From: Parcubacteria group bacterium
Lineage (GTDB): Bacteria; Patescibacteriota; Minisyncoccia; Moranbacterales; UBA2206
Direction: 5' to 3'
NCBI GenBank assembly: GCA_041661275.1
Contig: JBAZUU010000001.1
Span: 35,493 to 99,492 of the forward strand
Length of the DNA: 64,000 nucleotides
Shown: one piece after another, positions 1 through 64,000 of the stretch
How the letters are laid out: every line of letters begins with the position of its first letter
Position numbering within the stretch: position 1 is the stretch's first letter
Made by a program: the position numbers and the translations under genes
Notes under the pieces: model-generated
The model's database searches: none
Seen by the model: only the letters and a program-made list of their open reading frames with translations
What the model was told of the DNA's origin: nothing

Positions 1-290
1 ACAATGAAATGGTTGGATTTACACTCCCTCAATCCAAATTTCATATCATTTCTCTTCTTGATGAGAAAGATCACGCGCAAAACAAAAAAAGATTTTCTAT
101 CACTGCTAATATCTTAAAGAAAAAAGGCATAGGAACAACTATTATCAAGATGCCCAATGATAATATTTTCCATACTATTTTTTCAACAATGGTGCTCGGT
201 GATTGGGTTTCCTATTATCTGGCCTTGGAATATGGCCAGGATCCAACTCCGGTCGATATAGTGGAAGACCTGAAAAAGGAACTGGAATAA
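1..290 (+). CDS. C-terminal fragment of bifunctional phosphoglucose/phosphomannose isomerase-like protein (5' end outside window)
   Basis: ORF runs in from the window edge. The C-terminal motif LGDWVSYYLALEYGQDPTPVDIVEDLK is typical of PGI/PMI family C-termini. Confidence 0.5.
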   Translation, partial: NEMVGFTLPQSKFHIISLLDEKDHAQNKKRFSITANILKKKGIGTTIIKMPNDNIFHTIFSTMVLGDWVSYYLALEYGQDPTPVDIVEDLKKELE

Positions 291-310
291 AAAACTTTTA
301 ACATAATCTT

Positions 311-790
311 ATGCAAAAGAAAAAGCGCAAAAAAATTGTCGTGGCGGTGAGTGGCGGGTTCGACCCTATTCATGCCGGACACATCAGAATGTTTTATGAA
401 GCCAAAGCGCTTGGAGATGAATTGGTTGTGATTTTGAATAATGACAATTGGTTTGGAATTAAAGGGCGAACTCTTTTTATGCCCGAACAGGAACGTAAAG
501 AAATTATCGAAGCCCTAAAGCCGGTAGACAGAGTCATAATCAGCAAACATAAAAAGTCCAAGAAAAAATTTGATCGCACCACAAGAGAATACAGTGTTTG
601 CCAGGAACTGGAAGAACTAAAACCGGATATTTTTGCTAATGGTGGCGACCGCTTCAAGGATGATGTTCCGGAAGTTGAAACCTGCAAAAAAATTGGTTGC
701 AAAACGGTTTTCAATATCGGCCATGGCGGCAAAGTTCAATCCAGCTCATGGCTTTTGGGGAAATACGTGAAAAAAGCCAAGAAAAAATAG
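311..790 (+). CDS. cytidylyltransferase-like nucleotidyltransferase (HIGH motif, RfaE domain II / glycerol-3-P cytidylyltransferase-like)
   Basis: N-terminal VAVSGGFDPIHAGHIRM is the (H/T)xGH nucleotidyltransferase signature. Size is about 159 aa. Confidence 0.6.
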   Translation: MQKKKRKKIVVAVSGGFDPIHAGHIRMFYEAKALGDELVVILNNDNWFGIKGRTLFMPEQERKEIIEALKPVDRVIISKHKKSKKKFDRTTREYSVCQELEELKPDIFANGGDRFKDDVPEVETCKKIGCKTVFNIGHGGKVQSSSWLLGKYVKKAKKK

Positions 791-829
791 TAGAATAAGG
801 CTTAAGTTAGGCATAATTAGGACTTGGGC

Positions 830-858
830 TTGACAAATTCTCGCGAGTAGTGTAATAT
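830..858 (+). promoter_or_regulatory. sigma70-like promoter (TTGACA-17-TAATAT) in front of a long rnj leader
   Basis: TTGACA at 830-835, a 17-nt spacer, TAATAT at 853-858. No ORF follows before rnj. Confidence 0.4.
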
Positions 859-1119
859 TATGTGTTATACTACTTGTACTATAAGCATTCTTCTTTTTCC
901 CTTACCCTTCTTGATAACCTTGTCTTTTAATTTGAAAGGCTAAATTTGAAATTTTACCTGCCTACCGGCAGGCAGGAGTCAATTTTAATTGAATTTTTAA
1001 TTCAGATTTAAATCAGTTTATATTTGAATTAAAATTTTAAATTAAAAATTTAAAATTTCTTCTTAAATAATTAATCAATCGCTCATTTTATAATGAGCAA
1101 TCTTGTTACCAATTTTATG

Positions 1120-1222
1120 CCCGGTGGTACAACTGCCGAGCACATAACATAACTTGATATTTAACTTAATCAACTCGAACGATTTATTATATTTAATAAA
1201 TTATCGTAGTTGTACCACCGGG
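1120..1222 (+). promoter_or_regulatory. 15-bp inverted repeat (cccggtggtacaact / agttgtaccaccggg) forming a long stem that ends 1 nt before the rnj ATG
   Basis: Arms at 1120-1134 and 1208-1222 are perfectly complementary. The second arm abuts start codon 1224. Confidence 0.4.
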
Positions 1223-1223
1223 T

Positions 1224-3014
1224 ATGTTTAGAAAACAAAATATGAATCCGGCTCCGGCCGTGAGTGCGCCTGTGTCTAGCAGCGCGTTTTCGCCGAAAGC
1301 GGATTTCCAGAGACGTCCCCAGCCTATCGGCATCGGGCACGCCAGACACAATTTAAGGATCATTCCTCTCGGAGGTCTGGAAGAAGTCGGTCGCAATATG
1401 ACCATCTTTGAGTATGGCCAAGATATCATTATCGTGGACATGGGACTGCAATTCCCTGATGAAGATATGCCAGGAATCGATTATATCATTCCTGATATAA
1501 CCTACCTCAAAGGAAAAGAAAAAAATATCCGCGGCGTAATCATCACCCACGGACACTATGACCACATCGGCGCTATTCCTCACCTTATGGAGGCGTTGGG
1601 CAATCCACCGATATATATGACGGAGCTGACGCGTGGAATCGTCATGAAGCGCCAGGATGACTATAAGGACAAACAGCCTTTGAATATCCACACTGTGAAA
1701 AAAATTGACCGGATACGATTAGGTTCGTTTAACATCGAATTTTTTCATGTTAACCATACTATTCCGGATGCGGTTGGTCTTGCTATTAATTCTCCAGTGG
1801 GAACCGTCATCCATACCGGCGACTTCAAGTTCGACCATTCCCCCATTTCTGACGCGCCGGCTGATGTGGCCAAGATTGCGCGACTAGGCAGCGAAAATAT
1901 TTTGGCTCTCATGTCCGATTCCACCGATTCCAAAACTCCGGGATATTCTTTGAGTGAGTCAAAAATTGCGGAAACGCTCGATGATATTTTCGAGCAAACT
2001 AATGACGGACGACTAATCTTCGCTACATTCTCCTCGCTAATTTCCCGTATCCAATCGGTAGTAGCGGCCGCGGAAAAACACGGACGCAAAGTGGCCGTTG
2101 ATGGCTATTCTATGAAAACTAACGTGGAAATTGCGAGAACACTTGGATATTTGCAGACTAAAAAAGGAACATTCATTCCGATCAACAAAGTCAATGAATT
2201 TCCAGATAATAAGGTGGCTATTCTTTGCACCGGCTCTCAAGGCGAATCAAACGCCGTGCTTATGCGTATCGTCAACGGTGAGCATAGATTCGTGAAAGTG
2301 CATAAAAATGACACTTTCGTCCTTTCTTCTTCGGTCATTCCCGGAAACGAGAGAACAGTCCAGTCTATTATGGATACGATTTATCGGAAAGATGCCAAGG
2401 TGATAAATTACAAAATGATGGACGTCCACGCCGGAGGTCACGCGCGTCAGGAAGACTTGAAAATGATGATCAATCTTGTTCGCCCCAAATATCTTATTCC
2501 CGTTCACGGCAACTATTATATGCTCAAACTCCATGGAGATTTGGGCAAGGCCGTGGGAATGGAAGAAAAAAACATTCTCATTGGTGAGAACGGAAAAGTG
2601 ATCGAGTTCGACTATCGTCAGAACGGAAAAGTCACTTCAGAAAAAGTACCAACCAACCACATAATGGTGGACGGACTGGGTGTCGGCGACATCGGACAAG
2701 TAGTCCTTCGCGATCGCCAAGTTCTCGCCAAAGACGGAATGTTTGTCATTATTACGATAGTTGACGGAAAAACCAAAAAAATCATTGGAAAACCCCAAGT
2801 GACTTCTCGTGGATTTATTTTCGTCAAAGAAAATTTTGATCTGGTGAACGCTACTAAGAAAAAGGTAGAAGAAGTCATCGCCGCCAAAACCAAACCCGGT
2901 GAACCGGCTAACTGGGATTATGTGAAAAACAATATCCGGGAAGTGGTCGGACAATTCTTGTATACTAAAACTCAAAGAAGACCAATGGTTCTGCCGGTGG
3001 TGATTGAGGTGTAA
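1224..3014 (+). CDS. rnj: ribonuclease J (metallo-beta-lactamase / beta-CASP RNase)
   Basis: HGHYDHIGAIPHL is the HxHxDH motif. N-terminal LRIIPLGGLEEVGRNM is present. The 596-aa size matches RNase J. Confidence 0.9.
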   Translation: MFRKQNMNPAPAVSAPVSSSAFSPKADFQRRPQPIGIGHARHNLRIIPLGGLEEVGRNMTIFEYGQDIIIVDMGLQFPDEDMPGIDYIIPDITYLKGKEKNIRGVIITHGHYDHIGAIPHLMEALGNPPIYMTELTRGIVMKRQDDYKDKQPLNIHTVKKIDRIRLGSFNIEFFHVNHTIPDAVGLAINSPVGTVIHTGDFKFDHSPISDAPADVAKIARLGSENILALMSDSTDSKTPGYSLSESKIAETLDDIFEQTNDGRLIFATFSSLISRIQSVVAAAEKHGRKVAVDGYSMKTNVEIARTLGYLQTKKGTFIPINKVNEFPDNKVAILCTGSQGESNAVLMRIVNGEHRFVKVHKNDTFVLSSSVIPGNERTVQSIMDTIYRKDAKVINYKMMDVHAGGHARQEDLKMMINLVRPKYLIPVHGNYYMLKLHGDLGKAVGMEEKNILIGENGKVIEFDYRQNGKVTSEKVPTNHIMVDGLGVGDIGQVVLRDRQVLAKDGMFVIITIVDGKTKKIIGKPQVTSRGFIFVKENFDLVNATKKKVEEVIAAKTKPGEPANWDYVKNNIREVVGQFLYTKTQRRPMVLPVVIEV

Positions 3015-3049
3015 TCATTTCCTAAAACCTGGTTTTAGGATTAAAAAAA

Positions 3050-3072
3050 GGCGCGCCAACCCGCGTCTTTTT
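3050..3072. terminator. GC hairpin plus T-run (A-run upstream) after rnj; possibly bidirectional
   Basis: Stem ggcgcg/cgcgtc with one wobble pair, followed by ttttt at 3068-3072. Confidence 0.4.
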
Positions 3073-3114
3073 ACAGTCGGTTGACATGGTTTGCACGCAT
3101 GATAAAATAGCATT

Positions 3115-3471
3115 ATGGAAAATGACAAATTAGAAAATGAATATATAACTAAGAAGGATTTGGAAGAACAAACCCAAGTCATTCTTACTGCTGTTGATTC
3201 TGTTCTGGACAAGCGCTTGACTGAAAACCTGAAAAAAGTTGAAGATAATTTACGTAGCGAAATATATATCGTAAGAAATGAGTTGAATGAAAAAATTGAC
3301 GGCGCAAAAAACGAATTGAAACATGATATAAATAATGTTCAAACCTTGATAGATGGATATGTGAAAGAGCAGGAGGAGTTTAAGCAAGAATTTGTTATCA
3401 TGAAAGAGGAAATGAAGCAGATAAAGCAGATCATAAAAGAAAAGCTTGGGATAGAAATACAGGCGATCTGA
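3115..3471 (+). CDS. hypothetical coiled-coil protein
   Basis: 118-aa ORF, charged, heptad-like. Flanked by terminators. Confidence 0.45.
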   Translation: MENDKLENEYITKKDLEEQTQVILTAVDSVLDKRLTENLKKVEDNLRSEIYIVRNELNEKIDGAKNELKHDINNVQTLIDGYVKEQEEFKQEFVIMKEEMKQIKQIIKEKLGIEIQAI

Positions 3472-3507
3472 TTCTTATTTTTATAATTTATTTTTATAAT
3501 TTTTTTG

Positions 3508-3531
3508 AGGCGCGAGCAATCGCGCCTTTTT
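3508..3531. terminator. bidirectional rho-independent terminator between convergent genes
   Basis: aggcgcga-gcaa-tcgcgcct gives a perfect 8-bp stem, then ttttt. Confidence 0.6.
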
Positions 3532-3550
3532 GCTGCCAAAAAAAGTACGG

Positions 3551-3904
3551 CTAAGAGACTTTCCTAAACGTAATTTTATACACCGGCTCGTAGGCATTAT
3601 TATATTCATCTTTCAGCGCCACAGTTTTGCCGTCCATGAGCGTAGTCATAGCGATATCGGTCACCATCTGATCCAGTTCCGCCGCCTTGGCTTTCAGTTT
3701 TTCATATTCATCCCAACGCGCGCCCAATCGCGATTGCGTCATAGTTTCAATTTGCTTTTTCTTCTCGCGCAATTCTTTCACTTTCGCAGTCGTCTCTTCA
3801 TATTCATTGGCATTGACCAACGCGTCTTTATACTCTTTCCTTATCCCCTTTTGCGATTTCTTATTCTCTTGCAACTCATTGTAGACTTCTTGAATGTCCC
3901 GCAT
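3551..3904 (-). CDS. hypothetical protein (charged, coiled-coil)
   Basis: 117-aa ORF with clean intergenic boundaries. Confidence 0.45.
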   Translation of the reverse strand: MRDIQEVYNELQENKKSQKGIRKEYKDALVNANEYEETTAKVKELREKKKQIETMTQSRLGARWDEYEKLKAKAAELDQMVTDIAMTTLMDGKTVALKDEYNNAYEPVYKITFRKVS

Positions 3905-4226
3905 TTTTGTATTTTTAATAAATTAAAATAAGCCGGGTGGGCTACGAAGACAATTTTAGCATAGAATTATTATTTCTTAAAATCTACCTCATCCGCCCCG
4001 ATAAGAATCGGGGCACCTTCTCCTTATAAAGGAGAAAGAAATAATGTAACGTATCCTCCCTCTCCTTTATAAGGAGAGGGATTATGGGTGAGGTCGAGGG
4101 AGTCACTTGCTACTTTATACTTGCTACTTTATACTAAAATCATATGAAAAACCCCGTAAAGAAATTTGCCAAAAAAGTTTGTCTACAGGGTTGATCTAGA
4201 AAAATAACCAAGAAAAATCTATCTTT

Positions 4227-5222
4227 ATGGCCAGTCAAATTTCTAACGGGGCGCGGCGCATCTTTTCCGGCATACAGCCGAGTGGAAACTTACATTTAGG
4301 CAATTATCTGGGCGCCATCAAAAATTGGGTCAAACTCCAGGATGAGTATGATTCTATTTTTTGCGTGGTTGATCTTCACGCCATCACCGTTCCGCAAGAC
4401 CCGGAGAAATTACGCCAGCAAACCTTAGAAGTGGCAAAGGTATATTTGGCGTCCGGAATAGATCCGGAAAAATGTTCATTGTTTGTTCAATCTCATGTTA
4501 GTGAACACACGGAATTGATGTGGATCCTAAATACTATTACAAAAATAGCCGAGCTGGAAAGGATGACTCAATTTAAAGATAAATCTGCCAAGTCCGGAGT
4601 GGACGCGGGACTCTTAAATTATCCCGTTCTTATGGCCGCTGATATTATTCTATACGACACAAATTTAGTTCCCGTCGGAAAAGATCAGTTGCAACATATT
4701 GAAATTACCAGAACACTGGCTAATCGTTTTAACAAAAAATTCGGTGATACTTTTGTGGTTCCTGAACCTTATATCACCAAAGAAGGCATGAGAATTATGG
4801 GCTTGGATGATCCAACAAAGAAAATGTCCAAATCCGCCGCGTCTGATTATAACTATATTGCCCTCACCGATGACGAAGAAACCGTACGAAGAAAAATCAA
4901 AAAAGCCGTCACTGATTCCGGATCAGAAATTGTTTATAGCGGAGATAGGCCTGCTCTGATGAATCTCATCAACATCTATTCCCTACTGTCCGATATGCCA
5001 ACCAAAGAAATCGAAGAAAAATTCAAAGACAAGGGTTACGCTGATTTTAAAGCCGATTTAGCTGATGTAATAGTAAATTTCCTAAAACCGTTGCAAGAAA
5101 AAATCGCCGATTTGTCAGACGAAAAAGTTTTGGAAATTCTGAAGGCTGGAGCCAAAAAAGTCCAGCCAATTGCCAAAGCAAAGTTGAACGAAGTAAAAAA
5201 GAAAATCGGTTTCATCCTGTAA
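4227..5222 (+). CDS. trpS: tryptophanyl-tRNA synthetase
   Basis: Class I HIGH-like motif (GNLHLGNYLG) and KMSKS are both present. Length is 331 aa. Confidence 0.9.
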   Translation: MASQISNGARRIFSGIQPSGNLHLGNYLGAIKNWVKLQDEYDSIFCVVDLHAITVPQDPEKLRQQTLEVAKVYLASGIDPEKCSLFVQSHVSEHTELMWILNTITKIAELERMTQFKDKSAKSGVDAGLLNYPVLMAADIILYDTNLVPVGKDQLQHIEITRTLANRFNKKFGDTFVVPEPYITKEGMRIMGLDDPTKKMSKSAASDYNYIALTDDEETVRRKIKKAVTDSGSEIVYSGDRPALMNLINIYSLLSDMPTKEIEEKFKDKGYADFKADLADVIVNFLKPLQEKIADLSDEKVLEILKAGAKKVQPIAKAKLNEVKKKIGFIL

Positions 5223-5241
5223 AATATTATTAGAAGCTAAA

Positions 5242-5267
5242 GAGAGCCTCTCGGCTCCCTTTTTTTA
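5242..5267. terminator. hairpin plus T7 after trpS (convergent with 5265..5504)
   Basis: gagcc-tctc-ggctc followed by ttttttt. Confidence 0.5.
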
Positions 5268-5504
5268 TCCACATTTAGACTCACTATCGAATTCATTATT
5301 CATCCGACTCTCTTTTTCCCGACAAAACCAACAGGGACATCCCAAGCCCTTCTTCTGGACATGCATCCCGTCACAAAGACCGTTCGGGTCTTTAGTCCCT
5401 CCGCAGGAACAAAGCGACAGTTCTGCTCCGTCTTCAGCAAGAAGACTATGCGGCAAATGTCCCGTGCCGCTCTCACTCATCGCGTACTTTTTTTCCGAAT
5501 CCAT
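5265..5504 (-). CDS. small Cys-rich protein, CDGSH-type iron-sulfur domain-like
   Basis: CSCGGTKDPNGLCDGMH resembles the CDGSH motif (CxC..S/T...PxCDGxH). A further GCPCWFC cluster follows. Confidence 0.4.
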   Translation of the reverse strand: MDSEKKYAMSESGTGHLPHSLLAEDGAELSLCSCGGTKDPNGLCDGMHVQKKGLGCPCWFCREKESRMNNEFDSESKCG

Positions 5505-5529
5505 ATTTTAAAGTTTAATGATTAATCCA

Positions 5530-6285
5530 TTATGACATCTCCTTAATAATCTGTCGCATCATTAGGTCTGCGGGTAAAAATTCTCCCTCCAGAGGGACAA
5601 AAAAATCTCCTTCCACTCTGGTTTTATCGGCAGAAACAGACACTCCAGCCGCGTCAATCATTTCCTTGTCATTAAGATTATCTCCGATCGCTAAGACATT
5701 TTCTTTTTTTAAATTGAGATAATTTTGCAGAGCAGTTAGACCGACAGCTTTGTTTTGAATGTCCCTGACTCCTACATCATACGCCTCTCCATTCCAAAGA
5801 CAGTACAGTTTGTCATACTTGGCCACAACTTCTTCAATTTTTTCTACCCTATCATCACAGTGAATCGTCATAATAAATTCCTTGGGTTCGAATCCTTTGA
5901 CATTCTTTTCTTTTTCAATACCTCTTAATTCTAAAAACAAATCAGAAAGATATTCAAAACTATTGATATGCTGGACTATTTTCCCTTCAATCCAAGTCGC
6001 ACTACCATTTTCATAAGTTATACTGGCAAATGGTAATATCCCTCTAAACACTTCTTGCAGCATATACAACCCCCTCCCAGAATTTATGTTTATATAAAAA
6101 CCGAGTTCTTTTAATTTTTTTATCTGTTCGATTTGCTTCGGATCTATATGCTTAGTTTGCAAGGTCGTAATATCATTTTCTTGCTTTATTTTTGTCCCTC
6201 TTGGCACAAGCACACCATCAACATCAAAAACGATCATTTTTATATCCTTCAAAACTTCTTTGGTTAATTCGTTTATCGGTTTCAT
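5530..6285 (-). CDS. HAD-superfamily hydrolase (Cof/IIB-like sugar phosphatase)
   Basis: N-terminal IVFDVDGVLV is the DxDG motif. About 250 aa. Adjacent to the phosphohexomutase. Confidence 0.65.
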   Translation of the reverse strand: MKPINELTKEVLKDIKMIVFDVDGVLVPRGTKIKQENDITTLQTKHIDPKQIEQIKKLKELGFYININSGRGLYMLQEVFRGILPFASITYENGSATWIEGKIVQHINSFEYLSDLFLELRGIEKEKNVKGFEPKEFIMTIHCDDRVEKIEEVVAKYDKLYCLWNGEAYDVGVRDIQNKAVGLTALQNYLNLKKENVLAIGDNLNDKEMIDAAGVSVSADKTRVEGDFFVPLEGEFLPADLMMRQIIKEMS

Positions 6286-6312
6286 AGTATATTGTGTGTT
6301 TTAAAAAATAAT

Positions 6313-7707
6313 TTATTCTACCGCTCTCTCTGGCTCAACGGCGAACTGACTCAAATAATCAACCAGTTCTTTGTTTTTTTCTTCTAAAAGTTCTTTGGAA
6401 TTTGCTTCCAGATTCAATCTCATCACTGGCGCACTCTCGGAAATTATCAAGGTAAACCACCAGTCCGGAAATTCAACCGCAAGCCCGTCAATCTTACTAA
6501 TTTTTGCTCCAACTTTTTTGTATTTTTCCTCCAATTCAGCGGAAATGGAAATGATTTTATCACGACTTGCCAAGGGAAAGTTAGTTTCTTCTATAGTAAA
6601 ATATTTCGACTTGAATTTATCTATTATCTGTTCTAGAGTTTCTTCTCGTACCGACAGCGCCTGCAAAAAAATTAAAAAGCCTAGAATGCCATCGTCAACA
6701 CTATAAAAATCAGCCAGCATAAGGTGCCCGGAAGTTTCTCCTCCAAAAATGATGTTTTTATCCCTCCTCATTTCTAATTTCAGAGGAATGGTCCAGTGCG
6801 GAAGGACTGTCAATTTTCCGCCGAGTTTTTTTACTAAATCTTTTACCACTCGGGAAGTTTTTACTTCGACAGCTATCCCGTTTCTTGAAGATCCCTTGAT
6901 CAGATATTCACTAATAATAGCAATAAGCAAGCTTGGGTCAATTAGTTCTCCATTTCTGTTAACAGCTGAAAAACGATCCGCATCACCGTCAAAAAATATG
7001 CCCAGATCCGCGTCCACCTCTTTCATTTTTTCTATACCATATTGACGATTTTCCGCTACTCTTGGGTTGGCGGTATGATTGGGGAAAGTTCCGTCAGGCT
7101 CCATAAAAAGTGGGATAATTTCTATGTTTGAGTCAGTAAAAATTTTATCAAAATAAAGACCTGCCATACCGTTGCCGCTATCAACAACGACCTTCAAAGG
7201 CTTAAAGGGAGCTTTAATAAAATTTTTAATTTCTCTTATGTACTTTTCTGTTAAATCTTTAAGTTCTATTTTTCCTTTTTCAACATTTTCAATAAAATCT
7301 TTTTCTAAGACATCTTTTTTAAATTCCAATATTTGTTCCTTGGTGAAAGGAACTGATTTTTTGAACATTGGCTTCATACCGTTGAATTCCTTACTCATGT
7401 GAGACGCGGTTATCATGAATCCAGCATCAGCTTCTGGCGAAACTGCTAAAGAGTAGTAAAAATAAGGCGTACTTGCCAATCCGATATCAATGACATCCGC
7501 GCCTTGACTGATTATCCCATTGATTAGCGCGTCAGAAAGCGGCTTGGATGAAAGTCTGATATCGCGTGCCACCATAATTTTTTTAGCGTTAAAGAACTCA
7601 ACTGATGCTTGCCCAATTTTGTATGCCGCTTCCTCATTAATTTCTTCGGGATAAACTCCCCTGATATCATAGGCTTTGAAAATGTTCGGATTTATTGTTT
7701 TTTCCAT
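6313..7707 (-). CDS. phosphoglucomutase/phosphomannomutase family protein
   Basis: Has ITASHM (TASHNP-like phosphoserine loop) and FGGETSGH (sugar-binding GEESGH-like). Length 464 aa. Confidence 0.8.
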   Translation of the reverse strand: MEKTINPNIFKAYDIRGVYPEEINEEAAYKIGQASVEFFNAKKIMVARDIRLSSKPLSDALINGIISQGADVIDIGLASTPYFYYSLAVSPEADAGFMITASHMSKEFNGMKPMFKKSVPFTKEQILEFKKDVLEKDFIENVEKGKIELKDLTEKYIREIKNFIKAPFKPLKVVVDSGNGMAGLYFDKIFTDSNIEIIPLFMEPDGTFPNHTANPRVAENRQYGIEKMKEVDADLGIFFDGDADRFSAVNRNGELIDPSLLIAIISEYLIKGSSRNGIAVEVKTSRVVKDLVKKLGGKLTVLPHWTIPLKLEMRRDKNIIFGGETSGHLMLADFYSVDDGILGFLIFLQALSVREETLEQIIDKFKSKYFTIEETNFPLASRDKIISISAELEEKYKKVGAKISKIDGLAVEFPDWWFTLIISESAPVMRLNLEANSKELLEEKNKELVDYLSQFAVEPERAVE

Positions 7708-7800
7708 AAAATTAGTTTAATTATTACTGCTTTTATTCTAGCATAAAGCCGTCGGATATTTCCAATAGAAGTTGTGTTTTAGTATTATAATAGAGGATTT

Positions 7801-7848
7801 AGAGGTTCGACCTCTAACACGCTCTAACGCTTTAGAGGTCGAACCTCT
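7801..7848. promoter_or_regulatory. pair of mutually inverted 15-bp palindromes (agaggttcgacctct / agaggtcgaacctct) in the divergent pgm-ychF region
   Basis: Each is itself a palindrome, and the second is the reverse complement of the first. Confidence 0.4.
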
Positions 7849-7900
7849 AAAAAGCACCCGTTGATAAAACCATTATACTATACTACTATTCGTACATTGG

Positions 7901-7930
7901 TATATTCGTATTAAATTCGTAATTCGTAAA
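7901..7930 (+). promoter_or_regulatory. TTCGTA-array motif (tatattcgta-N4-aattcgtaattcgta) immediately upstream of ychF
   Basis: Nearly identical 30-mer recurs at 10241-10270 upstream of rpsR. Confidence 0.4.
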
Positions 7931-7932
7931 GT

Positions 7933-9012
7933 ATGAAAATAGGAATAGTTGGCCTCCCCAATGTCGGGAAATCAACCCTTTTCAAAGCCCTGACTAAAAC
8001 GCCAGTGGATATTAATAATTATCCATTTTGCACTATTGAACCGAATGTTGGAATTGTTAAGGTACCCGACGAGAGGTTGGATAAGCTGGCTGAGATGTCT
8101 AAATCAAAAAAGGTGGTACCGGCTATCATTGAATTTGTGGATATCGCGGGACTAGTGAAAGGCGCTTCCACCGGAGAAGGATTGGGCAATAAATTTCTGG
8201 CCAACATCCATGAAGTGGACGCTATCGTCCATGTAGTTCGAGCCTTTCAAAATCCCAGTATTATTCACGTACATAATGAAATTAATCCCCTATCGGATAT
8301 TGAGGTGATAAATACGGAATTAATTTTGGCAGATCTAGAAACAGTCAAGAAAGTGAGAGTGCGTTTGGAAAAAGATGTCCGGGGGAACAAGAAAGGCGCG
8401 GATGTTCAACTGGCCATTCTTGAAAAGATACAGAAAACCTTAGAAAATGGAAATCTTGCCAATTCTCTGGTAGAGACGCCCCGTCGGGGCGTCTCTACGG
8501 AGCAATTGGATCTGTCAGAAGATAACACTAAAATTATTTACCGAGAATTATCCCTTCTTACTGCTAAACCTTTCATTTACGCCTATAATGTAAGCGATAT
8601 TTCGGAAAAATTATCAGACGATCTTGAAAATAAAAACCACGTGAAATTGGATATTAAGATAGAAGAAGAACTGATTGAAATGAGCGCGGAAGAAGCGTTG
8701 GAGTTGGAAATAAAGTCTAATTTAAACGAGCTTATCGTAAAAGCGTATTATACCCTCGGATTGATTACATTTCTCACGACCGGCGAAGACGAATCCCGCG
8801 CTTGGACTATACTGAAAGATTCCACCGCGCCTATTGCCGGCGCTGCTATCCACAATGATTTCAAGGACCGTTTCATCCGCGCCGAAGTCATCGCCTGGGA
8901 TAAACTCCTTGAAATCGGTTCCTGGTCAAAAGCGCGAGAACTGGGAAAACTGCAATTAGAGGGAAAAGAATATGTTGTGCAAGATGGTGATGTCATTGAA
9001 TTTAAGATATAG
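7933..9012 (+). CDS. ychF: ribosome-binding ATPase YchF (Obg-family GTPase)
   Basis: IGIVGLPNVGKSTLF P-loop. C-terminal TGS-like region. Length 359 aa. Confidence 0.9.
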   Translation: MKIGIVGLPNVGKSTLFKALTKTPVDINNYPFCTIEPNVGIVKVPDERLDKLAEMSKSKKVVPAIIEFVDIAGLVKGASTGEGLGNKFLANIHEVDAIVHVVRAFQNPSIIHVHNEINPLSDIEVINTELILADLETVKKVRVRLEKDVRGNKKGADVQLAILEKIQKTLENGNLANSLVETPRRGVSTEQLDLSEDNTKIIYRELSLLTAKPFIYAYNVSDISEKLSDDLENKNHVKLDIKIEEELIEMSAEEALELEIKSNLNELIVKAYYTLGLITFLTTGEDESRAWTILKDSTAPIAGAAIHNDFKDRFIRAEVIAWDKLLEIGSWSKARELGKLQLEGKEYVVQDGDVIEFKI

Positions 9013-9156
9013 CTATTGACTAATGATCAATTAGCTATTATACTTATTTTAATCTAGAAAGCCCATAGTTTTCTCGCCCCGACGTGCGTCGGGGATAAGA
9101 AAACACCATCCGCCATGGGACTTTCTATTGGCGGTTTAATCATTTATAATCAAACT

Positions 9157-9636
9157 ATGCGATACGAACTGTTTTATCTCATCGGTGCTTCCCGCGAAGC
9201 TGACGCTGAAAAAATCAAAGAAGACATCATGAAACTGGTTACCGAAGCCGGTGGTGTTTTCGAGGAGAAGGAAACCATAGAAAAACGAAGACTAGCCTAC
9301 CAGATCAAGCACGAAACCCATGGGATCTTCATTGCTCAAAGATTCGAGCTGGACACGGAAAAAATTCCGGAGTTGAGTAAAAAAATAAACCTCTACCCCA
9401 ACCTCACTCGATTCATAATCAGCAAGGCTAACGAACTACCGGAACTAAAAACTAAAGAGGAAAGAATAAGTGAATCAATGACCAGACCTGCGCCGGTAAA
9501 AGAAGTGGAAAAGAAAATCGAAACTCCAGCCAAAAAAGAAGAAGTAAAAGAAGACACTAAAAAAGAAGAGTCGAAAGAAAAGCCGGCCAGCGACGATGAT
9601 ATTGATAAAAAATTAGAAGAAATACTAAATATATAA
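9157..9636 (+). CDS. rpsF: 30S ribosomal protein S6 with lysine/acidic C-terminal tail
   Basis: MRYELFYLI... matches S6 N-termini. Start moved to the internal ATG at 9157 (the ORF track starts at 9115). Confidence 0.8.
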   Translation: MRYELFYLIGASREADAEKIKEDIMKLVTEAGGVFEEKETIEKRRLAYQIKHETHGIFIAQRFELDTEKIPELSKKINLYPNLTRFIISKANELPELKTKEERISESMTRPAPVKEVEKKIETPAKKEEVKEDTKKEESKEKPASDDDIDKKLEEILNI

Positions 9637-9707
9637 ATTTTAAGTTTTAAATTTAAAATTTGAAATTGAATTTTAAGTAACTTAATTTTAAATTAAAAAT
9701 TAATCTT

Positions 9708-10184
9708 ATGAATGTCAATAAAGTTCTTCTCGTGGGAAGACTGACTCGCGATCCGGAGTTGAGAACTACGTCGACCGGTCAGACTGTCGCCTCCATCTCT
9801 ATGGCGACCAACAGATTCTGGAAAGACAAAAACGGACAAAGACAGGATCAGACTGAATTTCACAATATTGTTCTTTGGGGAAGACTGGGTGAGATCGCCG
9901 GGCAATATCTGACTAAGGGCCAGGAATGCTATATCGAAGGAAGGATGCAGACTAGAAAATATACCGCCAAGGACGGCCAGGAAAGAAGAGCGACGGAAGT
10001 TGTCGCTGAAAATATGCAACTTGGCTCACGTCCGCAAGGACAAGGATCAGCGCCACGTTCCGGAGGATTCACTCCATCGGCTCCCGCCCAAAATCAAGCC
10101 GCGCAATCTGCTCCAGCCGAAGCACTTCCGACCATTAATCTTGATGAGGAGGAGGAAGTAAAAATTGAAGACGTACCGTTCTAA
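9708..10184 (+). CDS. ssb: single-stranded DNA-binding protein
   Basis: OB-fold N-terminus (LVGRLTRDPELR), Gly/Gln-rich linker, acidic C-terminus ending DVPF. Confidence 0.9.
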   Translation: MNVNKVLLVGRLTRDPELRTTSTGQTVASISMATNRFWKDKNGQRQDQTEFHNIVLWGRLGEIAGQYLTKGQECYIEGRMQTRKYTAKDGQERRATEVVAENMQLGSRPQGQGSAPRSGGFTPSAPAQNQAAQSAPAEALPTINLDEEEEVKIEDVPF

Positions 10185-10240
10185 TCTCTACTAATTACTA
10201 ATCAAATACTAATATACCAATCTCTTTTATTTGTAATTAG

Positions 10241-10270
10241 TATATTCGTACAAAATTCGTAATTCGTAGA
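10241..10270 (+). promoter_or_regulatory. TTCGTA-array motif upstream of rpsR
   Basis: tatattcgtacaaaattcgtaattcgtagag differs at 3 of 31 positions from the 7901-7930 element. Confidence 0.4.
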
Positions 10271-10291
10271 GAAAGAATTAATTTATTGTAA

Positions 10292-10519
10292 ATGAACCAT
10301 ATGAACGAAGTTAACGAAAAAAAGCTTTGCCATTTCTGCCAGAATAAAATAGACAAAATCGATTTTAAGGATGCCTATCTCATCCGTCGTTTTATGAATT
10401 CCCAGGGAAAGATCTATCCTCCCAAAAAACATGGGACCTGCGCTAAGCATCAAAGAACGCTGGCTAACGCCATCAAAAAAGCGCGAACCATGGCTCTTGT
10501 GCCATTTGTCGCCCGATAA
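10292..10519 (+). CDS. rpsR: 30S ribosomal protein S18
   Basis: CHFC...IDFKDAYLIRRF....PPKKHGTCAKHQRTLANAIKKAR is the S18 signature. Confidence 0.9.
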   Translation: MNHMNEVNEKKLCHFCQNKIDKIDFKDAYLIRRFMNSQGKIYPPKKHGTCAKHQRTLANAIKKARTMALVPFVAR

Positions 10520-10523
10520 TTTT

Positions 10524-11081
10524 ATGCTGAATATTTCTGAAATAAAAACAGGAAAGAATATAGTTTGGAATGACATTCCCTATGTCGTCCTCCATCATGA
10601 ACATTCCAAGACCGGCCGGGCTGGCGCGGTTCTGCGCACCCGATTAAAAAATCTTTTGACCGGAGCGGTGATGGAAAAAACATTTCAGGGTTCAGAAGCT
10701 GTGACCGAAGCAGACATCACCAAGTCTAAAGCACAGTATACCTATCGCGAAGGCAATGATTATAATTTCATGGACAATGAATCCTTCGAACAATTTTCTC
10801 TTTCCAAAGATGTCCTGGTCGATAGCGCTGACTATCTAATCGAGGGAACAGAAGTGACACTTCTAAATTTCAACGGGCTACCTATCAATATCGAGTTGCC
10901 AATAAAAGTAAAATTAGTCGTGATAGAAGCTCCCCCGGGAATAAAAGGTAATACCGTTTCTACCGGAGGAAAAGTAGTGAAATTGGAAACAGGGTTGAGG
11001 GTTAGCACGCCTCTTTTTGTTCGGGAGGGAGATGAAATAATAGTTAATACGGAAAAAGGCGAATATGTTTCACGAGCCTAA
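10524..11081 (+). CDS. efp: elongation factor P
   Basis: EF-P-like N-terminus (ISEIKTGKNIVWNDIPYVVL..HSKTGRAGA). Start placed at the ATG at 10524 just after the rpsR stop. Confidence 0.85.
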   Translation: MLNISEIKTGKNIVWNDIPYVVLHHEHSKTGRAGAVLRTRLKNLLTGAVMEKTFQGSEAVTEADITKSKAQYTYREGNDYNFMDNESFEQFSLSKDVLVDSADYLIEGTEVTLLNFNGLPINIELPIKVKLVVIEAPPGIKGNTVSTGGKVVKLETGLRVSTPLFVREGDEIIVNTEKGEYVSRA

Positions 11082-11527
11082 TGACTACATTTTCTATAAA
11101 TAAAAGAGCCCATTTCGACTATGAGATCCTGGAAAAATACGAGGCCGGATTGGTATTAGCAGGACACGAAGTGAAATCGATAAAAACGGGACACGTGAGC
11201 TTGAAAGAAAGTTTTGTCACAATACACGGGGAGGAGTTATATCTGACCAATGCCCACATACCGCCATATAAGCACGCCGGAAAAATTGCCGATTATGATC
11301 CGACGCGACCGCGAAAATTACTCCTCAAAAAATCTGAAATCAAGCATTTGATAGGACAAGCGCGCACAAAAGGCTTGACACTCGTGCCAATTCGAATGTA
11401 TACTAAAAGACGACTCTTGAAGCTGGAATTCGGCTTGGGTAAGGGAAAAAAGGAATATGATAAGAGAAATAAGATCAAAAAGAGAGAGGACGAAAAAGGG
11501 ATGAGGAGAATGATGAAAAATTTGTAG
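11081..11527 (+). CDS. smpB: SsrA-binding protein SmpB
   Basis: 148 aa with SmpB-like motifs. Sits immediately upstream of tmRNA. Confidence 0.9.
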   Translation: MTTFSINKRAHFDYEILEKYEAGLVLAGHEVKSIKTGHVSLKESFVTIHGEELYLTNAHIPPYKHAGKIADYDPTRPRKLLLKKSEIKHLIGQARTKGLTLVPIRMYTKRRLLKLEFGLGKGKKEYDKRNKIKKREDEKGMRRMMKNL

Positions 11528-11590
11528 TTTTTAATTTGAAATTTGGAAATTAAAAATTGGAAATTAAAAATTCGAGCGAAGCGAGTATCC

Positions 11591-11985
11591 GGGGATGAAC
11601 TGGTTTCGACAGATTGTACATTTAAAATATGCAAGCCGGGCCGAATACCCGTAAAAATATTCAAAATGTTATAAGTGCAAACTTACTAACGAAGGCAAAA
11701 ACTGTATTCGCGCAAGCGTTTACTTCAAATTTTGCTTACGCTACAGCCTAATTAATTTTAGACAGTAGCCATCGAACTGTCGAAGTCTCATAGACAGAAC
11801 TTGGTGTCAAACATGAGAATAGCGCGGATTGCATTTCCTTGGCAATATGCGTAAAATAAACATAGGGATAAGTTGAAGTAATTTTTTCTATTTTTATCTT
11901 TAACTGAAATTACCAAATAGGATAAGCTTGTAGATTATTTTGAATGAATAATTTTGGACGCGAGTTCGATTCTCGCCATCTCCAC
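11591..11985 (+). ncRNA. ssrA: tmRNA (SsrA)
   Basis: 5' GGGGATGAACTGGTTTCGAC. 3' GGACGCGAGTTCGATTCTCGCCATCTCCA is the tRNA-like T-arm/acceptor. Internal tag ORF is ...NFAYATA followed by TAA. Confidence 0.8.
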
Positions 11986-12000
11986 ATAGCGATGCCAATC

Positions 12001-12070
12001 TACGAATGCATGCGAATGTCACGAATAGTTCGCATCATTCGCATGTGGTTCGTATCGTTCGTATCGCTAC
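12001..12070 (+). promoter_or_regulatory. nested palindromes rich in TTCGCA/TTCGTA units in the infC leader
   Basis: atgcgaatg...cattcgcat and cgaatagttcg palindromes. Candidate operator for the infC-rpmI-rplT operon. Confidence 0.35.
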
Positions 12071-12170
12071 TAATTAGTAACATAAATATATCAGACGAAC
12101 ATTTCAGAGAAGGCCTTTTGTAAAAAAGGAACCTCTAACCAGGATCAATGAGCGAATTTGGGCGCGCGAA

Positions 12171-12635
12171 GTGCGTGTTATCGGCGCGGAAGGTGAACAA
12201 TTAGGTGTTATGCCGCCCCAACAGGCAATCCTCATTGCCAAGGAAAACGGCTTGGATCTTGTTGAAGTTTCTCCTAAAGCCGTGCCTCCAGTTTGCCGCA
12301 TCATGGATTTTGGAAAATTTCAATATCAAAAATCGAGACAGGAAAGACAAAATAAATCCAAGCAGAAGAAATTTGAGATAAAGGGAATCCGCTTGGGAGT
12401 CAGGACTGATGACCATGATTTGAATTTTAAAAAAGATCAAGCCGATAAATTTCTGAAAAAAGGAAATAAGGTGAAGATTGAGATAATCCTGCGAGGTCGT
12501 GAAAAGGCTCATCAGGATCTCGCCAGAACCAATCTTATAAACTTTTTGAAATCCATTGTTACTGATTATAAAGTCGAACAGGATATAAAAAGATTCCCAG
12601 GAGGATTCAATGTAATAATAACCCCCAATAACTAA
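12171..12635 (+). CDS. infC: translation initiation factor IF-3; true start probably an upstream non-AUG codon (ATC/ATT near 12144)
   Basis: In-frame upstream codons encode INERIWAREVRVIGAEGEQLGV, matching IF3 N-termini. There is no ATG. The tracked ORF begins at GTG 12171. Confidence 0.85.
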   Translation: MRVIGAEGEQLGVMPPQQAILIAKENGLDLVEVSPKAVPPVCRIMDFGKFQYQKSRQERQNKSKQKKFEIKGIRLGVRTDDHDLNFKKDQADKFLKKGNKVKIEIILRGREKAHQDLARTNLINFLKSIVTDYKVEQDIKRFPGGFNVIITPNN

Positions 12636-12639
12636 CAAC

Positions 12640-12837
12640 ATGCCAAAGCTAAAAACTCACAAAGCCCTGATAAAAAGAATAAAGATATCCAAAAGAAGAA
12701 AGGTGCTGAAGCGCGCCACCGGGCAGAATCACTATAATTCCAAGGAAACGGGAAAGGCGGGACGAGCCAAAAAAAGCGATAATCGACTTTTTAAGGCCGA
12801 CGAAAAGAATGTCCTCAACGCTTTGCCATACGCTTAA
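12640..12837 (+). CDS. rpmI: 50S ribosomal protein L35
   Basis: MPKLKTHKALIKRIK... Length 65 aa. Confidence 0.9.
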   Translation: MPKLKTHKALIKRIKISKRRKVLKRATGQNHYNSKETGKAGRAKKSDNRLFKADEKNVLNALPYA

Positions 12838-12861
12838 ATTATAATTACCTAATACCTCTAT

Positions 12862-13206
12862 ATGACACGAGTGAAACGCGGTGTTGCCGCTAAAAAAAGA
12901 AGAAAAAATCTTTTGGCTGATGCCAAGGGTTATCGCTGGAAAAGAAAATCACACTATAGGACTGCCAAGCAGGCAGTGATAAAGGCTGGCCGATATGCCC
13001 TTCGCGATCGCCGCGCCAAGAAAAGAACAATGCGAGCACTTTGGATAACCCGACTTAACATCGCTCTTCGAGAACATGGGCTGAAATATAGCACATTCAT
13101 CAAAACCTTGAGCGACAAGAAAATTGAAGTCGACAGGAAAGTTATGTCGCAGATGGCTATGGATGATCCAAAGGTTTTCGTGAAATTCCTGGAAGCGGTA
13201 AAATAA
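12862..13206 (+). CDS. rplT: 50S ribosomal protein L20
   Basis: MTRVKRGVAAKKRRK...ALRDRRAKKR. Length 114 aa. Confidence 0.9.
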   Translation: MTRVKRGVAAKKRRKNLLADAKGYRWKRKSHYRTAKQAVIKAGRYALRDRRAKKRTMRALWITRLNIALREHGLKYSTFIKTLSDKKIEVDRKVMSQMAMDDPKVFVKFLEAVK

Positions 13207-13228
13207 ACCGACATTTACAATACATAAA

Positions 13229-13258
13229 AAAACTCCCGCTTATTTGCGGGTGTTTTTT
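13229..13258 (+). terminator. rho-independent terminator after rplT
   Basis: cccgc-ttatttg-cggg followed by tttttt. Confidence 0.5.
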
Positions 13259-13274
13259 ATTCGTACATTTGTAG

Positions 13275-13460
13275 TTACTTCTTCAAAATAACCTCCCTTA
13301 TTAATCTTTGCAAGGCGTAAAATGGCAACCAAATCCATTTGGTTTTTCCAGCCCACTTATCCATAAAGGCATTGGGATTGGTCATAGTCAGATCAACAAC
13401 AAGATAGATTATGAATATTGGAATTATTATGATTATGGCCAGAATTATATACGGATTCAT
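13275..13460 (-). CDS. small membrane protein (hypothetical)
   Basis: 61 aa, hydrophobic. Its start overlaps the upstream HAD gene stop in an ATGA overlap, which suggests coupling. Confidence 0.4.
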   Translation of the reverse strand: MNPYIILAIIIIIPIFIIYLVVDLTMTNPNAFMDKWAGKTKWIWLPFYALQRLIREVILKK

Positions 13461-14170
13461 ATGGTTTGATTAGTTTTAATAGAATTGTTTATTTCATAGA
13501 TAACATCCTTTTTCTCAACCACAATTTTCCAACCTTTTTCCAGAGCCATAGCATGTAAATTGGAATTGGGATTAAAGGCAATGGGGTTTTCGACAATCTC
13601 CAAAAATTTAGCGTCTGATTCCGTATCGCCTACTCCATAAGAACCTTCAAAGGTCAATTTATTTTCCATAACATATTGTTTGACCACGTGACCCTTGTGG
13701 ATAGTCGGCTCAAAAAGGGCTTTTCCAGTATAATACCCGTCTTCGTCCGTTTCATAGACAGAACCAAAAACAGCATTAAATCCCAGATATTTATTATATT
13801 CTTCCACTATCTCAATGGGCGATCCGGAAACAGCGATGATATGATAATCTTCTTTTTTCAATTTATCAATCAGCTGGTTGGCATAAATATATGACCTGTC
13901 CTTATAGAATGGCATGGCTTCCCGACTGGCTTCTATTATATCAGATTTTTTGCATCCTTTGAGATTTTCAGCGTAAAGAATAACCAATGCCTTCCTGTAT
14001 TCTTCGTATGTTCCTTTATGATCCAGCCAGCGAGTGTAAAGGCTGATGAGTGTTTTCCTCACCTTTTTGTCAAAAATATTCATCCAGGCCAATTGATCAA
14101 TCAGCTCAAAAGCCAGGTTTTTCCTGAAAATTGTTCCGTCTATATCAAATATGGCGATTTTTTGAGTCAT
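13457..14170 (-). CDS. HAD-IB hydrolase (phosphoserine-phosphatase-like)
   Basis: IAIFDIDGTIF is the DxDGT motif. Length 237 aa. Confidence 0.7.
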   Translation of the reverse strand: MTQKIAIFDIDGTIFRKNLAFELIDQLAWMNIFDKKVRKTLISLYTRWLDHKGTYEEYRKALVILYAENLKGCKKSDIIEASREAMPFYKDRSYIYANQLIDKLKKEDYHIIAVSGSPIEIVEEYNKYLGFNAVFGSVYETDEDGYYTGKALFEPTIHKGHVVKQYVMENKLTFEGSYGVGDTESDAKFLEIVENPIAFNPNSNLHAMALEKGWKIVVEKKDVIYEINNSIKTNQTI

Positions 14171-14340
14171 ATAATTCTAAACTATCATGAAATAATACGG
14201 AAGATAAAAAATTTGAAAAAATACTGTTTGAGAGTTCCAATTTTCCCCAAAATTTTCCTTCGGCAGCCGTCGATTGAGGGGAAATTTTGGCAGGAAAATT
14301 GAGAGCTCGAGTTTATTTTTGAAAATTTTTTATCTTCTGG

Positions 14341-14826
14341 CTATGCCATAAGTTGGTACATAGCGATTCCTGCTGACACGGAAACATTAAGCGATTCCTT
14401 TTTCCCGCGCATAGGAATTTCGAGAACCACATCCGCCTTTTTTATTATATCTTTGTCCAATCCCCTCACCTCATTGCCTAAGATCAGGGCACAAGGAAAA
14501 GTCGGTTTATATTTATTTATAGCCACGCTATTTTTTGCCTGCTCCAGGGCTATAATTTTTACTTTTTCTTTTTTCAGTTTTTCTATAACTACGCTAATAT
14601 TTTTGGCCCTTTCCCAACTCACTGTTTTTTCCGCGCCGAGTGCTGTTTTAGCCATCATCTTTTGCGCGGTAGTCGGATAAGCTTCTTTTCGAGCATCATA
14701 TGGCGCCGGTGAAAACCCGGTCAAAAATATTTTTGACACCCCCGCGCCATCAGCAGTCCGAAAAATAGAGCCGACGTTATAGGCGCTTCGAACATTATGT
14801 ATTATGACGTATAATCTTTTATCCAT
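14341..14826 (-). CDS. SpoU/TrmH-family RNA 2'-O-methyltransferase (TrmL-like)
   Basis: 161 aa. Has the SPOUT knot motifs (NVGSIFRTA, LILGNEVRGL). Confidence 0.75.
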   Translation of the reverse strand: MDKRLYVIIHNVRSAYNVGSIFRTADGAGVSKIFLTGFSPAPYDARKEAYPTTAQKMMAKTALGAEKTVSWERAKNISVVIEKLKKEKVKIIALEQAKNSVAINKYKPTFPCALILGNEVRGLDKDIIKKADVVLEIPMRGKKESLNVSVSAGIAMYQLMA

Positions 14827-14829
14827 TAC

Positions 14830-15003
14830 TTAAACTGTTCGCACCTTAACATAAAGTCCATAAATAGCCAAAGCGACAGCAATAAGGATCCACTGTGTTC
14901 CGGCTAAATTTAGAAGATCTCCTTTGACCAAAAAATCGTATCCGGCAAAAAGCACCGCCAGAATCGACAGTCCCATAAGAATATCCGGTAATTTATTCAT
15001 CAT
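14830..15003 (-). CDS. small hydrophobic protein (57 aa), hypothetical
   Basis: Manually translated: MMNKLPDILMGLSILAVLFAGYDFLVKGDLLNLAGTQWILIAVALAIYGLYVKVRTV. Not in the ORF track because it is under 60 aa. Confidence 0.3.
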   Translation of the reverse strand: MMNKLPDILMGLSILAVLFAGYDFLVKGDLLNLAGTQWILIAVALAIYGLYVKVRTV

Positions 15004-15058
15004 AATACACCTGCCTTTCTAATTCTATACCTATTTTCTTTATAGTAATTATAACATA

Positions 15059-15922
15059 CTATCTTTGCAATTTCTTTTTCTCCTGACTTTTCAGAAAATT
15101 TCCGCTAGTAATGACTTTTCTCCCGGTTTTTTGTTCCAAATCGATTCTTGCTTTTTTGGCAATTCTGCCACCTCTTTTGCCAGCAACTTTGTTTTCATCC
15201 ATACCTCTCGCTTCTGTTGTTTCGGCAATTTGTCTGGTAGAAAATTCGGCTAAGGCTGTAAAAATCAATTCCGCTTCACTCATATGATCACGCAGGTTTT
15301 GTGTTTTCAACCCTTTTAGGTTTTTATGCTCTTTTACCGTTAAGTCCGACCACTCTTGATGAATAATATTAGTAAGAATGGCAAATTCTTCTTTTTCTTT
15401 GATATCATTGGCGCTCCAATAGTCCGTCAGCTTGTTTCTTGTTTCTTGCCCCATCATTCTTCGCTGTATCCATTGTTGATTGCGCCCATGTTTTTTCCAA
15501 TTTTCCCGGGCGCGATTGAGCGACTTTTCCGGATCAGCTAATTCTTGAATTCTTTCATATCCAACTTTAGCTAACCACAATTTGATTGGCTCAGCCTTTT
15601 TTGACGGAACTGATTGAATAAGACGGAGGATGGTTTCCGGATTAGCCGCATCCGTAAGATACTTTTTACCATCAGCGGCTTCCAATTTCAGTTGGTTACA
15701 TTCCGTAACCGACTGATTTCCTTCCGTTTTCAAGCGATTTTTCAGCACTTTCCAATAATTTCTAGCTAATTGAAAATCCTTTTGATCAATCAGTACAGCA
15801 ATGATGTCGATTACAGAAAAATACCATACCTCCTCTTTTTCATTATAAAGACGTCGAATTTCAAAATTTTCAAAAATAGCTATTTCGTGGTTTATGTTTT
15901 TTTCCTTTGTTTTCTTTTTCAT
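15059..15922 (-). CDS. Bro-N / DNA-damage-inducible protein D (DinD)-like protein
   Basis: N-terminal Bro-N-like region (FENFEIRRLYNEKEEVWYFSVIDI). Overall resembles DinD/antirepressor family proteins. Confidence 0.6.
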   Translation of the reverse strand: MKKKTKEKNINHEIAIFENFEIRRLYNEKEEVWYFSVIDIIAVLIDQKDFQLARNYWKVLKNRLKTEGNQSVTECNQLKLEAADGKKYLTDAANPETILRLIQSVPSKKAEPIKLWLAKVGYERIQELADPEKSLNRARENWKKHGRNQQWIQRRMMGQETRNKLTDYWSANDIKEKEEFAILTNIIHQEWSDLTVKEHKNLKGLKTQNLRDHMSEAELIFTALAEFSTRQIAETTEARGMDENKVAGKRGGRIAKKARIDLEQKTGRKVITSGNFLKSQEKKKLQR

Positions 15923-15923
15923 T

Positions 15924-16922
15924 TTATTTTTTCATCCCTTTCTTTAACAACTTTTTTACTTCCCGATCAAAATCAGAGATATAATTTTTGTCTTGGTTCA
16001 CGCGATATTTTTCATATTCTTCCAGTGCCTTCTTTTCAGCCTGTTTCGCACTTACCTTGCCGGATGAATGCAATAAATCCTTTTCCGAAATGGTCAAAAA
16101 TTCATCCAGTTTTCTGATCCAATCCTGCATTTTCATCAAACGGCCACTACTGGCTTGCAACTCTGCGAAATCGATATAGAGCGAAACAATGAGATTCAGC
16201 TGATTTATTTCCCGTTCAGTTAGATAGTTTTTTGCGACAACAATGTCATCGGTCGTAATATAATCACTTCTGAAACTCGTGAGTCCCATCAGGGGTTTCT
16301 TACTATCGGCACGCCGGGCGACGATTTCAGCCGCCGTATGTCCATGCACCGCGTAATGCATCTTGTTCTGCACCGTAGCAAAGAATTTTTGTGTCAACTC
16401 GGCATCAATTTTATAGTCGATGCTTGTCGCATAAATATCAGTAACTTTCTGATAAAACCTTCGCTCACTACTCCTGATGTCGCGCACTCGTTGCAATAGT
16501 TCTTGGAAATAGCGTGCTCGACCACCAACTTGTTTGAGTCGTTCGTCGTCCATTGTAAAACCCTTAATCAGATACTCTCTCAGCCTTTCTGTCGCCCATT
16601 TGCGAAATTGCATCCCCCTATCCGATCGTACACAATAGCCAACAGCCAGAATTACATCTAAATCGTAGTGTTTTGCGTTATAACTTTTGCCATCCGCGGC
16701 AGTTATTCGGAAATTCCTAATAACTGAATTTTCGTCCAATTCACCATCTCCAAATATATTTTTCAAATGTTCGTTGACCGTGGGAACGCTCACATCAAAA
16801 AGCTCAGCAATCAGTTTTTGCGTCAACCAAACATTTTCTCCTTCAATTCTAACATGAATTTTTTGCTCATCGCCAAGAGCTTGATAGATGGCAATTTGCG
16901 GTTTTTTATTCTCCTTTTTCAT
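15924..16922 (-). CDS. RhuM-family protein (virulence/anti-defense associated, HTH)
   Basis: VWLTQKLIAELFDVSVPTVNEHLKNIF...VGYCVRSDRGMQFRKWATERLREYLIKGFTMDDERLK matches RhuM family signature blocks. Confidence 0.75.
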   Translation of the reverse strand: MKKENKKPQIAIYQALGDEQKIHVRIEGENVWLTQKLIAELFDVSVPTVNEHLKNIFGDGELDENSVIRNFRITAADGKSYNAKHYDLDVILAVGYCVRSDRGMQFRKWATERLREYLIKGFTMDDERLKQVGGRARYFQELLQRVRDIRSSERRFYQKVTDIYATSIDYKIDAELTQKFFATVQNKMHYAVHGHTAAEIVARRADSKKPLMGLTSFRSDYITTDDIVVAKNYLTEREINQLNLIVSLYIDFAELQASSGRLMKMQDWIRKLDEFLTISEKDLLHSSGKVSAKQAEKKALEEYEKYRVNQDKNYISDFDREVKKLLKKGMKK

Positions 16923-16939
16923 ATTATTCTGCTAACGGT

Positions 16940-18037
16940 TTATAGTGATATAATATCACTATAACCCTCCCTGTCCAGCTCACTGCTGTGGATAACTTTT
17001 ATCTTCCTCGTAATTCCATGCCCGTTGCAGTGTTTCAAAATCCCCGAATACGACTGCAAGCTCTGGCCAAACGATTCTCTGGAAACTAATTTTTCTCGAA
17101 ACATCTTATGTTTCAGTGATAACTTATGGAATATCCGCCTCTTTGTTTTTGTCCTCAAAACTCTATGGTGCGGTAAAACTATATATCCCAGAAAATCAAT
17201 TCCTTGCCTTAGTTTTCTGATAATAATTTTATCAGGATGCAGTTTTAATTTTAATTCCTGTTCGAGAAACTTTCCTATTTCTGGAATTAATTTTTCTAAA
17301 TATTTTTTGTCTTCCAACAAAATAATGAAGTCATCGCAATACCGCAGATAGTATTTTTCTTTTAGCTTATGTTTAATAAACTGATCGAGTTCATTGAGAT
17401 AAATATTGGCAAATATCTGGCTGGTCACGTTGCCCAGCGGCAATCCTGAATCGAAACTTTTGATAATTGTTTCAATAAGCCAAATAGCATTTTTATCGTC
17501 AATCTTCTTTTGAATAAGTTCCAATAATATTTCCTGGTCAATCGAATCAAAAAACCTTTTGATATCGCATTTGAGCGCGTAAATATTTCTATTATTATTT
17601 CGACTGGCTTTCCGACAAAATTGCTCTAATCTTAGAACCGCCCGGTGCGTTCCTTTTTCTACTCGGCAGGAATATGAATCAAAAATGAAAATTTTGTCGA
17701 AAATGGGGTATAATATTCTGAAAATGGCGTGGTGCAGAACGCGATCTCGCACGCAAGCTTTATGAATTCGCCGCAATTTTGGATCGTGCACGTTAAATGC
17801 GGTATAATGGGAATGTTGGTAGGTTTTGTTTTTTAGCTCGCAGTGGAGTTGAAACAAGTTATCTTCCAGACTAAATTCAAGTTCCTGAACGTCTGGCTTA
17901 TTTTTTTTGCCATTTCGAAATTCCTGCCAGGCTAAAAACAAATTTTCCAAGCTAATAATTTTTTCAAATATATTATGACAAATTTCGTCCCCACTAAAGC
18001 CCCCCCCCAAGGAGTTTCCGGTATTAATGTTGTTCAT
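16940..18037 (-). CDS. diversity-generating retroelement (DGR) reverse transcriptase
   Basis: RT domain with the YCDD active site. Motif 4 reads LGNVTSQ, the DGR-specific [I/L/V]GxxxSQ form, in place of QGxxSP. Located 330 bp from a TR/VR pair. Confidence 0.85.
   Translation of the reverse strand: MNNINTGNSLGGGFSGDEICHNIFEKIISLENLFLAWQEFRNGKKNKPDVQELEFSLEDNLFQLHCELKNKTYQHSHYTAFNVHDPKLRRIHKACVRDRVLHHAIFRILYPIFDKIFIFDSYSCRVEKGTHRAVLRLEQFCRKASRNNNRNIYALKCDIKRFFDSIDQEILLELIQKKIDDKNAIWLIETIIKSFDSGLPLGNVTSQIFANIYLNELDQFIKHKLKEKYYLRYCDDFIILLEDKKYLEKLIPEIGKFLEQELKLKLHPDKIIIRKLRQGIDFLGYIVLPHHRVLRTKTKRRIFHKLSLKHKMFREKLVSRESFGQSLQSYSGILKHCNGHGITRKIKVIHSSELDREGYSDIISL
16941..16998 (-). promoter_or_regulatory. 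promoter/operator element A: 23-bp palindrome tatagtgatataatatcactata (extended -10 TGaTATAAT / TGaTATTAT), upstream TGGACA -35, and 13-mer AAGTTATCCACAG
   Basis: Palindrome at 16941-16963. On the minus strand it reads TGGACA-16-TGaTATTAT ahead of the rhuM start 16922. ctgtggataactt at 16986-16998 is the reverse complement of AAGTTATCCACAG. Confidence 0.55.
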
Positions 18038-18373
18038 AAAAATAGCAAGCCTAAATTATTTATTGACCTTGAAAAATTATACGGCGACTGCTATGATCGC
18101 GTAAAAAATTTTCCCAAGCTGGATAAAAATCTCCTTGGAAAAGAAATTTTACAATTTTTGAACGATACGCACAAAGCCTCTTTGATCTCAATCTACGCTC
18201 CTTCTTATCTTCCTTTAGCCAGCGCTAATTTCGATCTGTTCAAAAAATCATTGCGGATTGCCGTGGACAAAAAATTCATTTCCTGCGGCTGGTATTCGGC
18301 TCATTTTGAAATTATCGTTTCCATTGGAAGAGATATCGGAAAATGGCTAAAAACAAAACGCCCGAAGTGCTAG
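17975..18373 (+). CDS. 132-aa ORF antisense to the RT-TR spacer; possible accessory (Avd-like?) protein or spurious
   Basis: An unusually long open frame for an AT-rich genome. Has a weak DCYD match to the Bordetella Avd N-terminus. It overlaps the RT 5' end and sits on the opposite strand. Confidence 0.2.
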   Translation: MTNFVPTKAPPQGVSGINVVHKNSKPKLFIDLEKLYGDCYDRVKNFPKLDKNLLGKEILQFLNDTHKASLISIYAPSYLPLASANFDLFKKSLRIAVDKKFISCGWYSAHFEIIVSIGRDIGKWLKTKRPKC

Positions 18374-18470
18374 GGCGAGGCGCAACCGGTTGACGCTGTT
18401 GGAGTTGTCGGCATCGTTCGAGTTGAGGTTGAACTCGCTGTCGTACGAGTCGGCAATGCCACACGAGACA
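18373..18470 (-). repeat. DGR template repeat (TR)
   Basis: 98 bp aligning with 18825-18922 at offset 452. Carries A (coding strand) at all 14 mismatch positions. The coding-strand 3' 32 bp are invariant (IMH-like). Confidence 0.8.
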
Positions 18471-18693
18471 AAATAGCGCTGTTCCGTCCTTTTTTCAAAA
18501 AGAAAAAATTTATTTCTTTTTATATCCTGTTTTTCAGGACTCCGTTTGGACGCTAACATAAATTCATTTTTCTCCGTCCCTGGAACCGCGCTGAACTTCG
18601 GGTTTTTGTATGAGGAGGATTCCGCGTACGGAAATCCTGCTGGACTCAAGGTTATTCTATCATCATTTTTCTGAAATTGAAATACTTATTGCG

Positions 18694-18728
18694 ATAAAAA
18701 AACCCCCGCAATGTTTCCATTGCGGGGT
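18694..18728 (-). terminator. rho-independent terminator downstream of DGR target gene
   Basis: ccccgcaatg-tttc-cattgcgggg is a perfect 10-bp stem. It is followed by a T-run on the minus strand (A-run 18694-18702 on plus). Confidence 0.5.
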
Positions 18729-18819
18729 TGAAATCAATCCGGAATCCAGAATCCATTTTCCGCTTCGCGGAAAAATCCTTTCCATCCCGAAGCGGGACGG
18801 AAAATCTGAACCCGAAATT

Positions 18820-19845
18820 CTATAGGGCGAGGCGCAACCGGTTGACGCTGTTGGAGCTGCCGGCACCGCACGAGCCGAGGCCGAACCCGCCGCCGCACGA
18901 GCCGGCAATGCCACACGAGACACCGGGATTCGTACCTTTGTCGCGATGGTCAACGACATTTCTCAGCCAATCCCACGTTTTGGGAGCCAGATATGTTTTG
19001 TTCTTCGCGTAACGCTGGCATGCCAGAATCATTTCTTCTTCCGCTGAAACTACTCTTACTTTCCGCTCGATCGCCGAAATGTATGAGCAATCGCGAAGTT
19101 CGACGATCCGGCCATCCTTGTTGACGATGGTCTGATTGGTGGAGATGTCCTGGGCGCTGTTGGTAAAAATGAGATCCACCATACCAGGAATGACCAAAAG
19201 TGGTCGCTTCCCGATAATCAGCCGAATTATTTCCGCCACCCACGCATTTTTGAAGTCGTCACTATTAAATTCCTCCGGCTCGACAGATATACCTCTTTCA
19301 AGAAGTTCTGCGAGCGTGAGTTTCGTCCACCGGTCAGTGCCGTTCTCCGCCCAGACCCTGAAGCCTTCTTTTTTGAGCGGTTTCATAATCCGCTCGTAGA
19401 AAAACCGGGCGCCAGTCATCTGCGCTTCCGTATCGGACAAGATTAGCGGCGTAGCTTTGACTTCGGCGTAGCTGAGACAGCCCGCTTCTAGCCCGGCTTT
19501 GATGGCCGGCATCCTGTTCGGGTCAATGGAGATTTTCTTGAAATCGATACGGAAATCATCGCCGTAAAACTGGCGATAAAAAACTTCCTGCTCGGCGATC
19601 TGGCCCATCAATCCGCCTGACAGTTTCGACTCCAGCTTATTCTTCTTGAGCCAGAGCAAAAACTTTTTGAGGTTGAGGTTTTTTCTGACAGGGATGATGC
19701 CGGAATTTCTTTCTCGTTCTTCTTTTTTCAAATTGAGAAACCATTCCAGCTCCTCCAAAGACAACTCTCCTTTACGAAGCTTGGAGAGCAGGTCGATTTG
19801 CAGACCAGCCAATCTGGCCGTTTCTGCTCCGATGATCACACTCAT
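18820..19845 (-). CDS. DGR target (variable) protein, 341 aa, VR-encoded C-terminus GSCGGGFGLGSCGAGSS
   Basis: In-frame through the VR. The TR reading in the same frame has AAC/GAC codons where the VR has GGC/TGC/AGC. No obvious signal peptide. Confidence 0.7.
   Translation of the reverse strand: MSVIIGAETARLAGLQIDLLSKLRKGELSLEELEWFLNLKKEERERNSGIIPVRKNLNLKKFLLWLKKNKLESKLSGGLMGQIAEQEVFYRQFYGDDFRIDFKKISIDPNRMPAIKAGLEAGCLSYAEVKATPLILSDTEAQMTGARFFYERIMKPLKKEGFRVWAENGTDRWTKLTLAELLERGISVEPEEFNSDDFKNAWVAEIIRLIIGKRPLLVIPGMVDLIFTNSAQDISTNQTIVNKDGRIVELRDCSYISAIERKVRVVSAEEEMILACQRYAKNKTYLAPKTWDWLRNVVDHRDKGTNPGVSCGIAGSCGGGFGLGSCGAGSSNSVNRLRLAL
18825..18922 (-). repeat. DGR variable repeat (VR) at 3' end of target gene
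   Basis: Differs from TR at 14 sites, all at TR coding-strand adenines (13 A>G, 1 A>T). Encodes the Gly/Cys-rich C-terminus. Confidence 0.8.
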
Positions 19846-20129
19846 CGTTTTCTCCCTTCCTATAACTATAAATTTAAAAAGGTACTTCTTTTTCTCTCAA
19901 TTACCGGCCAATCCGGCAATTCAAGAAAGCATAGCACAAAAGCCGCCCGGAGTCAAACCTGGAGTCAAATTTGGGGCGGTAAAATGGCGTTTTTTGGCTT
20001 GAATAAGCAATAAAATTAGCTATTGCAATAAAATTGGTTCTATGCTAGTATTAATTTACAGAAAGTTCCCGGCCCAGGGTCTACAAGCACCCTACAATGG
20101 CGGGGAATTTTTTTGTGTTTATTTTTTAC

Positions 20130-20546
20130 TTATGACGGAGGAAAGCAAGACATAAAAAATTTGCGTTTGGTTTTAGAATCTTCTTTTATTTGCACAAAAA
20201 AGAGCAATCCTTCTTCGGTTAGCCCTGCAAATCTATAGAAAGTTTCTTTGGGTTTATTGGGATTATTTTTTATAAACGGTTTATTTCTTGAATTTTTAAC
20301 GAGTTCTACCGACGCGCAAAAATACTTAAGCCTCTCTAATCTGTCTTTGTACGGCTTTTGCCGCAAATGATCCCAAAAGTAGTCAAAAAATATTTTTTCT
20401 TTTTTGAAATAAGCACTACGGACATATGGCCTTCTTTTACTTTTTCTTTTTACTTCTGAAAATATATTTAAAGCGTTTCTATATACTTCCGTACGGCTGG
20501 TTCCAGGAACCTTTCTTGATTTTGTCTGATATGGAATAACCTCCAT
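20130..20546 (-). CDS. hypothetical basic protein (about 138 aa) downstream of the DGR target
   Basis: Start chosen at the internal ATG 20546 (MEVIPYQ...), directly behind promoter element B. Lys/Arg-rich. Confidence 0.45.
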   Translation of the reverse strand: MEVIPYQTKSRKVPGTSRTEVYRNALNIFSEVKRKSKRRPYVRSAYFKKEKIFFDYFWDHLRQKPYKDRLERLKYFCASVELVKNSRNKPFIKNNPNKPKETFYRFAGLTEEGLLFFVQIKEDSKTKRKFFMSCFPPS

Positions 20547-20566
20547 TGAATTATTTTTGTTTTTAT

Positions 20567-20625
20567 TATAGTGATATAATATCACTATAAATAATCCTTG
20601 TCCACCCCTACTCCACAATTATCAT
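20567..20625 (-). promoter_or_regulatory. promoter/operator element B: palindrome identical to A (23/23), with TGGACA-17-TGaTATTAT on the minus strand
   Basis: tatagtgatataatatcactata at 20567-20589. TGGACA lies 17 nt upstream on the minus strand. A degenerate box follows (ctccacaattatc). Confidence 0.55.
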
Positions 20626-21807
20626 CGCCTTCCGGCCTTCGGTGATCTTGTCGCGATTTCCCGGGAAATCGTGGATGGCGTTATAAAGAGTGTTGATGTT
20701 ATAGCGATAGCCGGCTCCTTTCCTGGTGCCGGAATCATTGGTGATTATCGTATCACCGTCATAACCGATCAAGACCACGGCATGGTACGGCGGACCGGGA
20801 TATTTGAAATTAGGATTGCCCAGCATCTGCCCTGCCGCCGGAATGATGATCGGTTTTCCCCGCGCCAGATATTTTTTCAAATCTTCTTTTTTGAAATCAT
20901 AAACGACTTTCATATTATTTATTCCATAAAAATCACGTGCCAGAGTCACGATTTCCTGAGCGCTGCTATCGATATAATTGTCATATTTTGTTATCTCGAA
21001 CTTTATCATTTTTTGGATTTCATTTTCAGCCGTGTTTGGATCCAGCGGCTTTCCATCCAAAAAATATTTCACCATAATAAGAGCTGTTTCCTCACAAGCT
21101 TCTTCATGAAATTGATCCCATTGGGCGAATGGTGCTTGCGGAGTAAAAGGAACCTTAATCAGCACTCTTTCGGGAATAGGCGCATTGGTATTGGCATTAA
21201 TATTGGCATTATTATCATTACTGCTTTGACTACCGGTAACACCAACATTTTTATTTTCATTATTGCTGGTAACAATATTATTCTGATTTTGAGAAGAATC
21301 AACCGGACTGGAAAAAACAACCGTATTTTTGGCAATATTATTTCCTTCTTCGATCATCTGGAAAGTAAGACCGGAAATAGCCAGAGCGATGATTGCGACA
21401 ATAAAAATCGTATGCTTTTTCAACTGTCCTGTTATTTTCGTCACAATTATCTGCGTAGCCAGAAGCGCGCTCAAAAAATCAAAAACTACATCAATGAAAC
21501 GTCCGGATCGGCCGGGAATAAAAGTTTGGTGAAACTCATCGCTAGTGGCATAAAAGAGTACTGCTGCTAGAGTCAAAACAAGCGCGTCACGCATAACAAG
21601 ATTCCAGGAATAATAGAAAATACGCCAAACGAGCCAAAGAAGAATGGCATATTCCGCCAGGTGTCCCGCTTTTCGCGCCACTACTTCCAGTGTCACGTTA
21701 GACGATCCCATATTAAGATCAGGAATGGAAGAAAGATAAAAGATCAAAACCATCCAAGTAAAAGCCGGGAGATAATATTTGAAAAAGTTTATAATTTTTG
21801 AATTCAT
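20608..21807 (-). CDS. VanZ-like membrane domain fused to C39-like papain-fold peptidase domain protein
   Basis: N-terminal VanZ motifs (ARKAGHLAEYAILLWLVWR, DEFHQTFIPGRSGRFIDVVFD). The C-terminal half has a C39-like fold (..HAVVLIGYDGDTIITNDSG). Confidence 0.55.
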   Translation of the reverse strand: MNSKIINFFKYYLPAFTWMVLIFYLSSIPDLNMGSSNVTLEVVARKAGHLAEYAILLWLVWRIFYYSWNLVMRDALVLTLAAVLFYATSDEFHQTFIPGRSGRFIDVVFDFLSALLATQIIVTKITGQLKKHTIFIVAIIALAISGLTFQMIEEGNNIAKNTVVFSSPVDSSQNQNNIVTSNNENKNVGVTGSQSSNDNNANINANTNAPIPERVLIKVPFTPQAPFAQWDQFHEEACEETALIMVKYFLDGKPLDPNTAENEIQKMIKFEITKYDNYIDSSAQEIVTLARDFYGINNMKVVYDFKKEDLKKYLARGKPIIIPAAGQMLGNPNFKYPGPPYHAVVLIGYDGDTIITNDSGTRKGAGYRYNINTLYNAIHDFPGNRDKITEGRKAMIIVE

Positions 21808-21810
21808 CGG

Positions 21811-22974
21811 TTAATATATAATGACTGGCGTACCAACATCTGTCCATTCAAAGGCTTGCTTGGCCGGGCCGACTCCCAGTCGGATACAGCCGTGTGACAC
21901 CGGGATACCCAAATGATTAGCGCCCTCTTTATATCCCCCCGGCCATTCCGGAAGTTCATGGATACCGAAACTGCCGTCGCTAGCCACCGCCATCCAATAC
22001 GGCATGTAGAGTCCGTATCTTTTCGACCACACTCTTGGCGCTTTGTTATGAATAGTAAATTCGCCCTTTGTCGTTTCCATCCCTCTTTTGCCGGAAGAGA
22101 TCATGCTGGACATGACTATTTTTCCATTTTCAAAAAGAGAAAGAACCTGGGCTTCCAGATTGACGTCGATATATTTTCCTTCTTCGATCTTGGCCTTGGT
22201 GAAACGTTTGGCCTGCTCAAGTCTCGCCGTGAAATCCTTTTCCCATGATAGGGGTTCCGGCGGCAAAGTAGAAAAAGAACTTCGGAAAATTTCCCGATAA
22301 TTATCGTCTGTGTCTTTGGAAAATTTAGCATAGATGACCAATTTGTATTCCTGCCCTTCCTTTATTTTTTCCTGAGGAAGAATTTTGAACTGCGTCTTAT
22401 CTTCGTTGTTTTTGTAGGACATCGGGCTATCGGGAGTCAGGGAAAATTTCAGAAAAAATCCTTCAGTCGACTGATCGAAATTGACAACTATAGGATCTTC
22501 GATATCTAACGCAACGTCTTTGGCGCTGTCCTCCGGAATTATTTTTGTAACCCGAGGAAACTTGATAGTGGAAAAAGTTATATCCTGCGCGTCAATTCCC
22601 GCCAGCATGGCATTTTTTCCATCTGGAAGCGACAGTGTATATTGGGTTTCTGGCCGCCAAAAGTTCTTTGGCATGATGATCAGTTTCTTTCCGGAATTTT
22701 CCCAGGTGTATTCCATTTCGGTTTCCGGCAGCACTTTTATTCCAGTGCTATAATTTTGCGTCATGACCGGTTGGGAAAAATTGATAACGATGGGATCTAA
22801 CGGCTTCACATTTTCCCTATTTTCCATCGCGATTTCCGTTTTGAAAACCTGCGGGTAAGCTTCGATACTGTAGGCTGATCCGAATACTCCGGCAGCCATT
22901 ATAGACAGCACAAAAACAAAAACTTTCCAGCTGGTTATGTGATGGGTGCCGACATGTTTTTTTATCCTGTCCAT
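21811..22974 (-). CDS. L,D-transpeptidase (YkuD domain) with N-terminal Ig-like repeats
   Basis: C-terminal SHGCIRLG catalytic motif. N-terminal signal/TM. Confidence 0.8.
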   Translation of the reverse strand: MDRIKKHVGTHHITSWKVFVFVLSIMAAGVFGSAYSIEAYPQVFKTEIAMENRENVKPLDPIVINFSQPVMTQNYSTGIKVLPETEMEYTWENSGKKLIIMPKNFWRPETQYTLSLPDGKNAMLAGIDAQDITFSTIKFPRVTKIIPEDSAKDVALDIEDPIVVNFDQSTEGFFLKFSLTPDSPMSYKNNEDKTQFKILPQEKIKEGQEYKLVIYAKFSKDTDDNYREIFRSSFSTLPPEPLSWEKDFTARLEQAKRFTKAKIEEGKYIDVNLEAQVLSLFENGKIVMSSMISSGKRGMETTKGEFTIHNKAPRVWSKRYGLYMPYWMAVASDGSFGIHELPEWPGGYKEGANHLGIPVSHGCIRLGVGPAKQAFEWTDVGTPVIIY

Positions 22975-22978
22975 ATAT

Positions 22979-23998
22979 TTATTTTACCACAGATTTTCCA
23001 TTAAATAATTCCCGCGCGCTGTTCCACAGCTCCGGATGATCTTTTTCCACTTTCAGCCAATACCACCATTCCACGCCCCATAAATACATTTCAGGAAATC
23101 CGACACGCCTCGCGAACGATACATTATCTACTAATTTTTCTTTGTTCATTGATTTAAACTGTTCGTCCAGTGGACATTCAGTCGTGTAGCCGGAAATCCA
23201 TGGTTCAGCTTGAAGCTCGATAACAATAGCCCTATCTTGATTGGCAAAAGTTTTAATCAGCCAATGCTTAAACCAGAAAAATCGGGGTCCTATTGGATAA
23301 TCAAAATATCCCAATCCTTTTTTATATATCGTCCGATACATGGTCGTTCCAAAAATATCGGCGCGTTTGGCCGCCTGTATCCAGAGGCTCAATTCCCCAC
23401 TGTCAGTAACAATTACCGGGCGAGACGGATCCTTAGCTTTGACCAGCGCTATTTCGCTATCAAGAAGATTAGTGTCGAGCGCGGGACAAATGCCAAAGGA
23501 CAAAAATGGCTCATTTTCTACCTGCCAGGCTTCAATATTGCTATAACTTTTCAAATTATCTATTGCTTTATCAATAAATTTAAGAAGGCTTCCTTTTCTT
23601 TTTTGATCATCATTTTTCGCCCATTCCGGGATGGCGCATTCCGGCCAACGCGGCACTTTCTGTCCGACTACCAAAATTACATCGGCATTCCTCTTTTTTG
23701 CCTCATCCAACTGCCAGGCGATATCGGAAAAATCATATTGGCCTTCCTGTTTTTCCACTAGATCCCAATAGATGGGAATCCTCACTTTTTTTACGCCAAG
23801 GTCATCAAGCATGGCGATATACGCCTCCTTCCAGTTGAGCATGATATCCCCGGCATAACGGGAAGAGAAAGTTACTCCCAGCTTGGCATCCGCATTTTCT
23901 TTGGCGACAGGAATATTGAAATAAATTAGAAGTATAATTGCCAAACCCAAAATTATGCCCAGCGTCCAGAGTATGAATTTTAATATTTTTTTTATCAT
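22979..23998 (-). CDS. membrane-anchored glycoside hydrolase (clan GH-A TIM-barrel, NEP motif)
   Basis: WQVENEP acid/base motif. N-terminal TM helix. Length 339 aa. Confidence 0.5.
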   Translation of the reverse strand: MIKKILKFILWTLGIILGLAIILLIYFNIPVAKENADAKLGVTFSSRYAGDIMLNWKEAYIAMLDDLGVKKVRIPIYWDLVEKQEGQYDFSDIAWQLDEAKKRNADVILVVGQKVPRWPECAIPEWAKNDDQKRKGSLLKFIDKAIDNLKSYSNIEAWQVENEPFLSFGICPALDTNLLDSEIALVKAKDPSRPVIVTDSGELSLWIQAAKRADIFGTTMYRTIYKKGLGYFDYPIGPRFFWFKHWLIKTFANQDRAIVIELQAEPWISGYTTECPLDEQFKSMNKEKLVDNVSFARRVGFPEMYLWGVEWWYWLKVEKDHPELWNSARELFNGKSVVK

Positions 23999-24001
23999 TT
24001 A

Positions 24002-24928
24002 TTATCTTTTGGAAACTAAAAATACTCCTATGGCAATAATCAAAATGGCTGATATTTTTTGAATCGTGCTTCTGGCATCTCTTTTTTCTTCAAAAAATCC
24101 GGGAAACCACAAGGAAAATAGCACTCCCAGAATGAAAACAAACACATATTCTATAGCCACTATGGCATTGACAATTGTCACACTGGCCAGAATTAGTGAT
24201 GTCGCGTATTCCTTAAGAATAGAGCCACCGCCACCGATAGCTCTAGCCATAACAAATAATAATCCTGATTTTTTGTGCTCCCTTTCCGGTTCTTTGAATT
24301 TAAAAACGGATGCTAAAATTACTTTCCGCCACCTCGGAACAAAAAGAAGGGTAAGAACACCAAAAAATGACCCGACCACTCTCCAGACATAAACGTTGAT
24401 AAAATTATCGTGGCTATAGAATCCTTTGAGCGTAACGGCGGAGATAGCCAAAAGCGTTCCGGCCAGGATAGACCAATAAAAACCATCAAACAATTTAATT
24501 TTTTTGACGCTTGTCAGGTCATATGATATCCAAAGCCCGCCGATAACGAGAAAAAATATTCCTGTTATCTGACCCGGTTTTAGATGCTCGTTGAGAAATA
24601 TGGCGGCTAAAAAAAGCGCCAAGATCGGCACGACGACTCCGACGACCGGAACAACCCGACTGGCTTCGCTTTTGGCGATAGCGGAAAAAAGAGAAAACAT
24701 CCCATAAATAAAAATTACTCCGGCTACGAAGCGAAGAAAGGCATCCGAATAACTCAAAGCATGGACGCCAAAAGGAATAAAAAACAAAGCAAAAAGCCCC
24801 AGCGCTCCGGCATAAAAAGTGTATATGGCCGGATGGGAAACGCGCCTGCTCGAAAGTAAAAATTTATCCAAAACCACTTCCAGCGCCAGCAAAAAATATG
24901 CAACTGTTGAAATGGCCAACCAATTCAT
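24002..24928 (-). CDS. polytopic membrane protein (EamA/DMT-like transporter?)
   Basis: 308 aa with about 10 hydrophobic segments. Confidence 0.4.
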   Translation of the reverse strand: MNWLAISTVAYFLLALEVVLDKFLLSSRRVSHPAIYTFYAGALGLFALFFIPFGVHALSYSDAFLRFVAGVIFIYGMFSLFSAIAKSEASRVVPVVGVVVPILALFLAAIFLNEHLKPGQITGIFFLVIGGLWISYDLTSVKKIKLFDGFYWSILAGTLLAISAVTLKGFYSHDNFINVYVWRVVGSFFGVLTLLFVPRWRKVILASVFKFKEPEREHKKSGLLFVMARAIGGGGSILKEYATSLILASVTIVNAIVAIEYVFVFILGVLFSLWFPGFFEEKRDARSTIQKISAILIIAIGVFLVSKR

Positions 24929-25282
24929 GACTTTTGGGTTTTTATATTTATATTCTACCTATATTCTACAATGAAAAGTAAAAGCCCGCCACGATGTGAG
25001 CAGGCTTTTAGCAGACCCTTCCTTTTAAAGATCTACTTTTGTTATTTAGCGACGCCATTGCCATTCCTGCTGGCATCCCCAATCATTCGTATATAAATAA
25101 AACCATTACTTTCTGGATGGGTGCCAATCCTAATTCTTCTCTTTCTCATTTTTGCGACTTCCTTACAATTTCGAGGAAATACAAAACCCAGTTCATTTCT
25201 GACAACCGCCTCGGTAATTTCAACATAATTCATAACCCATCTCCTTGAAGAAAAGTTCAGAGCAAATACCGATAAAGAACAA

Positions 25283-25315
25283 ATAAAAATCCACCCTTCG
25301 GGGGTGGTTCTTTTT
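25283..25315. terminator. bidirectional hairpin terminator
   Basis: ccaccc-ttcgg-gggtgg flanked by A-run and T-run. Confidence 0.45.
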
Positions 25316-25456
25316 CTTTCCTCTATCCTTATGGATTAGCGAGTCGATTCAAAAACCACCGCCGTATGAGCGCTGGATGACCCGCCTCCGCAAACGATTT
25401 GGTTTTTAGCTCGTAGTTCCATAGTGATAATAATATAACGGATGGAAGAAAAAATG

Positions 25457-25705
25457 TCAAGCTCGGTTTTTTATTATCTTCATCTTTTCATATCTCGTCA
25501 AATTCTTTATCCGATATTCTTCTTTTAGGGCCTTTGATCTGGTCTTGATTTTTTTGGAGTATACTAACTTCACCGGCCTTCGGCCTCGGGTATATTTCGC
25601 GCCCAACTTTCCGCTGTTATGCCCGTTTATTCTTTTCTTGAGATCGACCGCGATTCCGGTATAAAAAGTTTTGTCTGAACATTGAAGAATATACAGATGA
25701 TACAT
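25457..25705 (-). CDS. GIY-YIG nuclease family protein (YhbQ/UPF0213-like)
   Basis: YILQCSDKTFYTGIAVDLKKRINGHNSG is the GIY-YIG signature. Length 82 aa. Confidence 0.75.
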   Translation of the reverse strand: MYHLYILQCSDKTFYTGIAVDLKKRINGHNSGKLGAKYTRGRRPVKLVYSKKIKTRSKALKEEYRIKNLTRYEKMKIIKNRA

Positions 25706-25743
25706 TAATATCTGTTTAAATATTTAACAGTATAGCTACCTTC

Positions 25744-25911
25744 TTTAGCGTTGCGCCATGGCGCTGACGGCGAGACCGATGTAATACGGCCAGAGAACAA
25801 TCGCCAGCACACCTTGCCAGAAGGCCAGATGCAAGAATCCGATGGTGAACAGCCACCCGGCGAACCAGGAGAAGGCCGTAAAACCATGTTGTTCTACTTT
25901 TATCTTTTGCA
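25744..25911 (-). CDS. GC-rich small membrane protein ORF (55 aa), hypothetical
   Basis: Manual translation MQKIKVEQHGFTAFSWFAGWLFTIGFLHLAFWQGVLAIVLWPYYIGLAVSAMAQR. Local GC is far above the genome background. Confidence 0.3.
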
Positions 25912-26062
25912 TACCCGGTAGTAGAATTTTGACTTTAATTTAGTTAAAATCAAACTCTAAAAATAGGTTTATTAATTAATCTATCTTTTACTCAATAGTA
26001 ATCCGTTGGCCGAAGGCCAGTCAAAATTTCACTACCGGGCATATATTTAAAAATTACGATTG

Positions 26063-26788
26063 TTATTTCGCCATCGCCTTGGCTTTCAAATTTTTTGGCA
26101 TTTTCTCGATGGCATAGCGAAGGGCTGTCCGCGGCATTTTCTTTTTGTTCTTCATGACATAGTCAAAAACTTCCTTTTCGTGCGCCTGGCTCGCCACTTT
26201 CAACATCCATCCGTAACCTTTTTGTACCATATCATCCGGATCTAGCAATAGTATATCAGAAATTTGAAAAATATCTGGCAAAAATTTTCCACGCTTTCCA
26301 GGAACGATGAGGGAGACGGCCGAGGCGCGGCGCATCCAACGATTTTTTGACTGCGCCCATTTTTTCAGACTTTTTACATACTCCGGATATCGAACCAAAA
26401 ATTCGCCGACCGTATGGTTGCAAAAAGTATCACACGCCGCCCAATTGCTGACATAAATTTCTATCCAGCTTTCAAACACTTTAAAATCTTTCGGCTCGTA
26501 ATATTTTCTGACATAATATGACCAGTTACAAGCGATGAAAGCTTCTTCCATATAGCCGGACTTCCACAACTCTTCGCACAAGCCAAAAATTTCTTTTTTA
26601 TTCTGACTTTTAATTTCCTTGAAATTTTCTCTCCCGATCATACTGACGGTTGCCGTCTTCACACCATAAAGCTTGATCTTTTCTTTGAAAAACCTTTCGC
26701 CGCTTTTCCTCACTTTCTCATCGGCATTCTTTTTCAGCTCGCGCCGTATTTTTTGGACAATTTCACTCATTTGTCTATTAAACTTCAA
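26063..26788 (-). CDS. DNA alkylation repair enzyme (AlkC/AlkD-like HEAT-repeat glycosylase family)
   Basis: 241 aa. Conserved W/Y-rich helical repeats (WSYYVRKYY, VSNWAACDTFC, WMRRASAVSL) resemble the PF08713 family. Confidence 0.7.
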   Translation of the reverse strand: MKFNRQMSEIVQKIRRELKKNADEKVRKSGERFFKEKIKLYGVKTATVSMIGRENFKEIKSQNKKEIFGLCEELWKSGYMEEAFIACNWSYYVRKYYEPKDFKVFESWIEIYVSNWAACDTFCNHTVGEFLVRYPEYVKSLKKWAQSKNRWMRRASAVSLIVPGKRGKFLPDIFQISDILLLDPDDMVQKGYGWMLKVASQAHEKEVFDYVMKNKKKMPRTALRYAIEKMPKNLKAKAMAK

Positions 26789-27446
26789 AAGTCATTCTCT
26801 TATACACCTCCCGCGTGCATTCTACATCCCGCTTACAATATTCGCAGATATCTTTCGTTTTTCCGGCTTTATAGAAAGAATATACCTGTGAACCGTCAAT
26901 TCCGTCTTTGGGTGTCGGAATCCCCAAGGCCAGGGCGACATGTTCGAGACCAATATTGCTGTTGGCCCATTTGACCCATTCTTTCATCGTATCGTATATC
27001 GGATAGTTTCTATAACGGGTGAAAGGAAGTTCATAGGCCGGCTTGACTTTATTGATAATAGAACGCTGGTAGATGAACCGCAGATCAAAATCCATGACAT
27101 TGTGCCCGATGAACTGTACGCCATAATCCGGCTGATAAGAATTATGGTTTGGAGAAACACTAATAGACTCAACAATGTCCCAGAATTTTTCGATCATCCT
27201 GGCTTCATCAACGCTCCCGTCCAAAACTTCCACTGGCTCATCATCGATAGCATAAGCGATGCAAAGAATCCGTCCGAACGACCCATCAAAAGAAGTTCCT
27301 AAAAGATACTGCTCAAAATCAGTATGGTCGTCACAATTTTCTTTCTTATTCTTCTTGGCTTTTTTTTTCTCAAACAAAAATTTCAGCGCCTCGTGCTGCT
27401 CATCTCCCGCCGGCAAAGTCTCGATGTCCAGGTACAATCTTCGCAT
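26778..27446 (-). CDS. DEDD-type 3'-5' exonuclease (PolB-exo-like, PF10108-like)
   Basis: Exo I YLDIETLP, Exo II GHNVMDFDLRFI, Exo III YCKRDVECTREVY. Confidence 0.7.
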   Translation of the reverse strand: MRRLYLDIETLPAGDEQHEALKFLFEKKKAKKNKKENCDDHTDFEQYLLGTSFDGSFGRILCIAYAIDDEPVEVLDGSVDEARMIEKFWDIVESISVSPNHNSYQPDYGVQFIGHNVMDFDLRFIYQRSIINKVKPAYELPFTRYRNYPIYDTMKEWVKWANSNIGLEHVALALGIPTPKDGIDGSQVYSFYKAGKTKDICEYCKRDVECTREVYKRMTFEV

Positions 27447-27559
27447 AATTTTTTGTTACAATAGTTAATCTGTTTCAATTATATCAGTCCCTAAAAACAA
27501 AAACCAGCCCACGAGGACTGGAAAACTCGCCAGTTTTTTTAATTTCTGTAATATCTAAT

Positions 27560-27787
27560 CTATAAATGACTTTCCGCTTCAGCGAAGGCCTTGGAAAAAT
27601 CAGCAAAATGATCTTTGAACAACATTATCCGATTAGTTACCCTTTCTCCGTCTTTTTTCTTATACAGTTCAGCGATTGTCAGATAGTGACTGCCGTTAGA
27701 CGCTTTTTTGACATCGAAGAAATAATTTTTGCCTCCCGCTCGAACCATCTGGGAGTGCACTTTCTCCGGCATGTTTTGTCCCTCCAT
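27560..27787 (-). CDS. PUR-alpha-like ssDNA/RNA-binding protein (DUF3276 family)
   Basis: MVRAGGKNYFFDVKKASNGSHYLTIAE...MLFKDHFADFSKAF matches the DUF3276 pattern. Confidence 0.6.
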   Translation of the reverse strand: MEGQNMPEKVHSQMVRAGGKNYFFDVKKASNGSHYLTIAELYKKKDGERVTNRIMLFKDHFADFSKAFAEAESHL

Positions 27788-27907
27788 AATTTTTTGGTAC
27801 GCGTCTTTTAAATTTTTCCATTAGTCTTATGTTAGCTGCAGCTAGATAAAACTTTTGGCGTGACGCATACATATTAAGTATTAGCGCGAGGGTCTTTTTC
27901 CACTCGC

Positions 27908-27963
27908 AGTGATATTCTATCACTGATGATATACCACTGCAAGTACTACCCTGTGGATAACTT
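27908..27963 (-). promoter_or_regulatory. promoter/operator element C: palindrome agtgata-ttc-tatcact with extended -10 (TGaTAGAAT), -35 TTGCAG, box AAGTTATCCACAG
   Basis: Minus strand reads AAGTTATCCACAG-8 nt-TTGCAG-17-TGaTAGAAT, upstream of the gene at 27787. Confidence 0.55.
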
Positions 27964-28013
27964 TACACCATAGCCTACTTGCCCGCCCTTGGAGAGACCC
28001 ATTTTCCTTCTCT

Positions 28014-28328
28014 CTATTTTGAAATGAACAAGATAGCCAGTGCTATGATCAAAAAAAGAAGAAGGCAGCCTAATGTGAGGATGAATAGTTTGACTGCCTC
28101 TTTCTTCTGGCCGTCAAAATAAAGCGTGGCTGGTTTTCCCAAGATCAGAGCGCCCGAAACAGCGGCAGAGAGAACTAAAAGAAGGAGGAGCGTTATTGGA
28201 GCGAAAATAGTATCAGGTTTTTGGCTAAGATATTTTTCAGCGTTTCTAAAGAAAGTTGCGACAAGAATTATATAAACCACTTCGCCCAAAGCGCATAAGA
28301 AAGCAATTTTGAATAATTTTTTTGTCAT
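28014..28328 (-). CDS. small membrane protein (3 TM), hypothetical
   Basis: 104 aa, hydrophobic. Confidence 0.4.
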   Translation of the reverse strand: MTKKLFKIAFLCALGEVVYIILVATFFRNAEKYLSQKPDTIFAPITLLLLLVLSAAVSGALILGKPATLYFDGQKKEAVKLFILTLGCLLLFLIIALAILFISK

Positions 28329-28501
28329 AGTGTTTTTTTGTAAGTTTACCCCGTTAAATTGGTTTTTTATTTAATGGGGTAATTAATTACGTAATTAAAT
28401 GTACCTGACTCCCTCATTCCCCTTATTCTTTATTAGATTAGTGGGATATAAAGTTTGTCTAAAAGTTTGTCTAATGGTTTGTCTAAAATATCGGATTTTA
28501 G

Positions 28502-30160
28502 CTAAACTTTCTGCCACTTGGGATATCTACTTGTGCCCTTGTTTATTATCGTTTTATCCTTTTTAGACATAGCATAAACAATGTTTCTTATTTTATTTTT
28601 CTTTTGTTGTTCATCTAAAATTTTTGGAAGTATATCTAAAATTAATTTTTCAATATCATTTTTAGATGCTTCTTTATACTTCTCTAGATATTCAAGTATC
28701 ATTTTTTTATAATGATCGTCCTTAAATCCTCTCATTTTAATGTATTCGCTCTTTTCTCCAGTTTTAACCGCAACTTTCGAAGAAATGTATATGTTGGGAC
28801 TTCGACCCTCTATGAGATCCCTCCTTCTAAGTTCCTTCGCTTCATATGTGTTTAATTCTTTTCTTTTCTGAACTTTATCCAGAGCGATGATTATTTTCAA
28901 ACCCAGATCGGGAATTTGCGCAAGTTTTTTGGCATATTGTACATCTAGCACTTTTCCTATAATAGTAAGCTTGACTTTCCCGCCAGATAAATCATATTCT
29001 GGAAGAGGGAAAAATTTATTTTTTTGCGATATAAACATCTTTTTTATTCCACTTCCTATTGTGTCAATCATATTTACATTGACCATAGCATCGACAAGAA
29101 ACTTGTTCCTATAATACTCAGACGGTGAATCTGCCTCTATGACATTCTCGATTGTCCCTGGAATAAAAGCACCGAGATTTGAAAATATCAAACTGTCATC
29201 TTCATTTTCAACAACGTTTATTTTTCCTCCAAACTCATAGTCTTGATGAGCAATGCAATTATTAATCGCTTCTCTGATAGTAGTTGGATCATACCTATCA
29301 ATTTCCTCTGGAAAAAGCGTCCTATAAGATATATATCTATAACGCAAATTTCTAATTTTTTTATAAACATTTTCGACAGCTAAAATAAATGGACAACTAA
29401 AATGTTCGTAATCTTTTTCAATGCCATCCTTATCCTTTAAAATCCAAGAGATTTTTGCACAAGCCGGATTAATAAAATGCTCCGCTTCTGTTTTTCCTAA
29501 TAGCACAATGGCTGTTCGTGTAATCTTGCCATTAATCGTAACTCTTGCTTTGTTTAGAAATATCTCGTTGCTCCAACTTTCAATTTCTTTCTTATCAATC
29601 TTGGGATTCTTACGCCCAAATCCTTCTCTCGCTTTCTGTATCGCCCCGCGGTCTAAATCTTCAATTGTAGCACCGTCACAAATTTTAGCACTCCAGTCTT
29701 CCAGCTTTGATTGCAATCGGATTCTCTCAATTTTTTCTATGCTTAACGGAACAAGATCTTCATTTTCTCGAGCATAATAGAATCCTTGCCAGGCAATCGG
29801 AATCCCTTTTGGAGCAGGAGGGATTTCGAATAGAACAACTCTCTTCCCTACCCTTCTCACTTCATAAACATCGATGAAAGATATCCCTCCAGTGGTTTGT
29901 TTAGCTATCTCCGATTTTAAACTGTTTAATTTTACAGGATCTTTTCTATAATTTGTTCCAACAATATTTTTGTTATTTTTTATACCCAAAACCAACCAGG
30001 CTGATTTTATCTTTTTTAAATTTGCTTCGTTGCTAAGTGCGCTAAAATATTTGCCTAGTTTTCTGAAATCAAAATCCGTCTTAGCTTCTTTCCATTCGAC
30101 TACTTCATTTTCAGCCGGAAGTGAAAGAATATAATCAAGTTGTTCTTCTATTTTTTTCAT
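28502..30160 (-). CDS. AlbA_2 (Schlafen-like divergent AAA) DNA-binding domain protein with C-terminal HATPase-like region
   Basis: N-terminal VVEWKEAKTDF...LSNEANLKKIKSAWLVLGIKNNKNIVGT matches the PF04326 pattern. Length 552 aa. Confidence 0.6.
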   Translation of the reverse strand: MKKIEEQLDYILSLPAENEVVEWKEAKTDFDFRKLGKYFSALSNEANLKKIKSAWLVLGIKNNKNIVGTNYRKDPVKLNSLKSEIAKQTTGGISFIDVYEVRRVGKRVVLFEIPPAPKGIPIAWQGFYYARENEDLVPLSIEKIERIRLQSKLEDWSAKICDGATIEDLDRGAIQKAREGFGRKNPKIDKKEIESWSNEIFLNKARVTINGKITRTAIVLLGKTEAEHFINPACAKISWILKDKDGIEKDYEHFSCPFILAVENVYKKIRNLRYRYISYRTLFPEEIDRYDPTTIREAINNCIAHQDYEFGGKINVVENEDDSLIFSNLGAFIPGTIENVIEADSPSEYYRNKFLVDAMVNVNMIDTIGSGIKKMFISQKNKFFPLPEYDLSGGKVKLTIIGKVLDVQYAKKLAQIPDLGLKIIIALDKVQKRKELNTYEAKELRRRDLIEGRSPNIYISSKVAVKTGEKSEYIKMRGFKDDHYKKMILEYLEKYKEASKNDIEKLILDILPKILDEQQKKNKIRNIVYAMSKKDKTIINKGTSRYPKWQKV

Positions 30161-30170
30161 ATACCTACCT

Positions 30171-30602
30171 TTAATTATCTCGATATTTTTTTATAATTTC
30201 CAAACAATCCTCGTAAGCCTCGGCTTTTCCGCCGATAAATTTATTGAGTCCGTATTCTTCGATTTTTTCACTTTCCCACAATTCCTCTTTCCATTCTTTT
30301 CTATAATTTTTTGCTAATGTTGCAATATGATTTTCCAGCGATTTTCCTGTAATTTTTTCAATAAAACCTTTCGACATCAATCGAACTGTGTCCGGATATA
30401 ATTGTTGCAAATTTTCCCAAAGTTCAAATGTTTGATATTTGTCATCTCCACTAATCATTTCCCACTCTTCCGGCTCGATTTCCACAAAATCATCATCTTC
30501 TTCCGTATATTCTTGGCACATAACCAGAAATGGAAAATAAAAATCTTTATACTCATCTAAATATTTCAATATTTTTATTGCCAGCTCTCTTGATATTTTC
30601 AT
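30171..30602 (-). CDS. hypothetical acidic protein
   Basis: 143-aa ORF packed tightly between the AlbA_2 and DpnI-like genes. Confidence 0.4.
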   Translation of the reverse strand: MKISRELAIKILKYLDEYKDFYFPFLVMCQEYTEEDDDFVEIEPEEWEMISGDDKYQTFELWENLQQLYPDTVRLMSKGFIEKITGKSLENHIATLAKNYRKEWKEELWESEKIEEYGLNKFIGGKAEAYEDCLEIIKKYRDN

Positions 30603-30662
30603 AAAATTGGTCAGGATTTAATTTTTATTCCTGATCAATTTTTGATCGGTTTCGTAATTGTG

Positions 30663-31433
30663 TCAAATCGTCAATTTATACCTCCCTTTTCCAATAAATT
30701 CCAAGTATCCGTTGTCCCTCAAGACTTGCAATTGCTGACGAAGTTTATCCTTTATAAAGTTATTTTGGGGATGATTCTTTTTCAGCTCTTTTTCAAAAAA
30801 ATACACCTCATCGAGAGAAAACTCTTTTTTGCCAAGTTTATCGATACAATTCATTGTATCTAAAATCCACCCCTTGGCTGATATTTCTTTCTCATCTCTT
30901 ATAAATAATGTTTTTCGCCAATTTTCCAAAACATTTTTCTTCGTCTCCGCTTTCCTATCTTTGACATAAAATATTTTTCCCGTCTGTGGTATACCAACAA
31001 GTGAAATATTGCACCCTATCCATCCAGCTCGTCTGGCATTTTCCGAAAGTGGTCTTCTTTTTTCAATAATGTCCGGAATAAAAAAATGTTTAGGAATAAC
31101 CAAAAAATTTAGAATCTCGAGATTTTTCAAATCATAATTAAGCAAAAAGAAGTTTGGATTATTGCTACACTGCAATCTTTCAATCATCGTCCGATAAGCA
31201 CCATCAACAATTTTCGTTCCGATTGAATTCTTTTTACTTTTTAGTTCATACTCTTCGGCACAACTCGGACAAAAAAAATCAGCAACTGGCCGATTATTTT
31301 CATAGCTGCTAACATTAGTTCCGCAATTCGGACAATAAATTTCGTTATCAACCCAGCTTTCAGTTAAAACTCTAATTTTTTGCGAGTTACTATTATAGTT
31401 TTCAGCAATTTTAACATCTAGAGCTATTTGCAT
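30663..31433 (-). CDS. DpnI-like methylation-dependent (Type IIM) restriction endonuclease
   Basis: Long collinear similarity to DpnI as I recall it: YNSNSQKIRVLTESWV..YCPNCG..ENNRPVADFFCPSC.EEYELKSKK..DGAYRTM..NNPNFFLL..ARRAGWIGCNI..LNCIDK..IKDKLRQQLQVLRD. Confidence 0.7.
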   Translation of the reverse strand: MQIALDVKIAENYNSNSQKIRVLTESWVDNEIYCPNCGTNVSSYENNRPVADFFCPSCAEEYELKSKKNSIGTKIVDGAYRTMIERLQCSNNPNFFLLNYDLKNLEILNFLVIPKHFFIPDIIEKRRPLSENARRAGWIGCNISLVGIPQTGKIFYVKDRKAETKKNVLENWRKTLFIRDEKEISAKGWILDTMNCIDKLGKKEFSLDEVYFFEKELKKNHPQNNFIKDKLRQQLQVLRDNGYLEFIGKGRYKLTI

Positions 31434-31546
31434 ATTTTAACAAAATTATCCTTTTTGAAATAAGGTTTGTTTTTTATCTCAGACAATATCTTTCTCTGCT
31501 GTGCAACTGTAACCATAGTTTGTAAATTATAACATACGTCCTCCAT

Positions 31547-31603
31547 AGTGATATGGCAACACTACTACAATATCACTGCAATACGCTCGCCTGTGGATAA
31601 CTT
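31547..31603 (-). promoter_or_regulatory. promoter/operator element D: agtgatat-N15-atatcact inverted repeat plus box AAGTTATCCACAG upstream of the DpnI-like gene
   Basis: ctgtggataactt at 31591-31603. Inverted repeat arms at 31547-31554 and 31570-31577. Confidence 0.5.
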
Positions 31604-32252
31604 AATTTTCCCTAAATCTATTATAAAACAACTTCTCGCCTTCTCCGACCACTTTAATTTCATCATCGATGATCGCAACTGCCTGTTGATCAGTAAGGGC
31701 AACTATAGGTAAATTGGTTTTTTTCGCGCCTTCCTGGATAGCTTCAGAAAAATCTTTGGTATAGTGCGCAGTGAGTAAAAAAGGCACAAGATTCAGACCA
31801 GTGAGATCTTTTAGTCCAACCACATCCCTATCCTGATTTTTCCAATGTGACATTTCTATAGTTGGGCAGGCAACATAGCTTCCGGCGCTGACGCCTACAT
31901 AAATTTTTCCTTCGTCCAGAAGTTTTCCAATAATTTTGTCAAAACCACTCTTCCTGGCCCAATCGAGAAGATAAAAAGAATTTCCGCCGTTTACATATAC
32001 AATATCGCAGACTGATAGTTTTTCATATAACGATTCTTCATTCTCTTTTTCCAGATAAACTTCGTCAATTTCCATGCCCATTTCTTTCAACTCATCCTTT
32101 GCTTCCTCGACATAATCCCTGATAACTTCCGGATAGGCGGCTGTAGGAATAAAGCCAACCTTAAGACCACGAGGGTCTTTATCTAAAAAATCCAAAAAAT
32201 ATTTTCTGGTTTCTTCAGGCAATCCGGCCGATGTTAGAAATAATTTTCTCAT
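31602..32252 (-). CDS. peptidase E-like (S51 family) dipeptidase
   Basis: VYVNGGNSFYLL and VGVSAGSYV are S51 signatures. Confidence 0.7.
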   Translation of the reverse strand: MRKLFLTSAGLPEETRKYFLDFLDKDPRGLKVGFIPTAAYPEVIRDYVEEAKDELKEMGMEIDEVYLEKENEESLYEKLSVCDIVYVNGGNSFYLLDWARKSGFDKIIGKLLDEGKIYVGVSAGSYVACPTIEMSHWKNQDRDVVGLKDLTGLNLVPFLLTAHYTKDFSEAIQEGAKKTNLPIVALTDQQAVAIIDDEIKVVGEGEKLFYNRFREN

Positions 32253-32257
32253 AAAAG

Positions 32258-32806
32258 TTAATAAATAAACGGGAATAATTTATAGGGAGTGGTTCTAGTA
32301 TAGGCCTGCCATTCATCCTTATAAAATTCAGCCAGCATTTTTTCTTCTTTGTTTATCTGTTGATTAATAATTCCAAGAATAAAAACGCTAAAAATTATCC
32401 AATAGCTGTTCATAGCAAGCTGGAAGCCGATAATCGCCAAAAGGGAACCAAGATAGGATGGATGCCGCACAATTTTATAGATCCCGTCTGTCACTAAACT
32501 TTCCGGTAAACTGGCAGCGGGCGCGGGAACATAGTTAGATTTAAGCTTGATCCTCGCCACACTGGAAAATGCCGCCCCTCCTATAGACAAAATTGCTCCG
32601 ATATAAGTCACGCTCAAAGGTGCTTTATACACAAAATAATCATAATTGACCAGCTGCATAATGATGGTAATCAGCGCCAATATCTCAGCGATCATCATCG
32701 GCCGGTCAATTTTATTTTTCAGAACACGCTTAATCACGCTTCGCCGCAAACGGATGGCATAAAAAATAATAATAGCGACGATTAGGATTGATTTAATAGT
32801 GAACAT
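32258..32806 (-). CDS. isoprenylcysteine carboxyl methyltransferase (ICMT/PEMT) family membrane methyltransferase
   Basis: VRHPSYLGSLL....EEKMLAEFYKDEW matches the C-terminal family motif. Confidence 0.65.
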   Translation of the reverse strand: MFTIKSILIVAIIIFYAIRLRRSVIKRVLKNKIDRPMMIAEILALITIIMQLVNYDYFVYKAPLSVTYIGAILSIGGAAFSSVARIKLKSNYVPAPAASLPESLVTDGIYKIVRHPSYLGSLLAIIGFQLAMNSYWIIFSVFILGIINQQINKEEKMLAEFYKDEWQAYTRTTPYKLFPFIY

Positions 32807-32816
32807 GAATATACTT

Positions 32817-32850
32817 CAATCCTACGTCAAAACCGGCGCTTTGGCAAAAG
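32817..32850 (-). promoter_or_regulatory. conserved promoter element R1 (TTGCCA-17-TAGGAT with internal GTTTTGACG)
   Basis: One of three near-identical copies. The others are at 33650-33684 and 34619-34653. Confidence 0.4.
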
Positions 32851-32857
32851 AAAAGCC

Positions 32858-33454
32858 CTATTTCAGGCTTTCCAAAAGAAGGGCGCTCATGTAGTGGTCT
32901 ACTTGAAAGTCAGTATTTTTGATAAACTTTTCGATTTCTTTCTTTTCTTTTTTCAGATAAACTATTTTCCCCATCTCAGGCACTAGCCCTTTTTCAGCCA
33001 GGCTTTTTTCAAAATTTTCATAGTGCTTTTTGAATTCATCGCTACTAATTTTGAGCTTTAAAAGAAATATGGCAGCAGCAGTATTCCGCTTTGGAGAATA
33101 TTTTAGATACTTAAGTTCCAGAGAGGAAACTATTTTCTGGTCATCCACTTCTATTCCCACTTCTTCCATAAGTTCTTTTTTAATATTGTGAGAGAGATCA
33201 ATCCTATTTCCACGGATGTCTTTTTTATCCAATCCTCCCCCAACACACTGAACACTACCGGAAATGGCCGTATCGCGACCCATAATTCCAAATATTAAAA
33301 CCTTATCAGAAGTTTCAATGAGGCAAGAAGTATGCAGATTTTTGCAGGCATATTTTTCAGGAAGGCCGATCTTGCGAGTGTAGAGATAATGAGCATAATC
33401 GGAGATGGCTAGAGATGTTTTTATGTCATTACCGTTTTCACTAGTTCCCGTCAT
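32858..33454 (-). CDS. NUDIX hydrolase
   Basis: Nudix box G..(x)..KKELMEEVGIEV. Length 198 aa. Confidence 0.6.
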   Translation of the reverse strand: MTGTSENGNDIKTSLAISDYAHYLYTRKIGLPEKYACKNLHTSCLIETSDKVLIFGIMGRDTAISGSVQCVGGGLDKKDIRGNRIDLSHNIKKELMEEVGIEVDDQKIVSSLELKYLKYSPKRNTAAAIFLLKLKISSDEFKKHYENFEKSLAEKGLVPEMGKIVYLKKEKKEIEKFIKNTDFQVDHYMSALLLESLK

Positions 33455-33649
33455 AGAAAAAACCTCACCACGAGTAAACTTTTTTCCACTAGAGATAAGA
33501 CTGTCCCAATAGGCGTCTACCTTTTCTTGGATATCACTTGGAAGCTCGACTTTCTGGTCAAGATATTCTACTACTAATTGTTTTTTAAGAGTGATTATTT
33601 TATCCGATAGTATAGGGGTTTTAATTATATTTTACTATTATTTGCATTT

Positions 33650-33709
33650 CTATCCTACGCCAAAACCAAAAAATTGGCAAAAAAAGCGGGCTGGCACTGG
33701 CCAGTCCGC
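33650..33709 (-). promoter_or_regulatory. promoter element R2 plus adjacent terminator hairpin (33686-33709)
   Basis: TTGCCA-17-TAGGAT on the minus strand. The gcgggctggc/gccagtccgc stem with A/T runs terminates the upstream gene. Confidence 0.4.
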
Positions 33710-33729
33710 AGGTTTATACGATGCATTTC

Positions 33730-34572
33730 TCAATGTGCTATGTCATCCGAAAAGAACTGGATACTCTCCTTGACTCCGAACGGCACGATGCCAGTGAGTC
33801 GAGTCATGAGTGAGGTGTCGAGCGACGTGTCGGGCGGATGTTTTTTGGGATCATCTGACTTGGACACGCCGACAACAAGAGAAGGATCATATCCCATCGC
33901 TTCCACGGCATCCCGGACAAATTCATAGACACTCATCCGGGGACCGGCGACATGGGCGATTCCCTGATATTCAGAATTGGCCAGCTGCACAGAAACTTTC
34001 GCCACTTGCCTGACATGCATGGGCGAACGGTACATATCACTGAACCATTCAACTCTATGCTTGACAGAAACTGTCTGCTTCACTCTGGAAAGCCTTGAAT
34101 CCAGTCTCGTCTTTTCCTCATCGGCATAGCCATAAATATAGCTTGGCCGGATGATGACATAATTGTGCGCTTCTTCCCGGACGATCTGCTCGCAAAGCGC
34201 CAGATTACCGCCATAGAGCGTCTTGGCATTCGGCGTCTCTATCTCTTTGTAATTTCCCTTAAGGCCGTCATAAATGCCGTCGCTCGAAAAATAGACGATC
34301 CGGCTTTTCCGGCAGGCCCGGACCAGATTACGCATGCCCATAAAAAGCGCGTGCGTTTCCTCGGTGAACTCTACTTTGGCCGTTATGAACACCAGATCGA
34401 CCGCTTCACCTCTCGATACGCTCCGGATGTCATCCTGAAGAATATCGAATAACTGCGAATCACCGCCCACCTGATGCTGATGATGGGTGATTATGGGATC
34501 GACACAAAATGCAGAGATTACTTCGCGGATCTGCGATCCCAGATAGCCCATACCGATAATTGCTACTTTCAT
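33730..34572 (-). CDS. NAD(P)-binding sugar-nucleotide reductase/epimerase (RmlD-like); GC-rich gene
   Basis: N-terminal Rossmann KVAIIGMGYLGSQI. IIRPSYIYG-type motif. Local GC is clearly higher than the surroundings. Confidence 0.6.
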   Translation of the reverse strand: MKVAIIGMGYLGSQIREVISAFCVDPIITHHQHQVGGDSQLFDILQDDIRSVSRGEAVDLVFITAKVEFTEETHALFMGMRNLVRACRKSRIVYFSSDGIYDGLKGNYKEIETPNAKTLYGGNLALCEQIVREEAHNYVIIRPSYIYGYADEEKTRLDSRLSRVKQTVSVKHRVEWFSDMYRSPMHVRQVAKVSVQLANSEYQGIAHVAGPRMSVYEFVRDAVEAMGYDPSLVVGVSKSDDPKKHPPDTSLDTSLMTRLTGIVPFGVKESIQFFSDDIAH

Positions 34573-34618
34573 CTATATCCTCCTTGTTTTGGTTAGGAAC
34601 ATTTGGATTGCTTGTGTT

Positions 34619-34653
34619 TTATCCTACGTCAAAACTTGAATTTTGGCAAAAGA
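34619..34653 (-). promoter_or_regulatory. promoter element R3
   Basis: TTGCCA-17-TAGGAT on the minus strand, upstream of the RmlD-like gene start 34572. Confidence 0.4.
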
Positions 34654-34693
34654 AAATCCCTGCCGAAGTAGATAGGGTTTTTATCGAAAATAT

Positions 34694-35452
34694 TTACGAT
34701 ATCAACTTACTCCAATATGTCCTCACCGCGCCGATCCAGCTGGCAACATTTTCTGGTCGATCCCAGGAGCAAGAAGAACCGCATTTCCAAACGACCATTC
34801 GTTCAGGCGTATTAAGACCCTTATGAGTCAACTCATCAATTCTTCCGCCGACTACTTCCACCGCCTGCTCTGGAGAATCAAAACAGGAATAACCCATAGA
34901 TAATTTGTAATTTCCTTTATATCCCCAGTAGTTATAGCAATCTACGCCAGACTTGGACGGAGCATGCTTTCCCCAATCACTTTCTTTTTTAGCGATAGCC
35001 ACCAGGAAGGCGGCTGTTTCTTTGTCTTTTTGTCCGATAGCTTCGATCATTTTTTCCATCGGGTAGCCGGAAAGAATTTCCCGGATCTTTTTGTCCCGCG
35101 GGTCATTTCCCTTGCTATCTTTCTTATTATTTTTGTCTAGTTTTTCTGAAATCACTGATTTATTTTCCGGCATAACTTCAGCGCAGATTTTTTCGTCTTT
35201 CGCATCTTCCTCGGTCCGGATCTTTTCCATCGGATCGATATTTTCAAGATCAATATCCGTTTTTATCTCTGTCTGTTTAGCCCAAGCCTTTTCTCCAAAA
35301 TGGACTGAAAAAAACAGCCTCGTAATGATTACGAGAGATATTATGACAAGTATTATAAATTTTTTTGTCCTTACCCCCCTAAATCTGTCCCTCCAGGTTT
35401 TCAGATCCGACCCGACAAAGGTTCGAGTCTTCTTCAGGAAATAATCCAACAT
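34694..35452 (-). CDS. membrane-anchored protein with conserved Cys-containing C-terminal domain (paralog of 35764..36843)
   Basis: Shared blocks IAKKESDWGKH, NYWG(Y/F)..., CFDS..AV, VWKCG..CSWD. Confidence 0.5.
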   Translation of the reverse strand: MLDYFLKKTRTFVGSDLKTWRDRFRGVRTKKFIILVIISLVIITRLFFSVHFGEKAWAKQTEIKTDIDLENIDPMEKIRTEEDAKDEKICAEVMPENKSVISEKLDKNNKKDSKGNDPRDKKIREILSGYPMEKMIEAIGQKDKETAAFLVAIAKKESDWGKHAPSKSGVDCYNYWGYKGNYKLSMGYSCFDSPEQAVEVVGGRIDELTHKGLNTPERMVVWKCGSSCSWDRPENVASWIGAVRTYWSKLIS

Positions 35453-35763
35453 TCGGTTCTATCAATTTCCCGGTTCTTTCGGCATATTCTTTTCTTTCCA
35501 AATTCCAGATTTCAGGCAAACACACGGTATTTCGGCCAGCGGCCAGAGATAATTGATTTTTCCCCTTTTTTAGATTGTTAACTCGCATTTTTTGGCTTGT
35601 AAAAGCCATAATTTTGAGCCCCTTAAACACATCTCAATTCAACACCATATTATGCTATCAGATATGGCTTTTCCTGTCAAACCTGCCTGCCGGCAAGGCA
35701 GGGAAGATATCCACAAACAAAAAAAGAGGATCCGAGCCTCTTTTTGGAATATTTTTTCCGATA

Positions 35764-36843
35764 TTATGATTTCTTGAAACCCTCCACCTCATCAAAATAT
35801 CCATCAACATCCGTGACCCATTTCTTGACCGCCGTTTTGGAATCCCAGGAACAGTCATAGCCGCATTTCCAGACCGTCACCATGCCTTCCGGCGTCTTTA
35901 TTTGTTCATTCTCAATGATACTCTTTATCCTTTTAGCCACGCTCTGCACGGCATCGCTGTTACTGTCAAAACAAGTGTGCCCACCTGTCCCCATCTTGTC
36001 CCGCTTGGCTCGAAAGCCCCAATAATTTTTGCAATCCTTGCCATCAAGAACCGGCACGTGCTTTCCCCAGTCGCTTTCCTTTTTGGCAATACCGATAAGA
36101 AAAGCAGCTACAATTTTATCTTGTCGGGCAATATCCGGCGCCATTTTTTCAATTGGGTAGCCCTTGGTCATCGCCCGAATCTTTCCTTCAAAGGAGTCTT
36201 TTTCCGCTTCTTCTCTGATTTTGGTATGTTCTTCCAGGATCTGAGCAGCGATCTGATCTTCTATTTCTTTATTCTTTTTTTCATCTTCCGCGCTCAATAC
36301 TTGCGCTTGTGGAGCATCGGCTTTAGACGCTTTCTCCCCGGCTGACGCACCTTGTCCCAGATAGCGGTACATCATGGTCATCAGAAACATCCCGAAAATA
36401 AGCGAGCTGACAATGGAAACGTTCCACATCCGCACCGTACTGACACCTTCTACGGAATTGCGGAAAAAATCTTTGACAAAATTGATCGGATCAAGGTATC
36501 TTTCTCTTATTTTTTCAAAATCCAGATATTCTTTTTTAGAATAGACAAAATTAGTCTGGACATAGCTGATGCTTCGGTAGTGACGGGATATAGCGCTATC
36601 CAATATCTTCTCCGAGCGCAAAATTTTCTCCCCTCTTCGCGTTCTCGCCAGTTCTTCCTGGGAAAGATACAGTTTGGAATCGGACGTAAAAAAATCGTCT
36701 GTCCTCCCGTGTCGGGAAAACAAAACAGAATTCCGTTTATTTTTTTGAACAAATCTGGCTAAAGGTAAATCAAAAAACCCGATCCTTTGTTTCACCGCCC
36801 GATTCAGCCCATCCAGGCTTTTTTCTTTTGGTATTTGGATCAT
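35764..36843 (-). CDS. membrane-anchored paralog of 34694..35452 with longer N-terminal region
   Basis: Same C-terminal domain blocks. N-terminal TM segment. Confidence 0.5.
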   Translation of the reverse strand: MIQIPKEKSLDGLNRAVKQRIGFFDLPLARFVQKNKRNSVLFSRHGRTDDFFTSDSKLYLSQEELARTRRGEKILRSEKILDSAISRHYRSISYVQTNFVYSKKEYLDFEKIRERYLDPINFVKDFFRNSVEGVSTVRMWNVSIVSSLIFGMFLMTMMYRYLGQGASAGEKASKADAPQAQVLSAEDEKKNKEIEDQIAAQILEEHTKIREEAEKDSFEGKIRAMTKGYPIEKMAPDIARQDKIVAAFLIGIAKKESDWGKHVPVLDGKDCKNYWGFRAKRDKMGTGGHTCFDSNSDAVQSVAKRIKSIIENEQIKTPEGMVTVWKCGYDCSWDSKTAVKKWVTDVDGYFDEVEGFKKS

Positions 36844-36867
36844 TATTTGAAAATATTCGATTGTTTT

Positions 36868-37803
36868 TTACTTTTTTTCTGACTTAATTATACCACTTTT
36901 TTTCGTATTTAGAAACACCAGAAAAGCCGTCGGAACCATCAATAAACTGTAAAATTGTCCCAGTGTTAAAAATCCGATCCAGCCGTCAGGATCGCGGAAA
37001 AATTCCGATATTATTCTGGCAATTGCATAACCAGATAGATAGAACGCCAGCATATTATCTTTCGCCCATTTTTTGTTTCGAAGTAGCCATAGTATGACAA
37101 AGAGTATTATCCCTTCTAAAAAGGCTTCGTATAATTGGGATGGGTTACGTAATTCATGCATATAATCATTCGGAAAATACATTCCCCACCACCCTGTTGT
37201 CGCTCGACCATAAAGTTCGCCATTGATAAAATTACCGATGCGGCCAAAAAAATATCCGGCCGGGATAGCTGGCACAATAAAATTAAACCAATTCAGTAGA
37301 TTAATATTATTTTTTTTCGCCCATAGCCAACCGGCAATGACCACACCGATCAATCCACCGTGATAACTCATCCCATATATGCCGATAAATCTATGCGTCA
37401 CCGGATCAAATGGAGAAATGATTTGGATAGGATGCGCTGCATAATATGAAAAATTATAGAAAAAAACTTCTCCCAGCCTCGCACCAACGATCAGTCCAAC
37501 GAATGCGTATAATAAAAAATCCAATAAATACTCTGAATTTTGAATTTTGAATTTTGAATTTTGAAATAATTTTGAATGATTTAATTTCGAAATTGAACAT
37601 TCTGTCATTTGATCTTTATTCGAAATTCGAAATTCGAAATTCGAAATTTCATTCTTCTTTATCCTATATTTCACTAATAGATATACCACTAGAAATGTTA
37701 CCAAATACATAATTGAGTACCACGAAAAAGATATAAACCCGAAAGAAATATTCGGGTTTATGTGTTCGGGTAAATGCTGATAGAATTGTATGTATCTGTC
37801 CAT
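36868..37803 (-). CDS. lgt: prolipoprotein diacylglyceryl transferase, with an in-frame about 45-aa insertion encoded by heptanucleotide tandem repeats
   Basis: GGLIG and FGRIGNFINGELYG are the Lgt signature. The insertion ISNFEFRISNKDQ...FQNSKFKIQNSEY maps onto the repeat arrays. Confidence 0.8.
   Translation of the reverse strand: MDRYIQFYQHLPEHINPNISFGFISFSWYSIMYLVTFLVVYLLVKYRIKKNEISNFEFRISNKDQMTECSISKLNHSKLFQNSKFKIQNSEYLLDFLLYAFVGLIVGARLGEVFFYNFSYYAAHPIQIISPFDPVTHRFIGIYGMSYHGGLIGVVIAGWLWAKKNNINLLNWFNFIVPAIPAGYFFGRIGNFINGELYGRATTGWWGMYFPNDYMHELRNPSQLYEAFLEGIILFVILWLLRNKKWAKDNMLAFYLSGYAIARIISEFFRDPDGWIGFLTLGQFYSLLMVPTAFLVFLNTKKSGIIKSEKK
37545..37577. repeat. tandem heptanucleotide repeat (gaatttt)x4 inside lgt coding sequence
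   Basis: Read directly from the sequence. Confidence 0.85.
37617..37649. repeat. tandem heptanucleotide repeat (attcgaa)x4 inside lgt coding sequence
   Basis: Read directly from the sequence. A partial fifth copy lies at 37584-37598. Confidence 0.85.
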
Positions 37804-38129
37804 TATTTTTCTAATTTTTCTGCTTTTTCCAGTTTTTTATCCAGTCTTTTTTCTTCTTTCTTAAATATCTTGACCAGATACAAAGATATCAAAACAACGA
37901 TGATAGTGAGGACTGTGGCATAAATAAATTTAGCCCAAACAGTGTTTTCTTTGGCCGGAAAAAAATTTTCAATTAGTGTCTTGACTGCATCGTTCCAGGC
38001 AAGTCCCGCTACTAGCCCAAGAGCTGTCACGATGTATCCTACAGTTTTATTTCTAATTTCCTCCCTTACTCCTGATATTTCTTTTTTTATTTTTGTTTTT
38101 ATTATAGCCATAAAATTATTATTTCCCAT
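37803..38129 (-). CDS. small membrane protein, hypothetical
   Basis: 108 aa. ATGA overlap with the lgt start. Confidence 0.45.
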   Translation of the reverse strand: MGNNNFMAIIKTKIKKEISGVREEIRNKTVGYIVTALGLVAGLAWNDAVKTLIENFFPAKENTVWAKFIYATVLTIIVVLISLYLVKIFKKEEKRLDKKLEKAEKLEK

Positions 38130-38862
38130 TAAATATTTCGTTAATTATTAATCCAACCGTCGTCGCATACACATGATGGATGCCAAAACGATCGACTTCT
38201 TTTTGAATATTTTTATTATTATGTTCAACATGAAATTTTTCGCCTTTTTCCGTCCTTTCGTGATCCATAATGTGCCAGTCGCACTTTTCAAAAAAGCCAA
38301 ACGATTGTTTCCTGGCTCTGATATTTTTAAACATCTTTCTCAACTTAATATTATCACAATTTATAATTACCTGCCCATCACGCTTCGTCTTTCTGATAAG
38401 TGTTTTATATTCATCGGCCATATCGTTCATATCGGAAAAATTTTCGAGATATCTTTGTGTTATGTCGGTGATGACAGATATTTTTGGTTTAATTATGGAA
38501 AGCAAGTGTTTCATATCGCCGCGGCTTGACGCGCCCAATTCTAATATCAGAATAAGCGGAAAATCTTTTTGCCATAGGCTTAATATCGACCGATATAGCG
38601 TCGGCAGCCACTTTTTGTAATGGTTATACCCGCTGGGCAGGTCTAAGACCGCCAGAGGCAAACCTATTTCGGTATTAAAACTATTCTGATTAGCCCGAAC
38701 TTTCATACCTTTTTCTTCCAACACATGTTTTATCTCTTCTTTCACAAAAGTCTTATTGGTCGATCCGGCAATGGCGATTATTGTTGGACGATGGACAAAC
38801 AGCACCAGTTTGGTGATGTATTTGAGATAGTATTTTAGTAATGTTTTGAATACTAGTTTCAT
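38119..38862 (-). CDS. Mur ligase family protein (MurF-like central domain only; possibly truncated)
   Basis: IAIAGSTNKTFVKE is the Mur ligase ATP-binding GxxGKT/S-like motif. At only 247 aa it lacks the N- and C-terminal domains. Confidence 0.5.
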   Translation of the reverse strand: MKLVFKTLLKYYLKYITKLVLFVHRPTIIAIAGSTNKTFVKEEIKHVLEEKGMKVRANQNSFNTEIGLPLAVLDLPSGYNHYKKWLPTLYRSILSLWQKDFPLILILELGASSRGDMKHLLSIIKPKISVITDITQRYLENFSDMNDMADEYKTLIRKTKRDGQVIINCDNIKLRKMFKNIRARKQSFGFFEKCDWHIMDHERTEKGEKFHVEHNNKNIQKEVDRFGIHHVYATTVGLIINEIFNGK

Positions 38863-40103
38863 AAAAAAAGTTTTTCTATCCTATCAAATGCTTCGTTTAT
38901 CTCTCTTTTTCTTTTCCCGAAGCTTATACGGATATGGTTTTCACCATTTTCACCAAAAGCCACTCCGGGAACTGTCGCTACTTGCGCTTTCTCCAGTATC
39001 CAAAGAGCAAATTGCCAGGAGTTGCTTATATATAGATCGTCGTTTCTTCTGTCTATAGTGAACTTCTTGTTTGTTATGATTCTCGGAAAAACATAGTAAG
39101 CGCTGGTTGGTTTTACATAGCTGAAAACATTTGAAAGCCTATCGAGACGCTCGCATATTATATCGCGTCTTTTCTTGTATTTTTTATTGAATAATTTCAC
39201 GTCATCTTCCGCCATTTCCAGCGCCCCCATGGCCGCGTACTGCGATATTACCGGCGCGCAAGTGACCAAAGAATCATGGACTTTCAGAATTTCTTTGATG
39301 ATAGATTCGTCACTATGGACATAGCCTATCCGCCAGCCGGTCATAGCATAAGTTTTGGAAAAACTGAAAACACGAATGACCCGTTTTCGCAATTCTGGCA
39401 ATTCTGCTAAACTAAATATTTTTTGGACATCGGATGTCCAAACTTTGTTTTTCTTACCGTCTTGGACATCCGATGTCCCAGCGCTGTCAAAAACCAGATC
39501 TTTATACACTTCGTCAGAAATTAGATATAAATTATGCTTTTCGGCCAGCTTTGCCAGTCCCAATAGTTGCTCCTTGGTATAAATCGTTCCAGTAGGATTA
39601 TTAGGATTGCAATAAAATATCGCTTTGGTTTTTGGCGTGATCGCTTGTTCATATTTTTCCAGTTCAAACGCCCAACCTTTTTCTTCATTAAGCGGCACAA
39701 AAACCGGTACGCATCCGGCCAGGGTTATCACTTCGCGATATGATGTATAGGTCGGCTCCGGAATGATGATCTCATCGCCCGGATTGGTAATGGCAAAAAT
39801 AGTCGCAGTTATGCCTTCAATGGAACCAGCAGTCACAATAATTTCTTTTTGCCAGTCATAGAACATATTCTCCCGAGCAAGATGTATTTCAATCAGTTCT
39901 CGCAGTTCCGGCAGTCCCGGAGAAAGTGAATATCTGGCTACTACGCCGTCTTTAAGCGCCCTTTCTACCCGGCGCTTAATACACGCTGGCGTATCAAAGC
40001 TTGGCACCCCTTGCGCCAAAGATATCACATCCGGAAACTTGGCCGCCCGCAGTTCCATCTGCTTTATGACTGATAATCGAAGGTTTTTAGTGCGTTCAAA
40101 CAT
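38859..40103 (-). CDS. class I/II PLP-dependent aminotransferase
   Basis: SFSKTYAMTGWRIGY holds the PLP-lysine. Length 414 aa. Contains an internal duplicated palindrome at 39423-39478. Confidence 0.8.
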   Translation of the reverse strand: MFERTKNLRLSVIKQMELRAAKFPDVISLAQGVPSFDTPACIKRRVERALKDGVVARYSLSPGLPELRELIEIHLARENMFYDWQKEIIVTAGSIEGITATIFAITNPGDEIIIPEPTYTSYREVITLAGCVPVFVPLNEEKGWAFELEKYEQAITPKTKAIFYCNPNNPTGTIYTKEQLLGLAKLAEKHNLYLISDEVYKDLVFDSAGTSDVQDGKKNKVWTSDVQKIFSLAELPELRKRVIRVFSFSKTYAMTGWRIGYVHSDESIIKEILKVHDSLVTCAPVISQYAAMGALEMAEDDVKLFNKKYKKRRDIICERLDRLSNVFSYVKPTSAYYVFPRIITNKKFTIDRRNDDLYISNSWQFALWILEKAQVATVPGVAFGENGENHIRISFGKRKREINEAFDRIEKLFL

Positions 40104-40190
40104 AATATTTCAGCATTTTAGGATTATATCAGACATTTTCTAAAAGAAAAAGACATCAAATAATGATATCTTTTCGTATTTCAAATCCTG

Positions 40191-41258
40191 TTATTTATAT
40201 CTCTTCAACGCTTCCCCAATCAACTTATCCAAAAACTCCGAAAATTCCATCCCGGCGGCTTTGGCCGCCTGCGGCGCCAAACTTGTCGCGGTCATTCCCG
40301 GAATGGTGTTGATTTCTAAAAAGTATATTTTATTCGCTTCGGTATCCCAAATAAAATCAGCTCTTGAAAGATCGGCACATCCAACCGCTTTAAAAACTTT
40401 GACAGCATAACGCTGTACTTTTTTCGTGATATCATCGGGAATTTGCGCCGGACAAACTTCTTCTGAACCTCCAGTCTGATATTTAGCTTTGTAGTCAAAA
40501 AATGTGGAAACTTTGGGAATAATTTCAATGACTGGTAAAGCTTTCGGAGACTTGTTTCCAAATACCGCCACAGTCAGTTCCCGACCTTTTATAAATTGCT
40601 CCAGCATTACTTCATTGCCATATTCCAGCGCTTTTTGGATGCCTACTTCCAATTCTTCTTTAGTTTTAGCAATATTTATTCCAACAGATGATCCAAGCTC
40701 AATGGGCTTTATGACGACTGGCAAATTTAGCTTAGCAATAATTTTATCTGAATTGTATTTTTTATTTTTATTAATTACTACTTCTTTAGCGATCTTCACT
40801 CCGGCACTTTTTGCCATCACTTTTGTTTTATGCTTATTCATCGCCAAGGCACTGGCTAAAGTTCCGGAAAAAACATACGGCATTCCTAGCATATCGAGCA
40901 TACCCTGTAATTTTCCATCTTCGACATACTGCCCATGAACGATGGGCATGACTAAATCTATTTTTACTCCAGCTTCTCCTTCGACAAAATCGAAATTATT
41001 ATTTTCAACCACACTCACCAATTTTTGCGATTGTTCCAGATCCACTCCACCTTCCGTTTGAGCCAGTGACAAATTTTCTTCCATATATTGCTTTCCCTTA
41101 TCACCAAGAAGCCAATTACCGCCTTTTGTTATGGCAATGGGAATAATATTATACTTTTCTGCATTTAGTGCGCTCATCACTTGACTCGCTGACTTGATAG
41201 ATACTTCATGCTCACCGGACTTGCCGCCAAAGATAACTGCCAGATTTAATTTTGCCAT
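40191..41258 (-). CDS. ddl: D-alanine--D-alanine ligase
   Basis: KLNLAVIFGGKSGEHEVSIKSA N-terminus. ATP-grasp C-terminus. Length 355 aa. Confidence 0.85.
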   Translation of the reverse strand: MAKLNLAVIFGGKSGEHEVSIKSASQVMSALNAEKYNIIPIAITKGGNWLLGDKGKQYMEENLSLAQTEGGVDLEQSQKLVSVVENNNFDFVEGEAGVKIDLVMPIVHGQYVEDGKLQGMLDMLGMPYVFSGTLASALAMNKHKTKVMAKSAGVKIAKEVVINKNKKYNSDKIIAKLNLPVVIKPIELGSSVGINIAKTKEELEVGIQKALEYGNEVMLEQFIKGRELTVAVFGNKSPKALPVIEIIPKVSTFFDYKAKYQTGGSEEVCPAQIPDDITKKVQRYAVKVFKAVGCADLSRADFIWDTEANKIYFLEINTIPGMTATSLAPQAAKAAGMEFSEFLDKLIGEALKRYK

Positions 41259-41341
41259 ATTTTTTTACCTCATGGAGTAATTTTTTCTTCAAAAAAATTA
41301 ATTTTGCGAAGCAAAATTTACTCCACGGGGTGAATTAATTA

Positions 41342-41878
41342 TTACTCAATGCAGCAATCAATCGCCTTTCGCACCAACTCTCCCATTTTTCCTAAAAATC
41401 CGGTCTTCGCCGTATCGTGTTTATTTACGGCTTTATCATCTATTTTTTTCACATCATCAGTTTTAATAATTTTCATATTCACTGCCCAAAAAAGAGAATA
41501 TAGATCATAGGCCTTTTGGAAAAGTTCTTGCGCTTGTTCCTTTTTCCCCATACCTTGCTGTTTAGTCCCCACTTCCATAAGTCGCATGGAAGCTGCCAGC
41601 AAGTGTTTTGATATGCACCATTGTTCTCCCTCCGGTTCTTTCACGATAAGGCGCAAAAGATCTCCGCGCATCTTTCTAACTTCTTGCAACAAATCATAAT
41701 ACTCCGGTTTTCCCAATTTGGCTCCAGTAAAAAAGAAATGCTCTTCAATACTCACCAGATTCATAATGGCGATGGACAAATCTTGATCGGATGACAAATC
41801 CATCTTGTCAGCCTTTTTCATATTATCAACCTTCTCGATAAGATCGTTGACGTTTTTTATCAAAGTTTCGTTTTCCAT
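41342..41878 (-). CDS. hypothetical protein
   Basis: 178-aa ORF with no recognised motif. Confidence 0.4.
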   Translation of the reverse strand: MENETLIKNVNDLIEKVDNMKKADKMDLSSDQDLSIAIMNLVSIEEHFFFTGAKLGKPEYYDLLQEVRKMRGDLLRLIVKEPEGEQWCISKHLLAASMRLMEVGTKQQGMGKKEQAQELFQKAYDLYSLFWAVNMKIIKTDDVKKIDDKAVNKHDTAKTGFLGKMGELVRKAIDCCIE

Positions 41879-41881
41879 ATT

Positions 41882-42409
41882 TTATTTGTTTAAAAAGTAA
41901 AAAAATATACTAGCAAAAATGAGTGGCACAATCGGCATCACTACTTTTTGGAACGGAAAATAGGCCCGGCCGCCATTTTTTTTCTTCAAATATTCATAAT
42001 ATTCGGCGCCTGAAAAAAACAGAATGCATCCGATGGCAATTCCCAAAAGCATCTTGTCTATTCCCCACATTTTATTCAGTTCCTTTCCTACTATTGGATA
42101 GCCTTTTATTTTTATAAAAAACAAAGGAACAATAATCATTAAAAAATACACGATAATCGTCACTGCTTTCATTTGAAAAAATTTGATATTTTTTCTAGAA
42201 AACCAATCTAGTGTCCAAGAAATCAAAGAAACAGTCAGCCCTCCGACCCATAGTCCGATGATCACATCGTCTACGCCAAATTCTTCGGCCAGTCCCACTC
42301 CGGCTCCGACGGCAATCGTGCATATCGGGCAAACAGCCAGGGCCTTAGGCGCGACACAAAAAACTCCCGTTAAAATAAAAGATGTTAACGTTATTATAAT
42401 CCTCCTCAT
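41882..42409 (-). CDS. membrane protein (hypothetical); start probably at 42409, not 42442
   Basis: The tracked N-terminus is encoded by TTCGTA/TTCGCA repeats. The internal ATG gives MRRIIITL... followed by TM segments. Confidence 0.45.
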   Translation of the reverse strand: MRRIIITLTSFILTGVFCVAPKALAVCPICTIAVGAGVGLAEEFGVDDVIIGLWVGGLTVSLISWTLDWFSRKNIKFFQMKAVTIIVYFLMIIVPLFFIKIKGYPIVGKELNKMWGIDKMLLGIAIGCILFFSGAEYYEYLKKKNGGRAYFPFQKVVMPIVPLIFASIFFYFLNK

Positions 42410-42442
42410 TCGTAGATTCGCATGCAATTCGTAGATTCGCAT
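42407..42442. promoter_or_regulatory. tandem attcgtagattcgcat x2 (TTCGTA-array motif)
   Basis: Read directly from the sequence. Related arrays at 42941-42980. Confidence 0.4.
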
Positions 42443-42444
42443 CG

Positions 42445-42807
42445 CTATTTTGTCTTATCCTGAAAATATTTAATGACATCTTCCTGGCCCTCATAACATT
42501 TTCCCCCGTCCCAAAGCATGGGCACGCCCATCTGTTTTTCGTCAGTTGTTCCGCAAGCCTTATATTTCTCCACCAGTATTGCGCTGTTGTCTTTGTTATG
42601 AAAAACCTCTACTTGGGTAAAGCTTACCTTTTGGGCAATATTGTTCTTATTTATAAAATCCTCAACAATCTGACAGTGTGGACATTCTTTGCCATAAAAA
42701 AGTAGGACGCCACTAGCGTTAGTCGCACTCGGACTTTTGCTAAAAAGCATATAGCCTAAGAACGCTAATATTAAAACAATAAGAATTACTAAAATTGCCT
42801 TCTTCAT
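42445..42807 (-). CDS. thioredoxin-fold thiol-disulfide oxidoreductase (CPHC), membrane-anchored
   Basis: YGKECPHCQ active site. N-terminal TM. Confidence 0.6.
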   Translation of the reverse strand: MKKAILVILIVLILAFLGYMLFSKSPSATNASGVLLFYGKECPHCQIVEDFINKNNIAQKVSFTQVEVFHNKDNSAILVEKYKACGTTDEKQMGVPMLWDGGKCYEGQEDVIKYFQDKTK

Positions 42808-42977
42808 AAAATGTTTTGGTTAATAATTCTACTTAATATTAGCAACAAAAACATTTTTAGCCAAGCAAACGGTATTAAGGATGTAAAAACAGCCCCGAGC
42901 TTGCGCCTAGGGCCATTTTTTATCTAGAAGATACTCTTTTATTCGTATGTGCGCGTTCGTAGTGCGCTATTCGCATA

Positions 42978-43307
42978 CTAGTATCTGTCTCTTCGTCCGC
43001 CTCCGAAACCACCTCTGTCTCCACCTCGATTGAAACCACCAGATCTCTGGGGTCGATCGCCTTGGGGACGAGCTTCGTTGACAGTCAGAGTTCTACCTTC
43101 GAATTCCTGTCCGTTGAACATTTCAACAGCTTTTTTGGCTTCCTCGTCAGTCGCCATTTCTACGAAGCCGAAGCCTCGAGAACGTCCGGACATTTTGTCC
43201 ATGATGATGGTAGCAGAGACAACTTGTCCAGCTCCAGCGAATAGAGAACCCAAGGAATCCTGGGTAGTATTGTAGGAAAGTCCTCCTACATACAACTTTT
43301 GACTCAT
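42978..43307 (-). CDS. glycine-rich RNA-binding protein (RRM)
   Basis: RNP2 LYVGGL, RNP1 RGFGFVEM, RGG-rich tail. Confidence 0.8.
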   Translation of the reverse strand: MSQKLYVGGLSYNTTQDSLGSLFAGAGQVVSATIIMDKMSGRSRGFGFVEMATDEEAKKAVEMFNGQEFEGRTLTVNEARPQGDRPQRSGGFNRGGDRGGFGGGRRDRY

Positions 43308-43449
43308 TGATTTTCTTATATGAATTTACTTTGTAAGGTGACCTTCTCTCTTGTTTACTCTGTTGCGGAATTTAACCGCTCACTTAGCTTACACTAACTT
43401 CATATAAGACTAAAAACGAGAAACGAATGCGAGAAAACTTACATTAATC

Positions 43450-43480
43450 CTAGTATACACTTTTGAGCCAAAATGTCAAC
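43450..43480 (-). promoter_or_regulatory. strong promoter (TTGACA-16-TGtTATACT) for the RRM gene, leaving an about 140-nt 5' UTR
   Basis: Read from the minus strand. Confidence 0.45.
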
Positions 43481-43514
43481 CCAAACAGCATAAATCCCCT
43501 GATATTGATTAACT

Positions 43515-43570
43515 AAAGCATTTATCCACAGTTTCCGATATTTGCCGGTTGACAGAAATCGGCTGCTCTG
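43515..43570 (+). promoter_or_regulatory. TTATCCACAG box plus consensus promoter TTGACA-17-TATACT
   Basis: Box at 43515-43524, -35 at 43542-43547, -10 at 43565-43570. Confidence 0.5.
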
Positions 43571-43589
43571 CTATACTGCCGGAGTAAGA

Positions 43590-43655
43590 TAAGATTATGA
43601 AAACAGCGAAACAAACATTCAAGCTAGTCTTTGGGATGTTGATTACCGTCATTGG
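43590..43655 (+). CDS. 21-aa hydrophobic peptide MKTAKQTFKLVFGMLITVIGR (type I toxin-like / membrane micropeptide candidate)
   Basis: GGAG sits 10 nt upstream of the ATG. A consensus promoter lies 20 nt upstream. A terminator hairpin follows at 43706-43732. Confidence 0.4.
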
Positions 43656-44774
43656 ACGATAAATTTTCGCTGGGAACATAGCATAAAAAAAATAGACAAA
43701 CGGATCCCGGCGAAAAGCGGGGTTTTTATTTTTCAAAGTTCCTTACAACACAAATTCTATTAGCCGGAGAGTGCGTAAAATTTAATTGTGCATTGTCCGG
43801 CAAACGGAATGATTTCCTTGAAAGAAAGATTCTTGAAAACTAATTTGCTTGAATTTTTGCCGACTCACTCGTTTAAATATGGCAGTGATGAATCAGGCTC
43901 TCCTAAAAGGAGAAAAAATAATTTTCAACAAACCGGTTTTCAATAAATTAATCAATCAAGGAAATCTTCTAGATGCCAATCTGCAAGAGGGGTAAGTCAT
44001 CCTACAACCGAAACGGATAGGGGGGAACATGAATCAGCCAAAGAAAGTGACCGAGAAAAGCTTGACCGGAAATAAAGGAAATCTCCTGAAATTTCCCGTT
44101 CCGATAGATGAACGGGAACCTGTCAAGCCACCGAGCTCTCATGAAATCAAGAGGGCTTTCTCTGAACTTTTTATGGCAAAAGCCGTCCAGACGACTTAAC
44201 TCAGTCCCATAAACTCCAAAAGAGTATGGGCATATCAACACAAGGGAGAGGTGCAATCCGCTTCTCCCTTCTCTCAAAAAATTTATTACTTTTTATATAA
44301 CCACCACACAAAAATGAATTTTATATTTCTCACAAATAGCATAATTATGATTATTAACCGACCAGCGTCGAGTTGATTTTGGTTTCCGAAAACTAATTAG
44401 GATCAACCCGACGCCAGTCGGTTTTTTTATTGATTAATAACAACATTATCCTCCTCTCCCTTCGGGAGAGGATGTCAGCCTAAATTTTTCTTAAAATTTT
44501 GGCTGACAGGAGAGGGAAAAGGAGATCTATCATGAAAAAACCGGAAGAAGAACAATGCAAGCTGTCAACTGAAAGCCAAAAGAGAATGCGAAGAATCGCT
44601 CAAAAAGAAGGCAAAAAAAGTGCGTGCGAACTTTGCATCCACAGGGAGAAATGTAAAAAATAAACCCCTAACTTTTTCCTAACATGGAATGAGTTGCAAG
44701 CCGAAAAGTAAAACATACTTTTTGGCACCAGCCGAGCTTACCCCCTTACAGCCCGGCCTTTTTATTGCACCTTA

Positions 44775-44803
44775 TTGACAAGATAAACTACATCTGCTAA
44801 ATT
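44775..44803 (+). promoter_or_regulatory. promoter TTGACA-17-TAAATT
   Basis: Read directly from the sequence. Confidence 0.4.
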
Positions 44804-44815
44804 AAGGGTACTGTT

Positions 44816-44890
44816 ATGAATCAAATTATAAACAACCTACTACTTCTATTGCTTAGCCCGCACGCGGTGGTTGTTTCGTTTCGTTCATAA
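44816..44890 (+). CDS. 24-aa hydrophobic peptide MNQIINNLLLLLLSPHAVVVSFRS (second micropeptide module)
   Basis: The promoter is directly upstream. A terminator (ccgcc-gtgtg-ggcgg plus T7) follows at 44918-44940. Confidence 0.35.
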   Translation: MNQIINNLLLLLLSPHAVVVSFRS

Positions 44891-45297
44891 GCAGTAGTTA
44901 AAACGAAGAAAAACATTCCGCCGTGTGGGCGGTTTTTTTATTTGCGGCTCCCTACATTATTCCCTTCTCCCTTTTAGGGAGAAGGTGGCTCGAGTCCCGC
45001 AATAGCGGACGAGAGACGGATGAGGGAAAACCATGGAATAGTGAGTTTATAAATTAAATTTTAATTTTTAAACTGGCTGTTTCAGAGGGTTCTTTCAACA
45101 ACTAACAGGAGAAAGAGTTATGATTTTTCTTAACGACATACCTCAAATAATCGAAGATTACGAAGCGGTAAGAAAGATTTACCGCAAAAGAGCAAAAAAA
45201 GAGCGGCTTCATCGATTTATCGTAAGATGCCGCATGTTTATTACTCGTTTTCCTTGGATTCACATTTAATTTCAAAGGTCAAAGAAAGGAAGGTACT

Positions 45298-45486
45298 ATG
45301 GACGCGACAGTTCTTTTAACGCAAGGCCTTAGACCACCGAAAGCAAGGGTTAAAGTCGATGAAAATCCCCCCTGCTGCAATTGTGGGGATAAAACACGCA
45401 GGGTCAACGATGCCCTGATCTGGTGTGAATCGTGCAACACAAAAATGAACCCGGCGGGTGAAGAAATAGAGGGATTTGTTTTTTAA
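45298..45486 (+). CDS. small zinc-ribbon protein (CCNCG...CESC)
   Basis: 62 aa. AGGAAGG RBS. A terminator hairpin follows. Confidence 0.4.
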   Translation: MDATVLLTQGLRPPKARVKVDENPPCCNCGDKTRRVNDALIWCESCNTKMNPAGEEIEGFVF

Positions 45487-45675
45487 ACAATACTGCAAAT
45501 CTTTCAAGAGGCGGCTGGATATCCACATCTCCAGACCGCCTTCTTTTTATCCCCCACTATTGATTTATCTGAAAGATTTGCTATAATCATCTTGTTATCT
45601 ATGTATAGTTCCGTAAGGAACTATTTTTCAGCCAGAGGCTGATCCGCCTATGGCGGAAAAAATTGAATATTACAA

Positions 45676-45750
45676 TCCGGCGTAGCTCAATGGTAGAGCA
45701 GTTGACTGTTAATCAATTGGTTGTAGGTTCGAGTCCTACCGCCGGAGCCA
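45676..45750 (+). tRNA. tRNA-Asn (anticodon GTT), CCA encoded
   Basis: Acceptor stem tccggcg/cgccgga. D-arm agctcaatggtagagc. Anticodon loop ctGTTaa. T-arm gtagg-ttcgagt-cctac. Confidence 0.85.
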
Positions 45751-47319
45751 CATGGGATTTGCGTCGCCGAAAGCGGCGCTTTTTCTTTTTCTGGAGCGGT
45801 TTTTAAGAGGTTCGAACGCGCTCAAATTTTCCTCTTCCGGATTTGAGACGAGAATCATCGGCAGAAGCGCGGAATCCGTGTTAATATCGACTTTTTTGTC
45901 TTTTAGGAGGAGGTTCGAACCTAAGGCGGATAAAATTATTTTTCGGGCATGCTGACCTCTCTCGGTGAAGGATTCCTGAGCGTCACTGGCAAATTTGAGA
46001 ACATTATCGGCCGTCTCCAGCCAGCTATCGACTCGGCTGTCCGTATCGTTCAAAAGTTCGTGCAGTTTCGCTTTTTCCTGATTGGTCTTTGATTTTTTGC
46101 GCGTAAATTCTTCTTCGCTGATTTCTCCGGCCGCGCGCATATCGATAAGCGCGTCGAGTTTCTGGACGCAGGCTTCGTAGTTTTTTTGTTGGTTGGCGAG
46201 AATGGCGTTTCGATCGTCAGCCTCTCGTCCGTTTTCATTTTGCAGCCACTTCATCGCCCAGTCATGAAATTCCTGCGGCGGTCGCACTTGAGACAAGGTG
46301 CTTTTAACTTGTCTTTCCAGTTCTTTCACTTCGATGCATTTCTGACTGCACGGACCTTTTCTTTTGGTGCAATGATAGTAAGTGTAATTATGAATATTCC
46401 CGTTCTTATTTTTCTTAACTTTATTTTCCGCCGTCACCATAGCTCCGCATTCGCCGCAACGGATCATGCCGGTATAAGCGAAAGTATGCGTTTCCGGTTT
46501 CGGTTTACTGCCTCGGCCGAGAAGCGCCTGGACGCGATCATATTCGTCGCGGGTGATCATCGGTTCGTGTTTGCCCTTGTGCCAATTCCCACTGCCTTGC
46601 GGCCATTCAAACCAGCCGTAATAAAATGGATTATATAGCACCCGATAGAATCCGCTTCGCGCCAGCTTTTTCAATCCCCATTTCTCGACAGCAATTTCAT
46701 GAACTCTCGGCGCCGTATAGGTGCCACTTAAAATCATGTCGAACATCTTTCGGACAAGCGGAAACATTTTCGAGTCTTTGCGAATTGTTTTAAAGCCTTT
46801 CTGTTTGTCAGGCGTATTCATATATCCGATCGGCGCCGGGCCCGGATGCCAACCGAGCTCCACCTTGCGTCGGAGCCCTCGTTTCACATCGATGCCTTTG
46901 TTATCATTTTCCAGCTTGGCCTGGCTGCAAAGAAGATTGAGCAGAAATTTATCGTTGGGCGTATTTTTGAAAGGCTGGCCGGGTGTTTTTATTTCCTGCA
47001 GTTTATTTTGATCCATTAAATAAACCAGATAACCAGTGTCAACAGAATTTCTGGAAAGCCGGTTGGGATGCCAAGCTAGAATTCCGTTGGCTTCGCCTTT
47101 CTCAATCCGTTTTATCATTTCATTGAAAATCTCCCGACCCGGCGCTTTGGCCGAATATGATTCTTCAAGCAGACTCACGATTTGGAGTTTTTCACGTCTG
47201 GCCAGCGCTTCCAGTTCACCCTTTTGCGAATCGATTGAAAGCACCTGGCGGTCTTCTTGCTCCGATGACTTTCGAGCGTAGAGAAAATATTTAAGTTTTG
47301 ATTGCACTTCCTGGTTCAT
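45736..47319 (-). CDS. large serine recombinase (resolvase catalytic domain, recombinase domain, Zn ribbon); 3' end overlaps the tRNA-Asn 3' end
   Basis: N-terminal YARKSSEQEDRQVLSIDSQ holds the catalytic serine. Length 527 aa. The stop codon lies inside the tRNA T-arm/acceptor. Confidence 0.85.
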   Translation of the reverse strand: MNQEVQSKLKYFLYARKSSEQEDRQVLSIDSQKGELEALARREKLQIVSLLEESYSAKAPGREIFNEMIKRIEKGEANGILAWHPNRLSRNSVDTGYLVYLMDQNKLQEIKTPGQPFKNTPNDKFLLNLLCSQAKLENDNKGIDVKRGLRRKVELGWHPGPAPIGYMNTPDKQKGFKTIRKDSKMFPLVRKMFDMILSGTYTAPRVHEIAVEKWGLKKLARSGFYRVLYNPFYYGWFEWPQGSGNWHKGKHEPMITRDEYDRVQALLGRGSKPKPETHTFAYTGMIRCGECGAMVTAENKVKKNKNGNIHNYTYYHCTKRKGPCSQKCIEVKELERQVKSTLSQVRPPQEFHDWAMKWLQNENGREADDRNAILANQQKNYEACVQKLDALIDMRAAGEISEEEFTRKKSKTNQEKAKLHELLNDTDSRVDSWLETADNVLKFASDAQESFTERGQHARKIILSALGSNLLLKDKKVDINTDSALLPMILVSNPEEENLSAFEPLKNRSRKRKSAAFGDANPMWLRR

Positions 47320-47322
47320 AGT

Positions 47323-48090
47323 TTAGTTATTTTTTAAAAGCGACAGTGTATTTTCATATTGCAGCAAGTTTCCGCTATTGGAGATAAACATGCGCACGGT
47401 CGGATATTTTGGTTCCGCTTCGAGCTCGACCGGAAGTTTATAATCCCGATCTTCATAGAGCCATTCCCAGCGATCATTCTTATCTTCTTTAGAAATTGGC
47501 TGTAATGTAAATTTATCTTTTACGGAAGAATATGTTTCGGGCATGGAGCGTTCGAGATATTTTTCGCCGATAGTTTTAATTTGTTCATTGCTTATCAAGG
47601 GAGAAAATAAGGCGCTTTTTGAATCATCGCAAGTTGATCTTCCTTTTGGATAAACCAGCCCAATGTTTACCACTTCGTGTGTTTTTGGATATACTTCGAA
47701 TCTGTAGATTTCGCAGGTATCAGCTACAAATTCTTTTGATTCATAAATGTTTACAGTCCGTTGCCATTCTTCGGGTGTGGTTATGTGACTGCCGCCACCT
47801 TTTGGAAGCGGTTCGCTTTTTCCGATTGTAAAATTCGATGGCGCTTGCGAACTTATAAAAGTCACCGGATAATTTTCATCGTCCATAAAATTGGCAATAA
47901 CTGTTTCGTCTTGCTTTAAGTCTTCCGGTGATATTATTGTCTCTTTTTGTTCCTGCTTCTGGGCTCCGGAATTGCCCGAAAGCGGTGTTTTCTTTGTTTC
48001 GAGGTTATAAACCCCGATGATCGCCCCAATGGCCGCCAGAACGGCAATTACGGCAATAACTTTTGTGTTTTTTGTCATACGCTTGTTCAT
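47323..48090 (-). CDS. secreted/membrane-anchored hypothetical protein
   Basis: N-terminal TM/signal IAVIAVLAAIGAIIG. Length 255 aa. Confidence 0.45.
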   Translation of the reverse strand: MNKRMTKNTKVIAVIAVLAAIGAIIGVYNLETKKTPLSGNSGAQKQEQKETIISPEDLKQDETVIANFMDDENYPVTFISSQAPSNFTIGKSEPLPKGGGSHITTPEEWQRTVNIYESKEFVADTCEIYRFEVYPKTHEVVNIGLVYPKGRSTCDDSKSALFSPLISNEQIKTIGEKYLERSMPETYSSVKDKFTLQPISKEDKNDRWEWLYEDRDYKLPVELEAEPKYPTVRMFISNSGNLLQYENTLSLLKNN

Positions 48091-48254
48091 TAATTATTAA
48101 TTCTCTACCCAAGCACAACATGGACCCAAAGCCGAAAGAAGTCAAATGCTTAAATTTCCTTTATTTTACTAGTTTTTTATAGGTCTTGTGTTTATTCTAC
48201 CTTAAATTCCGATGAAGTTTCAGTGAAGTGTTGATGAAGTGTTTTTTCTCAAAA

Positions 48255-48370
48255 TTTACCCCAATTTTACCCCAGTTTCACCCCGATTAATTTTCTCATA
48301 TTTTATCTCTCATTTTAATTGTATTCCTCTTAAAATCCACCCAAGTTTTGCCCAAGAGTTGCCCAACCCT
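48255..48370. repeat. iteron-like direct repeats (TT(T)ACCCCA x3; (A/T)TGCCCAA x3) at about 10-11 bp periodicity
   Basis: Read directly from the sequence. Adjacent to an HTH Rep-like ORF. Confidence 0.4.
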
Positions 48371-48483
48371 ATTTTGCTCCATTTTTTCAAAAAAATTGGT
48401 GTATTATTTATACTTTCTTATTATTTTTTTCTTATTGACTGCTTCTTATTATGGGGCTCATGGTGGTCTCCGGTCGGGGTTCT

Positions 48484-48897
48484 CTATGGACTTTGACCAG
48501 GGTTCACTATGAACCCTGGGCTTTTGAAGAGTTGGGGGTTGATCCGGTAAATCGTTCCGGATCGATGGCCGTGTTTGGAAGTGTTGGTTTTCGTTTCGAT
48601 CAGTTCCAGCTGCAGCAATTTTTTTCTGACACGCTTGCAAGTTGATTGGCTGAATCCGTAGGCGGCAAAACCGCGTTCTTTTTCTCCGTGAGTCATGAAC
48701 ATCTTGTCAGTATGCCAAAACCAGCCGTCTTTGGCGGCGTAGCGATTGGAAAGATGACAAAGCACCAGAAAAAAATCACGCTCGGCGTGCGTCAATGAAC
48801 GACGTATTTTTGCATCGTCGAAGGGAGCGTGCGGAACTAAGAAGAAGTTTACATTTTTAGCGGGTGTTTTCGGGCTCGATTGATTCATATGGTTCAC
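48484..48897 (-). CDS. HTH-containing protein, possible replication initiator / transcriptional regulator
   Basis: 137 aa. FSQSTCKRVRKKLLQLELIE is an HTH-like segment. Confidence 0.35.
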   Translation of the reverse strand: MNHMNQSSPKTPAKNVNFFLVPHAPFDDAKIRRSLTHAERDFFLVLCHLSNRYAAKDGWFWHTDKMFMTHGEKERGFAAYGFSQSTCKRVRKKLLQLELIETKTNTSKHGHRSGTIYRINPQLFKSPGFIVNPGQSP

Positions 48898-49165
48898 TAA
48901 TTATTTTGGCTACTTTTTCACTAATGGCAGTTTCGACTTGTCGGCCGACTGCCTGATCGATGGGATGAAAAATATTGATATTTTGATTGGTTACTTTTCG
49001 AGTTGGATAGACCAAGCGATATCCGCCGTCTCTTCGACTGAAAACAGCGACTGATCCCATCCAAAATTTTTCGTCCAACACAAACGAAACGAACCCGAGG
49101 AGGCCGTCCTTGGGTTTCACCGGATAAAATTGGATTTCGCTAATTTTAGTTTGATTGGTATTCAT
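48857..49165 (-). CDS. SpoVG-family nucleic-acid-binding protein
   Basis: ISEIQFYPVK...GFVSFVLDEKFWMGSVAVFSRRDGGYRLVYPTRK....IFHPIDQAVGRQVETAI aligns with conserved SpoVG blocks. Confidence 0.65.
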   Translation of the reverse strand: MNTNQTKISEIQFYPVKPKDGLLGFVSFVLDEKFWMGSVAVFSRRDGGYRLVYPTRKVTNQNINIFHPIDQAVGRQVETAISEKVAKIISEPYESIEPENTR

Positions 49166-49770
49166 AATTATTCGCTAAGTTTTCCCCTAAATCGTCGATT
49201 GAAGGTTCACCCATATAGGTGATTTTGTAGAGTTTAAAAAGATTATTGGCCCGCGAGCTCGCTTCCTCATCGGAAAGATGCACGCCGTAGCGTTTTTCAT
49301 AGAGTCTCTTAAATTCTTCAATGGCTTCTTGAGGTAACATAAAAAGGCTGGCCCAAACGGGACTAGCCTTTATATTTCTTCTCAAGTTCTAATCAGTTCA
49401 ATGCGAGGCACCTTAGTTTGCGTTGGGAAACAAAAAAACGAGACTACAACTTATGCCATCAAAACCCGACCGACAATTCGGTCAAATGTTTTTGATAACA
49501 GAAGTCATAGCCCCGTCTCGTTTAGTTCCGAACAATCGGAACGCCGTCAGGCAAACTTTCTGGATTTGTGATTTTATTTTAGCAAATCATGTCATGCTGT
49601 CAACTCTCTCTCTGTCATATGCCTCGATTTTGGAAAATAAAGGGCTTGTTGATGGGAAAGCTGAAAGGATAAAGGCTTTAATTGAGAAATAAAAAAAACG
49701 GCTGCGAGATATGCCGTAAGGCAAATTTCTCGCAACCGTCTGTTTCTTGAATAGAGGCTAGTGATTCTTC

Positions 49771-50355
49771 TTACTCGTAGTCAACCCTGCCATCCACTTC
49801 GCGGACCGGACGACCCTGATTCTCGATCTCATACTGGTCACGACCAAATCGTGCGATCTGCGGACCTTGCTCATCTTCCTCATGACAGGCATCGCAGATG
49901 CTTTCTCCGTCAAAAGTTTGATGCAGCTCGTCCACTGGTACGGATTTCTTGCACCAATCGCAGGCAATCATTGACACAGATTTGCTAATCTCGCCCTTCA
50001 TTAATCGATATGCCCGAATAGTCCCATTGATTAAAATCGAAGGGTGAGCCTTTATCCAGTTCTGAATCCACGTTTTGAAATAATACACAAGGTTATCATC
50101 CCATTGGCCATCAATTTCAGGGCAACCGAACTGTCGAAGAACAGTCAGCTCATATTTCCCGATGCACGGCTTAATTGCCAATGCGTAGGTGTAACTTTCT
50201 CCTGGAAGATCTCGCGCTTCTGTCCACGCAAGTGCGAAGACATAGTGTTTTGATTTCAGATATCCTTGAGCTTCAAATGGATCATCGAGCAAATGAAACA
50301 AAAGGGGCGGTAAGGACGAGCTGCCAATTTTGGAAACAAATTCTTCAAAGTTCAT
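49771..50355 (-). CDS. hypothetical protein with C-terminal Zn-ribbon (CDWC...CDAC)
   Basis: 194-aa ORF. Confidence 0.4.
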   Translation of the reverse strand: MNFEEFVSKIGSSSLPPLLFHLLDDPFEAQGYLKSKHYVFALAWTEARDLPGESYTYALAIKPCIGKYELTVLRQFGCPEIDGQWDDNLVYYFKTWIQNWIKAHPSILINGTIRAYRLMKGEISKSVSMIACDWCKKSVPVDELHQTFDGESICDACHEEDEQGPQIARFGRDQYEIENQGRPVREVDGRVDYE

Positions 50356-50484
50356 TTTGCATCTCCTTTTTCTTGTCGACTTTATTGCCCATTCGACAAG
50401 ATAAGCCAGGGCGGGCTAATTAAATTAGAAAAAAACAGGCCTCTTCTACTAACGTCGCCAGTCGATGCTGACTTGCTATATTAG

Positions 50485-50545
50485 CACAAAACCAGCCCTG
50501 GGTCAATGGCTGGCTGATTTTAAGAATATTTTGCTTTATATAAGC
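50485..50545. repeat. 61-nt intergenic repeat copy E1 (terminator-like hairpin ccagcc..ggctgg plus conserved tail)
   Basis: About 85% identical to 52740-52800, in the same orientation. Confidence 0.6.
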
Positions 50546-50560
50546 TGTTTTACTAACGGA

Positions 50561-50953
50561 TTATTTTGAATAATATTCTTCCTTGGCTTCTTCTGGTTCT
50601 TCAAGAGTGTTATAATCGACAGTTATTTCTTCCCCCGCTGGAATATCGCGCAAAGCATAGTAATTGTAATTTTTATGATAAGTATTTGGTGTTTTGGAAT
50701 GGTTAATATACCAGCCGATTTCCATATGGCCAAAATTTCGCGGACAACTTAGCATATCGCCCCTGTCTGCGCAAAATTGTCTAAAAAATTCAGGAACATC
50801 TTCTTTCTTTCTGGTAACTGCTATTCTTCCTTCGTCTTCTTCACGGAACAATCGCAAATACGTTCCTTTTTTAATATCGTGAGCGGCAAAAACACCAACG
50901 CCATGCTCGGTTGGTTTTAAAACAAATGAAAATTCTGTCGTTTTTTGATTCAT
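50561..50953 (-). CDS. SET-domain protein (putative protein lysine methyltransferase)
   Basis: GVGVFA..., NHSKTPN (NHSCxPN-like) and EEITVDY (ELxxDY-like). Start placed at the internal Met (MNQKTTEF). Confidence 0.65.
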   Translation of the reverse strand: MNQKTTEFSFVLKPTEHGVGVFAAHDIKKGTYLRLFREEDEGRIAVTRKKEDVPEFFRQFCADRGDMLSCPRNFGHMEIGWYINHSKTPNTYHKNYNYYALRDIPAGEEITVDYNTLEEPEEAKEEYYSK

Positions 50954-50987
50954 TTTTTTAGTAGTATCTCTTAAGTTAATCTTCGAG

Positions 50988-51809
50988 CTAAGCGTGATGA
51001 TTATTTTTGTCCCTGGTAAATACATAATAATACTGTTTCTCCAAAACCGGCCCCAATTCTTTTTTGAATTGAATAAGCCCCGGGTCATGACAGCCTGTCC
51101 CCAGTGAAAATAAATCGCGGTCAGAAAACAACTTGGCTCGTTCATGGTGAAGAAATCTGCTCAGCCCCTTGTAATCATAATTCGCCTTTAGGTGAAGACC
51201 TGCCCAGTTGTGATCTGAATGACCAACGCCCCAAGCAAATCCGGCTAATTTACCATCAATTTCTACGTATATTTGCTTGATGTCATATTTTTCCAGGTTT
51301 TCCAAACAGAAGAAAAAGAACTCAGTGCTTTCTTTTTCAAATAAATCTGACGATCTTTCTTTTTGCCCTTCCCAAAGATTATAAAATTCAGTAAGTTTGG
51401 TTTTGGAATAATTGTTTAAAATATTATAATCATAGCTTTTGTTAAATTGATTTACCCGGTTTTTCATTTTGCTTTTAGGATCAAGAAAGCCGCTGGTTTT
51501 ATAATAATATTCCGTTTCAGTCGGATTTTGATTGGCAATTTCTATATCTTCTTTTTTAATCTTTTTTACCTCTTCCTCGGTTATCATGGACATGGAAGCC
51601 ATTGCCCAATTATCTTTGTTTTTAGGCAGAAAAAGAGAAGGAAAATCGTGGAGATAAGAAGGATCCTGGGTGACGATCAGGTCTTCGCCATTGCGTTTAA
51701 AAGTATAAGCACAAAAATCAAGATAAAGAGGCAATGATACATAGGAAAAAGGCAAATCATTTATTAGCTTGATATGTTTTTTCGAATCAAATTTTTCCAT
51801 GGTTTTCAA
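50988..51809 (-). CDS. hypothetical protein (possible GNAT-fold DUF2156-like domain)
   Basis: 273-aa ORF. Weak resemblance only. Confidence 0.35.
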   Translation of the reverse strand: MKTMEKFDSKKHIKLINDLPFSYVSLPLYLDFCAYTFKRNGEDLIVTQDPSYLHDFPSLFLPKNKDNWAMASMSMITEEEVKKIKKEDIEIANQNPTETEYYYKTSGFLDPKSKMKNRVNQFNKSYDYNILNNYSKTKLTEFYNLWEGQKERSSDLFEKESTEFFFFCLENLEKYDIKQIYVEIDGKLAGFAWGVGHSDHNWAGLHLKANYDYKGLSRFLHHERAKLFSDRDLFSLGTGCHDPGLIQFKKELGPVLEKQYYYVFTRDKNNHHA

Positions 51810-51897
51810 TAAATTTCACTATCATTATTATACACTATACTACAAAAAAAGAACCGCTGATGTCACGTGGGCATCAGCGGTAAGTTCGAGGTTACGA

Positions 51898-52665
51898 TCA
51901 TATAGAAAGGATGTTTGCCAGAGGAGACCATGTTTTTTTGGATTTGATCTCTTCTTCGTGAAAAACTCCACTCTTCCAGAAAACTTTGAAGGCTTTTCCT
52001 CCTTTCCTGAAATTTATAACTCGATAGACTTGGTCGACTATTTCCAGGGCGGAATAATCGCCAAGAGCAACGCCAATGTCGCCATATTCTCGCAGCATGC
52101 TTTTGAAAGCCGGCCTACGCCATTCACCCTCCGATTCGTAATGTGGGCAAAGAGCAAAAGGGAGAAATCCCAAGCCATCTACTTTGATGGGCATCCAGTT
52201 GCTTGGATCCCTGATGCGCAGAGAATCAGAGACACTCCATTTGGACCAGCAGATTGCTCCGGCAGAAAGCCCGGAAAGGACAGCGCCCCGTTCTCCGGCT
52301 TCGCGAAGCATTTCGCCGATGCCTCGCTTTTCCCATTCGCACATCATGAGAGCTGTGTCACCGCCGCCCACATAGATAATATCCGCCCGATTGATCTTTT
52401 TTTGGATCTGTCTGTCGGTCAGTCCTCCTTTCGAAAGTTTGAGGTAATCAAGCTTGCATCCCAAGCGCGTTCTATAGACCCTGTAAATTCCGTGGCAATA
52501 ATCGACATTATCACCGCTGGCCGTCGGGATAAAAAGAAAATTAGGCGAACGCGATTTTGCTATTCTCACCCTAGCCAGTTTGACGATCTCTCTATCTACC
52601 GATAGTGTTTGCGGCAGTCGACAAGGGATAGATATTTCTCCTCCACCAATAGCTACGATTTGCAT
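51898..52665 (-). CDS. S51 peptidase (cyanophycinase/peptidase E-like), GC-rich gene
   Basis: IYVGGGDTALMM and LSGLSAGAICW are S51 motifs. Confidence 0.65.
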   Translation of the reverse strand: MQIVAIGGGEISIPCRLPQTLSVDREIVKLARVRIAKSRSPNFLFIPTASGDNVDYCHGIYRVYRTRLGCKLDYLKLSKGGLTDRQIQKKINRADIIYVGGGDTALMMCEWEKRGIGEMLREAGERGAVLSGLSAGAICWSKWSVSDSLRIRDPSNWMPIKVDGLGFLPFALCPHYESEGEWRRPAFKSMLREYGDIGVALGDYSALEIVDQVYRVINFRKGGKAFKVFWKSGVFHEEEIKSKKTWSPLANILSI

Positions 52666-52739
52666 GATTATAGCTCCCGTGTATGAGTCTGTATAAAAGA
52701 ACGCGATTCTGTCAAATAAATGTTGACATACTATACTAT

Positions 52740-52800
52740 CACAAAACCAGCCCTAGGTCAATGGCTGGTTAGTTTTGGTAGTATTTTGCCCTATATAAGC
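52740..52800. repeat. 61-nt intergenic repeat copy E2
   Basis: See E1. Confidence 0.6.
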
Positions 52801-52804
52801 CTAT

Positions 52805-53575
52805 TTATGGATGGAACTCCATTGCCCATTTATCCTTTCCTTTCCAACTGTCAAAAACTTTGCCAAATCCCTCTTTTATCGCTAATTCTTCAACCATTTT
52901 TAGGAGTTCTTGCTGGGTTTCCAAATCGGCATTCTTCAATACTTTGGAAATTTTGTCTAACAGTTCTTTATTGCTTATTGGCAACTTTTCCAGCGGAGCA
53001 ACTTCTAGTTCTTTTGGCAGGTAGCCGTAAAATGGAGCCAGCCTTTTGTGCAAAGCAAAGAGAGTAATAATCAGATTAGGAATGGAGCTGGCAGATTCAA
53101 TGTGAGCACCCAAAAGATTACCGCTCCGAATACACTTCACTGACCGAAAAACACCGTTCAGATAGTCGTCTATTCTTTCTCCTGTAAATTTCTTCCACTC
53201 GTCTTCAGGTATGGTTCCTTTGGAATCAATCAAATTTTGAATTTCACCCGTTTTATCAATTATCGCCTTAACTCTCGCGAAATCATATCTATCCCAAGCA
53301 AAATCCGTTCCCCATTCGGCATACTCTCTAAATTCAGACAATGATTGAACTGATAAATCAATATCGGGATTGTCGATATTGGAATACTTGGTTTTATATT
53401 CCTCGGCGACTTCATCTTTTACAATTATTTTTATATCATAGTCGGACTTCCCGTTTTCAAATCCTTTTCCCCGCGAACCCTTGAGAAAAAGCCCGATGAT
53501 ATTGTCGTCATTTTTTGCTTCTTCTAAAATTTGATTGTATAAATTTTCCTTTTCCATAAGTTTTATTTTACGCAA
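52805..53575 (-). CDS. nucleotidyltransferase resembling aminoglycoside 6-adenylyltransferase (ANT(6)/AadK-like)
   Basis: LFLKGSRGKGFENGKSDYDIKIIVKD parallels the AadK N-terminal NTase block. Length 256 aa. Confidence 0.55.
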   Translation of the reverse strand: MRKIKLMEKENLYNQILEEAKNDDNIIGLFLKGSRGKGFENGKSDYDIKIIVKDEVAEEYKTKYSNIDNPDIDLSVQSLSEFREYAEWGTDFAWDRYDFARVKAIIDKTGEIQNLIDSKGTIPEDEWKKFTGERIDDYLNGVFRSVKCIRSGNLLGAHIESASSIPNLIITLFALHKRLAPFYGYLPKELEVAPLEKLPISNKELLDKISKVLKNADLETQQELLKMVEELAIKEGFGKVFDSWKGKDKWAMEFHP

Positions 53576-54360
53576 ACATAAAATATAGGCGACTTATAAC
53601 AATTGAAGTCTTTTGACATCGACCCCTCCATCGCCTCGGCGTCTTCCTTGGATAATTCTCCCATCCTTTTTCTCATTACTAATGTAAATCCCGATTTTGC
53701 GATTATTTCTTCCATTTCCTTTTGGCTGGTGAAATGAATAAATTGATATCTTTTCTTCCCATCAACACGATAATTTCTTTCAAAAAACCAATCGCCAAAT
53801 TCGAGCTCTTGAAATTTAAATCCAAGAGGTTTTAAAATATAAAACTTAAGCCATTGCTTGACCCAGAGATACAGATAACTGCCGGAGTAATATCTTTGAT
53901 GGGCGGTGAGGATAAAATGGGATCCGGGTTTCAATACCCGATGGATTTCTTTCAAGGCCTTCAAACGATTGGAATGTCCTGGAATTTGCACCCAGCCATT
54001 GTTGGCAAATATCGCCCCATCAAAATAGTTATCTTCAAACTCCAATTTAGTTGCGTCTCCCACTCTGAAATCCACACTGGTTCCTTTTTCCAGTGCTACC
54101 CTTTTTGCTGTTTCAATCATGCCTGGGGTCAGATCAACTCCAATGACATCAAATCCCTTTTCGGATAAGACAAAGGCAGTCCTTCCTGAACCACAACCGA
54201 TATCAAGAATGTGGGAATTAGGTTTGAAATATTTTTTGATTAAAATATCTTCACTTTTCCATAATCCCTTTTTGGCAATTCTCAAATATTGCTCCTGGGT
54301 ATTCTTAGACCCGAATTCATCGATGCTTTCTTTTTTAATTTTTTCTATTGAGTTTTTCAT
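53563..54360 (-). CDS. class I SAM-dependent methyltransferase
   Basis: HILDIGCGSGRTAFVLSEKGFDVIGVDLTPGMIE is motif I/II. Confidence 0.75.
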   Translation of the reverse strand: MKNSIEKIKKESIDEFGSKNTQEQYLRIAKKGLWKSEDILIKKYFKPNSHILDIGCGSGRTAFVLSEKGFDVIGVDLTPGMIETAKRVALEKGTSVDFRVGDATKLEFEDNYFDGAIFANNGWVQIPGHSNRLKALKEIHRVLKPGSHFILTAHQRYYSGSYLYLWVKQWLKFYILKPLGFKFQELEFGDWFFERNYRVDGKKRYQFIHFTSQKEMEEIIAKSGFTLVMRKRMGELSKEDAEAMEGSMSKDFNCYKSPIFYVCVK

Positions 54361-55841
54361 AGTTCTCTAATATTAAGTGATAATATATTTTTCTCTGCTT
54401 CAAGAATATCTTTCATCTGGAAACTTTCTTCGCCCCACAATAGAACTTCCACTGGGCCGATAAAATAATTTCGTTGAAGCATAAAGTCTTTTAAAACGTT
54501 CCTCTCCTTCTGTATTAGTGGACGAATAGATTCGTATGCCTGAATAAAAGATTTGATTAGGCTATAACTCTTATTTTTCTTTAATATGGACCAAGCCACA
54601 ACTGCGACATCGCTGATCAAATAAGAATAATGGAGGTCGTCGAAGTCCAAAATACCAACCAATTTTTCACCGACGAATAGTGTATTCATAATGGTGAAAT
54701 CCGAATGAATATAAGCGGCAGGCCATTGTCCATAAATGGGCTTAAAATCTTTTGCTCTTTCTAAAAATTTAATCACAGACTTATTTTTTAATTTCGAAAA
54801 ATCAATTTTTGCCAATAGTTCGTTTTCATATTTTGACACTGATTCGTTTCCATTCTTCTGTTTGATATATTTCTGACTAACCAAATGCATTTTAGCAAGT
54901 GCTATACCAAATTCTCTGGCGGTTGATTCAGAATATTTCTCGATATGTTGGCCTCCAATAAATTCCATTAGCAGACTTTTCCAAGCAACATCATTAATAT
55001 TAGTAACATTAGCTGCCTTCCCCAGATTATTAAAAATTATTTGAGGAACGGGCAATCCTTCTTCTCTAAGAAAATTGACGAATCTCGCCTCTTCTTCAAT
55101 CCACTCCAACGGTTCATCAATATTATTCGGATAAATTCTTAAAACATACTTTTTATCGGAAACTATTTTGATGCTAGTGTTTTCAACGCCATATGGAATG
55201 ACTTCCATTGAAAAGTTACTGATATTCCAATTGGTCAACATCAAACCAATATTTTCCTTCGTCGGATTTATTTGATTTTCAGGAGAAATTTTTACAATCG
55301 GCCGCGTCTGAAACTCCTCTTTGGTCAATTCCATCTTCACTGTGCCGCTTAAAATCCATTCGCCGTTATGAAAAACAGTCCTGTCGTTATTTATTAAGTC
55401 GGCTTGTTTAAACCCCATTTTTTTATAAAACCCAATCGCTCTTTCATGTAGTTCACTAGTATCAAGCGTAACATTATCCACGTTTAATGTCCTGAAAGCA
55501 TAATCCAAAGTTAGTCTCGTCGCTTCACTTGCTACGCCTGTTCCCCAATAGCTTTTATTTAAAATAAAAACACTAAATTCACTCTCATTTCCTTCTCTTA
55601 TGCTTGATAAGGAAGTATACCCGATAAAATTATCTTCCTTATCATAAATCTCAAAAACTGGCCCACTTTCAATTTCATCAAGCAAAGACTTAAGTTCATC
55701 AATATTTTTTAGTTCCAGGGCTTGTTTAGCAAAACTGAAATATTGTACCACTTCCAATTCTTTAAACCATTTCAAAAGTAAAGGATAATTTTCCTCTGCC
55801 AACCCATCATTGAGATAAACTTTTTCTCCCTGCAATGTCAT
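54357..55841 (-). CDS. fusion protein: N-terminal GNAT acetyltransferase (RimJ/L-like) plus C-terminal APH/homoserine-kinase-II-like phosphotransferase
   Basis: GNAT segment YWGTGVASEA...GFYKKMGF. Kinase segment HSDFTIMN (HxDxxxxN) and ILDFDD (DFD). Confidence 0.65.
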   Translation of the reverse strand: MTLQGEKVYLNDGLAEENYPLLLKWFKELEVVQYFSFAKQALELKNIDELKSLLDEIESGPVFEIYDKEDNFIGYTSLSSIREGNESEFSVFILNKSYWGTGVASEATRLTLDYAFRTLNVDNVTLDTSELHERAIGFYKKMGFKQADLINNDRTVFHNGEWILSGTVKMELTKEEFQTRPIVKISPENQINPTKENIGLMLTNWNISNFSMEVIPYGVENTSIKIVSDKKYVLRIYPNNIDEPLEWIEEEARFVNFLREEGLPVPQIIFNNLGKAANVTNINDVAWKSLLMEFIGGQHIEKYSESTAREFGIALAKMHLVSQKYIKQKNGNESVSKYENELLAKIDFSKLKNKSVIKFLERAKDFKPIYGQWPAAYIHSDFTIMNTLFVGEKLVGILDFDDLHYSYLISDVAVVAWSILKKNKSYSLIKSFIQAYESIRPLIQKERNVLKDFMLQRNYFIGPVEVLLWGEESFQMKDILEAEKNILSLNIREL

Positions 55842-55844
55842 TCC

Positions 55845-56435
55845 CTATATCAAAACCATATTCCCATCTTCGACGAAGATAGCTTGGTCATCAGTTAGTT
55901 TGATTACTGATCCTTCTTTTCGTTTTGCTTTAAACTCCTCAATCATTTTCTCTTCTATCGGAGTATAGTGCGGAGATACGATATATTTAACCAGATTAAG
56001 ACCAGCCAAATCATTGAGGTTAATGTCGTTTATATCACCGATTCCCGCCACTTCAATATCCGGACCGGGAATAATGCTTCCGGCACTGACACCCAGATAA
56101 AATTTCTCCCGTTTTACCGCGTTGATCAAGACCTTGTCCATACCAGTTTTTCTCATTCGATCAAGGATATAAAAAGTGTTGCCACCGCATACATAGTAAA
56201 TATCATACTCTTTCAGATTTACAAAATTATTTTCTTCCGAAATGTTTATTTTGTCATATCGCAATCCGATTTCCCCCAGCTCTTTATCATATTGCTCGAG
56301 CCACTGCCAATCACTTTCTTCTCTGATAGTAAAAATCAAACAAGCTTTCTTGTCACTAAGCGTATCGAATTGTGAAATGAAAAAATCTCGTACTTTTTTA
56401 TTTTCTAATCCTGTTGAGGTTAGTAATAATTTCAT
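55845..56435 (-). CDS. S51 peptidase E-like protein
   Basis: YYVCGGNTFYIL and LGVSAGSII. Confidence 0.65.
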   Translation of the reverse strand: MKLLLTSTGLENKKVRDFFISQFDTLSDKKACLIFTIREESDWQWLEQYDKELGEIGLRYDKINISEENNFVNLKEYDIYYVCGGNTFYILDRMRKTGMDKVLINAVKREKFYLGVSAGSIIPGPDIEVAGIGDINDINLNDLAGLNLVKYIVSPHYTPIEEKMIEEFKAKRKEGSVIKLTDDQAIFVEDGNMVLI

Positions 56436-56459
56436 ATTTTATAATTTTTTATTTTAAAA

Positions 56460-57389
56460 CTATTTCTCTATTATGTTTTTGGTCTTTTTGCAAGTTACTA
56501 TAGTATATGGAATTTGCCAAGCATATGGCTCTTCGTGATGAGTAAGTACGCCTTGCAATCCTTCAATGTTTTGCCGAATATACTCTTTCGCTTCTTTCAT
56601 CTGTTCTTCTGGGGCGTTGATACGCCGAACAAAGAATTCATCGAATGTTTCATAAAGAGTAGGGCCATCTGCGATTTCTTCAATTTTATCAAATATTTTT
56701 CTGTGCAAATCTATCCCCTCTTCTTTTCCACAAAAATTTACCCTTCTTTTCGCAACATCAAACAGTCCATTAAAGCAATTCGCTTGTTCTTGAGTGTCAT
56801 AAGAACAAAATTGGCTAACTAGAATTCCGCCGGGTTTCAATATTCGTTTAATTTCTTCCAATATCTTAGCTTGATATTTGGGCTCTACATACTGTAAAAC
56901 GCTACGCAAAATAACTAAATCGGCGGTTTCACTAGCTAATGGCGTTTCCATTAGACTAGCTTCAATTTTTTCAGCCTGTACTGAGCTTTGCTTCATTGCT
57001 ACGGCATTTGTGTCAATCATAACCAATCTAGCATCAGAACCATTTTTTCTAAATTTTTCACGCACATAATTTCCAAGTGTCCCCTGGCTCGATCCCGCAT
57101 CAACTATTGTCGCATTTTCCCTATCATATATTTCATTTGGAATATGTCGAGCAAAAATTTCACAATTTTCCTCACTTCCAAAAAAACCTTGGTATAACTC
57201 CTCCAAAGCTCTTGCCTTCCCCTCTCCTGCTCTTGTCGCCAATTCTATATCCTGTTTCATTCCAGATTCAACATTTTCACTCTCTTGCTTTTTTATAGAT
57301 GATTCTTTTTTGTGTTCGAAATTCATATTTTGATTATACACAGACGCTTCATTTTTTCCGATATCTTCAGATACAGGAAATTGACTCAC
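56460..57389 (-). CDS. class I SAM-dependent methyltransferase
   Basis: VDAGSSQGTL...ILKPGGILV. Confidence 0.65.
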   Translation of the reverse strand: MSQFPVSEDIGKNEASVYNQNMNFEHKKESSIKKQESENVESGMKQDIELATRAGEGKARALEELYQGFFGSEENCEIFARHIPNEIYDRENATIVDAGSSQGTLGNYVREKFRKNGSDARLVMIDTNAVAMKQSSVQAEKIEASLMETPLASETADLVILRSVLQYVEPKYQAKILEEIKRILKPGGILVSQFCSYDTQEQANCFNGLFDVAKRRVNFCGKEEGIDLHRKIFDKIEEIADGPTLYETFDEFFVRRINAPEEQMKEAKEYIRQNIEGLQGVLTHHEEPYAWQIPYTIVTCKKTKNIIEK

Positions 57390-57443
57390 TGCAATTTAAT
57401 TTATGGATAATTTAAATATCGTACCAATCTCGAGGAAATATTG

Positions 57444-58322
57444 TCAGGACTGAGATAATATCATTTTTAGTTTCTTTATTATCCTAGTCATGCCTTCTGA
57501 TTTTTTATTTTTTTGATAAAACCAAAACCAATTCATCATCGCTATAATAGTATCCTCCTTAATCTGGAAAAATAAATCATCATTTTTGGCACCATAATAA
57601 TTCAGAATATCTTTCAAAAACTGATCATTACTTTTTTTATTAAAATCAACCAAATCCATAAAATCCATCGCCGGTATGCCGAGCCCCGCTTCTGCCCAAT
57701 CCAAGATGCCGGTAATTATTTTCTTATCCGGATCCCAAAGAATGTTGTTGAAATATAAATCGCCGTGTATAATTGTTGCTGGATTTTCAAAATTACTAGG
57801 ATTATTGGCAATAGCTTTCAGCTTGGCGTTGAGAATCTTAAGCTCATCAGCACTCAAGTATTGTGCTATCAACTTGGGACAAGATCTATAATCACTTTTT
57901 CTCATCACTAAGTATCCAGTGTCGAAATTAATTTTTTTGTCTTTAAATCCGTGGAGTGCTTTTAAAAACAAGCCGAGCTGTTTTGCGATTTTGAGCCTTT
58001 CTTTCGGAGCAAGTTTTTCGATGTCAGATGGGCGAGGGTGTTTTCCAGGTATCTTTTTATAACCAATAAAACCATCGCCAAGGTATTTTGGTGCCGGCAC
58101 TGCCAGAGGAGACACCTTAGAAAATGAGACTAAGAAATCCAATCTTTTTTCCATTTTTTCTTTAGCGTCGTCGTTTCTGGGAAATCGAAAAATCCATTTT
58201 TCATTAACTTCAATAATCAGACTTTCCGTGCCTCTATTTACTGCCTTGTATGAATTGATCTTGAGACCTGTAGCCATTCTTATCTCTTCGATTCTTGCGG
58301 CGATTGATTTTTGCTTTGTCAT
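57444..58322 (-). CDS. aminoglycoside/choline-kinase-family phosphotransferase (APH-like)
   Basis: IIHGDLYFNNILW (HGDxxxxN) and GILDWAEAG. Confidence 0.7.
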   Translation of the reverse strand: MTKQKSIAARIEEIRMATGLKINSYKAVNRGTESLIIEVNEKWIFRFPRNDDAKEKMEKRLDFLVSFSKVSPLAVPAPKYLGDGFIGYKKIPGKHPRPSDIEKLAPKERLKIAKQLGLFLKALHGFKDKKINFDTGYLVMRKSDYRSCPKLIAQYLSADELKILNAKLKAIANNPSNFENPATIIHGDLYFNNILWDPDKKIITGILDWAEAGLGIPAMDFMDLVDFNKKSNDQFLKDILNYYGAKNDDLFFQIKEDTIIAMMNWFWFYQKNKKSEGMTRIIKKLKMILSQS

Positions 58323-58384
58323 AGTTTATCTAAGTTGATCTATGACCATTCTACCATAAACCGGCCATAATCCTATATGCGTAT

Positions 58385-60208
58385 CTACTTTTGCACAATA
58401 TTCTCCAGCCTTTCTTTTCCCATTATATGCAACTCCGATATAGCGCGAGTAAGCGCCACATAAAGAAGATCTTTGTTAATTCTCTTTTTCTCTTCAGCTA
58501 AATCAACATGCCCCTTATCTTGATAATCAGCAAACATTTCTTTGCTGACGCCCACAATAATAACAACGTCAAACTCCACTCCCTGCGCTTCATTCATCGT
58601 CATTGCATGCACTTTGTTGTTATCGCTAAAAGTACTTTTGAACTGAGTCAAATAATTCTCTTCTTTGGCTAATATTCCGACACTGGAAAAATTATTTGTC
58701 GCAATGATTTTTTTGATTTGTTCGATTTCTTCATCCTTGCTTTGAAAAATATATTCTTCCACCGCTTTTCCTTCCTTTAGCTGATCGAGTATTTCAATGT
58801 CATATCCCAATTTTTTGATATATCGCAAAATGTTTTTTGTGTTCCGATAAACTTTTTGCAGCGTTACCTTTCGTTCCTCTTCCATTTTTTCCTCGATATC
58901 TTCCCAATGGCGGATCGTTCCCAGCTTCACTTGCTGAGCCATATCTCCGACATAAACCGTTGATTGGCTTTTCTCGCTGATACAAGATTTTATAAGCCGC
59001 AATTGATCCGGCAAATAGTTTTGGAATTCGTCGATTACCGCTAAGGAATATTCCAAGGGTACCGCTTCCTTCTTCTTTTTTATGGATCCGTTCCTTTGCT
59101 GGATATATCGATCTCTAATCACACTTAAACCCTCGCTGCTCGCGTAAGATATTTTCAGAAGTAAGGTTAAGTCAATTCTGTCATACGCCCTCTCTTCCTT
59201 TTGACGCTGAAACAAAGTTTTTTTCTCGTTGTTCAAATACTTTCCATAAACTTTTTCAAGTATTGAGTGCGAATCTGATTTTGCATATGTCTGCTTGGAT
59301 AAATTATTCAAAGCTTTCAATTTGTAAAACTCATATAAGTCCTTCTCGTACTCACTATCTCCGTATCTTTCCGTAAAATTACCATCCATGCCAAGAATCT
59401 CAAACGCCCATTCGGAAAAAGTAACGATTTTGACATCATCGATACCGAGCTCCGGCAGAAGATGGGAGAAATACTCCTTGGTGCCGTTATCCTGAACGAA
59501 GACTATGATGGATTTGCTGGTGTAGATGTCGGCCAAGTCCGGAGATTGAACAAGATAGGCCACCCGATGAAGAGCCAGGGTGGTCTTGCCGCTTCCAGCC
59601 GGACCGGAGATCAAAAACGATCCTTTATGATAAGCGCGAATTACCTGATCCTGCGCCTTTTCCATTTGAGCCACAATTTCTGGAAGAATGAAGCCTGTTT
59701 TTTTGGTGGAAAAATATTCTTCATATATCAGTTCCCGCGGCTCGGATATCGTTTCCGAAGACAGAAATTTTATTTTTCTATCAACAATCATAAATTGATC
59801 TTTCCTGAGCAGTTTTACTTTCTGTATCATTCCGTCCGGACGCTTATAGCTCACGTCGCCCGGCTTTTCAAACCGAATCACTGAAGCCGGAGTTATCCAG
59901 GAATAAATATCCCTGTCGCTGAATCCAAACTTGCCAAAGTAGATTCTGTTTTCTTTTTCTTCCCCGCTAAACACAATATCGCAGCGCACAAAATAGGGCG
60001 AGCCTTTTAAATGCTTCAGCTCATTGATTCTTTTTTCATTGTTGGCGATGATCGTACTCTCTACCATCTGGTCGGCGTAGGAAAGCGTGCTGAACCTCTC
60101 CTTGCTTAATTTGAGTGACTTCTCCACTTTAGCAAGACCATTTTTCAGGCTCATACAAACAGACGCCAAATGTTCCCTGGCGAGGGATAGAATTTTTTCT
60201 TTGTCCAT
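58385..60208 (-). CDS. UvrD/Rep-family SF1 DNA helicase (HelD-like)
   Basis: Walker A GPAGSGKTTLALHRVAYL, VYVGDMAQQV, ALTRAISEL. Confidence 0.7.
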   Translation of the reverse strand: MDKEKILSLAREHLASVCMSLKNGLAKVEKSLKLSKERFSTLSYADQMVESTIIANNEKRINELKHLKGSPYFVRCDIVFSGEEKENRIYFGKFGFSDRDIYSWITPASVIRFEKPGDVSYKRPDGMIQKVKLLRKDQFMIVDRKIKFLSSETISEPRELIYEEYFSTKKTGFILPEIVAQMEKAQDQVIRAYHKGSFLISGPAGSGKTTLALHRVAYLVQSPDLADIYTSKSIIVFVQDNGTKEYFSHLLPELGIDDVKIVTFSEWAFEILGMDGNFTERYGDSEYEKDLYEFYKLKALNNLSKQTYAKSDSHSILEKVYGKYLNNEKKTLFQRQKEERAYDRIDLTLLLKISYASSEGLSVIRDRYIQQRNGSIKKKKEAVPLEYSLAVIDEFQNYLPDQLRLIKSCISEKSQSTVYVGDMAQQVKLGTIRHWEDIEEKMEEERKVTLQKVYRNTKNILRYIKKLGYDIEILDQLKEGKAVEEYIFQSKDEEIEQIKKIIATNNFSSVGILAKEENYLTQFKSTFSDNNKVHAMTMNEAQGVEFDVVIIVGVSKEMFADYQDKGHVDLAEEKKRINKDLLYVALTRAISELHIMGKERLENIVQK

Positions 60209-60509
60209 AGTTAATAAAAAAACGACTTATAGTATAAGCTGGAAATTGCGTTTTTGGATACAATTTGACCCTGCTTATGTAAGTCGGTTTTCGCTAGAAG
60301 TAGGTAATATTGGCTGGTTTCAAGTGTTTTTGTATTTTCAGTATATCACATATTGGCGTTTTGGCAAATTAACGGCTGCTTATTAGTCTTCTAAAGATAA
60401 GAGTTGACAATAATCTGACAGCCTACACTTAGCTCAGCTCTTGCGTTAATGTCGATTATACTATATAATTTAACTGGAAAGGGACTTAAACACCCCTTTC
60501 AGACAATAT

Positions 60510-61127
60510 ATGAACAAAATACCAACAAAAGGTGAATATTTAGAGGTCTTATTAAGATCTCCCAAAACCGTCTTTTCTACAAAAGATGCGGCTTTATTAT
60601 GGAACGAGACCGATAATGCCGTGGTTACTGACCGATTAAAAAAATATGTTAAAGCTGGAAAGTTAGTTCGACCATATCGCGGTTTGTATGCCAAAGATAA
60701 AAATTATAATCGCTTTGAAATTGCAACGCGAATCTATACTCCTTCTTACATCAGTTTCGAAACTGTTTTGACGAGAGCTGGAATCAACTTTCAATTCTAT
60801 AGCAATATTTTTGTGGCTTCATACGTAACTCGAGATATTCAAGCTGGCGATCAGTCGATTTCATTTGTCCGAATGAAAGACTATGTTTTAAGTAACACGG
60901 TCGGCATTGAACATTCGGACGGAATTGCCATGGCTACCAAAGAGCGCGCGTTCTTGGACAGAATTTATGTGAGCAAAGATTATCATTTTGATAATTTAAA
61001 CGCCTTGGATTGGGACAAGGTGTTTGAGATTTTGCCGATCTATAACAATAAGCGAATGGAAAAGAAGGTTGATGAGTATTTCGATCACTACAAAAGCGAT
61101 CAACCAATTAAACCAGAAAAAATATGA
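60510..61127 (+). CDS. AbiEi-like antitoxin/transcriptional regulator (type IV TA, abortive infection)
   Basis: N-terminal wHTH-like region. 4-nt overlap with the downstream AbiEii gene. Confidence 0.6.
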   Translation: MNKIPTKGEYLEVLLRSPKTVFSTKDAALLWNETDNAVVTDRLKKYVKAGKLVRPYRGLYAKDKNYNRFEIATRIYTPSYISFETVLTRAGINFQFYSNIFVASYVTRDIQAGDQSISFVRMKDYVLSNTVGIEHSDGIAMATKERAFLDRIYVSKDYHFDNLNALDWDKVFEILPIYNNKRMEKKVDEYFDHYKSDQPIKPEKI

Positions 61128-61819
61128 AATTAGATTATTCAAAACACAAAAATATCTTACTGCAGATTTTAAAGGACATTTATTCCGATACGTCTATTGC
61201 TCCCCATTTAGGATTTAAGGGTGGAACGGCCGCTTTATTGTTCTATGGATTAACTCGTGATTCGGTTGATTTGGATTTGGACTTGCTGAACGAAGAAAAA
61301 GAAATAGAAGTATTTGAAAAAATACAAAAAATTATCGCCAATTATGGGACGGTCGTCGATTCGAGAATTAAGAAATTCAATTTGCTTAACGTTCTTTCGT
61401 ATGCGCCCGGTGCGCAAAAAATAAAAGTCGAGGTCAACCGAAGACAGTTTGGCTCGAAATATGATCTTAAAACTTTGCTTGGCATATCAATGCTGGTCAT
61501 GATTGAGGAAGATATGTTTGCCCATAAGCTGATGGCCATGCATGAACGGATCGGCAAAACAAGTCGGGATGTTTATGATGTTTGGTTTTTCTTGGAAAAC
61601 CGCTGGCCCATTAACAAAGAAATTGTCGAACAACGTTCCGGTAAAACTTTCAAAAAAGTGCTGAAAATGACGGCTGAACAGTTGGAAAAGCTGGATAATA
61701 AACACGTATTGGATGGACTGGGTGATTTCCTGACAGATCCACAAAAAGATTGGGCTCGCGCCAAACTGAAAAGTGAAACGATATTTTTACTAAAAGCTCG
61801 AGCGGAGAGTGAAAAATAA
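61124..61819 (+). CDS. AbiEii/AbiGii-family nucleotidyltransferase toxin (DUF1814)
   Basis: LGFKGGTAALLFYGLTRDSVDLDLDL is the family signature. Confidence 0.75.
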   Translation: MKLDYSKHKNILLQILKDIYSDTSIAPHLGFKGGTAALLFYGLTRDSVDLDLDLLNEEKEIEVFEKIQKIIANYGTVVDSRIKKFNLLNVLSYAPGAQKIKVEVNRRQFGSKYDLKTLLGISMLVMIEEDMFAHKLMAMHERIGKTSRDVYDVWFFLENRWPINKEIVEQRSGKTFKKVLKMTAEQLEKLDNKHVLDGLGDFLTDPQKDWARAKLKSETIFLLKARAESEK

Positions 61820-61877
61820 TAAAGGCAGATGCGTTTGGAATTAAACTCGATGATTTTAATGAAATAAAAATACTGAT

Positions 61878-63266
61878 ATGGAAAAACAAATATTTACAAT
61901 CGGATATACAATACCGACATTTGATGAAAATTATGTTGATTTTTACGATGAGTTATCATTAATGGATGCTGATATTTTATTGATTTCGCCCGACTCGTTA
62001 GAGCCAAGGGGAGATTGGGTAAGTTTCACTACAAGCGATGGAGGTTGTTATAATGTTGCGGCATCAAAAACATACAAACAGAAGGTATTTACTTTAAGAA
62101 AAGAGATCGAAGACTATTTGAATGCAGGGAAGAATGTTTTTGTGCTTTTAACTAAAACAGAAGAATATCAACTCGCAAGCGGTGTATCTTCGGAGAGGAA
62201 AGGTCAAAATACTTTTCATACTGAGATGTATGGCAATTATAATTTCTTGCCTACTAAAATTGGCACATTAACATCAGTTTCCGGAAAGCATGTTGAATTT
62301 TCTGGAAACCCAGTATTTAGTGATTTTTATCAAAAATTTAAGGAAAATTTGGAATACCAACTTTATATAGAGAACCTAAGTGGAGCCCAGATAATTTTTA
62401 CAGGCAAAGATAAGACGAAAGTTCTTGGAGCAATTTACAAGGTAGGAAATGGACACCTCGTGGTATTACCTTTTATAAAATACAATAGGAAGAAATTTAT
62501 CACATATAAGAAAAAAGAAGATAAGAGTTACTGGACAAATGAGGCGATAAAATTTGGAAAATCGTTAGTTAAATCATTTGTTGATATAGATAAGGCTCTC
62601 CAAAAGGGCGGAGACAGAACCCCTCCTCCTGATTGGACAGGTGAAGTGAATTTTCAGTTAGCCCAAGAGCAAGTTTTACAGGAAGATATCAAGCAGAAAT
62701 CAAATGAAATCGAAAATCTTATTTTGCAAAAAAATGAGTTGCTATCAAAAATAGATCAAGAGGTTCAGTTAAGAGATTTGCTTTTTGAGAAAGGAAAAAC
62801 ACTTGAAAATGCGATTAATTTGGCACTGGAAGTTTTGGGATATAAGGCGGAAAATTACAATGACGGAAATCTTGAGATAGATCATGTTATCACCTCACCG
62901 GAAGGAGACCGTTTTATTGGTGAGGCTGAAGGCAAAGATACTTCTGCTATAAATATTGATAAGTTTAGACAATTATCAACGAACATTCAGGAAGATTTAC
63001 AAAGAGAAGAAGTTGAAAATCCTGCAGTGGGTATTTTATTCGGGAATGGCTTCCGACTTACAAAGCCAACTGAAAGAGCGGAGCAGTTCACGACTAAATG
63101 TATCAATACAGCAAAATCGTCAAATTGCGTTTTGATTAGGACCGTCGACCTTTTTAGGGTTGCAAAATATACAAAAGAATCAAGGAATAAAATTTATGCA
63201 AAAAATTGCCGAGATACAATAAATGATAGTCTTGGTAAAATTGTCGAGTTTCCGCCATTGCCTTAA
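61878..63266 (+). CDS. unknown 462-aa protein: N-terminal alpha/beta domain, coiled coil, C-terminal region with a possible PD-(D/E)xK nuclease motif
   Basis: EIDHVITSPEGDRFIGEAEGKD shows D...E.K spacing. Sits directly downstream of abiEi/Eii. Confidence 0.4.
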   Translation: MEKQIFTIGYTIPTFDENYVDFYDELSLMDADILLISPDSLEPRGDWVSFTTSDGGCYNVAASKTYKQKVFTLRKEIEDYLNAGKNVFVLLTKTEEYQLASGVSSERKGQNTFHTEMYGNYNFLPTKIGTLTSVSGKHVEFSGNPVFSDFYQKFKENLEYQLYIENLSGAQIIFTGKDKTKVLGAIYKVGNGHLVVLPFIKYNRKKFITYKKKEDKSYWTNEAIKFGKSLVKSFVDIDKALQKGGDRTPPPDWTGEVNFQLAQEQVLQEDIKQKSNEIENLILQKNELLSKIDQEVQLRDLLFEKGKTLENAINLALEVLGYKAENYNDGNLEIDHVITSPEGDRFIGEAEGKDTSAINIDKFRQLSTNIQEDLQREEVENPAVGILFGNGFRLTKPTERAEQFTTKCINTAKSSNCVLIRTVDLFRVAKYTKESRNKIYAKNCRDTINDSLGKIVEFPPLP

Positions 63267-63306
63267 ACATAAAAATCCAAGCCATGGCCAATATTGGCCT
63301 AAAAAT

Positions 63307-63588
63307 ATGGAGAAAGAAACAAAACAACAAATTCTTGAACGGCAAAAAGAAATTGAGCAGGAAATCATGGAAATGCTCAAGGAAACAGGGAGTGCTTTTG
63401 CGCTGAAAGATATTAAAGACGCGATTTTCAACGAAGCAGAGCGGGATGATTTTACACATGTTGTCGCTATGTTCGATCGAGGCGGCGACGCTTCGGAATT
63501 GGAGAATGTGCTTGAACTCGTAACCGATGCCTGGAATTATTTTCCGCACAAAGCCCTGGGTGGCATTTCCCCAGCCGAAAAGGCGTAA
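63307..63588 (+). CDS. small hypothetical protein (start placed at the internal Met MEKETKQQ)
   Basis: The ORF overlaps the 3' end of the previous gene in another frame. Confidence 0.3.
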   Translation: MEKETKQQILERQKEIEQEIMEMLKETGSAFALKDIKDAIFNEAERDDFTHVVAMFDRGGDASELENVLELVTDAWNYFPHKALGGISPAEKA

Positions 63589-63612
63589 GCATATCAGTAA
63601 AAAGGAAGAGAT

Positions 63613-64000
63613 ATGACAACATTTGTTAAGATATTTAGAACTATTTTAACCGCAGACAAAGATGCCAGTCGCAAGGCGGCACGCGAGGTGCGGAAATTTT
63701 TGTATCGATCGCATAGCAACAGGAATAATTATGATGATATTAAAAATATCATCAACAACGCGCCAATTGAGTATTCTGAAATTTCCGAGGATTGGCGGCA
63801 AGAAAATTTTGTCATAGCTGTGTCGGTTATTTATTATTTGCACGACAAAGAAAACCGGCCGGATTTTCTTTTCCCATGGCTGTTTCATCTGCTTTGGCAT
63901 AAAAATGGCAACATCCGCCATGCGGCGGTGAGAATGATCGAGCATGAGCTCGGACCACTCACCTATCACCTTCGCTGTCCTGGCAAAAAATCTTCATTTC
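63613..64000 (+). CDS. hypothetical protein, 5' partial only (runs off the window)
   Basis: AAAGGAAGAG RBS then ATG at 63613. Open frame to the window end. Preferred over the antisense ORF at 63646..63969. Confidence 0.4.
   Translation, partial: MTTFVKIFRTILTADKDASRKAAREVRKFLYRSHSNRNNYDDIKNIINNAPIEYSEISEDWRQENFVIAVSVIYYLHDKENRPDFLFPWLFHLLWHKNGNIRHAAVRMIEHELGPLTYHLRCPGKKSSF

Follow-up and report, generated by a model that had tools for sequence, protein, structure and literature searches.

Start-proximal arrays of a TTCGTA repeat, alone and as inverted pairs, in Candidatus Moranbacteria: candidate cis-acting elements of mRNA leaders and intercistronic spacers

The stretch of DNA analysed here, hereafter the window, comprises 64,000 nucleotides from a member of Candidatus Moranbacteria (CPR), a host with few Shine-Dalgarno (SD) sites. 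On its plus strand it carries ychF, which encodes a ribosome-binding ATPase (7933-9012; Pfam YchF-GTPase_C and MMR_HSR1), and rpsR, which encodes ribosomal protein S18 (10292-10519; Pfam Ribosomal_S18, with an alternative start at 10301). Upstream of each gene lies a segment of 31 nt (7901-7931 and 10241-10271), and the two segments mismatch at 3 of the 31 positions. A sequence-only reading of the window had drawn attention to this near-identity, and the strings that it quoted are present with their three differences, although the element is 31 and not 30 nt long; the further arrays that it named at infC and at two sites near 42 kb are also present. The likeness of the two segments reaches one unit further 5' (ATTGGTA at 7896, ATTAGTA at 10236). 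With up to 3 mismatches allowed, the 28-nt pattern TATATTCGTANNAAATTCGTAATTCGTA matches the window at the ychF and rpsR sites only, and it had no match among 100 dinucleotide-preserving shuffles. The heptamer ATTCGTA itself is mildly over-represented (16 copies observed against 9.9 expected, a count reached by 2 of 100 shuffles), and 7 of the 16 copies fall within the ychF and rpsR spans of about 40 nt each.

The repeat module comprises 4-5 (A)TTCGTA units, with 2-3 units spaced 7-8 nt apart, a step of 10-11 nt and two abutting heptamers, and its 3' end reads ...ATTCGTAATTCGTA[G/A]. The heptamers are not strictly tandem: a 7-nt period holds only for the last two units, the others follow one another at 8 and 10-11 nt, and the variants TTGGTA, TTAGTA, TTTGTA and TTCGCA are mixed into the arrays. 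In a search of the whole window against Rfam, the gathering score was reached only by tmRNA and one tRNA, and at E <= 5 no credible cis-regulatory RNA, such as a ribosomal-protein leader or the L20 leader, was found between 7700 and 13300. There is no rRNA in the window or in the compared loci. Literature searches with the TTCGTA string matched loxP and primers only, and those on promoters or SD sequences of Patescibacteria returned nothing relevant.

At ychF the repeat forms a solo forward array (7888-7928, plus strand) with units at 7888, 7896 (the degenerate ATTGGTA), 7904, 7915 and 7922, spaced by 8, 8, 11 and 7 nt in turn. This direct repeat lies close to a start: its last unit ends at 7928 and leaves 4 nt to the ATG at 7933. 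A promoter scan of the plus strand found no promoter within the rpsR or infC arrays and one upstream of the ychF array, a predicted sigma-70-type TTGATA-17-TACTAT (7861-7889). The first two bases of unit 1 are the last two of its -10 hexamer, and the same arrangement, TTGAT[TA]-17-TAnnAT directly abutting TCGTA, recurs in about 13 relatives. The transcription start and 5' UTR of ychF, which we infer from the consensus promoter, would make the array the whole predicted leader of about 35 nt, as in at least 10 related genera. Given the predicted promoter, unit 1 would lie at the -10/discriminator and hence be untranscribed, yet it is the unit left intact where the array has decayed, an observation at odds with a role in RNA. 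The RNA of the array folds no better than shuffles (-6.3 kcal/mol, z = +0.23). No SD-like match was found upstream of ychF or rpsR, and a lenient 4-mer SD-like match was found for 18 of 66 genes.

The ychF array is kept over long evolutionary distances. In an alignment of 10 genomes (A1) its units are invariant and the spacer between -35 and -10 of the promoter is variable; the bases between the units also vary while the unit sequence is kept. Fourfold-degenerate sites of ychF are 0.40 identical, against 0.29 expected at random, so that synonymous sites are near saturation, and the invariance of the units across genera under these conditions excludes drift. Where the array has decayed, as in the relatives L002, L005 and L008, unit 1 is the one still intact. 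At least four copies are found in 26% of ychF leaders and in about 5% of other upstream regions. In other lineages the place of the ychF array is taken by repeats of another unit, and units may differ between loci of one genome: L012 has CTTTAT units at ychF and TTTCGTA units at rpsR, and L049 has TTCGTA at ychF and TTTGTA at rpsR. Within about 20 kb, unit types other than TTCGTA are limited to the ychF leader.

At rpsR the arrays are paired. The segment 10241-10271 belongs to the 3' arm of an imperfect 88-nt hairpin in the ssb-rpsR spacer (10185-10272, plus strand), with a fold of -22 kcal/mol (z = -3.9) that none of 200 shuffles equalled. Its 5' arm, with three TACTAAT units, starts 1 nt past the ssb stop codon; its 3' arm has ATTAGTA at 10236 and ATTCGTA at 10244, 10255 and 10262, preceded on the loop side by ATTTGTA at 10229. 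Each of the three ACTAAT/ATTCGT unit pairs contains one U.C mismatch. The last unit stops at 10268, which leaves 23 nt to the ATG at 10292 or 32 nt to that at 10301; the latter start agrees better with relatives, whose N-termini align to MNE.... The orthologous spacers of L002, L003, L006 and L012 also contain (TACGAA)n..(TTCGTA)n hairpins, and those of L002, L006 and L012 fold at -24 to -33 kcal/mol.

The earlier-noted array at 12001-12070, in the infC leader, turned out to be part of a near-perfect palindrome. This 83-nt hairpin, which we call type B (11987-12069, plus strand; -38.7 kcal/mol, z = -5.2), consists of TACGAAT and TGCGAAT units in alternation, together with the complementary units. 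Its 5' edge lies at the 3' end of tmRNA (11591-11985/11987) and its 3' edge about 20 nt before the probable start of infC, the gene for IF3 (12090-12635, plus strand; Pfam IF3_N from residue 19 of the translation from 12090). Judging from the reading frame, which opens after a stop at 12078, infC probably starts at a non-canonical in-frame ATC at 12090. Near-identical hairpins stand upstream of ssb and rpmI in L002 and L006. Neither of the two hairpins of the window (10185-10272 and 11987-12069) is followed by a T run, as an intrinsic terminator would be, and neither was listed by a terminator scan that did find the rplT terminator at 13235-13250.

Taken overall, the hairpins have z-scores of -3.9 to -7.2 and a fixed polarity: 21 inverted pairs read 5'-(TACGAA)n..(TTCGTA)n-3' and none has the arms swapped. 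Their 5' arms open 1-6 nt past the upstream stop codon. A hairpin of L049 built of TACAAA/TTTGTA carries a compensated change in every unit. Structured co-directional spacers of all kinds fold slightly better in the sense strand (96 against 76, p = 0.019). Among the TTCGTA hairpins the sense strand is the more stable in 10 and the antisense strand in 10, so that no excess of G.U pairs points to selection on the transcript; this equality, like the U.C mismatches of the rpsR hairpin in the window, weighs against a function in RNA.

The window has three other arrays. A half type B array, which reads CGATGCGAATCTACGAATTGCATGCGAATCTACGAAT on the minus strand (42408-42444), fills the gap from the stop of the gene at 42445-42807 to the ATG (42409-42407) of the next gene. 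A 37-nt half array about 97% identical to it lies in L012 upstream of an unrelated gene, for a 229-aa protein that we read from its HEVAHG motif as an M50-like peptidase. A TACGAA/TGCGAA-type array (42941-42977, minus strand; fold z = -1.7, not significant) lies in the 3' UTR of a gene for an RRM protein (42978-43307; Pfam RRM_1) and abuts its stop codon. Relative to their genes, both 42-kb arrays run the opposite way (TACGAAT), the first of them being reversed with respect to the gene downstream, and these two of the five sites in the window flank the RRM protein gene and two genes without a Pfam match. Elsewhere, too, certain arrays follow stop codons without a partner arm. The wrongly facing arrays at 42408-42444 and at the M50-like gene of L012, and the partnerless arrays after stops, do not sit well with an RNA element. 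The third is a shortened array, ATTCGTACATTTGTAG (13259-13274, plus strand), with the rplT terminator on one side and the end of a minus-strand ORF of 61 aa on the other; it appears to be what is left of a fuller array such as that found at a similar after-terminator position in L060.

TTCGTA-type arrays occupy 39 of 613 co-directional, 16 of 149 divergent and 2 of 165 convergent spacers (co-directional against convergent, Fisher p = 0.005), a bias to spacers that hold a gene start; in 1.2 Mb of coding sequence they were found in 2 genes, about 0.002 per kb. These counts dispose of the k-mer background as an explanation. In 30 array-ORF pairs from relatives and metagenomic contigs, the last unit mostly ends 3-12 nt before the start codon. 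Within ribosomal-protein operons, arrays precede the genes for L16, L24 and L6 (L188) and for S6, SSB, S18 and L35 (relatives). Arrays also precede recA, ftsZ, gap and rodZ in related or metagenomic contigs, and genes for glucose-6-phosphate isomerase, a NiFe hydrogenase subunit, an M16 peptidase, a DedA protein and miaE, so the element is not specific to translation genes, and a specific tie to the translation apparatus, as proposed in the sequence-only reading, is not supported. Its view of a real, non-random and conserved cis element in leader or intercistronic RNA beside start codons holds; what it had missed are the inverted-pair hairpins, their fast gain and loss in close relatives and the other repeat units at ychF. 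Arrays and inverted arrays of the ATTCGTA heptamer are also found in metagenomic contigs of 27-67% G+C, beside arrays of other heptamers.

The closest precedent that we found is functionally unexplained too. Direct repeats of the heptamer TAACTGA were described in marine Beggiatoaceae, some cyanobacteria and some Bacteroidetes, as sets of 2-6 units, mostly forward, a few nt upstream of start codons, including those of ribosomal-protein operons (MacGregor, 2015; PMC4679880). The Beggiatoaceae genes that carry them are without SD sites and belong to no single functional class, and a post-transcriptional role was proposed (PMC4679880). The TTCGTA units are likewise start-proximal, SD-poor, present inside ribosomal-protein operons and tied to no single class of genes. 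They differ from TAACTGA in the unit itself, (A)TTCGTA, of which only the last two copies are strictly tandem, the rest being 8 and 10-11 nt apart, and in that about half of the copies form inverted pairs with hairpins of about 80-130 nt, while in that genome 1 of 170 TAACTGA sets is inverted (PMC4679880). Also, the host here is a CPR bacterium with a small genome, and the ychF array is kept at the orthologous site across genera.

Our leading reading, to which we give somewhat less than even odds, is that the two segments are copies of a lineage-specific repeat module that would be part of the mRNA and act there in cis, at the post-transcriptional level, in an organism in which most genes have no SD site. 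The solo arrays would then be unstructured SD-independent leaders and the paired arrays intercistronic hairpins for coupling or processing. The arrays inside operons count for an RNA element because promoters or operators are unexpected between cistrons. The placement of arrays against start and stop codons favours it too, as do the scarcity of SD sites, the unfolded solo array beside well-folded hairpins, the invariant ychF units, the link to gene starts, the single polarity of the inverted pairs, the compensated units of L049, the slight sense-strand advantage of structured co-directional spacers and the TAACTGA precedent. The anatomy, positions, conservation, hairpin potential, polarity and bias to spacers with a gene start are observed; from them we infer that the arrays are transcribed, where transcription would start, and any effect on translation or trans-acting factor. 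In the solo form, the module would be nearly the entire 5' UTR behind a sigma-70-type promoter, rich in A and U, without AUG or predicted structure, and ending 4-10 nt before the start codon; it could thus serve as an SD-independent landing region for the ribosome, possibly via a putative factor that reads the units. Where arrays are paired, at rpsR, infC and many spacers between cistrons of relatives, a complementary (TACGAA)n arm begins 1-6 nt past the upstream stop codon, and the two arms can form a stem-loop of about 80-130 nt that fills the spacer. Here the ribosome terminating on the upstream gene would melt the base of the stem and expose the start region of the downstream one (translational coupling). 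The long duplex may double as an RNA-processing or stabilising site.

It is also possible, if somewhat unlikely, that the arrays are a non-autonomous palindromic repeat spread by mobility or recombination (REP/REPIN, MITE or RPE-like), with the inverted TTCGTA arrays as its ends and solo arrays as half-elements. Copies would then survive where they are nearly harmless, in short untranslated gaps, and any effects on expression would be incidental, the ychF copy having perhaps been co-opted. The turnover of the hairpins fits this well. Among relatives 86-89% identical in nucleotide sequence, whole hairpins are absent or replaced at identical sites (L003 13777-13895 against L011; L009 8604-8674 against L016; L017 18133-18260 against L028), and the same sites may carry an unrelated structured repeat of about 170 nt instead; the turnover also counts against the RNA element. 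Together with the tolerance of the ychF leader to insertions of 70-110 nt, it indicates that no single copy is indispensable. Near-identical copies within one genome (ssb/rpmI in L002, ssb/rpsR in L012, ychF/rpsR in the window), the 37-nt half array shared by non-orthologous loci of two diverged genomes, the outward ends that always face the same way, as terminal inverted repeats do, and the equal stability of the hairpins on both strands all agree with a spreading repeat. Against it stands the strong depletion in convergent 3'-3' spacers, which would be the safest landing sites and are the usual home of REP-like elements, as well as the ychF array, held at one orthologous position and fused to a promoter across genera with near-saturated synonymous sites. 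At the single clean insertion junction examined (L003 against L011) no target-site duplication was found, which again does not favour mobility.

REP, BIME and REPIN sequences are dispersed extragenic hairpins that are transcribed in operons and influence how stable an mRNA is and how well its neighbouring genes are translated. Like them, the TTCGTA hairpins are dispersed, extragenic, imperfect palindromes, near-identical within a genome and polymorphic between relatives. Unlike them, they have arms of tandem 7-8-nt units, longer stems and depletion in convergent spacers, and the 5' GT[AG]G head, a REP hallmark, is reversed: the elements read 5'-CTCTAC...GTAGAG-3' on either strand, in the order CTAC...GTAG, with GTAG 3' and in the stem.

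We consider it unlikely that the arrays are double-stranded DNA operators to which a protein would bind cooperatively, on tandem units of 7-8 bp, direct or inverted, in the manner of ribbon-helix-helix proteins. The omega protein of pSM19035 and MetJ are ribbon-helix-helix repressors that act on heptad or 8-bp operator arrays. The TTCGTA arrays resemble their operators in having contiguous 7-8-bp units, direct and inverted, and in overlapping the promoter at ychF, where the array would cover about -8 to +32 and block initiation or promoter escape. Moreover, the 7-8-bp spacing with one step of 10-11 bp presumably approximates the geometry of omega heptads and MetJ metboxes. An operator would also account for units in both orientations relative to genes, for the intact unit 1 overlapping the -10/discriminator in decayed ychF arrays, for units kept while the bases between them vary, and for hairpins without strand asymmetry. 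However, unlike the operators of omega and MetJ, most copies are intercistronic in operons, tight against stop and start codons and with no promoter-like site nearby, and the order of their inverted arms is fixed. Independent binding sites would leave this exclusive order unexplained, and the symmetric architecture of the arms as well, and the different units at different loci of L012 and L049 do not suit one operator protein either.

Quite doubtful is a stronger version of the cis-acting mRNA element, in which the module would be the site of a dedicated trans-acting factor (an RNA-binding protein or ribosome component) that governs the core housekeeping genes of Moranbacteria as one global post-transcriptional regulon and takes the place of SD pairing there, the complementary arm being an anti-element that ties initiation to upstream translation. 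TRAP reads (G/U)AG repeats and HutP reads UAG every 7 nt. In common with their sites, the arrays offer a number of short RNA units, regularly placed some 5-7 nt apart, next to a competing structure and ahead of a gene that they would control; they differ in having units of 6-7 nt and not triplets, and dozens of housekeeping targets and not one operon. If such a factor exists, the different unit types at ychF across lineages would reflect co-evolution of factor and site. A single factor with co-evolving specificity is weakened as a candidate, since the loci of L012 and L049 differ in their units and the non-TTCGTA types are confined to the ychF leader. A further candidate, UUCGUA as a mimic of a T-loop or tRNA, was rejected on sequence, as position 58 would be U rather than A.

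Short intergenic repeats of heptamer type, with a unit of about 7 nt, are known from cyanobacteria as STRR sequences. Among the long simple repeats of prokaryotes, heptamers are reported to be the most common, and slippage is given as their origin (Mrazek, 2007, as cited in PMC4679880). Long heptamer repeats and STRR sequences share with TTCGTA the intergenic location and the unit of about 7 nt, but they form long perfect tandem runs of variable copy number, unlike the Moranbacteria module with its fixed 4-5 units, tight fit against coding boundaries and conserved sequence. It is highly improbable that the arrays are promoters made of repeated -10/-35-like hexamers, for the unit junctions do yield -10-like TACATT, TATATT and TATAAT, but units placed 7, 8 and 10-11 nt apart would leave 12-13 or 20 nt between hexamers instead of the 16-18 nt required, and ychF has a separate conserved promoter upstream; or that they are neutral slippage products, since short tandem arrays of other units are indeed common in the intergenic DNA of these genomes, but drift is excluded by the invariant units, and neither the excess in ychF leaders nor the unequal frequency among spacer classes is expected of a neutral process.

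CPR/Patescibacteria represent a large uncultivated bacterial diversity and, to our knowledge, almost nothing is known of their gene expression. In this sense, a conserved module at the position where a ribosome-binding site would lie, together with a hairpin that runs from stop to start, offers a testable candidate for SD-free initiation and coupling, and the TTCGTA family links CPR to the unexplained start-proximal heptamers of Beggiatoaceae, cyanobacteria and Bacteroidetes. If it should instead be a selfish palindrome, even streamlined genomes of about 1 Mb would carry intergenic elements of fast turnover, and gene callers and motif scans would have to allow for such repeats. A scan of viral contigs for ATTCGTAATTCGTAG gave 24 matches, mostly chance or coding in appearance; in two contigs related to each other (L208 and L210), an array stands 4 nt ahead of an ATG.

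We found both of the near-identical elements that the sequence-only reading had quoted upstream of ychF and rpsR, differing at 3 positions. The copies are 31 nt each (7901-7931 and 10241-10271), and their likeness reaches one further unit upstream. A 28-nt pattern spanning both, searched with up to 3 mismatches, matches only these two sites in the window and nothing in 100 dinucleotide-preserving shuffles. The bare heptamer ATTCGTA is mildly enriched in the window (16 observed vs 9.9 expected), and 7 of the 16 copies fall within the ychF and rpsR spans. The other arrays it had named, in the infC leader and at two 42-kb sites, are present as well. Both 42-kb arrays have the complementary orientation (TACGAAT) relative to their genes; one (42408-42444) fills the gap from a stop codon to the next ATG, between two genes for which Pfam gave no match, and the other adjoins the stop codon of an RRM-protein gene (42978-43307, Pfam). 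Pfam also identified ychF (7933-9012) and rpsR (10292-10519) and confirmed rpsF, ssb, efp and infC, and the tmRNA lies at 11591-11985/11987. Rfam has no family matching any TTCGTA-type array or hairpin of the window. Judged by its YchF relatives, the best-matching of which has 80% protein identity, the window belongs to Candidatus Moranbacteria/Moraniibacteriota (CPR), and Shine-Dalgarno (SD) sites are few, with even a lenient 4-mer match in just 18 of 66 genes.

At ychF the array is solo and direct (7888-7928), with five units at periods of 8, 8, 11 and 7 nt, an end 4 nt from the ATG and no predicted structure (z = +0.23, the fold energy relative to shuffled sequence). It is immediately preceded by a promoter-like TTGATA-17-TACTAT (7861-7889); by the usual promoter geometry transcription would start near 7896, and the array would then be nearly the whole ychF leader. 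Among 80 related ychF loci that we fetched, a TTGAT[TA]-17-TAnnAT promoter leads directly into TCGTA in about 13; ATTCGTA-n-ATTCGTA-n(3-4)-ATTCGTAATTCGTA[G/A] comes next, leaving 4-10 nt before the ATG. When ten of these genomes are aligned, the units do not vary whereas the promoter spacer does; the fourfold-degenerate sites of their ychF genes are close to saturation (40% identical vs 29% expected from composition), and the array is therefore either under constraint or continually homogenised. Unit 1, which overlaps the -10/discriminator, remains intact where other units decay. The divergent spacer between pgm and ychF also has, just 5' of the -35 hexamer, two near-identical perfect palindromes 13 nt apart (7799-7817 and 7831-7851; TTAGAGGT-TCG-ACCTCTAA and TTTAGAGGT-CGA-ACCTCTAAA), which could be a regulator's operator or a hairpin pair; they were not seen among the relatives' ychF upstream sequences that we read.

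The rpsR copy is the 3' arm of an imperfect 88-nt hairpin (10185-10272; -22 kcal/mol, z = -3.9). Its 5' arm begins one base past the ssb stop codon and is made of TACTAAT units, so that three U.C mismatches arise, one in each unit pair. In relatives, the ssb-rpsR spacer has a hairpin whose 5' arm, (TACGAA)n, starts 1-6 nt past the ssb stop and whose 3' arm, (TTCGTA)n, stops short of the rpsR ATG by about 8-12 nt; for the three copies folded from related loci (L002, L006, L012), free energy ranged from -24 to -33 kcal/mol and z from -4.5 to -7.2. The paired form is composite, with arms that repeat the layout of the solo array. Inverted pairs of the Moranbacteria loci have the order 5'-(TACGAA)n..(TTCGTA)n-3' in 21 cases and the swapped order in 0. 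The rpsF gene itself apparently has a promoter (TTGACT-17-TATACT, 9016-9044), with a structured leader some 110 nt long ahead of its likely start at 9157 (MRYELFYL...); Rfam gave no match for 9016-9156, and the equivalent spacer of L002 has a TTCGTA hairpin instead.

In a second subtype, which we call type B, TGCGAAT units alternate with TACGAAT units within the bounds AGCGAT...ATCGCT. In the window it comprises the half-copy at 42408-42444 and the near-perfect 83-nt hairpin of the infC leader (11987-12069; -38.7 kcal/mol, z = -5.2), which starts at the tmRNA 3' end and ends about 20 nt 5' of a probable non-canonical infC start. Near-identical type B hairpins precede ssb and rpmI in relatives (L002, L006), and in L012 an unrelated gene is preceded by a half-copy about 97% identical. 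At the infC start (12078-12171), where a stop at 12078 precedes the open frame, neither ATG nor GTG occurs 5' of the IF3_N domain. A candidate start is the ATC at 12090, which is in frame; a non-canonical start is the expectation for IF3 autoregulation. At 11985-12069 the hairpin directly abuts the tmRNA 3' end and no promoter-like site was found on the plus strand between tmRNA and infC, so co-transcription of the two is possible, as is a role of the hairpin in tmRNA 3'-end processing.

The arrays had been regarded as tied to translation-apparatus genes, and this specificity does not hold. Arrays with the same 3' end turned up in the related loci and, on scanning for ATTCGTAATTCGTA, in metagenomes; they stand ahead of genes for S6, SSB, S18, L35, L16, L24 and L6, but also for RecA, FtsZ, GAPDH, RodZ, glucose-6-phosphate isomerase, a NiFe hydrogenase subunit, an adenylate-kinase-like protein, an M16 peptidase, a DedA protein and MiaE. 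What these genes share is that they are core and presumably well expressed. In L012, inverted TTCGTA arrays about 400 nt apart (2349-2379, minus; 2780-2810, plus) lie one 6 nt past a stop codon and the other 5 nt before the start of a NiFe hydrogenase gene, an arrangement resembling a hairpin whose loop is 400 nt. Of the spacers examined, 39 of 613 co-directional, 16 of 149 divergent (mostly ychF) and 2 of 165 convergent ones contain TTCGTA-type arrays (co-directional vs convergent, Fisher p = 0.005), as do 2 genes in 1.2 Mb of coding sequence; thus the arrays are tied to spacers containing a gene start, which excludes k-mer background and speaks against passive build-up in safe sites.

The most similar repeats described in the literature are the TAACTGA heptamers of Beggiatoaceae, which are mostly forward-oriented, lie a few nt from start codons without ribosome-binding sites and also within ribosomal-protein operons, and for which a translational role was proposed (MacGregor, 2015; PMC4679880). 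As cited there, heptamers are the commonest long simple repeats of prokaryotes (Mrazek et al., 2007). The arrays described here are a variant of such known start-proximal short-unit repeats, from which they differ in their fixed multi-unit layout, inverted pairs and CPR host. Arrays are not confined to this unit: ychF leaders of other Moranbacteria lineages have arrays of TTTGTA, CTTTATAG, AACGTTA, ATACT-type or AAGCTA units, and chained copies of a 5-mer number at least three in 30 of 81 leaders (3.4 expected) and at least four in 21 (0.1 expected), four being reached by about 5% of other upstream regions and 0.1% of coding sequence. In these genomes, hairpins whose arms are tandem units of about 7 nt, of many different sequences, make up many of the co-directional spacers. 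In the metagenome scan, contigs of 27-67% G+C had ATTCGTA heptamers in tandem and in inverted order, beside arrays of other heptamers. In the ychF leaders of L012, L058/L068, L071/L073, L063/L069 and L036/L040/L076, every unit type contains a sense-strand stop triplet (TAA, TAG or TGA), unlikely by chance on a rough estimate, and the 7-9-nt period closes all three frames just before the start codon.

Our leading interpretation, held tentatively, is that the arrays are a cis-acting mRNA module. The solo array would offer an unstructured, SD-independent landing region, and the paired array would form a stop-to-start hairpin whose base the terminating ribosome must open, resulting in translational coupling, possibly serving as a processing or stabilising site as well. 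In favour of an RNA-level role, the arrays lie tight against stop and start codons, are intercistronic inside operons without promoters and prefer gene-start spacers; the unstructured solo leader contrasts with the strong hairpins, and in the TACAAA/TTTGTA hairpin of L049 unit variants are fully compensated across both arms. Somewhat less probable, and compatible with an mRNA module, is a mobile palindromic repeat family whose function is incidental at most. Indeed, between loci 86-89% identical in nucleotides, entire hairpins of one genome are missing or replaced at the same site in the other (L003 13777-13895 vs L011; L009 8604-8674 vs L016; L017 18133-18260 vs L028), and such sites can be occupied by hairpins with different units or by a structured repeat of about 170 nt that is unrelated. 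Insertions of 70-110 nt also interrupt the ychF leader array in L003, L011 and L016. Single copies are thus dispensable, and the family behaves partly as a mobile or recombining repeat. This rapid turnover speaks against an RNA role, or for a DNA-level or selfish one, as do hairpins equally stable on both strands (10 vs 10), the mismatch in each of three unit pairs at rpsR, the arrays oriented opposite to the gene downstream or standing alone after stop codons, and the decay-resistant ychF unit 1, which would not be transcribed. We consider an operator array on DNA rather unlikely, and a promoter or a neutral slippage product improbable.

The repeat of about 170 nt, a dispersed element with long-range pairing CCCTGCACCAATTC...GGAATTGGTGCGGG, takes intergenic sites that carry short-unit hairpins in close relatives (L003 3118-3287 and 11488-11658; L016 6512-6677 and 7060-7226; L011 13017-13187; L015 9090-9253), with weaker copies in L076, L080, L018, L033 and L073; it has no copy in the 64-kb window and no Rfam match. 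Within the window, other short tandem duplications adjoin promoter-like hexamers or start codons: CTTGCTACTTTATA twice (4141-4171), CTATATTCTAC twice (24944-24968, including two TAGAAT on the minus strand) and GTTTGTCTAA[AT][AG] three times (28451-28488). Finally, in two related IMG/VR viral contigs ATTCGTAATTCGAGTATTCGTAATTCGTAG lies 4 nt ahead of an ATG (L208 745-759; L210 3713-3727), and a small inverted pair occurs at another place on the contig.

What the first reader, a model, noticed from the sequence alone, without database searches (positions are those of the whole stretch)
18001..18009. G9 homopolymer inside the DGR RT 5' coding region, a possible slipped-strand on/off switch
A C9 run on the plus strand (G9 on the coding strand) encodes the GGG of the RT N-terminus (SLGGGFSG). 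In a genome this AT-rich a 9-nt G tract is very unlikely by chance. A change of one unit would frameshift the RT. It could make diversification phase-variable, or it could be a homopolymer sequencing error.
Basis: seen in the sequence. Interest (0 to 1): 0.5.

Follow-up and report, generated by a model that had tools for sequence, protein, structure and literature searches.

The report
Poly-G switch shared by DGR genes
A run of nine G:C base pairs lies where the starts of two back-to-back genes of a diversity-generating retroelement (its reverse transcriptase and its helper protein Avd) overlap. In related bacteria this run changes length between otherwise identical genomes, so it most likely acts as a reversible on/off switch for the whole protein-diversifying machine.

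Summary
The homopolymer is real. It is C9 on the + strand and G9 on the RT strand, at 18000-18008, one base off the reported coordinates. It is the only G/C run longer than 6 nt in the 64 kb window. It is not a sequencing error: independent assemblies of this genome all carry G9.

One tract therefore sets the reading frame of both genes. G9 gives RT 365 aa and Avd 132 aa; G8 or G10 truncates both.

A G7-G14 run (mode 9-10) occupies this position in 110 of 145 related Patescibacteria DGR loci. In three other species, contigs identical over 2.5-3.8 kb differ only in tract length (G8/G9/G10; G9/G10/G11; G9/G10/G11). In one of them the only other differences lie in the DGR variable repeat.

Best explanation: a slipped-strand contingency tract that switches RT and Avd together, here in the ON state. 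One result stays unexplained: 59% of species have both genes offset by +1, so transcriptional or ribosomal recoding may contribute. I found no published description.

The parts
18000..18008 (.). Homopolymer tract, C9 on + strand and G9 on - strand. It is read as L-G-G-G (ttG GGG GGG GGc) in RT and as A-P-P-Q (gCC CCC CCC Caa) in Avd.
   Evidence: In silico, G8 or G10 truncates both ORFs and G12 restores both.
17975..18037 (.). 63-nt 5'-5' overlap of the RT and avd ORFs. The RT ATG (18037..18035) is the reverse complement of Avd His21 (CAT). The avd ATG (17975..17977) is the reverse complement of RT His21 (CAT).
   Evidence: The same ATG...tract...CAT geometry is seen in relatives.
16940..18037 (-). 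DGR reverse transcriptase, 365 aa, read from the ATG upstream of the tract. Automatic gene calls start at Leu30, giving 336 aa.
   Evidence: RVT_1 E 7.5e-23. 7,818 homologues, the best from Patescibacteria. The translation contains LGNVTSQ and YCDDF. Gene calls.
17975..18373 (+). avd (accessory variability determinant), 132 aa, on the strand opposite to TR and RT (architecture TR-(avd)-RT).
   Evidence: PF22296 bAvd E 1.9e-4 for this copy. All 22 aligned orthologues hit bAvd, best E 3.8e-22. Called as a gene in the ENA assembly.
18371..18470 (-). Template repeat (TR), 100 nt.
   Evidence: Every difference from VR lies at a TR adenine.
18823..18922 (-). Variable repeat (VR) at the 3' end of the target gene. 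It is the only VR in the window.
18820..19845 (-). DGR target gene, 341 aa, no Pfam match.
18076..18105 (-). Promoter-like site (TTTACG-18-TATAAT) about 39 nt upstream of the RT ATG. This is a consensus match only.
17849..17877 (+). Promoter-like site (TTGAAA-17-TAAATT) about 98 nt upstream of the avd ATG. This is a consensus match only.

Best explanation
The G9:C9 tract is a simple-sequence contingency tract placed in the shared 5' coding overlap of the divergently transcribed RT and avd genes of a Patescibacteria DGR. Gain or loss of one G:C pair by slipped-strand mispairing during replication shifts the frame of both genes at once. Each start codon lies on the far side of the tract from its own gene body, so both proteins needed for mutagenic retrohoming are switched ON or OFF together. 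In this window the tract length (9) puts both ORFs in frame, which is the ON state. G8, G10 and G11 would be OFF, and G12 would be ON again.

Shown: the anatomy; the clade-wide conservation of the tract; the coupling of the two frames; and length polymorphism between otherwise identical contigs in three related species.

Inferred: that the two ATGs are the real start codons; that the polymorphism arises by replication slippage at a high, reversible rate; and that OFF alleles lack DGR activity.
For: (1) Anatomy. The RT and avd ORFs overlap 5'-5' by 63 nt and the tract is inside the overlap. Changing the tract by +/-1 truncates RT to 14-34 aa and Avd to 17-42 aa; +3 restores both.

(2) Conservation. 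110 of 145 evaluable related loci carry a G6-G14 run at this position: 46 at G9 and 39 at G10 among the 111 tract loci counted, which include the window. These genomes are AT-rich. Tract lengths are not multiples of 3, and the conserved flanks are read in different frames in different loci. The conservation is therefore at nucleotide level, not a Gly/Pro protein motif.

(3) Coupling. The offset between the RT ATG and the RT domain equals the offset between the avd ATG and the Avd domain in 80 of 82 loci.

(4) The ATGs behave as real starts. Relatives without a homopolymer have both ORFs in frame from these ATGs, either abutting (CAT-att-ATG) or overlapping (L044, L093).

(5) Direct polymorphism.
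- Moranbacteria: L164/L165/L166 are G8 (in frame), L167 is G9, L006 is G10, with 1000+1500 nt of flank 100% identical.
- GROS21-1 samples: L168 is G11 (in frame), L169 is G10, L170 is G9, with 1400+2400 nt of flank identical.
- Wildermuthbacteria: ten contigs are G9 x7 (in frame), G10 x2 and G11 x1. The right flank is identical over 2235 nt. In eight of the nine comparisons with L171 the only left-flank differences fall inside the VR; the G11 contig L177 also diverges at the far end of the left flank, possibly through an indel that I did not resolve. The avd ORF is called only in the G9 contigs.
- N-termini of 90%-identity protein clusters vary in the way expected from tract-length variants.

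(6) Among 17 nearest-neighbour species pairs, 5 differ only in tract length.

(7) Contig ends pile up at the tract: about 10 of 79 upstream ends lie within about 25 nt of it.

(8) An unrelated repeat, (GT)7 or (GT)10, occupies the same junction in a tract-less subclade (L130, L155).
Against: All assemblies found for this window's own species have G9, so no heterogeneity has been shown here. They may share samples.

The polymorphism is seen at assembly-consensus level only. Illumina and library-PCR errors at G8-G11 cannot be fully excluded without reads.

Across species the in-frame state is a minority (19 of 93). The +1 offset is over-represented (55 of 93), and it is the commonest state for both G9 and G10 loci. 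A pure random ON/OFF switch does not predict this.

Reversibility, switching rate and loss of DGR activity in OFF alleles are untested. The start codons are inferred; neither has an obvious Shine-Dalgarno sequence.
Confidence: 0.65

Rival explanations
1. Programmed recoding rather than, or in addition to, DNA switching. In this view the normal genomic state is RT and Avd each split by a +1 offset at the tract. The full-length proteins are then made at low level in one of two ways. One is a ribosomal +1 frameshift: tRNA-Gly slips on GGG_G or tRNA-Pro on CCC_C, possibly stimulated as in prfB by the G-run acting as an internal Shine-Dalgarno sequence ahead of CUU-UAA. The other is RNA-polymerase slippage on a tract as long as the 9-10 bp RNA:DNA hybrid. 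The window would then be a derived, constitutively fused allele.
For: 55 of 93 loci have the +1 offset, against 19 in frame and 19 at +2. The +1 offset is the commonest state for both G9 (30/9/2 for +1/in frame/+2) and G10 (18/7/8). Some flanks compensate for tract length, for example G9+CTTTAAT versus G10+CTTAAT, and three sister pairs keep the frame through combined changes of tract and flank. In +1 loci the zero frame stops 1-3 codons after the tract (GGG GGG GGG CTT TAA), and the RT frame has no start codon of its own. The modal length of 9-10 matches the bacterial RNAP hybrid length quoted in PMC5009743. Low-level frameshifting on a G run is documented for HSV thymidine kinase.
Against: The window itself needs no recoding. 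The codon before the zero-frame stop varies (CUU, UCU, UAU, CGU, GAU, GCU...), so a prfB-type slip on that codon is not general. 20% of loci would need -1 rather than +1. DNA-level length differences are seen directly in three species and include in-frame alleles. Two genes sharing one tract is not needed for recoding, but it is the natural design for a DNA switch. From my own knowledge, not checked here, bacterial RNAP slippage is documented mainly for A/T runs.
Confidence: 0.25
2. The tract is a nucleic-acid element with a role unrelated to reading frame. Examples would be a structural or binding element of the DGR RNA downstream of TR, or a transcription pause or R-loop site separating the TR RNA from RT mRNA.
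For: Conservation at nucleotide level in one DGR clade. The tract lies on the same transcript strand as TR, about 360 nt downstream of it.
Against: Its position is fixed relative to the two start codons, not relative to TR. Related DGRs of the same architecture lack it (35 loci). Length varies between otherwise identical sequences. No Rfam family covers it. No C-rich partner was noticed by eye in the local sequence; no fold or repeat search was run for one.
Confidence: 0.07
3. Sequencing or assembly artefact, or a chance homopolymer with no function.
For: G-homopolymers are error-prone. One contig (L054) carries an obviously artefactual 50-nt poly-C at this site, and contigs often break here.
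Against: The same G9 occurs in independent assemblies of this genome. A tract is present in 110 related loci from many projects. The chance expectation is 0.06-0.17 per window.
Confidence: 0.03

Closest known systems
Simple-sequence contingency loci (intragenic poly-G/C tracts of Neisseria, Haemophilus, Campylobacter, Helicobacter); also the Bifidobacterium breve pilus G-tract replication-slippage switch (PMC9187656)
   Same: An intragenic G/C homopolymer of 8-11 nt near the 5' end of an ORF. Changing its length by one unit shifts the frame (ON/OFF). Tract length differs between otherwise identical sequences. The tract is conserved across related taxa.
   Different: One tract lies in the overlapping 5' ends of two divergent genes and gates both. 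What it controls is a targeted-mutagenesis machine (RT plus Avd), not a surface structure or a restriction-modification enzyme. The hosts are uncultured Patescibacteria. Switching rate and reversibility have not been measured.
CPR-type DGRs of architecture B3, TR-(avd)-RT (Wu et al. 2018, PMC5758913)
   Same: Target gene with a 3' VR, then TR, then avd on the reverse strand, then RT. That paper reports this architecture for 90% of its CPR DGR set.
   Different: The passages of that survey returned by my term searches do not mention a homopolymer, an RT/avd start overlap or frame disruption; I did not read the whole paper. Here the avd-RT junction carries a conserved, length-variable G:C tract.
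prfB (RF2) programmed +1 ribosomal frameshift
   Same: In most relatives, though not in the window, there is a short ORF1, then a G-rich Shine-Dalgarno-like run, then CUU followed by a stop codon, and the main ORF lies in the +1 frame without its own start.
   Different: The pre-stop codon is not conserved. There is no 3-nt spacer distinct from the run. 20% of loci need -1. The same site serves a second gene on the other strand. DNA-level length variation is observed.
Repeat tracts shared by divergent genes, e.g. the H. influenzae hifA/hifB (TA)n promoter repeat (from my own knowledge, not checked here)
   Same: A single repeat co-regulates two divergently transcribed genes.
   Different: That repeat acts on promoter spacing at the level of transcription. 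Here the tract lies inside both coding regions and acts on the reading frame.

Membership tests
Diversity-generating retroelement (DGR) | Reverse transcriptase of the DGR type | tested here: met
   RVT_1 E 7.5e-23. The translation contains LGNVTSQ and YCDDF. The closest homologues sit in loci with a TR/VR pair and avd.
Diversity-generating retroelement (DGR) | TR/VR repeat pair whose differences are confined to TR adenines, with VR at the 3' end of a target ORF | tested here: met
   100-nt repeat, 86% identical. All differences lie at TR adenines. VR ends 3 nt before the target stop codon.
Diversity-generating retroelement (DGR) | Accessory gene avd | tested here: met
   The plus-strand ORF 17975-18373 hits bAvd weakly. 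Its orthologues hit bAvd in 22 of 22 cases, best E 3.8e-22.
DGR architecture B3, TR-(avd)-RT (Wu et al. 2018) | avd lies between TR and RT on the opposite strand | tested here: met
   Coordinates. Definition from PMC5758913.
Slipped-strand (simple-sequence-repeat) phase-variable locus | A repeat tract long enough to slip (7-8 nt or more for G/C) inside or just upstream of an ORF, where a change of one unit switches expression | tested here: met
   G9 at codons 10-13 of RT and codons 9-12 of Avd. Tract changes of +/-1 truncate both.
Slipped-strand (simple-sequence-repeat) phase-variable locus | Tract-length polymorphism between otherwise identical sequences | tested here: inconclusive
   Met in three related species. 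Not seen in the window's own species, where every assembly is G9. All of this evidence is at consensus level only.
Slipped-strand (simple-sequence-repeat) phase-variable locus | High-frequency, reversible switching within a clonal population, with a phenotypic consequence | not testable with these tools
   This needs read-level or culture data. The organisms are uncultured.
prfB-like programmed +1 ribosomal frameshift | Main ORF in the +1 frame relative to a short ORF1 that ends in a stop codon at the shift site | tested here: not met
   In the window the ORF is continuous. The feature is met in 55 of 93 relatives.
prfB-like programmed +1 ribosomal frameshift | Conserved slippery codon (CUU U) before the stop, with a Shine-Dalgarno-like element 3 nt upstream | tested here: inconclusive
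   CUU UAA follows G9 in some loci. Other loci have UCU, UAU, CGU, GAU or GCU before the stop. The G-run could supply the Shine-Dalgarno-like pairing.
Transcriptional slippage site | Homopolymer at least as long as the RNA:DNA hybrid (about 9 nt), giving heterogeneous mRNA lengths | not testable with these tools
   The length criterion is met (mode 9-10; hybrid length from PMC5009743). No RNA data are available.

The most novel reading that the evidence does not exclude
A large clade of Patescibacteria DGRs carries a built-in bidirectional contingency switch. One hypermutable G:C tract in the shared 5' overlap of RT and avd makes targeted hypermutation itself phase-variable, so one mutation-prone tract gates another mutation-generating system. 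The predominant +1 configuration may additionally provide a low basal level of both proteins through frameshifting or transcriptional slippage. This would be the first described cis-regulatory control of DGR activity, and a rare case of one repeat gating two divergent overlapping ORFs by reading frame.
Probability: 0.5. Interest if true: 0.8.

Novelty: new variant of a known kind. Interest (0 to 1): 0.7.

Why it matters
To my knowledge, how DGR mutagenesis is regulated is largely unknown. Uncontrolled retrohoming would constantly scramble a working target protein, yet I know of no dedicated regulator.

A heritable, reversible ON/OFF tract that gates both essential proteins would explain how tiny-genome CPR bacteria, which appear to have few regulators, keep diversification confined to a subpopulation.

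The idea is directly testable on existing metagenomic time series: does tract state correlate with VR turnover?

It also matters for annotation. Gene callers truncate RT to 336 aa or drop avd at these loci, and the frame-disrupted genes found in about 80% of species could be read as pseudogenes. Surveys that score DGRs as intact or degenerate may therefore misclassify a whole clade.

Finally, the design (two divergent ORFs whose start codons are each the antisense of a His codon of the other, flanking one homopolymer) is a compact way to co-switch two genes.

Tried and rejected
(1) Protein-level GGG (or PPP) motif. Rejected: the codons are uniformly GGG in AT-rich genomes, tract lengths are not multiples of 3, and the same flanking nucleotides are read in different frames.

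(2) RT starting downstream of the tract. There is no in-frame ATG/GTG/TTG between the tract and the conserved domain in the loci examined. In three of the four loci with 70-115-nt inserts there (L010, L011, L018) the RT frame stays open with no internal Met; L026 is also open but carries two in-frame Met codons. The TTG at Leu30 used by gene callers may be a side-effect of Prodigal not allowing 5'-5' overlaps (my own recollection of that program).

(3) RT starting at a TTG formed by 'tt' plus the first G of the tract. This is possible in some loci but not general: many have gtc, atc or ctG there.

(4) TAATG stop-start coupling after the tract. The ATG is out of frame with RT (worked out from the sequences).

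(5) Tract acting as a promoter spacer. Both ATGs, and the promoter-like sites, place the tract downstream of both putative transcription starts.

(6) Known RNA family. None at this site.

(7) PDB sequence search with the Avd profile found nothing.

(8) Searching for other assemblies of the window's species with a different tract length found none.

(10) Paul et al. 2017 (Nat Microbiol, on CPR DGRs) is not held in the library and could not be checked.

(11) Five literature searches combining DGR or Avd with homopolymer, frameshift, slippage, phase variation or poly-G found no description of this tract.

(12) The three structure-based tools (structure prediction, fold search, representative-protein search) were not used, because the question did not turn on protein fold.

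Full report
OBSERVATION. The + strand carries C9 at 18000-18008, flanked by ...actaaag/aaggag.... The finding's coordinates (18001-18009) are off by one. The window is 39.5% G+C. This is the only G or C homopolymer longer than 6 nt: the next longest are three C6 and one G6, while A/T runs reach 8-9. The expected number of G or C runs of 9 or more is 0.06 (iid) to 0.17 (Markov). On the minus strand the tract is read as TTG GGG GGG GGC, which is L10-G13 of a 365-aa ORF (18037..16940) with an RVT_1 domain.

CONTEXT: A BONA FIDE DGR. On the minus strand lie a 341-aa target gene (19845..18820), its 3' variable repeat (18922..18823) and a 100-nt template repeat (18470..18371). All TR/VR differences sit at TR adenines, and there is no second VR in the window. 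The RT follows downstream.

Between TR and RT, on the PLUS strand, lies a 132-aa ORF (17975..18373). It hits bAvd (PF22296) weakly. Its orthologues from 22 related loci all hit bAvd, best E 3.8e-22, and 16 of them also hit 23S_rRNA_IVP. This is the TR-(avd)-RT 'B3' architecture that Wu et al. 2018 report for 90% of CPR DGRs (PMC5758913). NCBI names the identical RT as coming from a 'Parcubacteria group bacterium' MAG.

The RT and avd ORFs diverge and overlap at their 5' ends by 63 nt (17975-18037). The arrangement is mirror-like. The RT ATG is the reverse complement of Avd codon His21, and the avd ATG is the reverse complement of RT codon His21. The tract lies in the middle of the overlap and reads GGG in RT and CCC (A-P-P-Q) in Avd. 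Each start codon lies on the far side of the tract from its gene body, so one indel shifts both genes. In silico, G8 gives RT 34 aa and Avd 42 aa; G10 gives 14 aa and 17 aa; G12 restores 366 aa and 133 aa.

NOT AN ERROR. A Logan assembly of SRR6484324 (L001) has the same G9. An ENA contig of 299,612 nt (L162/L163), identical to the window over 9 kb and possibly its source, has it too. The exact 132-aa Avd, which requires this frame, is on record in four blocks of the contig collection.

COMPARATIVE ANATOMY. I fetched 160 related RT loci: 80 from one-genome-per-species GTDB contigs and 80 from JGI/ENA metagenomes. RT identity to the window is 50-75%, and nearly all are Patescibacteria.

Of 145 evaluable loci, 110 have a G6-G14 run at the same position. 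Counting the window, the length distribution is G6 x1, G7 x5, G8 x7, G9 x46, G10 x39, G11 x10, G12 x2, G14 x1. The flanks are conserved as nucleotides (~tccgtY-Gn-YcTTAAt), but different loci read them in different frames, and tract lengths are not multiples of three. The conservation is therefore of the homopolymer itself, not of a Gly or Pro motif.

A conserved ttATG(A/C)A(C/A)CAA(A/G)GG lies 20-45 nt upstream of the tract and is the likely RT start. The conserved CAT downstream is the antisense of the avd ATG. The frame offset from ATG to domain is the same for RT and Avd in 80 of 82 loci, as the mirror geometry requires.

In the 35 loci without a tract, which are mostly more distant relatives, RT and avd start from ordinary ATGs. 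These abut (CAT-att-ATG) or overlap by a few bases. In two closer relatives where mixed G-rich codons replace the homopolymer (L044, L093), the overlapping ORFs are in frame. This supports the two ATGs as genuine starts and shows that the tract is an addition to a working architecture.

FRAMES. Among the 93 loci with a clear RT ATG, only 19 (including the window) are in frame. 55 have the RT and Avd bodies in the +1 frame, and 19 in +2. About four-fifths of species consensus sequences therefore have both genes interrupted at the tract.

DIRECT EVIDENCE FOR DNA-LEVEL LENGTH VARIATION. Within 90%-identity RT protein clusters, members with identical downstream sequence have N-termini that differ as tract-length variants would predict. 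I confirmed this on DNA in three species.

(i) Moranbacteria from the Rifle aquifer. L164, L165 and L166 are G8 (both ORFs in frame), L167 is G9 and L006 is G10. 1000 nt of left flank and 1500 nt of right flank are 100% identical. L164-L166 may derive from a single sample assembled three times.

(ii) Three GROS21-1 samples. L168 is G11 (in frame), L169 is G10 and L170 is G9. 1400+2400 nt of flank are identical.

(iii) Wildermuthbacteria, ten contigs from different samples: G9 x7 (in frame in this species), G10 x2, G11 x1.
- The right flank has zero differences over 2235 nt.
- In eight of the nine comparisons with L171, the only left-flank differences lie 759-1011 nt upstream (mostly 815-911), that is, in and beside the VR (181-302 in L171).
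- The G11 contig L177 also diverges at the far end of the left flank, possibly through an indel that I did not resolve.
- The DGR is therefore actively diversifying its target in this population.
- The 123-aa avd ORF is called only in the G9 contigs.

Three further lines agree.
- Of 17 reciprocal nearest-neighbour species pairs, 5 differ only in tract length.
- About 10 of 79 upstream contig ends fall within about 25 nt of the tract, several times the chance expectation. This fits either heterogeneity or G-run sequencing trouble.
- A tract-less subclade carries a different repeat, (GT)7 in L130 and (GT)10 in L155, at the same avd/RT junction, inside the avd 5' coding region. Repeats appear to have been recruited to this junction more than once.

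MECHANISM. The best-supported reading is a slipped-strand contingency tract that switches RT and Avd ON and OFF together. The window is in the ON state. The closest documented parallels are the intragenic G/C tracts of Campylobacter and Neisseria and the Bifidobacterium pilus G-tract, where replication slippage was demonstrated by maximum-depth sequencing (PMC9187656). Sharing one tract between two overlapping divergent ORFs is costly for coding. It makes most sense if co-switching at the DNA level is the selected property.

WHAT REMAINS UNEXPLAINED. The +1 offset is over-represented (55/19/19 for +1/in frame/+2). It is the commonest state both for G9 loci (30/9/2) and for G10 loci (18/7/8), because flanks and tract length co-vary, and three sister pairs keep their frame through combined changes. 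In +1 loci the zero frame reads GGG GGG GGG CTT TAA or similar, which recalls prfB (AGG GGG UAU CUU UGA). The RT frame has no start of its own. The modal length also equals the 9-10 bp RNAP hybrid (PMC5009743).

Low-level expression from OFF alleles by +1 ribosomal frameshifting or transcriptional slippage is therefore a serious complementary hypothesis. Against it as the sole mechanism:
- the pre-stop codon is not conserved;
- 20% of loci would need -1;
- in-frame alleles exist in nature;
- DNA length differences are observed directly.
Phylogenetic non-independence of the 93 loci was only crudely addressed.

COMPARISON WITH WHAT IS KNOWN, AND NOVELTY. DGRs, the B3 architecture and homopolymer phase variation are each known. 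I found no paper connecting DGRs or Avd with homopolymers, phase variation, slippage or frameshifting of RT. The passages of Wu et al. 2018 returned by my searches describe the reverse-strand avd and do not mention a tract. Paul et al. 2017 could not be read, so prior mention there cannot be excluded. I classify the finding as a new variant of a known kind: a contingency tract with an unusual two-gene, two-strand geometry, governing a mutagenesis system.

VERDICT. Confidence that the tract is a frame-setting switch for both genes by DNA length variation is about 0.65. Recoding as the main or additional mechanism is about 0.25. Interest is 0.7.

Noticed in passing
L130 about 2480-2495 and L155 about 30-50 (locus coordinates), 19 nt upstream of the RT anchor: In a tract-less subclade, a dinucleotide repeat, (GT)7 in L130 and (GT)10 in L155, occupies the same avd/RT junction. 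It lies inside the 5' coding region of avd, read as (AC)n and encoding His-Thr repeats, and upstream of the RT ATG. This is a different repeat type at the same place.
   Followed up: partly
L171-L180, positions about 181-302 of L171: Ten contigs of one Wildermuthbacteria population from different samples are identical over more than 3 kb apart from the poly-G length and 2-22 substitutions in and beside the VR; one contig (L177) diverges further at its far left end. This looks like ongoing DGR diversification between samples.
   Followed up: partly
93 related loci (L002-L161): The +1 frame offset between the start codons and the gene bodies is strongly over-represented (55 versus 19 and 19). 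Compensating changes in flank and tract preserve it. A simple random ON/OFF switch does not explain this.
   Followed up: partly
L100, L156, L078, L149, L018, L161, L046, L088, L092, L054 (contig starts): Contigs frequently end at or within about 25 nt of the tract. L054 begins with a 50-nt poly-C that looks like a poly-G read artefact fused at the tract, and L057 has C15 next to G11 with Ns nearby.
   Followed up: partly
L168-L170 (GROS21-1 species): The codon that is antisense to the avd ATG is TAT instead of CAT, so avd lacks the usual ATG (ATA instead). Its start in this species is unclear.
   Followed up: no
window 16940-18037 and relatives: Automatic gene callers start the RT at Leu30 (336 aa) or further downstream, or they drop avd. 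This is probably because 5'-5' overlaps on opposite strands are disallowed. Database RT and Avd entries of this clade are therefore systematically N-terminally truncated.
   Followed up: partly
window 15924-16922 (-) and 15059-15922 (-): Immediately downstream of the RT lie a RhuM-family ORF (PF13310, by the precomputed annotation of the identical ENA contig) and an adjacent 287-aa ORF. They look like a mobile-element or prophage-type pair next to the DGR.
   Followed up: no
window 11591-11987 (+) and 45676-45747 (+): A tmRNA gene (153 bits) and one tRNA gene are the only Rfam matches in the window.
   Followed up: no
window, whole: A and T homopolymers of 8 or more are much rarer than a first-order Markov model predicts (A8+ 3 observed versus about 12 expected; T8+ 5 versus about 21). 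This suggests general avoidance of long homopolymers and makes the retained G9 stand out further.
   Followed up: no

Follow-up and report, generated by a model that had tools for sequence, protein, structure and literature searches.

Four promoters and the genes behind them

The window, a 64-kb stretch of chromosome from an uncultivated member of the Moranbacteria (Parcubacteria, candidate phyla radiation), contains four promoters of the sigma-70 type, A to D, all of which read along the minus strand (Table 1). Alignment placed them where they had been predicted, and all four have a −35 hexamer followed by a 17-bp palindrome (consensus AGTGATATAATATCACT) that contains an extended −10. The 13-mer AAGTTATCCACAG, in which a DnaA-box core had been rightly recognized, occurs exactly three times in the window, in A, C, and D, each time with a perfect box (TTATCCACA) and at the predicted distance from the −35 hexamer (8 nt from TGGACA in A, 8 nt from TTGCAG in C, and 9 nt from TTGCAG in D). 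The box starts 35 to 37 nt upstream of the palindrome in these three elements and lies at about −54 to −46 relative to the predicted transcription start. When up to two mismatches were allowed, the 13-mer gave five matches compared with 1.25 expected, and the palindrome pattern gave four compared with 0.13 expected, a number reached by none of the shuffled sequences; a chance origin of the elements is excluded.

Table 1. Promoter features of A to D and the genes downstream of them, in window coordinates
Feature	Position	Strand	Description
A 13-mer	16986–16998	−	AAGTTATCCACAG; perfect DnaA box TTATCCACA at 16987–16995
A core promoter	16944–16977	−	TGGACA 16972–16977, 16-nt spacer, TGaTATTAT
A palindrome	16944–16960	−	LexA-type, AGTGATATTATATCACT, 17 bp, containing TATTAT
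A-driven genes	15059–16922	−	rhuM 15924–16922; Bro-N protein 15059–15922 (Pfam)
B core promoter	20570–20604	−	TGGACA 20599–20604, 17-nt spacer, extended −10 TATTAT
B palindrome	20570–20586		Perfect; identical to AGTGATATTATATCACT of A
B-driven gene	20130–20546	−	138-aa basic protein; conserved Parcubacteria family, at least 388 clusters
C 13-mer	27951–27963	−	With DnaA box
C core promoter	27908–27942	−	TTGCAG 27937–27942, 17-nt spacer, TGaTAGAAT
C palindrome	27908–27924	−	AGTGATAGAATATCACT, containing TAGAAT
C second operator	27922–27938	−	Degenerate, over the −35
C-driven gene	27560–27787	−	75-aa PUR-like DUF3276 protein (Pfam match on ortholog)
D 13-mer	31591–31603	−	With DnaA box
D core promoter	31547–31581	−	TTGCAG 31576–31581, 17-nt spacer, weak −10 TGCCAT
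D palindrome	31547–31563	−	Degenerate, AGTGTTGCCATATCACT
D-driven genes	30663–31546	−	40-codon methylase remnant 31424–31546, then DpnI 30663–31433 (Pfam)

A promoter scan bore out the hexamers and their spacing, A reaching hexamer matches of 10/12, plus the TG. Its 13-mer sits within the final codons of the DGR reverse-transcriptase ORF, and that of D overlaps the TAA stop codon of the upstream peptidase S51 gene (31602–32252). B possesses neither 13-mer nor DnaA box, and its orthologous promoter in the relative L156 has the LexA box and likewise no DnaA box. The inverted repeat with an extended −10 that had been claimed for all four elements is present in A, B, and C, but both parts are clearly weaker in D, whose operator departs from the otherwise invariant skeleton at one of its eight positions (no A at position 6). 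D also has an additional half-site, CAGTGATAT, across its −35.

The RhuM and Bro-N proteins encoded behind A belong to the PADLOC candidate defense families PDC-S05 and PDC-S13. Orthologs of the A-driven genes are found behind the same module at L057, L047, L019, and L142 and at L013, L036, L039, L042, L044, and L156, and the 3′ end of the DGR reverse-transcriptase gene adjoins the same DnaA-box 13-mer in L041 and L013. The basic ORF behind B, for which a Pfam search found no family, had been placed after the DGR target gene (18820–19845), whereas in the direction of transcription it is 5′ of the target, with no predicted terminator between the two. Homologs of this ORF are found in many DGR-free contexts, the more distant ones without a LexA box, and because of these contexts we rejected B as a DGR-specific promoter and regard it as the promoter of the basic ORF in this sub-lineage. 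The DUF3276 gene behind C, whose orthologs follow the same promoter module at 10 loci, is followed by a terminator (27521–27504); exonuclease, alkylation-repair, and GIY-YIG genes also lie downstream of C, but beyond that terminator. DpnI (PADLOC mREase_II) does stand behind D as described, but a 40-codon ORF comes first, which is the N-terminal remnant of an N6/N4 DNA methylase and matches the N-terminus of the L027 methylase. No noncoding RNA was detected downstream of the promoters, Rfam yielding only tmRNA and tRNAs.

Three further copies had been proposed in the window. That at 25421–25440 is a separate TTGACA-17-TATATT promoter with the right half-site only. The motif at 43515 does precede a promoter, with a DnaA box at 43522 located 20 nt upstream of a plus-strand TTGACA-17-TATACT, but it has no palindrome. 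The copy at 57387–57413 (57449) was rejected as a family member since it has three mismatches and a box on the wrong side and lacks a −35 at the required spacing. A weak box at 3098–3114 and a skeleton match at 50474 are unproven candidate sites.

The composite motif and its DnaA box in related genomes

A search with the composite motif identified 59 genome loci, about 50 of them in Moranbacteria/Parcubacteria MAGs with several per genome, and the −35 hexamer, the G-rich spacer, and the left palindrome arm were conserved at these loci though they lay outside the query. The commonest gene downstream was lexA (13 loci), followed by genes for DUF3276 (10), Bro-N (10), DNA methylase (6), RhuM (3), and KilA-N (2) proteins and single cases of RecA, RecQ, and others. 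The shared regulon that had been proposed is supported by this recurrence before gene families of the window: RhuM, Bro-N, DUF3276, and DNA methylase. We then collected 80 lexA loci by protein similarity alone, without reference to the motif, of which 78 had sufficient upstream DNA (65 unique sequences).

The DnaA box is in the forward orientation in 57 of the 78 lexA promoters, reversed in seven, and absent from 14, and is confined to a 5-nt positional range. Its 9-mer is invariant while the flanks vary (AAG, TAG, GAG, GAC), so that the conserved core of the 13-mer is exactly TTATCCACA and variation begins right outside it. Perfect boxes number 180 in 763 kb, compared with ~9 expected; the box is ~10- to 20-fold over-represented in these genomes and ~10-fold beyond the LexA-box promoters, and at least 39 unique boxes elsewhere in 360 kb are not tied to such promoters. 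Some boxes are located not beside a −35 but between stop codon and terminator, and a simple activator site therefore fits poorly. Origin boxes were rejected as an explanation of those in the window, because the GC-skew minimum at ~60 kb has neither a dnaA gene nor a box cluster. The DNA collected from relatives contained no Moranbacteria dnaA or oriC locus.

The same over-representation could be expected if the 13-mer were the target of another lineage-specific factor, a DNA-uptake sequence, or a boundary or insulator signal rather than a DnaA site. Its occurrence in both orientations and at times between stop codon and terminator, the persistence of its extended flanks (aaAG...G) outside the LexA promoters, and its presence in viral contigs with another spacing to the −35 are all compatible with such a role, but the invariant core is precisely the universal DnaA box, and in LexA promoters its distance to the −35 varies little. 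Uptake sequences typically occur at far higher density and are not bound to promoters. We consider a non-DnaA role possible but doubtful, and binding of DnaA to the box an evenly balanced proposition, with AGTTATCCACAG as the candidate site for DnaA domain IV of this lineage.

The palindrome as a candidate LexA operator

The palindrome lies over the −10 in all 78 lexA loci, 33 to 305 nt upstream of the lexA start and beside a −35 of the form TTGCAG/TTGACAGTGATA. Among the 65 unique lexA sequences, eight symmetric positions centered on the −10 are invariant (TGnTAnnnTAnCA; T2, G3, T5, A6, T10, A11, C13, and A14), and a second site, TTGCAGTGATA, lies over the −35 in lexA-type, C-type, and D-type promoters. 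The palindrome is seldom found away from lexA promoters: one extra copy was found in 360 kb around lexA genes, again before rhuM, and no LexA box was found before housekeeping genes of the window. Judged by its domains, the protein encoded downstream at the lexA loci is a LexA repressor of the S24 family. The cluster matches Pfam LexA_DNA_bind with 24.8 bits (cut-off 23.7) and Peptidase_S24 with 60 bits, and TIGR00498 lexA aligned end to end with 87 bits, below its 111-bit cut-off; neither the GDSM serine nor the lysine varies, and the cleavage site is expected where the proteins have a CG dipeptide within an ASCGEA stretch. Neither lexA nor recA is present in the 64-kb window, and LexA in the source genome is thus assumed from close relatives, in which lexA and the same promoters are found together, e.g., on the L081/L156 contig.

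Because the palindrome is always present at lexA, has an invariant symmetric skeleton, and is rare elsewhere, it is probably the LexA operator of this lineage and A to D are probably LexA-operated promoters, consistent with the original prediction of a repressor-operated promoter family, for which an SOS-like regulon was one of the options named. Since the palindrome center doubles as the extended −10 (TGnTATAAT), a bound LexA dimer would cover the −10, and in lexA-, C-, and D-type promoters LexA would also occupy the second site over the −35. RNA polymerase would be kept out until LexA self-cleavage after DNA damage, and A to D would thus be damage-inducible. Promoter direction would be set by the −35 hexamer and, in A, C, and D, by the DnaA box, for which the replication initiator DnaA would be the most likely ligand, modulating the promoter and coupling expression to replication status.

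Another repressor, for example of the Bro-N/KilA-N or phage type, might bind the palindrome and travel with accessory genes, lexA being one target among others. Downstream proteins with putative DNA-binding domains (Bro-N, KilA-N, and RhuM) together match LexA in frequency, and recA for the most part does not belong to the regulon. This reading is nevertheless unlikely: only lexA carries the site universally, whereas the accessory genes are patchy across genomes, and bacterial LexA proteins as a rule control their own gene through a palindrome lying over its promoter (PMC8565304).

Still less probable is that mobile gene cassettes end or recombine at these elements (as a MITE, an IS end, or an attC-like site), whose likeness to promoters would then be secondary. 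The same module precedes different genes in different genomes; in three genomes the reverse-transcriptase ORF extends into the 13-mer; DpnI of L044 begins 17 nt past a 13-mer that has lost the rest of the promoter; and the DGR between B and A is absent from the syntenic relative L156. A faint trace of the cassette-associated promoter that had been envisaged survives in these variable downstream genes and in some junctions at the 13-mer. Conservation is, however, limited to functional positions (box, −35, and palindrome) while spacers and flanks vary freely between copies and genomes, which argues against a MITE, and the motif does not have the form of the IS or MITE terminal repeat that might have accounted for it: the elements lack whole-length likeness, terminal inverted repeats, and target-site duplications. 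They stand at the 5′ ends of genes, as promoters, unlike attC sites, and no transposase or integron integrase is nearby; the sole recombinase (45736–47319) is in a separate element beside a tRNA gene. A phage origin was rejected, since megablast of the 12- to 36-kb region against a phage collection gave no match. The site is moreover fixed upstream of the core gene lexA. By its pattern of conservation the A-to-D module is a lineage-wide regulatory module and no mobile repeat, and its spread across the lineage and its presence at lexA mean that it is not confined to one defense island, which disfavors the element specific to such an island that had been suggested.

That no repressor is involved, the palindrome being simply the strongest promoter form of the lineage with an extended −10 and a favored initial transcribed sequence, is very improbable, for although its center is a textbook TGnTATAAT and the nonpalindromic promoter at 25432–25460 also runs on with ATCACTAT, the invariance is symmetric and extends past the −10 to C13 and A14, positions for which sigma-70 has no requirement, additional half-sites lie over the −35, and housekeeping promoters do not have the palindrome.

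Under LexA control of the palindrome, the regulon is rich in defense-like accessory genes and is not the classical SOS set, since recA is usually without the LexA box. The LexA box was absent from four of five recA loci collected independently of the motif; it is found before recA in L009 and L159 and not in L160 to L163, and RecQ is preceded by it once. Candidate antiphage genes, a methyl-directed restriction enzyme, and a DGR-adjacent gene stand behind LexA boxes and recA mostly does not, which suggests that the main role of LexA in these organisms is to gate accessory and defense functions.

Relation to known systems

Bacteria of the candidate phyla radiation cannot be grown alone, and to our knowledge almost nothing is known of their gene regulation. 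The module supplies a clear promoter model (−35 and extended −10) and a putative LexA operator for which any Moranbacteria genome can be searched, and it makes a connection of the damage response with the replication initiator open to testing. It is conceivable, though on balance doubtful, that DnaA serves as a global transcription factor in the Moranbacteria, whose genomes are small and have few regulators, with the box as a standard promoter module and near-obligatory partner of the LexA operator; lexA, defense-like genes (RhuM, Bro-N, and DpnI), and possibly the DGR would then be expressed in response to DNA damage and to the state of replication together.

Our literature search on LexA in Moranbacteria/Parcubacteria or on DGRs with SOS found nothing relevant, and PMC8565304 attributes a LexA motif in Patescibacteria to a 2017 study by Sanchez-Osuna et al. 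If that study reports the same motif, the operator is known, and what would be new is the DnaA-box coupling and the regulon members. LexA boxes elsewhere (CTGT-N8-ACAG in E. coli, the Bacteroidetes motifs, and the 2017 Patescibacteria motif) are likewise palindromes over the core promoter with lexA autoregulated, and a lineage-specific motif is usual for LexA. The present one, which may coincide with the 2017 motif, differs from the others in being AGTGATAT-A-ATATCACT with the extended −10 built into its center, and the regulon differs from others in consisting mostly of lexA, the PUR-like protein, and defense-like accessory genes, with recA mostly outside.

Coregulation by LexA and DnaA is known from uvrB and recN of E. 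coli (PMC6015884, PMC8203912), where, as here, LexA operators and a consensus DnaA box occur in one promoter region. In E. coli this involves few genes and several irregular boxes, whereas here a single perfect box stands at a fixed distance in most promoters, including that of lexA. The E. coli nrdAB promoter also has DnaA boxes (PMC8203912), which, as here, are near the core promoter, where DnaA can stabilize or exclude RNA polymerase; nrdAB has several boxes of demonstrated function and no LexA operator, whereas the Moranbacteria promoters have one box with a putative function.

The arrangement at D resembles another known exchange in that DpnI and a small partner gene hold the place that a DNA methylase occupies in relatives. 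DpnI and DpnII are alternative cassettes in Streptococcus pneumoniae; at D, by contrast, 40 codons of the methylase remained after the exchange, downstream of a LexA-type promoter.

Architecture and distribution of the promoter elements

The four minus-strand elements of the original prediction, A to D, were all found where it had placed them. The 13-mer AAGTTATCCACAG has three exact occurrences in the window, in A, C, and D, where it lies 8 nt (A), 8 nt (C), or 9 nt (D) upstream of a −35-like hexamer (TGGACA in A, TTGCAG in C and D), followed after 16–17 nt by a −10 at the middle of the inverted repeat. Element B has the −35 and the palindrome of A, and the 13-mer is absent from it. The palindrome, with consensus AGTGATATAATATCACT (as a symmetric LexA-type site, TGnTAnnnTAnCA), occurs four times in the window as a pattern, against 0.13 expected. 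The predicted promoter family is thereby confirmed. D departs from the motif in its palindrome (AGTGTTGCCATATCACT) and its −10 (TGCCAT), both degenerate, and carries an additional half-site over its −35. A generic promoter scan recovered A and B (10/12 hexamer matches plus the TG extension).

Positions of the promoter elements and other features in the window
Feature	Position	Strand	Content
Element A	16941-16998	−	rhuM and Bro-N gene downstream
Element B	20567-20625	−	138-aa basic ORF, then DGR target gene downstream
Element C	27908-27963	−	75-aa PUR-like DUF3276 protein with own terminator downstream
Element D	31547-31603	−	40-codon ORF, then DpnI downstream
Complete diversity-generating retroelement (DGR)	16940-19845
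DGR reverse transcriptase (RT)	16940-18037	−
Weak bAvd-like ORF	17975-18373	opposite DGR
DGR template repeat	18371-18470
DGR variable repeat	18823-18922		3′ end of target gene
Weak LexA-like box and 118-aa ORF	3080-3471	+
Promoter–terminator pair	25285-25460	−	terminator at 25307-25291
DpnI, 143-aa partner, and 40-codon remnant	30171-31546
RRM protein	42978-43307		109 aa
DnaA-box promoter and 21-codon ORF	43522-43663	+
Recombinase region	45676-61819		large serine recombinase at 45736-47319

One genome per species was searched with a composite query (AAGTTATCCACAG, a 30–40 nt gap, then ATATCACT), which returned 59 loci, about 50 of them from Moranbacteria/Parcubacteria MAGs, with up to four per genome. 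Beyond the sequence queried, conservation extends to the −35 hexamer, the left arm AGTGATA, and a spacer rich in G; the spacers vary from copy to copy. Such a combination marks a regulatory site rather than a repeat or a mobile element; mobile-element ends are thus disfavoured, and the case named as fatal to the original prediction, a terminal repeat of an IS/MITE family, does not apply.

The palindrome as a putative LexA operator

The first sizeable ORFs behind each site were clustered. With 13 loci, the largest cluster holds a 222-aa protein in which Pfam recognises LexA_DNA_bind and Peptidase_S24; its alignment to TIGR00498 lexA spans the full length, and its GDSM serine and its lysine are invariant. 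Other clusters comprise DUF3276 (10 loci), two Bro-N families (10 loci), N6/N4 DNA methylase (6), RhuM (3), and KilA-N (2). RecA, RecQ, a ClpP-like protease, and an Avd-like protein are among the proteins seen once.

As an unbiased test, 80 lexA loci were retrieved from metagenomes with protein similarity as the sole criterion; the palindrome stands beside a TTGCAG/TTGACAGTGATA −35 in all 78 with enough upstream sequence. A plain strong promoter is disfavoured as an explanation of the palindrome. Across 65 unique lexA-promoter sequences, T2, G3, T5, A6, T10, A11, C13, and A14 are invariant and form a symmetric pattern, and the polymerase is not known to require anything at C13 and A14, both downstream of the −10; together, these features point to binding by a dimeric protein. 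A repressor other than LexA is likewise disfavoured. In the 360 kb around the lexA genes, a single further box was found, again before a rhuM gene, and a scan of the housekeeping promoters of the window found none. Given its presence at every scorable lexA gene, its symmetric invariance, and its rarity elsewhere, we read the palindrome as the probable LexA operator of this lineage, to which LexA would bind and from which DNA damage would release it. The predicted repressor-operated shared regulon is thereby supported in its SOS-like form. The centre of the palindrome is also an extended −10 (TGnTATAAT), so LexA on its operator would cover precisely the site that sigma-70 needs.

The SOS label has limits. 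Of five recA loci chosen independently of the motif, only one has a box, and one boxless recA belongs to a Moranbacteria MAG (RIFCSPHIGHO2_02_FULL_40_12b) whose own lexA carries the module. In these Moranbacteria loci, recA usually follows a RodZ-like gene and has no recognisable operator. The LexA regulon consists mostly of lexA, the PUR-like protein, and accessory genes, several of them candidate defence genes; PADLOC candidates in it are PDC-S05, PDC-S13, and the methyl-directed enzyme DpnI.

In general form, the module appears to be an ordinary LexA box particular to its lineage. Two traits are unusual: the operator incorporates an extended −10, and one perfect DnaA box regularly accompanies it. 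A Patescibacteria LexA motif was reportedly described by Sanchez-Osuna et al. 2017 (Environ Microbiol 19:3465) and is cited as one source of the 17 known LexA motifs (PMC8565304); if that motif is identical to AGTGATATAATATCACT, the operator is already known.

A weak LexA-like box (CATGATAAAATAGCATT) that keeps the invariant skeleton lies inside a TTGACA/extended −10 promoter near the start of the window. Directly after this promoter comes the start codon (ATG) of a coiled-coil-like ORF of 118 aa, so its mRNA may be leaderless.

The 13-mer and the DnaA box

The conserved core of the 13-mer is exactly the universal DnaA box (AGTTATCCACAG). In the lexA set, the core TTATCCACA is perfect while its flanks vary (AAG, TAG, GAG, GAC); the box is forward in 57 promoters, reversed in 7, and absent from 14. 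Forward boxes start 34–38 nt upstream of the palindrome, compared with 35, 36, and 37 nt in the window. In 763 kb of Moranbacteria DNA there are 180 perfect boxes where about 9 are expected, and they are not confined to LexA promoters: the lexA-selected 360 kb holds 39 unique boxes elsewhere, 29 of them outside long open reading frames. Many of the 39 keep the aaAG...G flanks; some precede other promoters at various distances, and others fall between stop codon and terminator. The predicted copy ahead of a micropeptide promoter at 43515 was located at 43522, a perfect box 20 nt ahead of a plus-strand promoter (TTGACA-17-TATACT) that lacks the LexA palindrome and is followed by the 21-codon ORF.

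Three viral contigs from IMG/VR (L002, L003, and L006) carry AAGTTATCCACAG 18 nt upstream of promoters lacking the palindrome. In L003 and L006, the copies are about 450–500 nt apart, each ahead of a TTGCAA/TTGTAA promoter, and in L002 two copies are about 3.7 kb apart. Such contigs may represent phages that infect the same hosts and use the box without LexA control.

A factor other than DnaA that targets the 13-mer is a serious alternative, though the less likely one. The most economical reading is that DnaA would bind the box, which stays at the level of inference, as the analysed DNA contains no oriC of this lineage. Such binding has precedents in E. coli at uvrB, recN, and nrdAB (PMC6015884, PMC8203912).

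Genes behind the elements and their surroundings

The window comes from the chromosome of a candidate-phyla-radiation bacterium. One of its proteins has an identical counterpart in a MAG labelled "Parcubacteria group bacterium" (locus-tag prefix WCV59), and the related loci are almost all from Candidatus Moranbacteria. Housekeeping flanks comprise RNase J, a class I (Trp/Tyr-type) tRNA synthetase, ribosomal protein S6, EF-P, IF3, and tmRNA.

The rhuM, Bro-N, and DUF3276 genes of the window are orthologues of genes behind the module elsewhere, and the 40-codon ORF of D matches a methylase N-terminus. DpnI and its conserved 143-aa partner stand in place of the methylase of related genomes (including locus L027), with the 40-codon remnant left. 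In another locus (L044), the same DpnI pair begins 17 nt past a 13-mer, the remaining promoter being missing.

The basic ORF of B belongs to a widespread Parcubacteria family, and in more distant genomes it has neither a nearby DGR nor a LexA box. In the syntenic relative L156, from which the DGR is absent, the order is otherwise that of the window (basic ORF, rhuM, Bro-N, L20/L35/IF3); in L156, a LexA box but no DnaA box precedes the basic ORF, and rhuM and Bro-N each have DnaA box and operator. Because L156 has the same contrast, the difference between A and B is inherited, and the DGR separates the two promoters. In the window and in two related loci (L041 and L013), the RT ORF extends into the 13-mer. 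The DGR target may be co-transcribed from B, with no terminator predicted in between, but weaker promoter-like sites are present as well. Template and variable repeats are 86% identical, and most differences are T (template) versus C (variable) as read on the plus strand, which would fit adenine-specific changes of the coding strand.

Elsewhere in the window, about 135 nt that contain no ORF and match nothing in Rfam lie between a strong TTGACA-17-TATATT promoter and an intrinsic terminator, possibly a small RNA. The 109-aa protein has a eukaryote-type RNA recognition motif (RRM_1, 76 bits). The large serine recombinase adjoins tRNA-Asn and is followed by aminoglycoside-phosphotransferase-like, GNAT, methyltransferase, UvrD-like, and AbiEii toxin genes, and the region looks like an integrated element.
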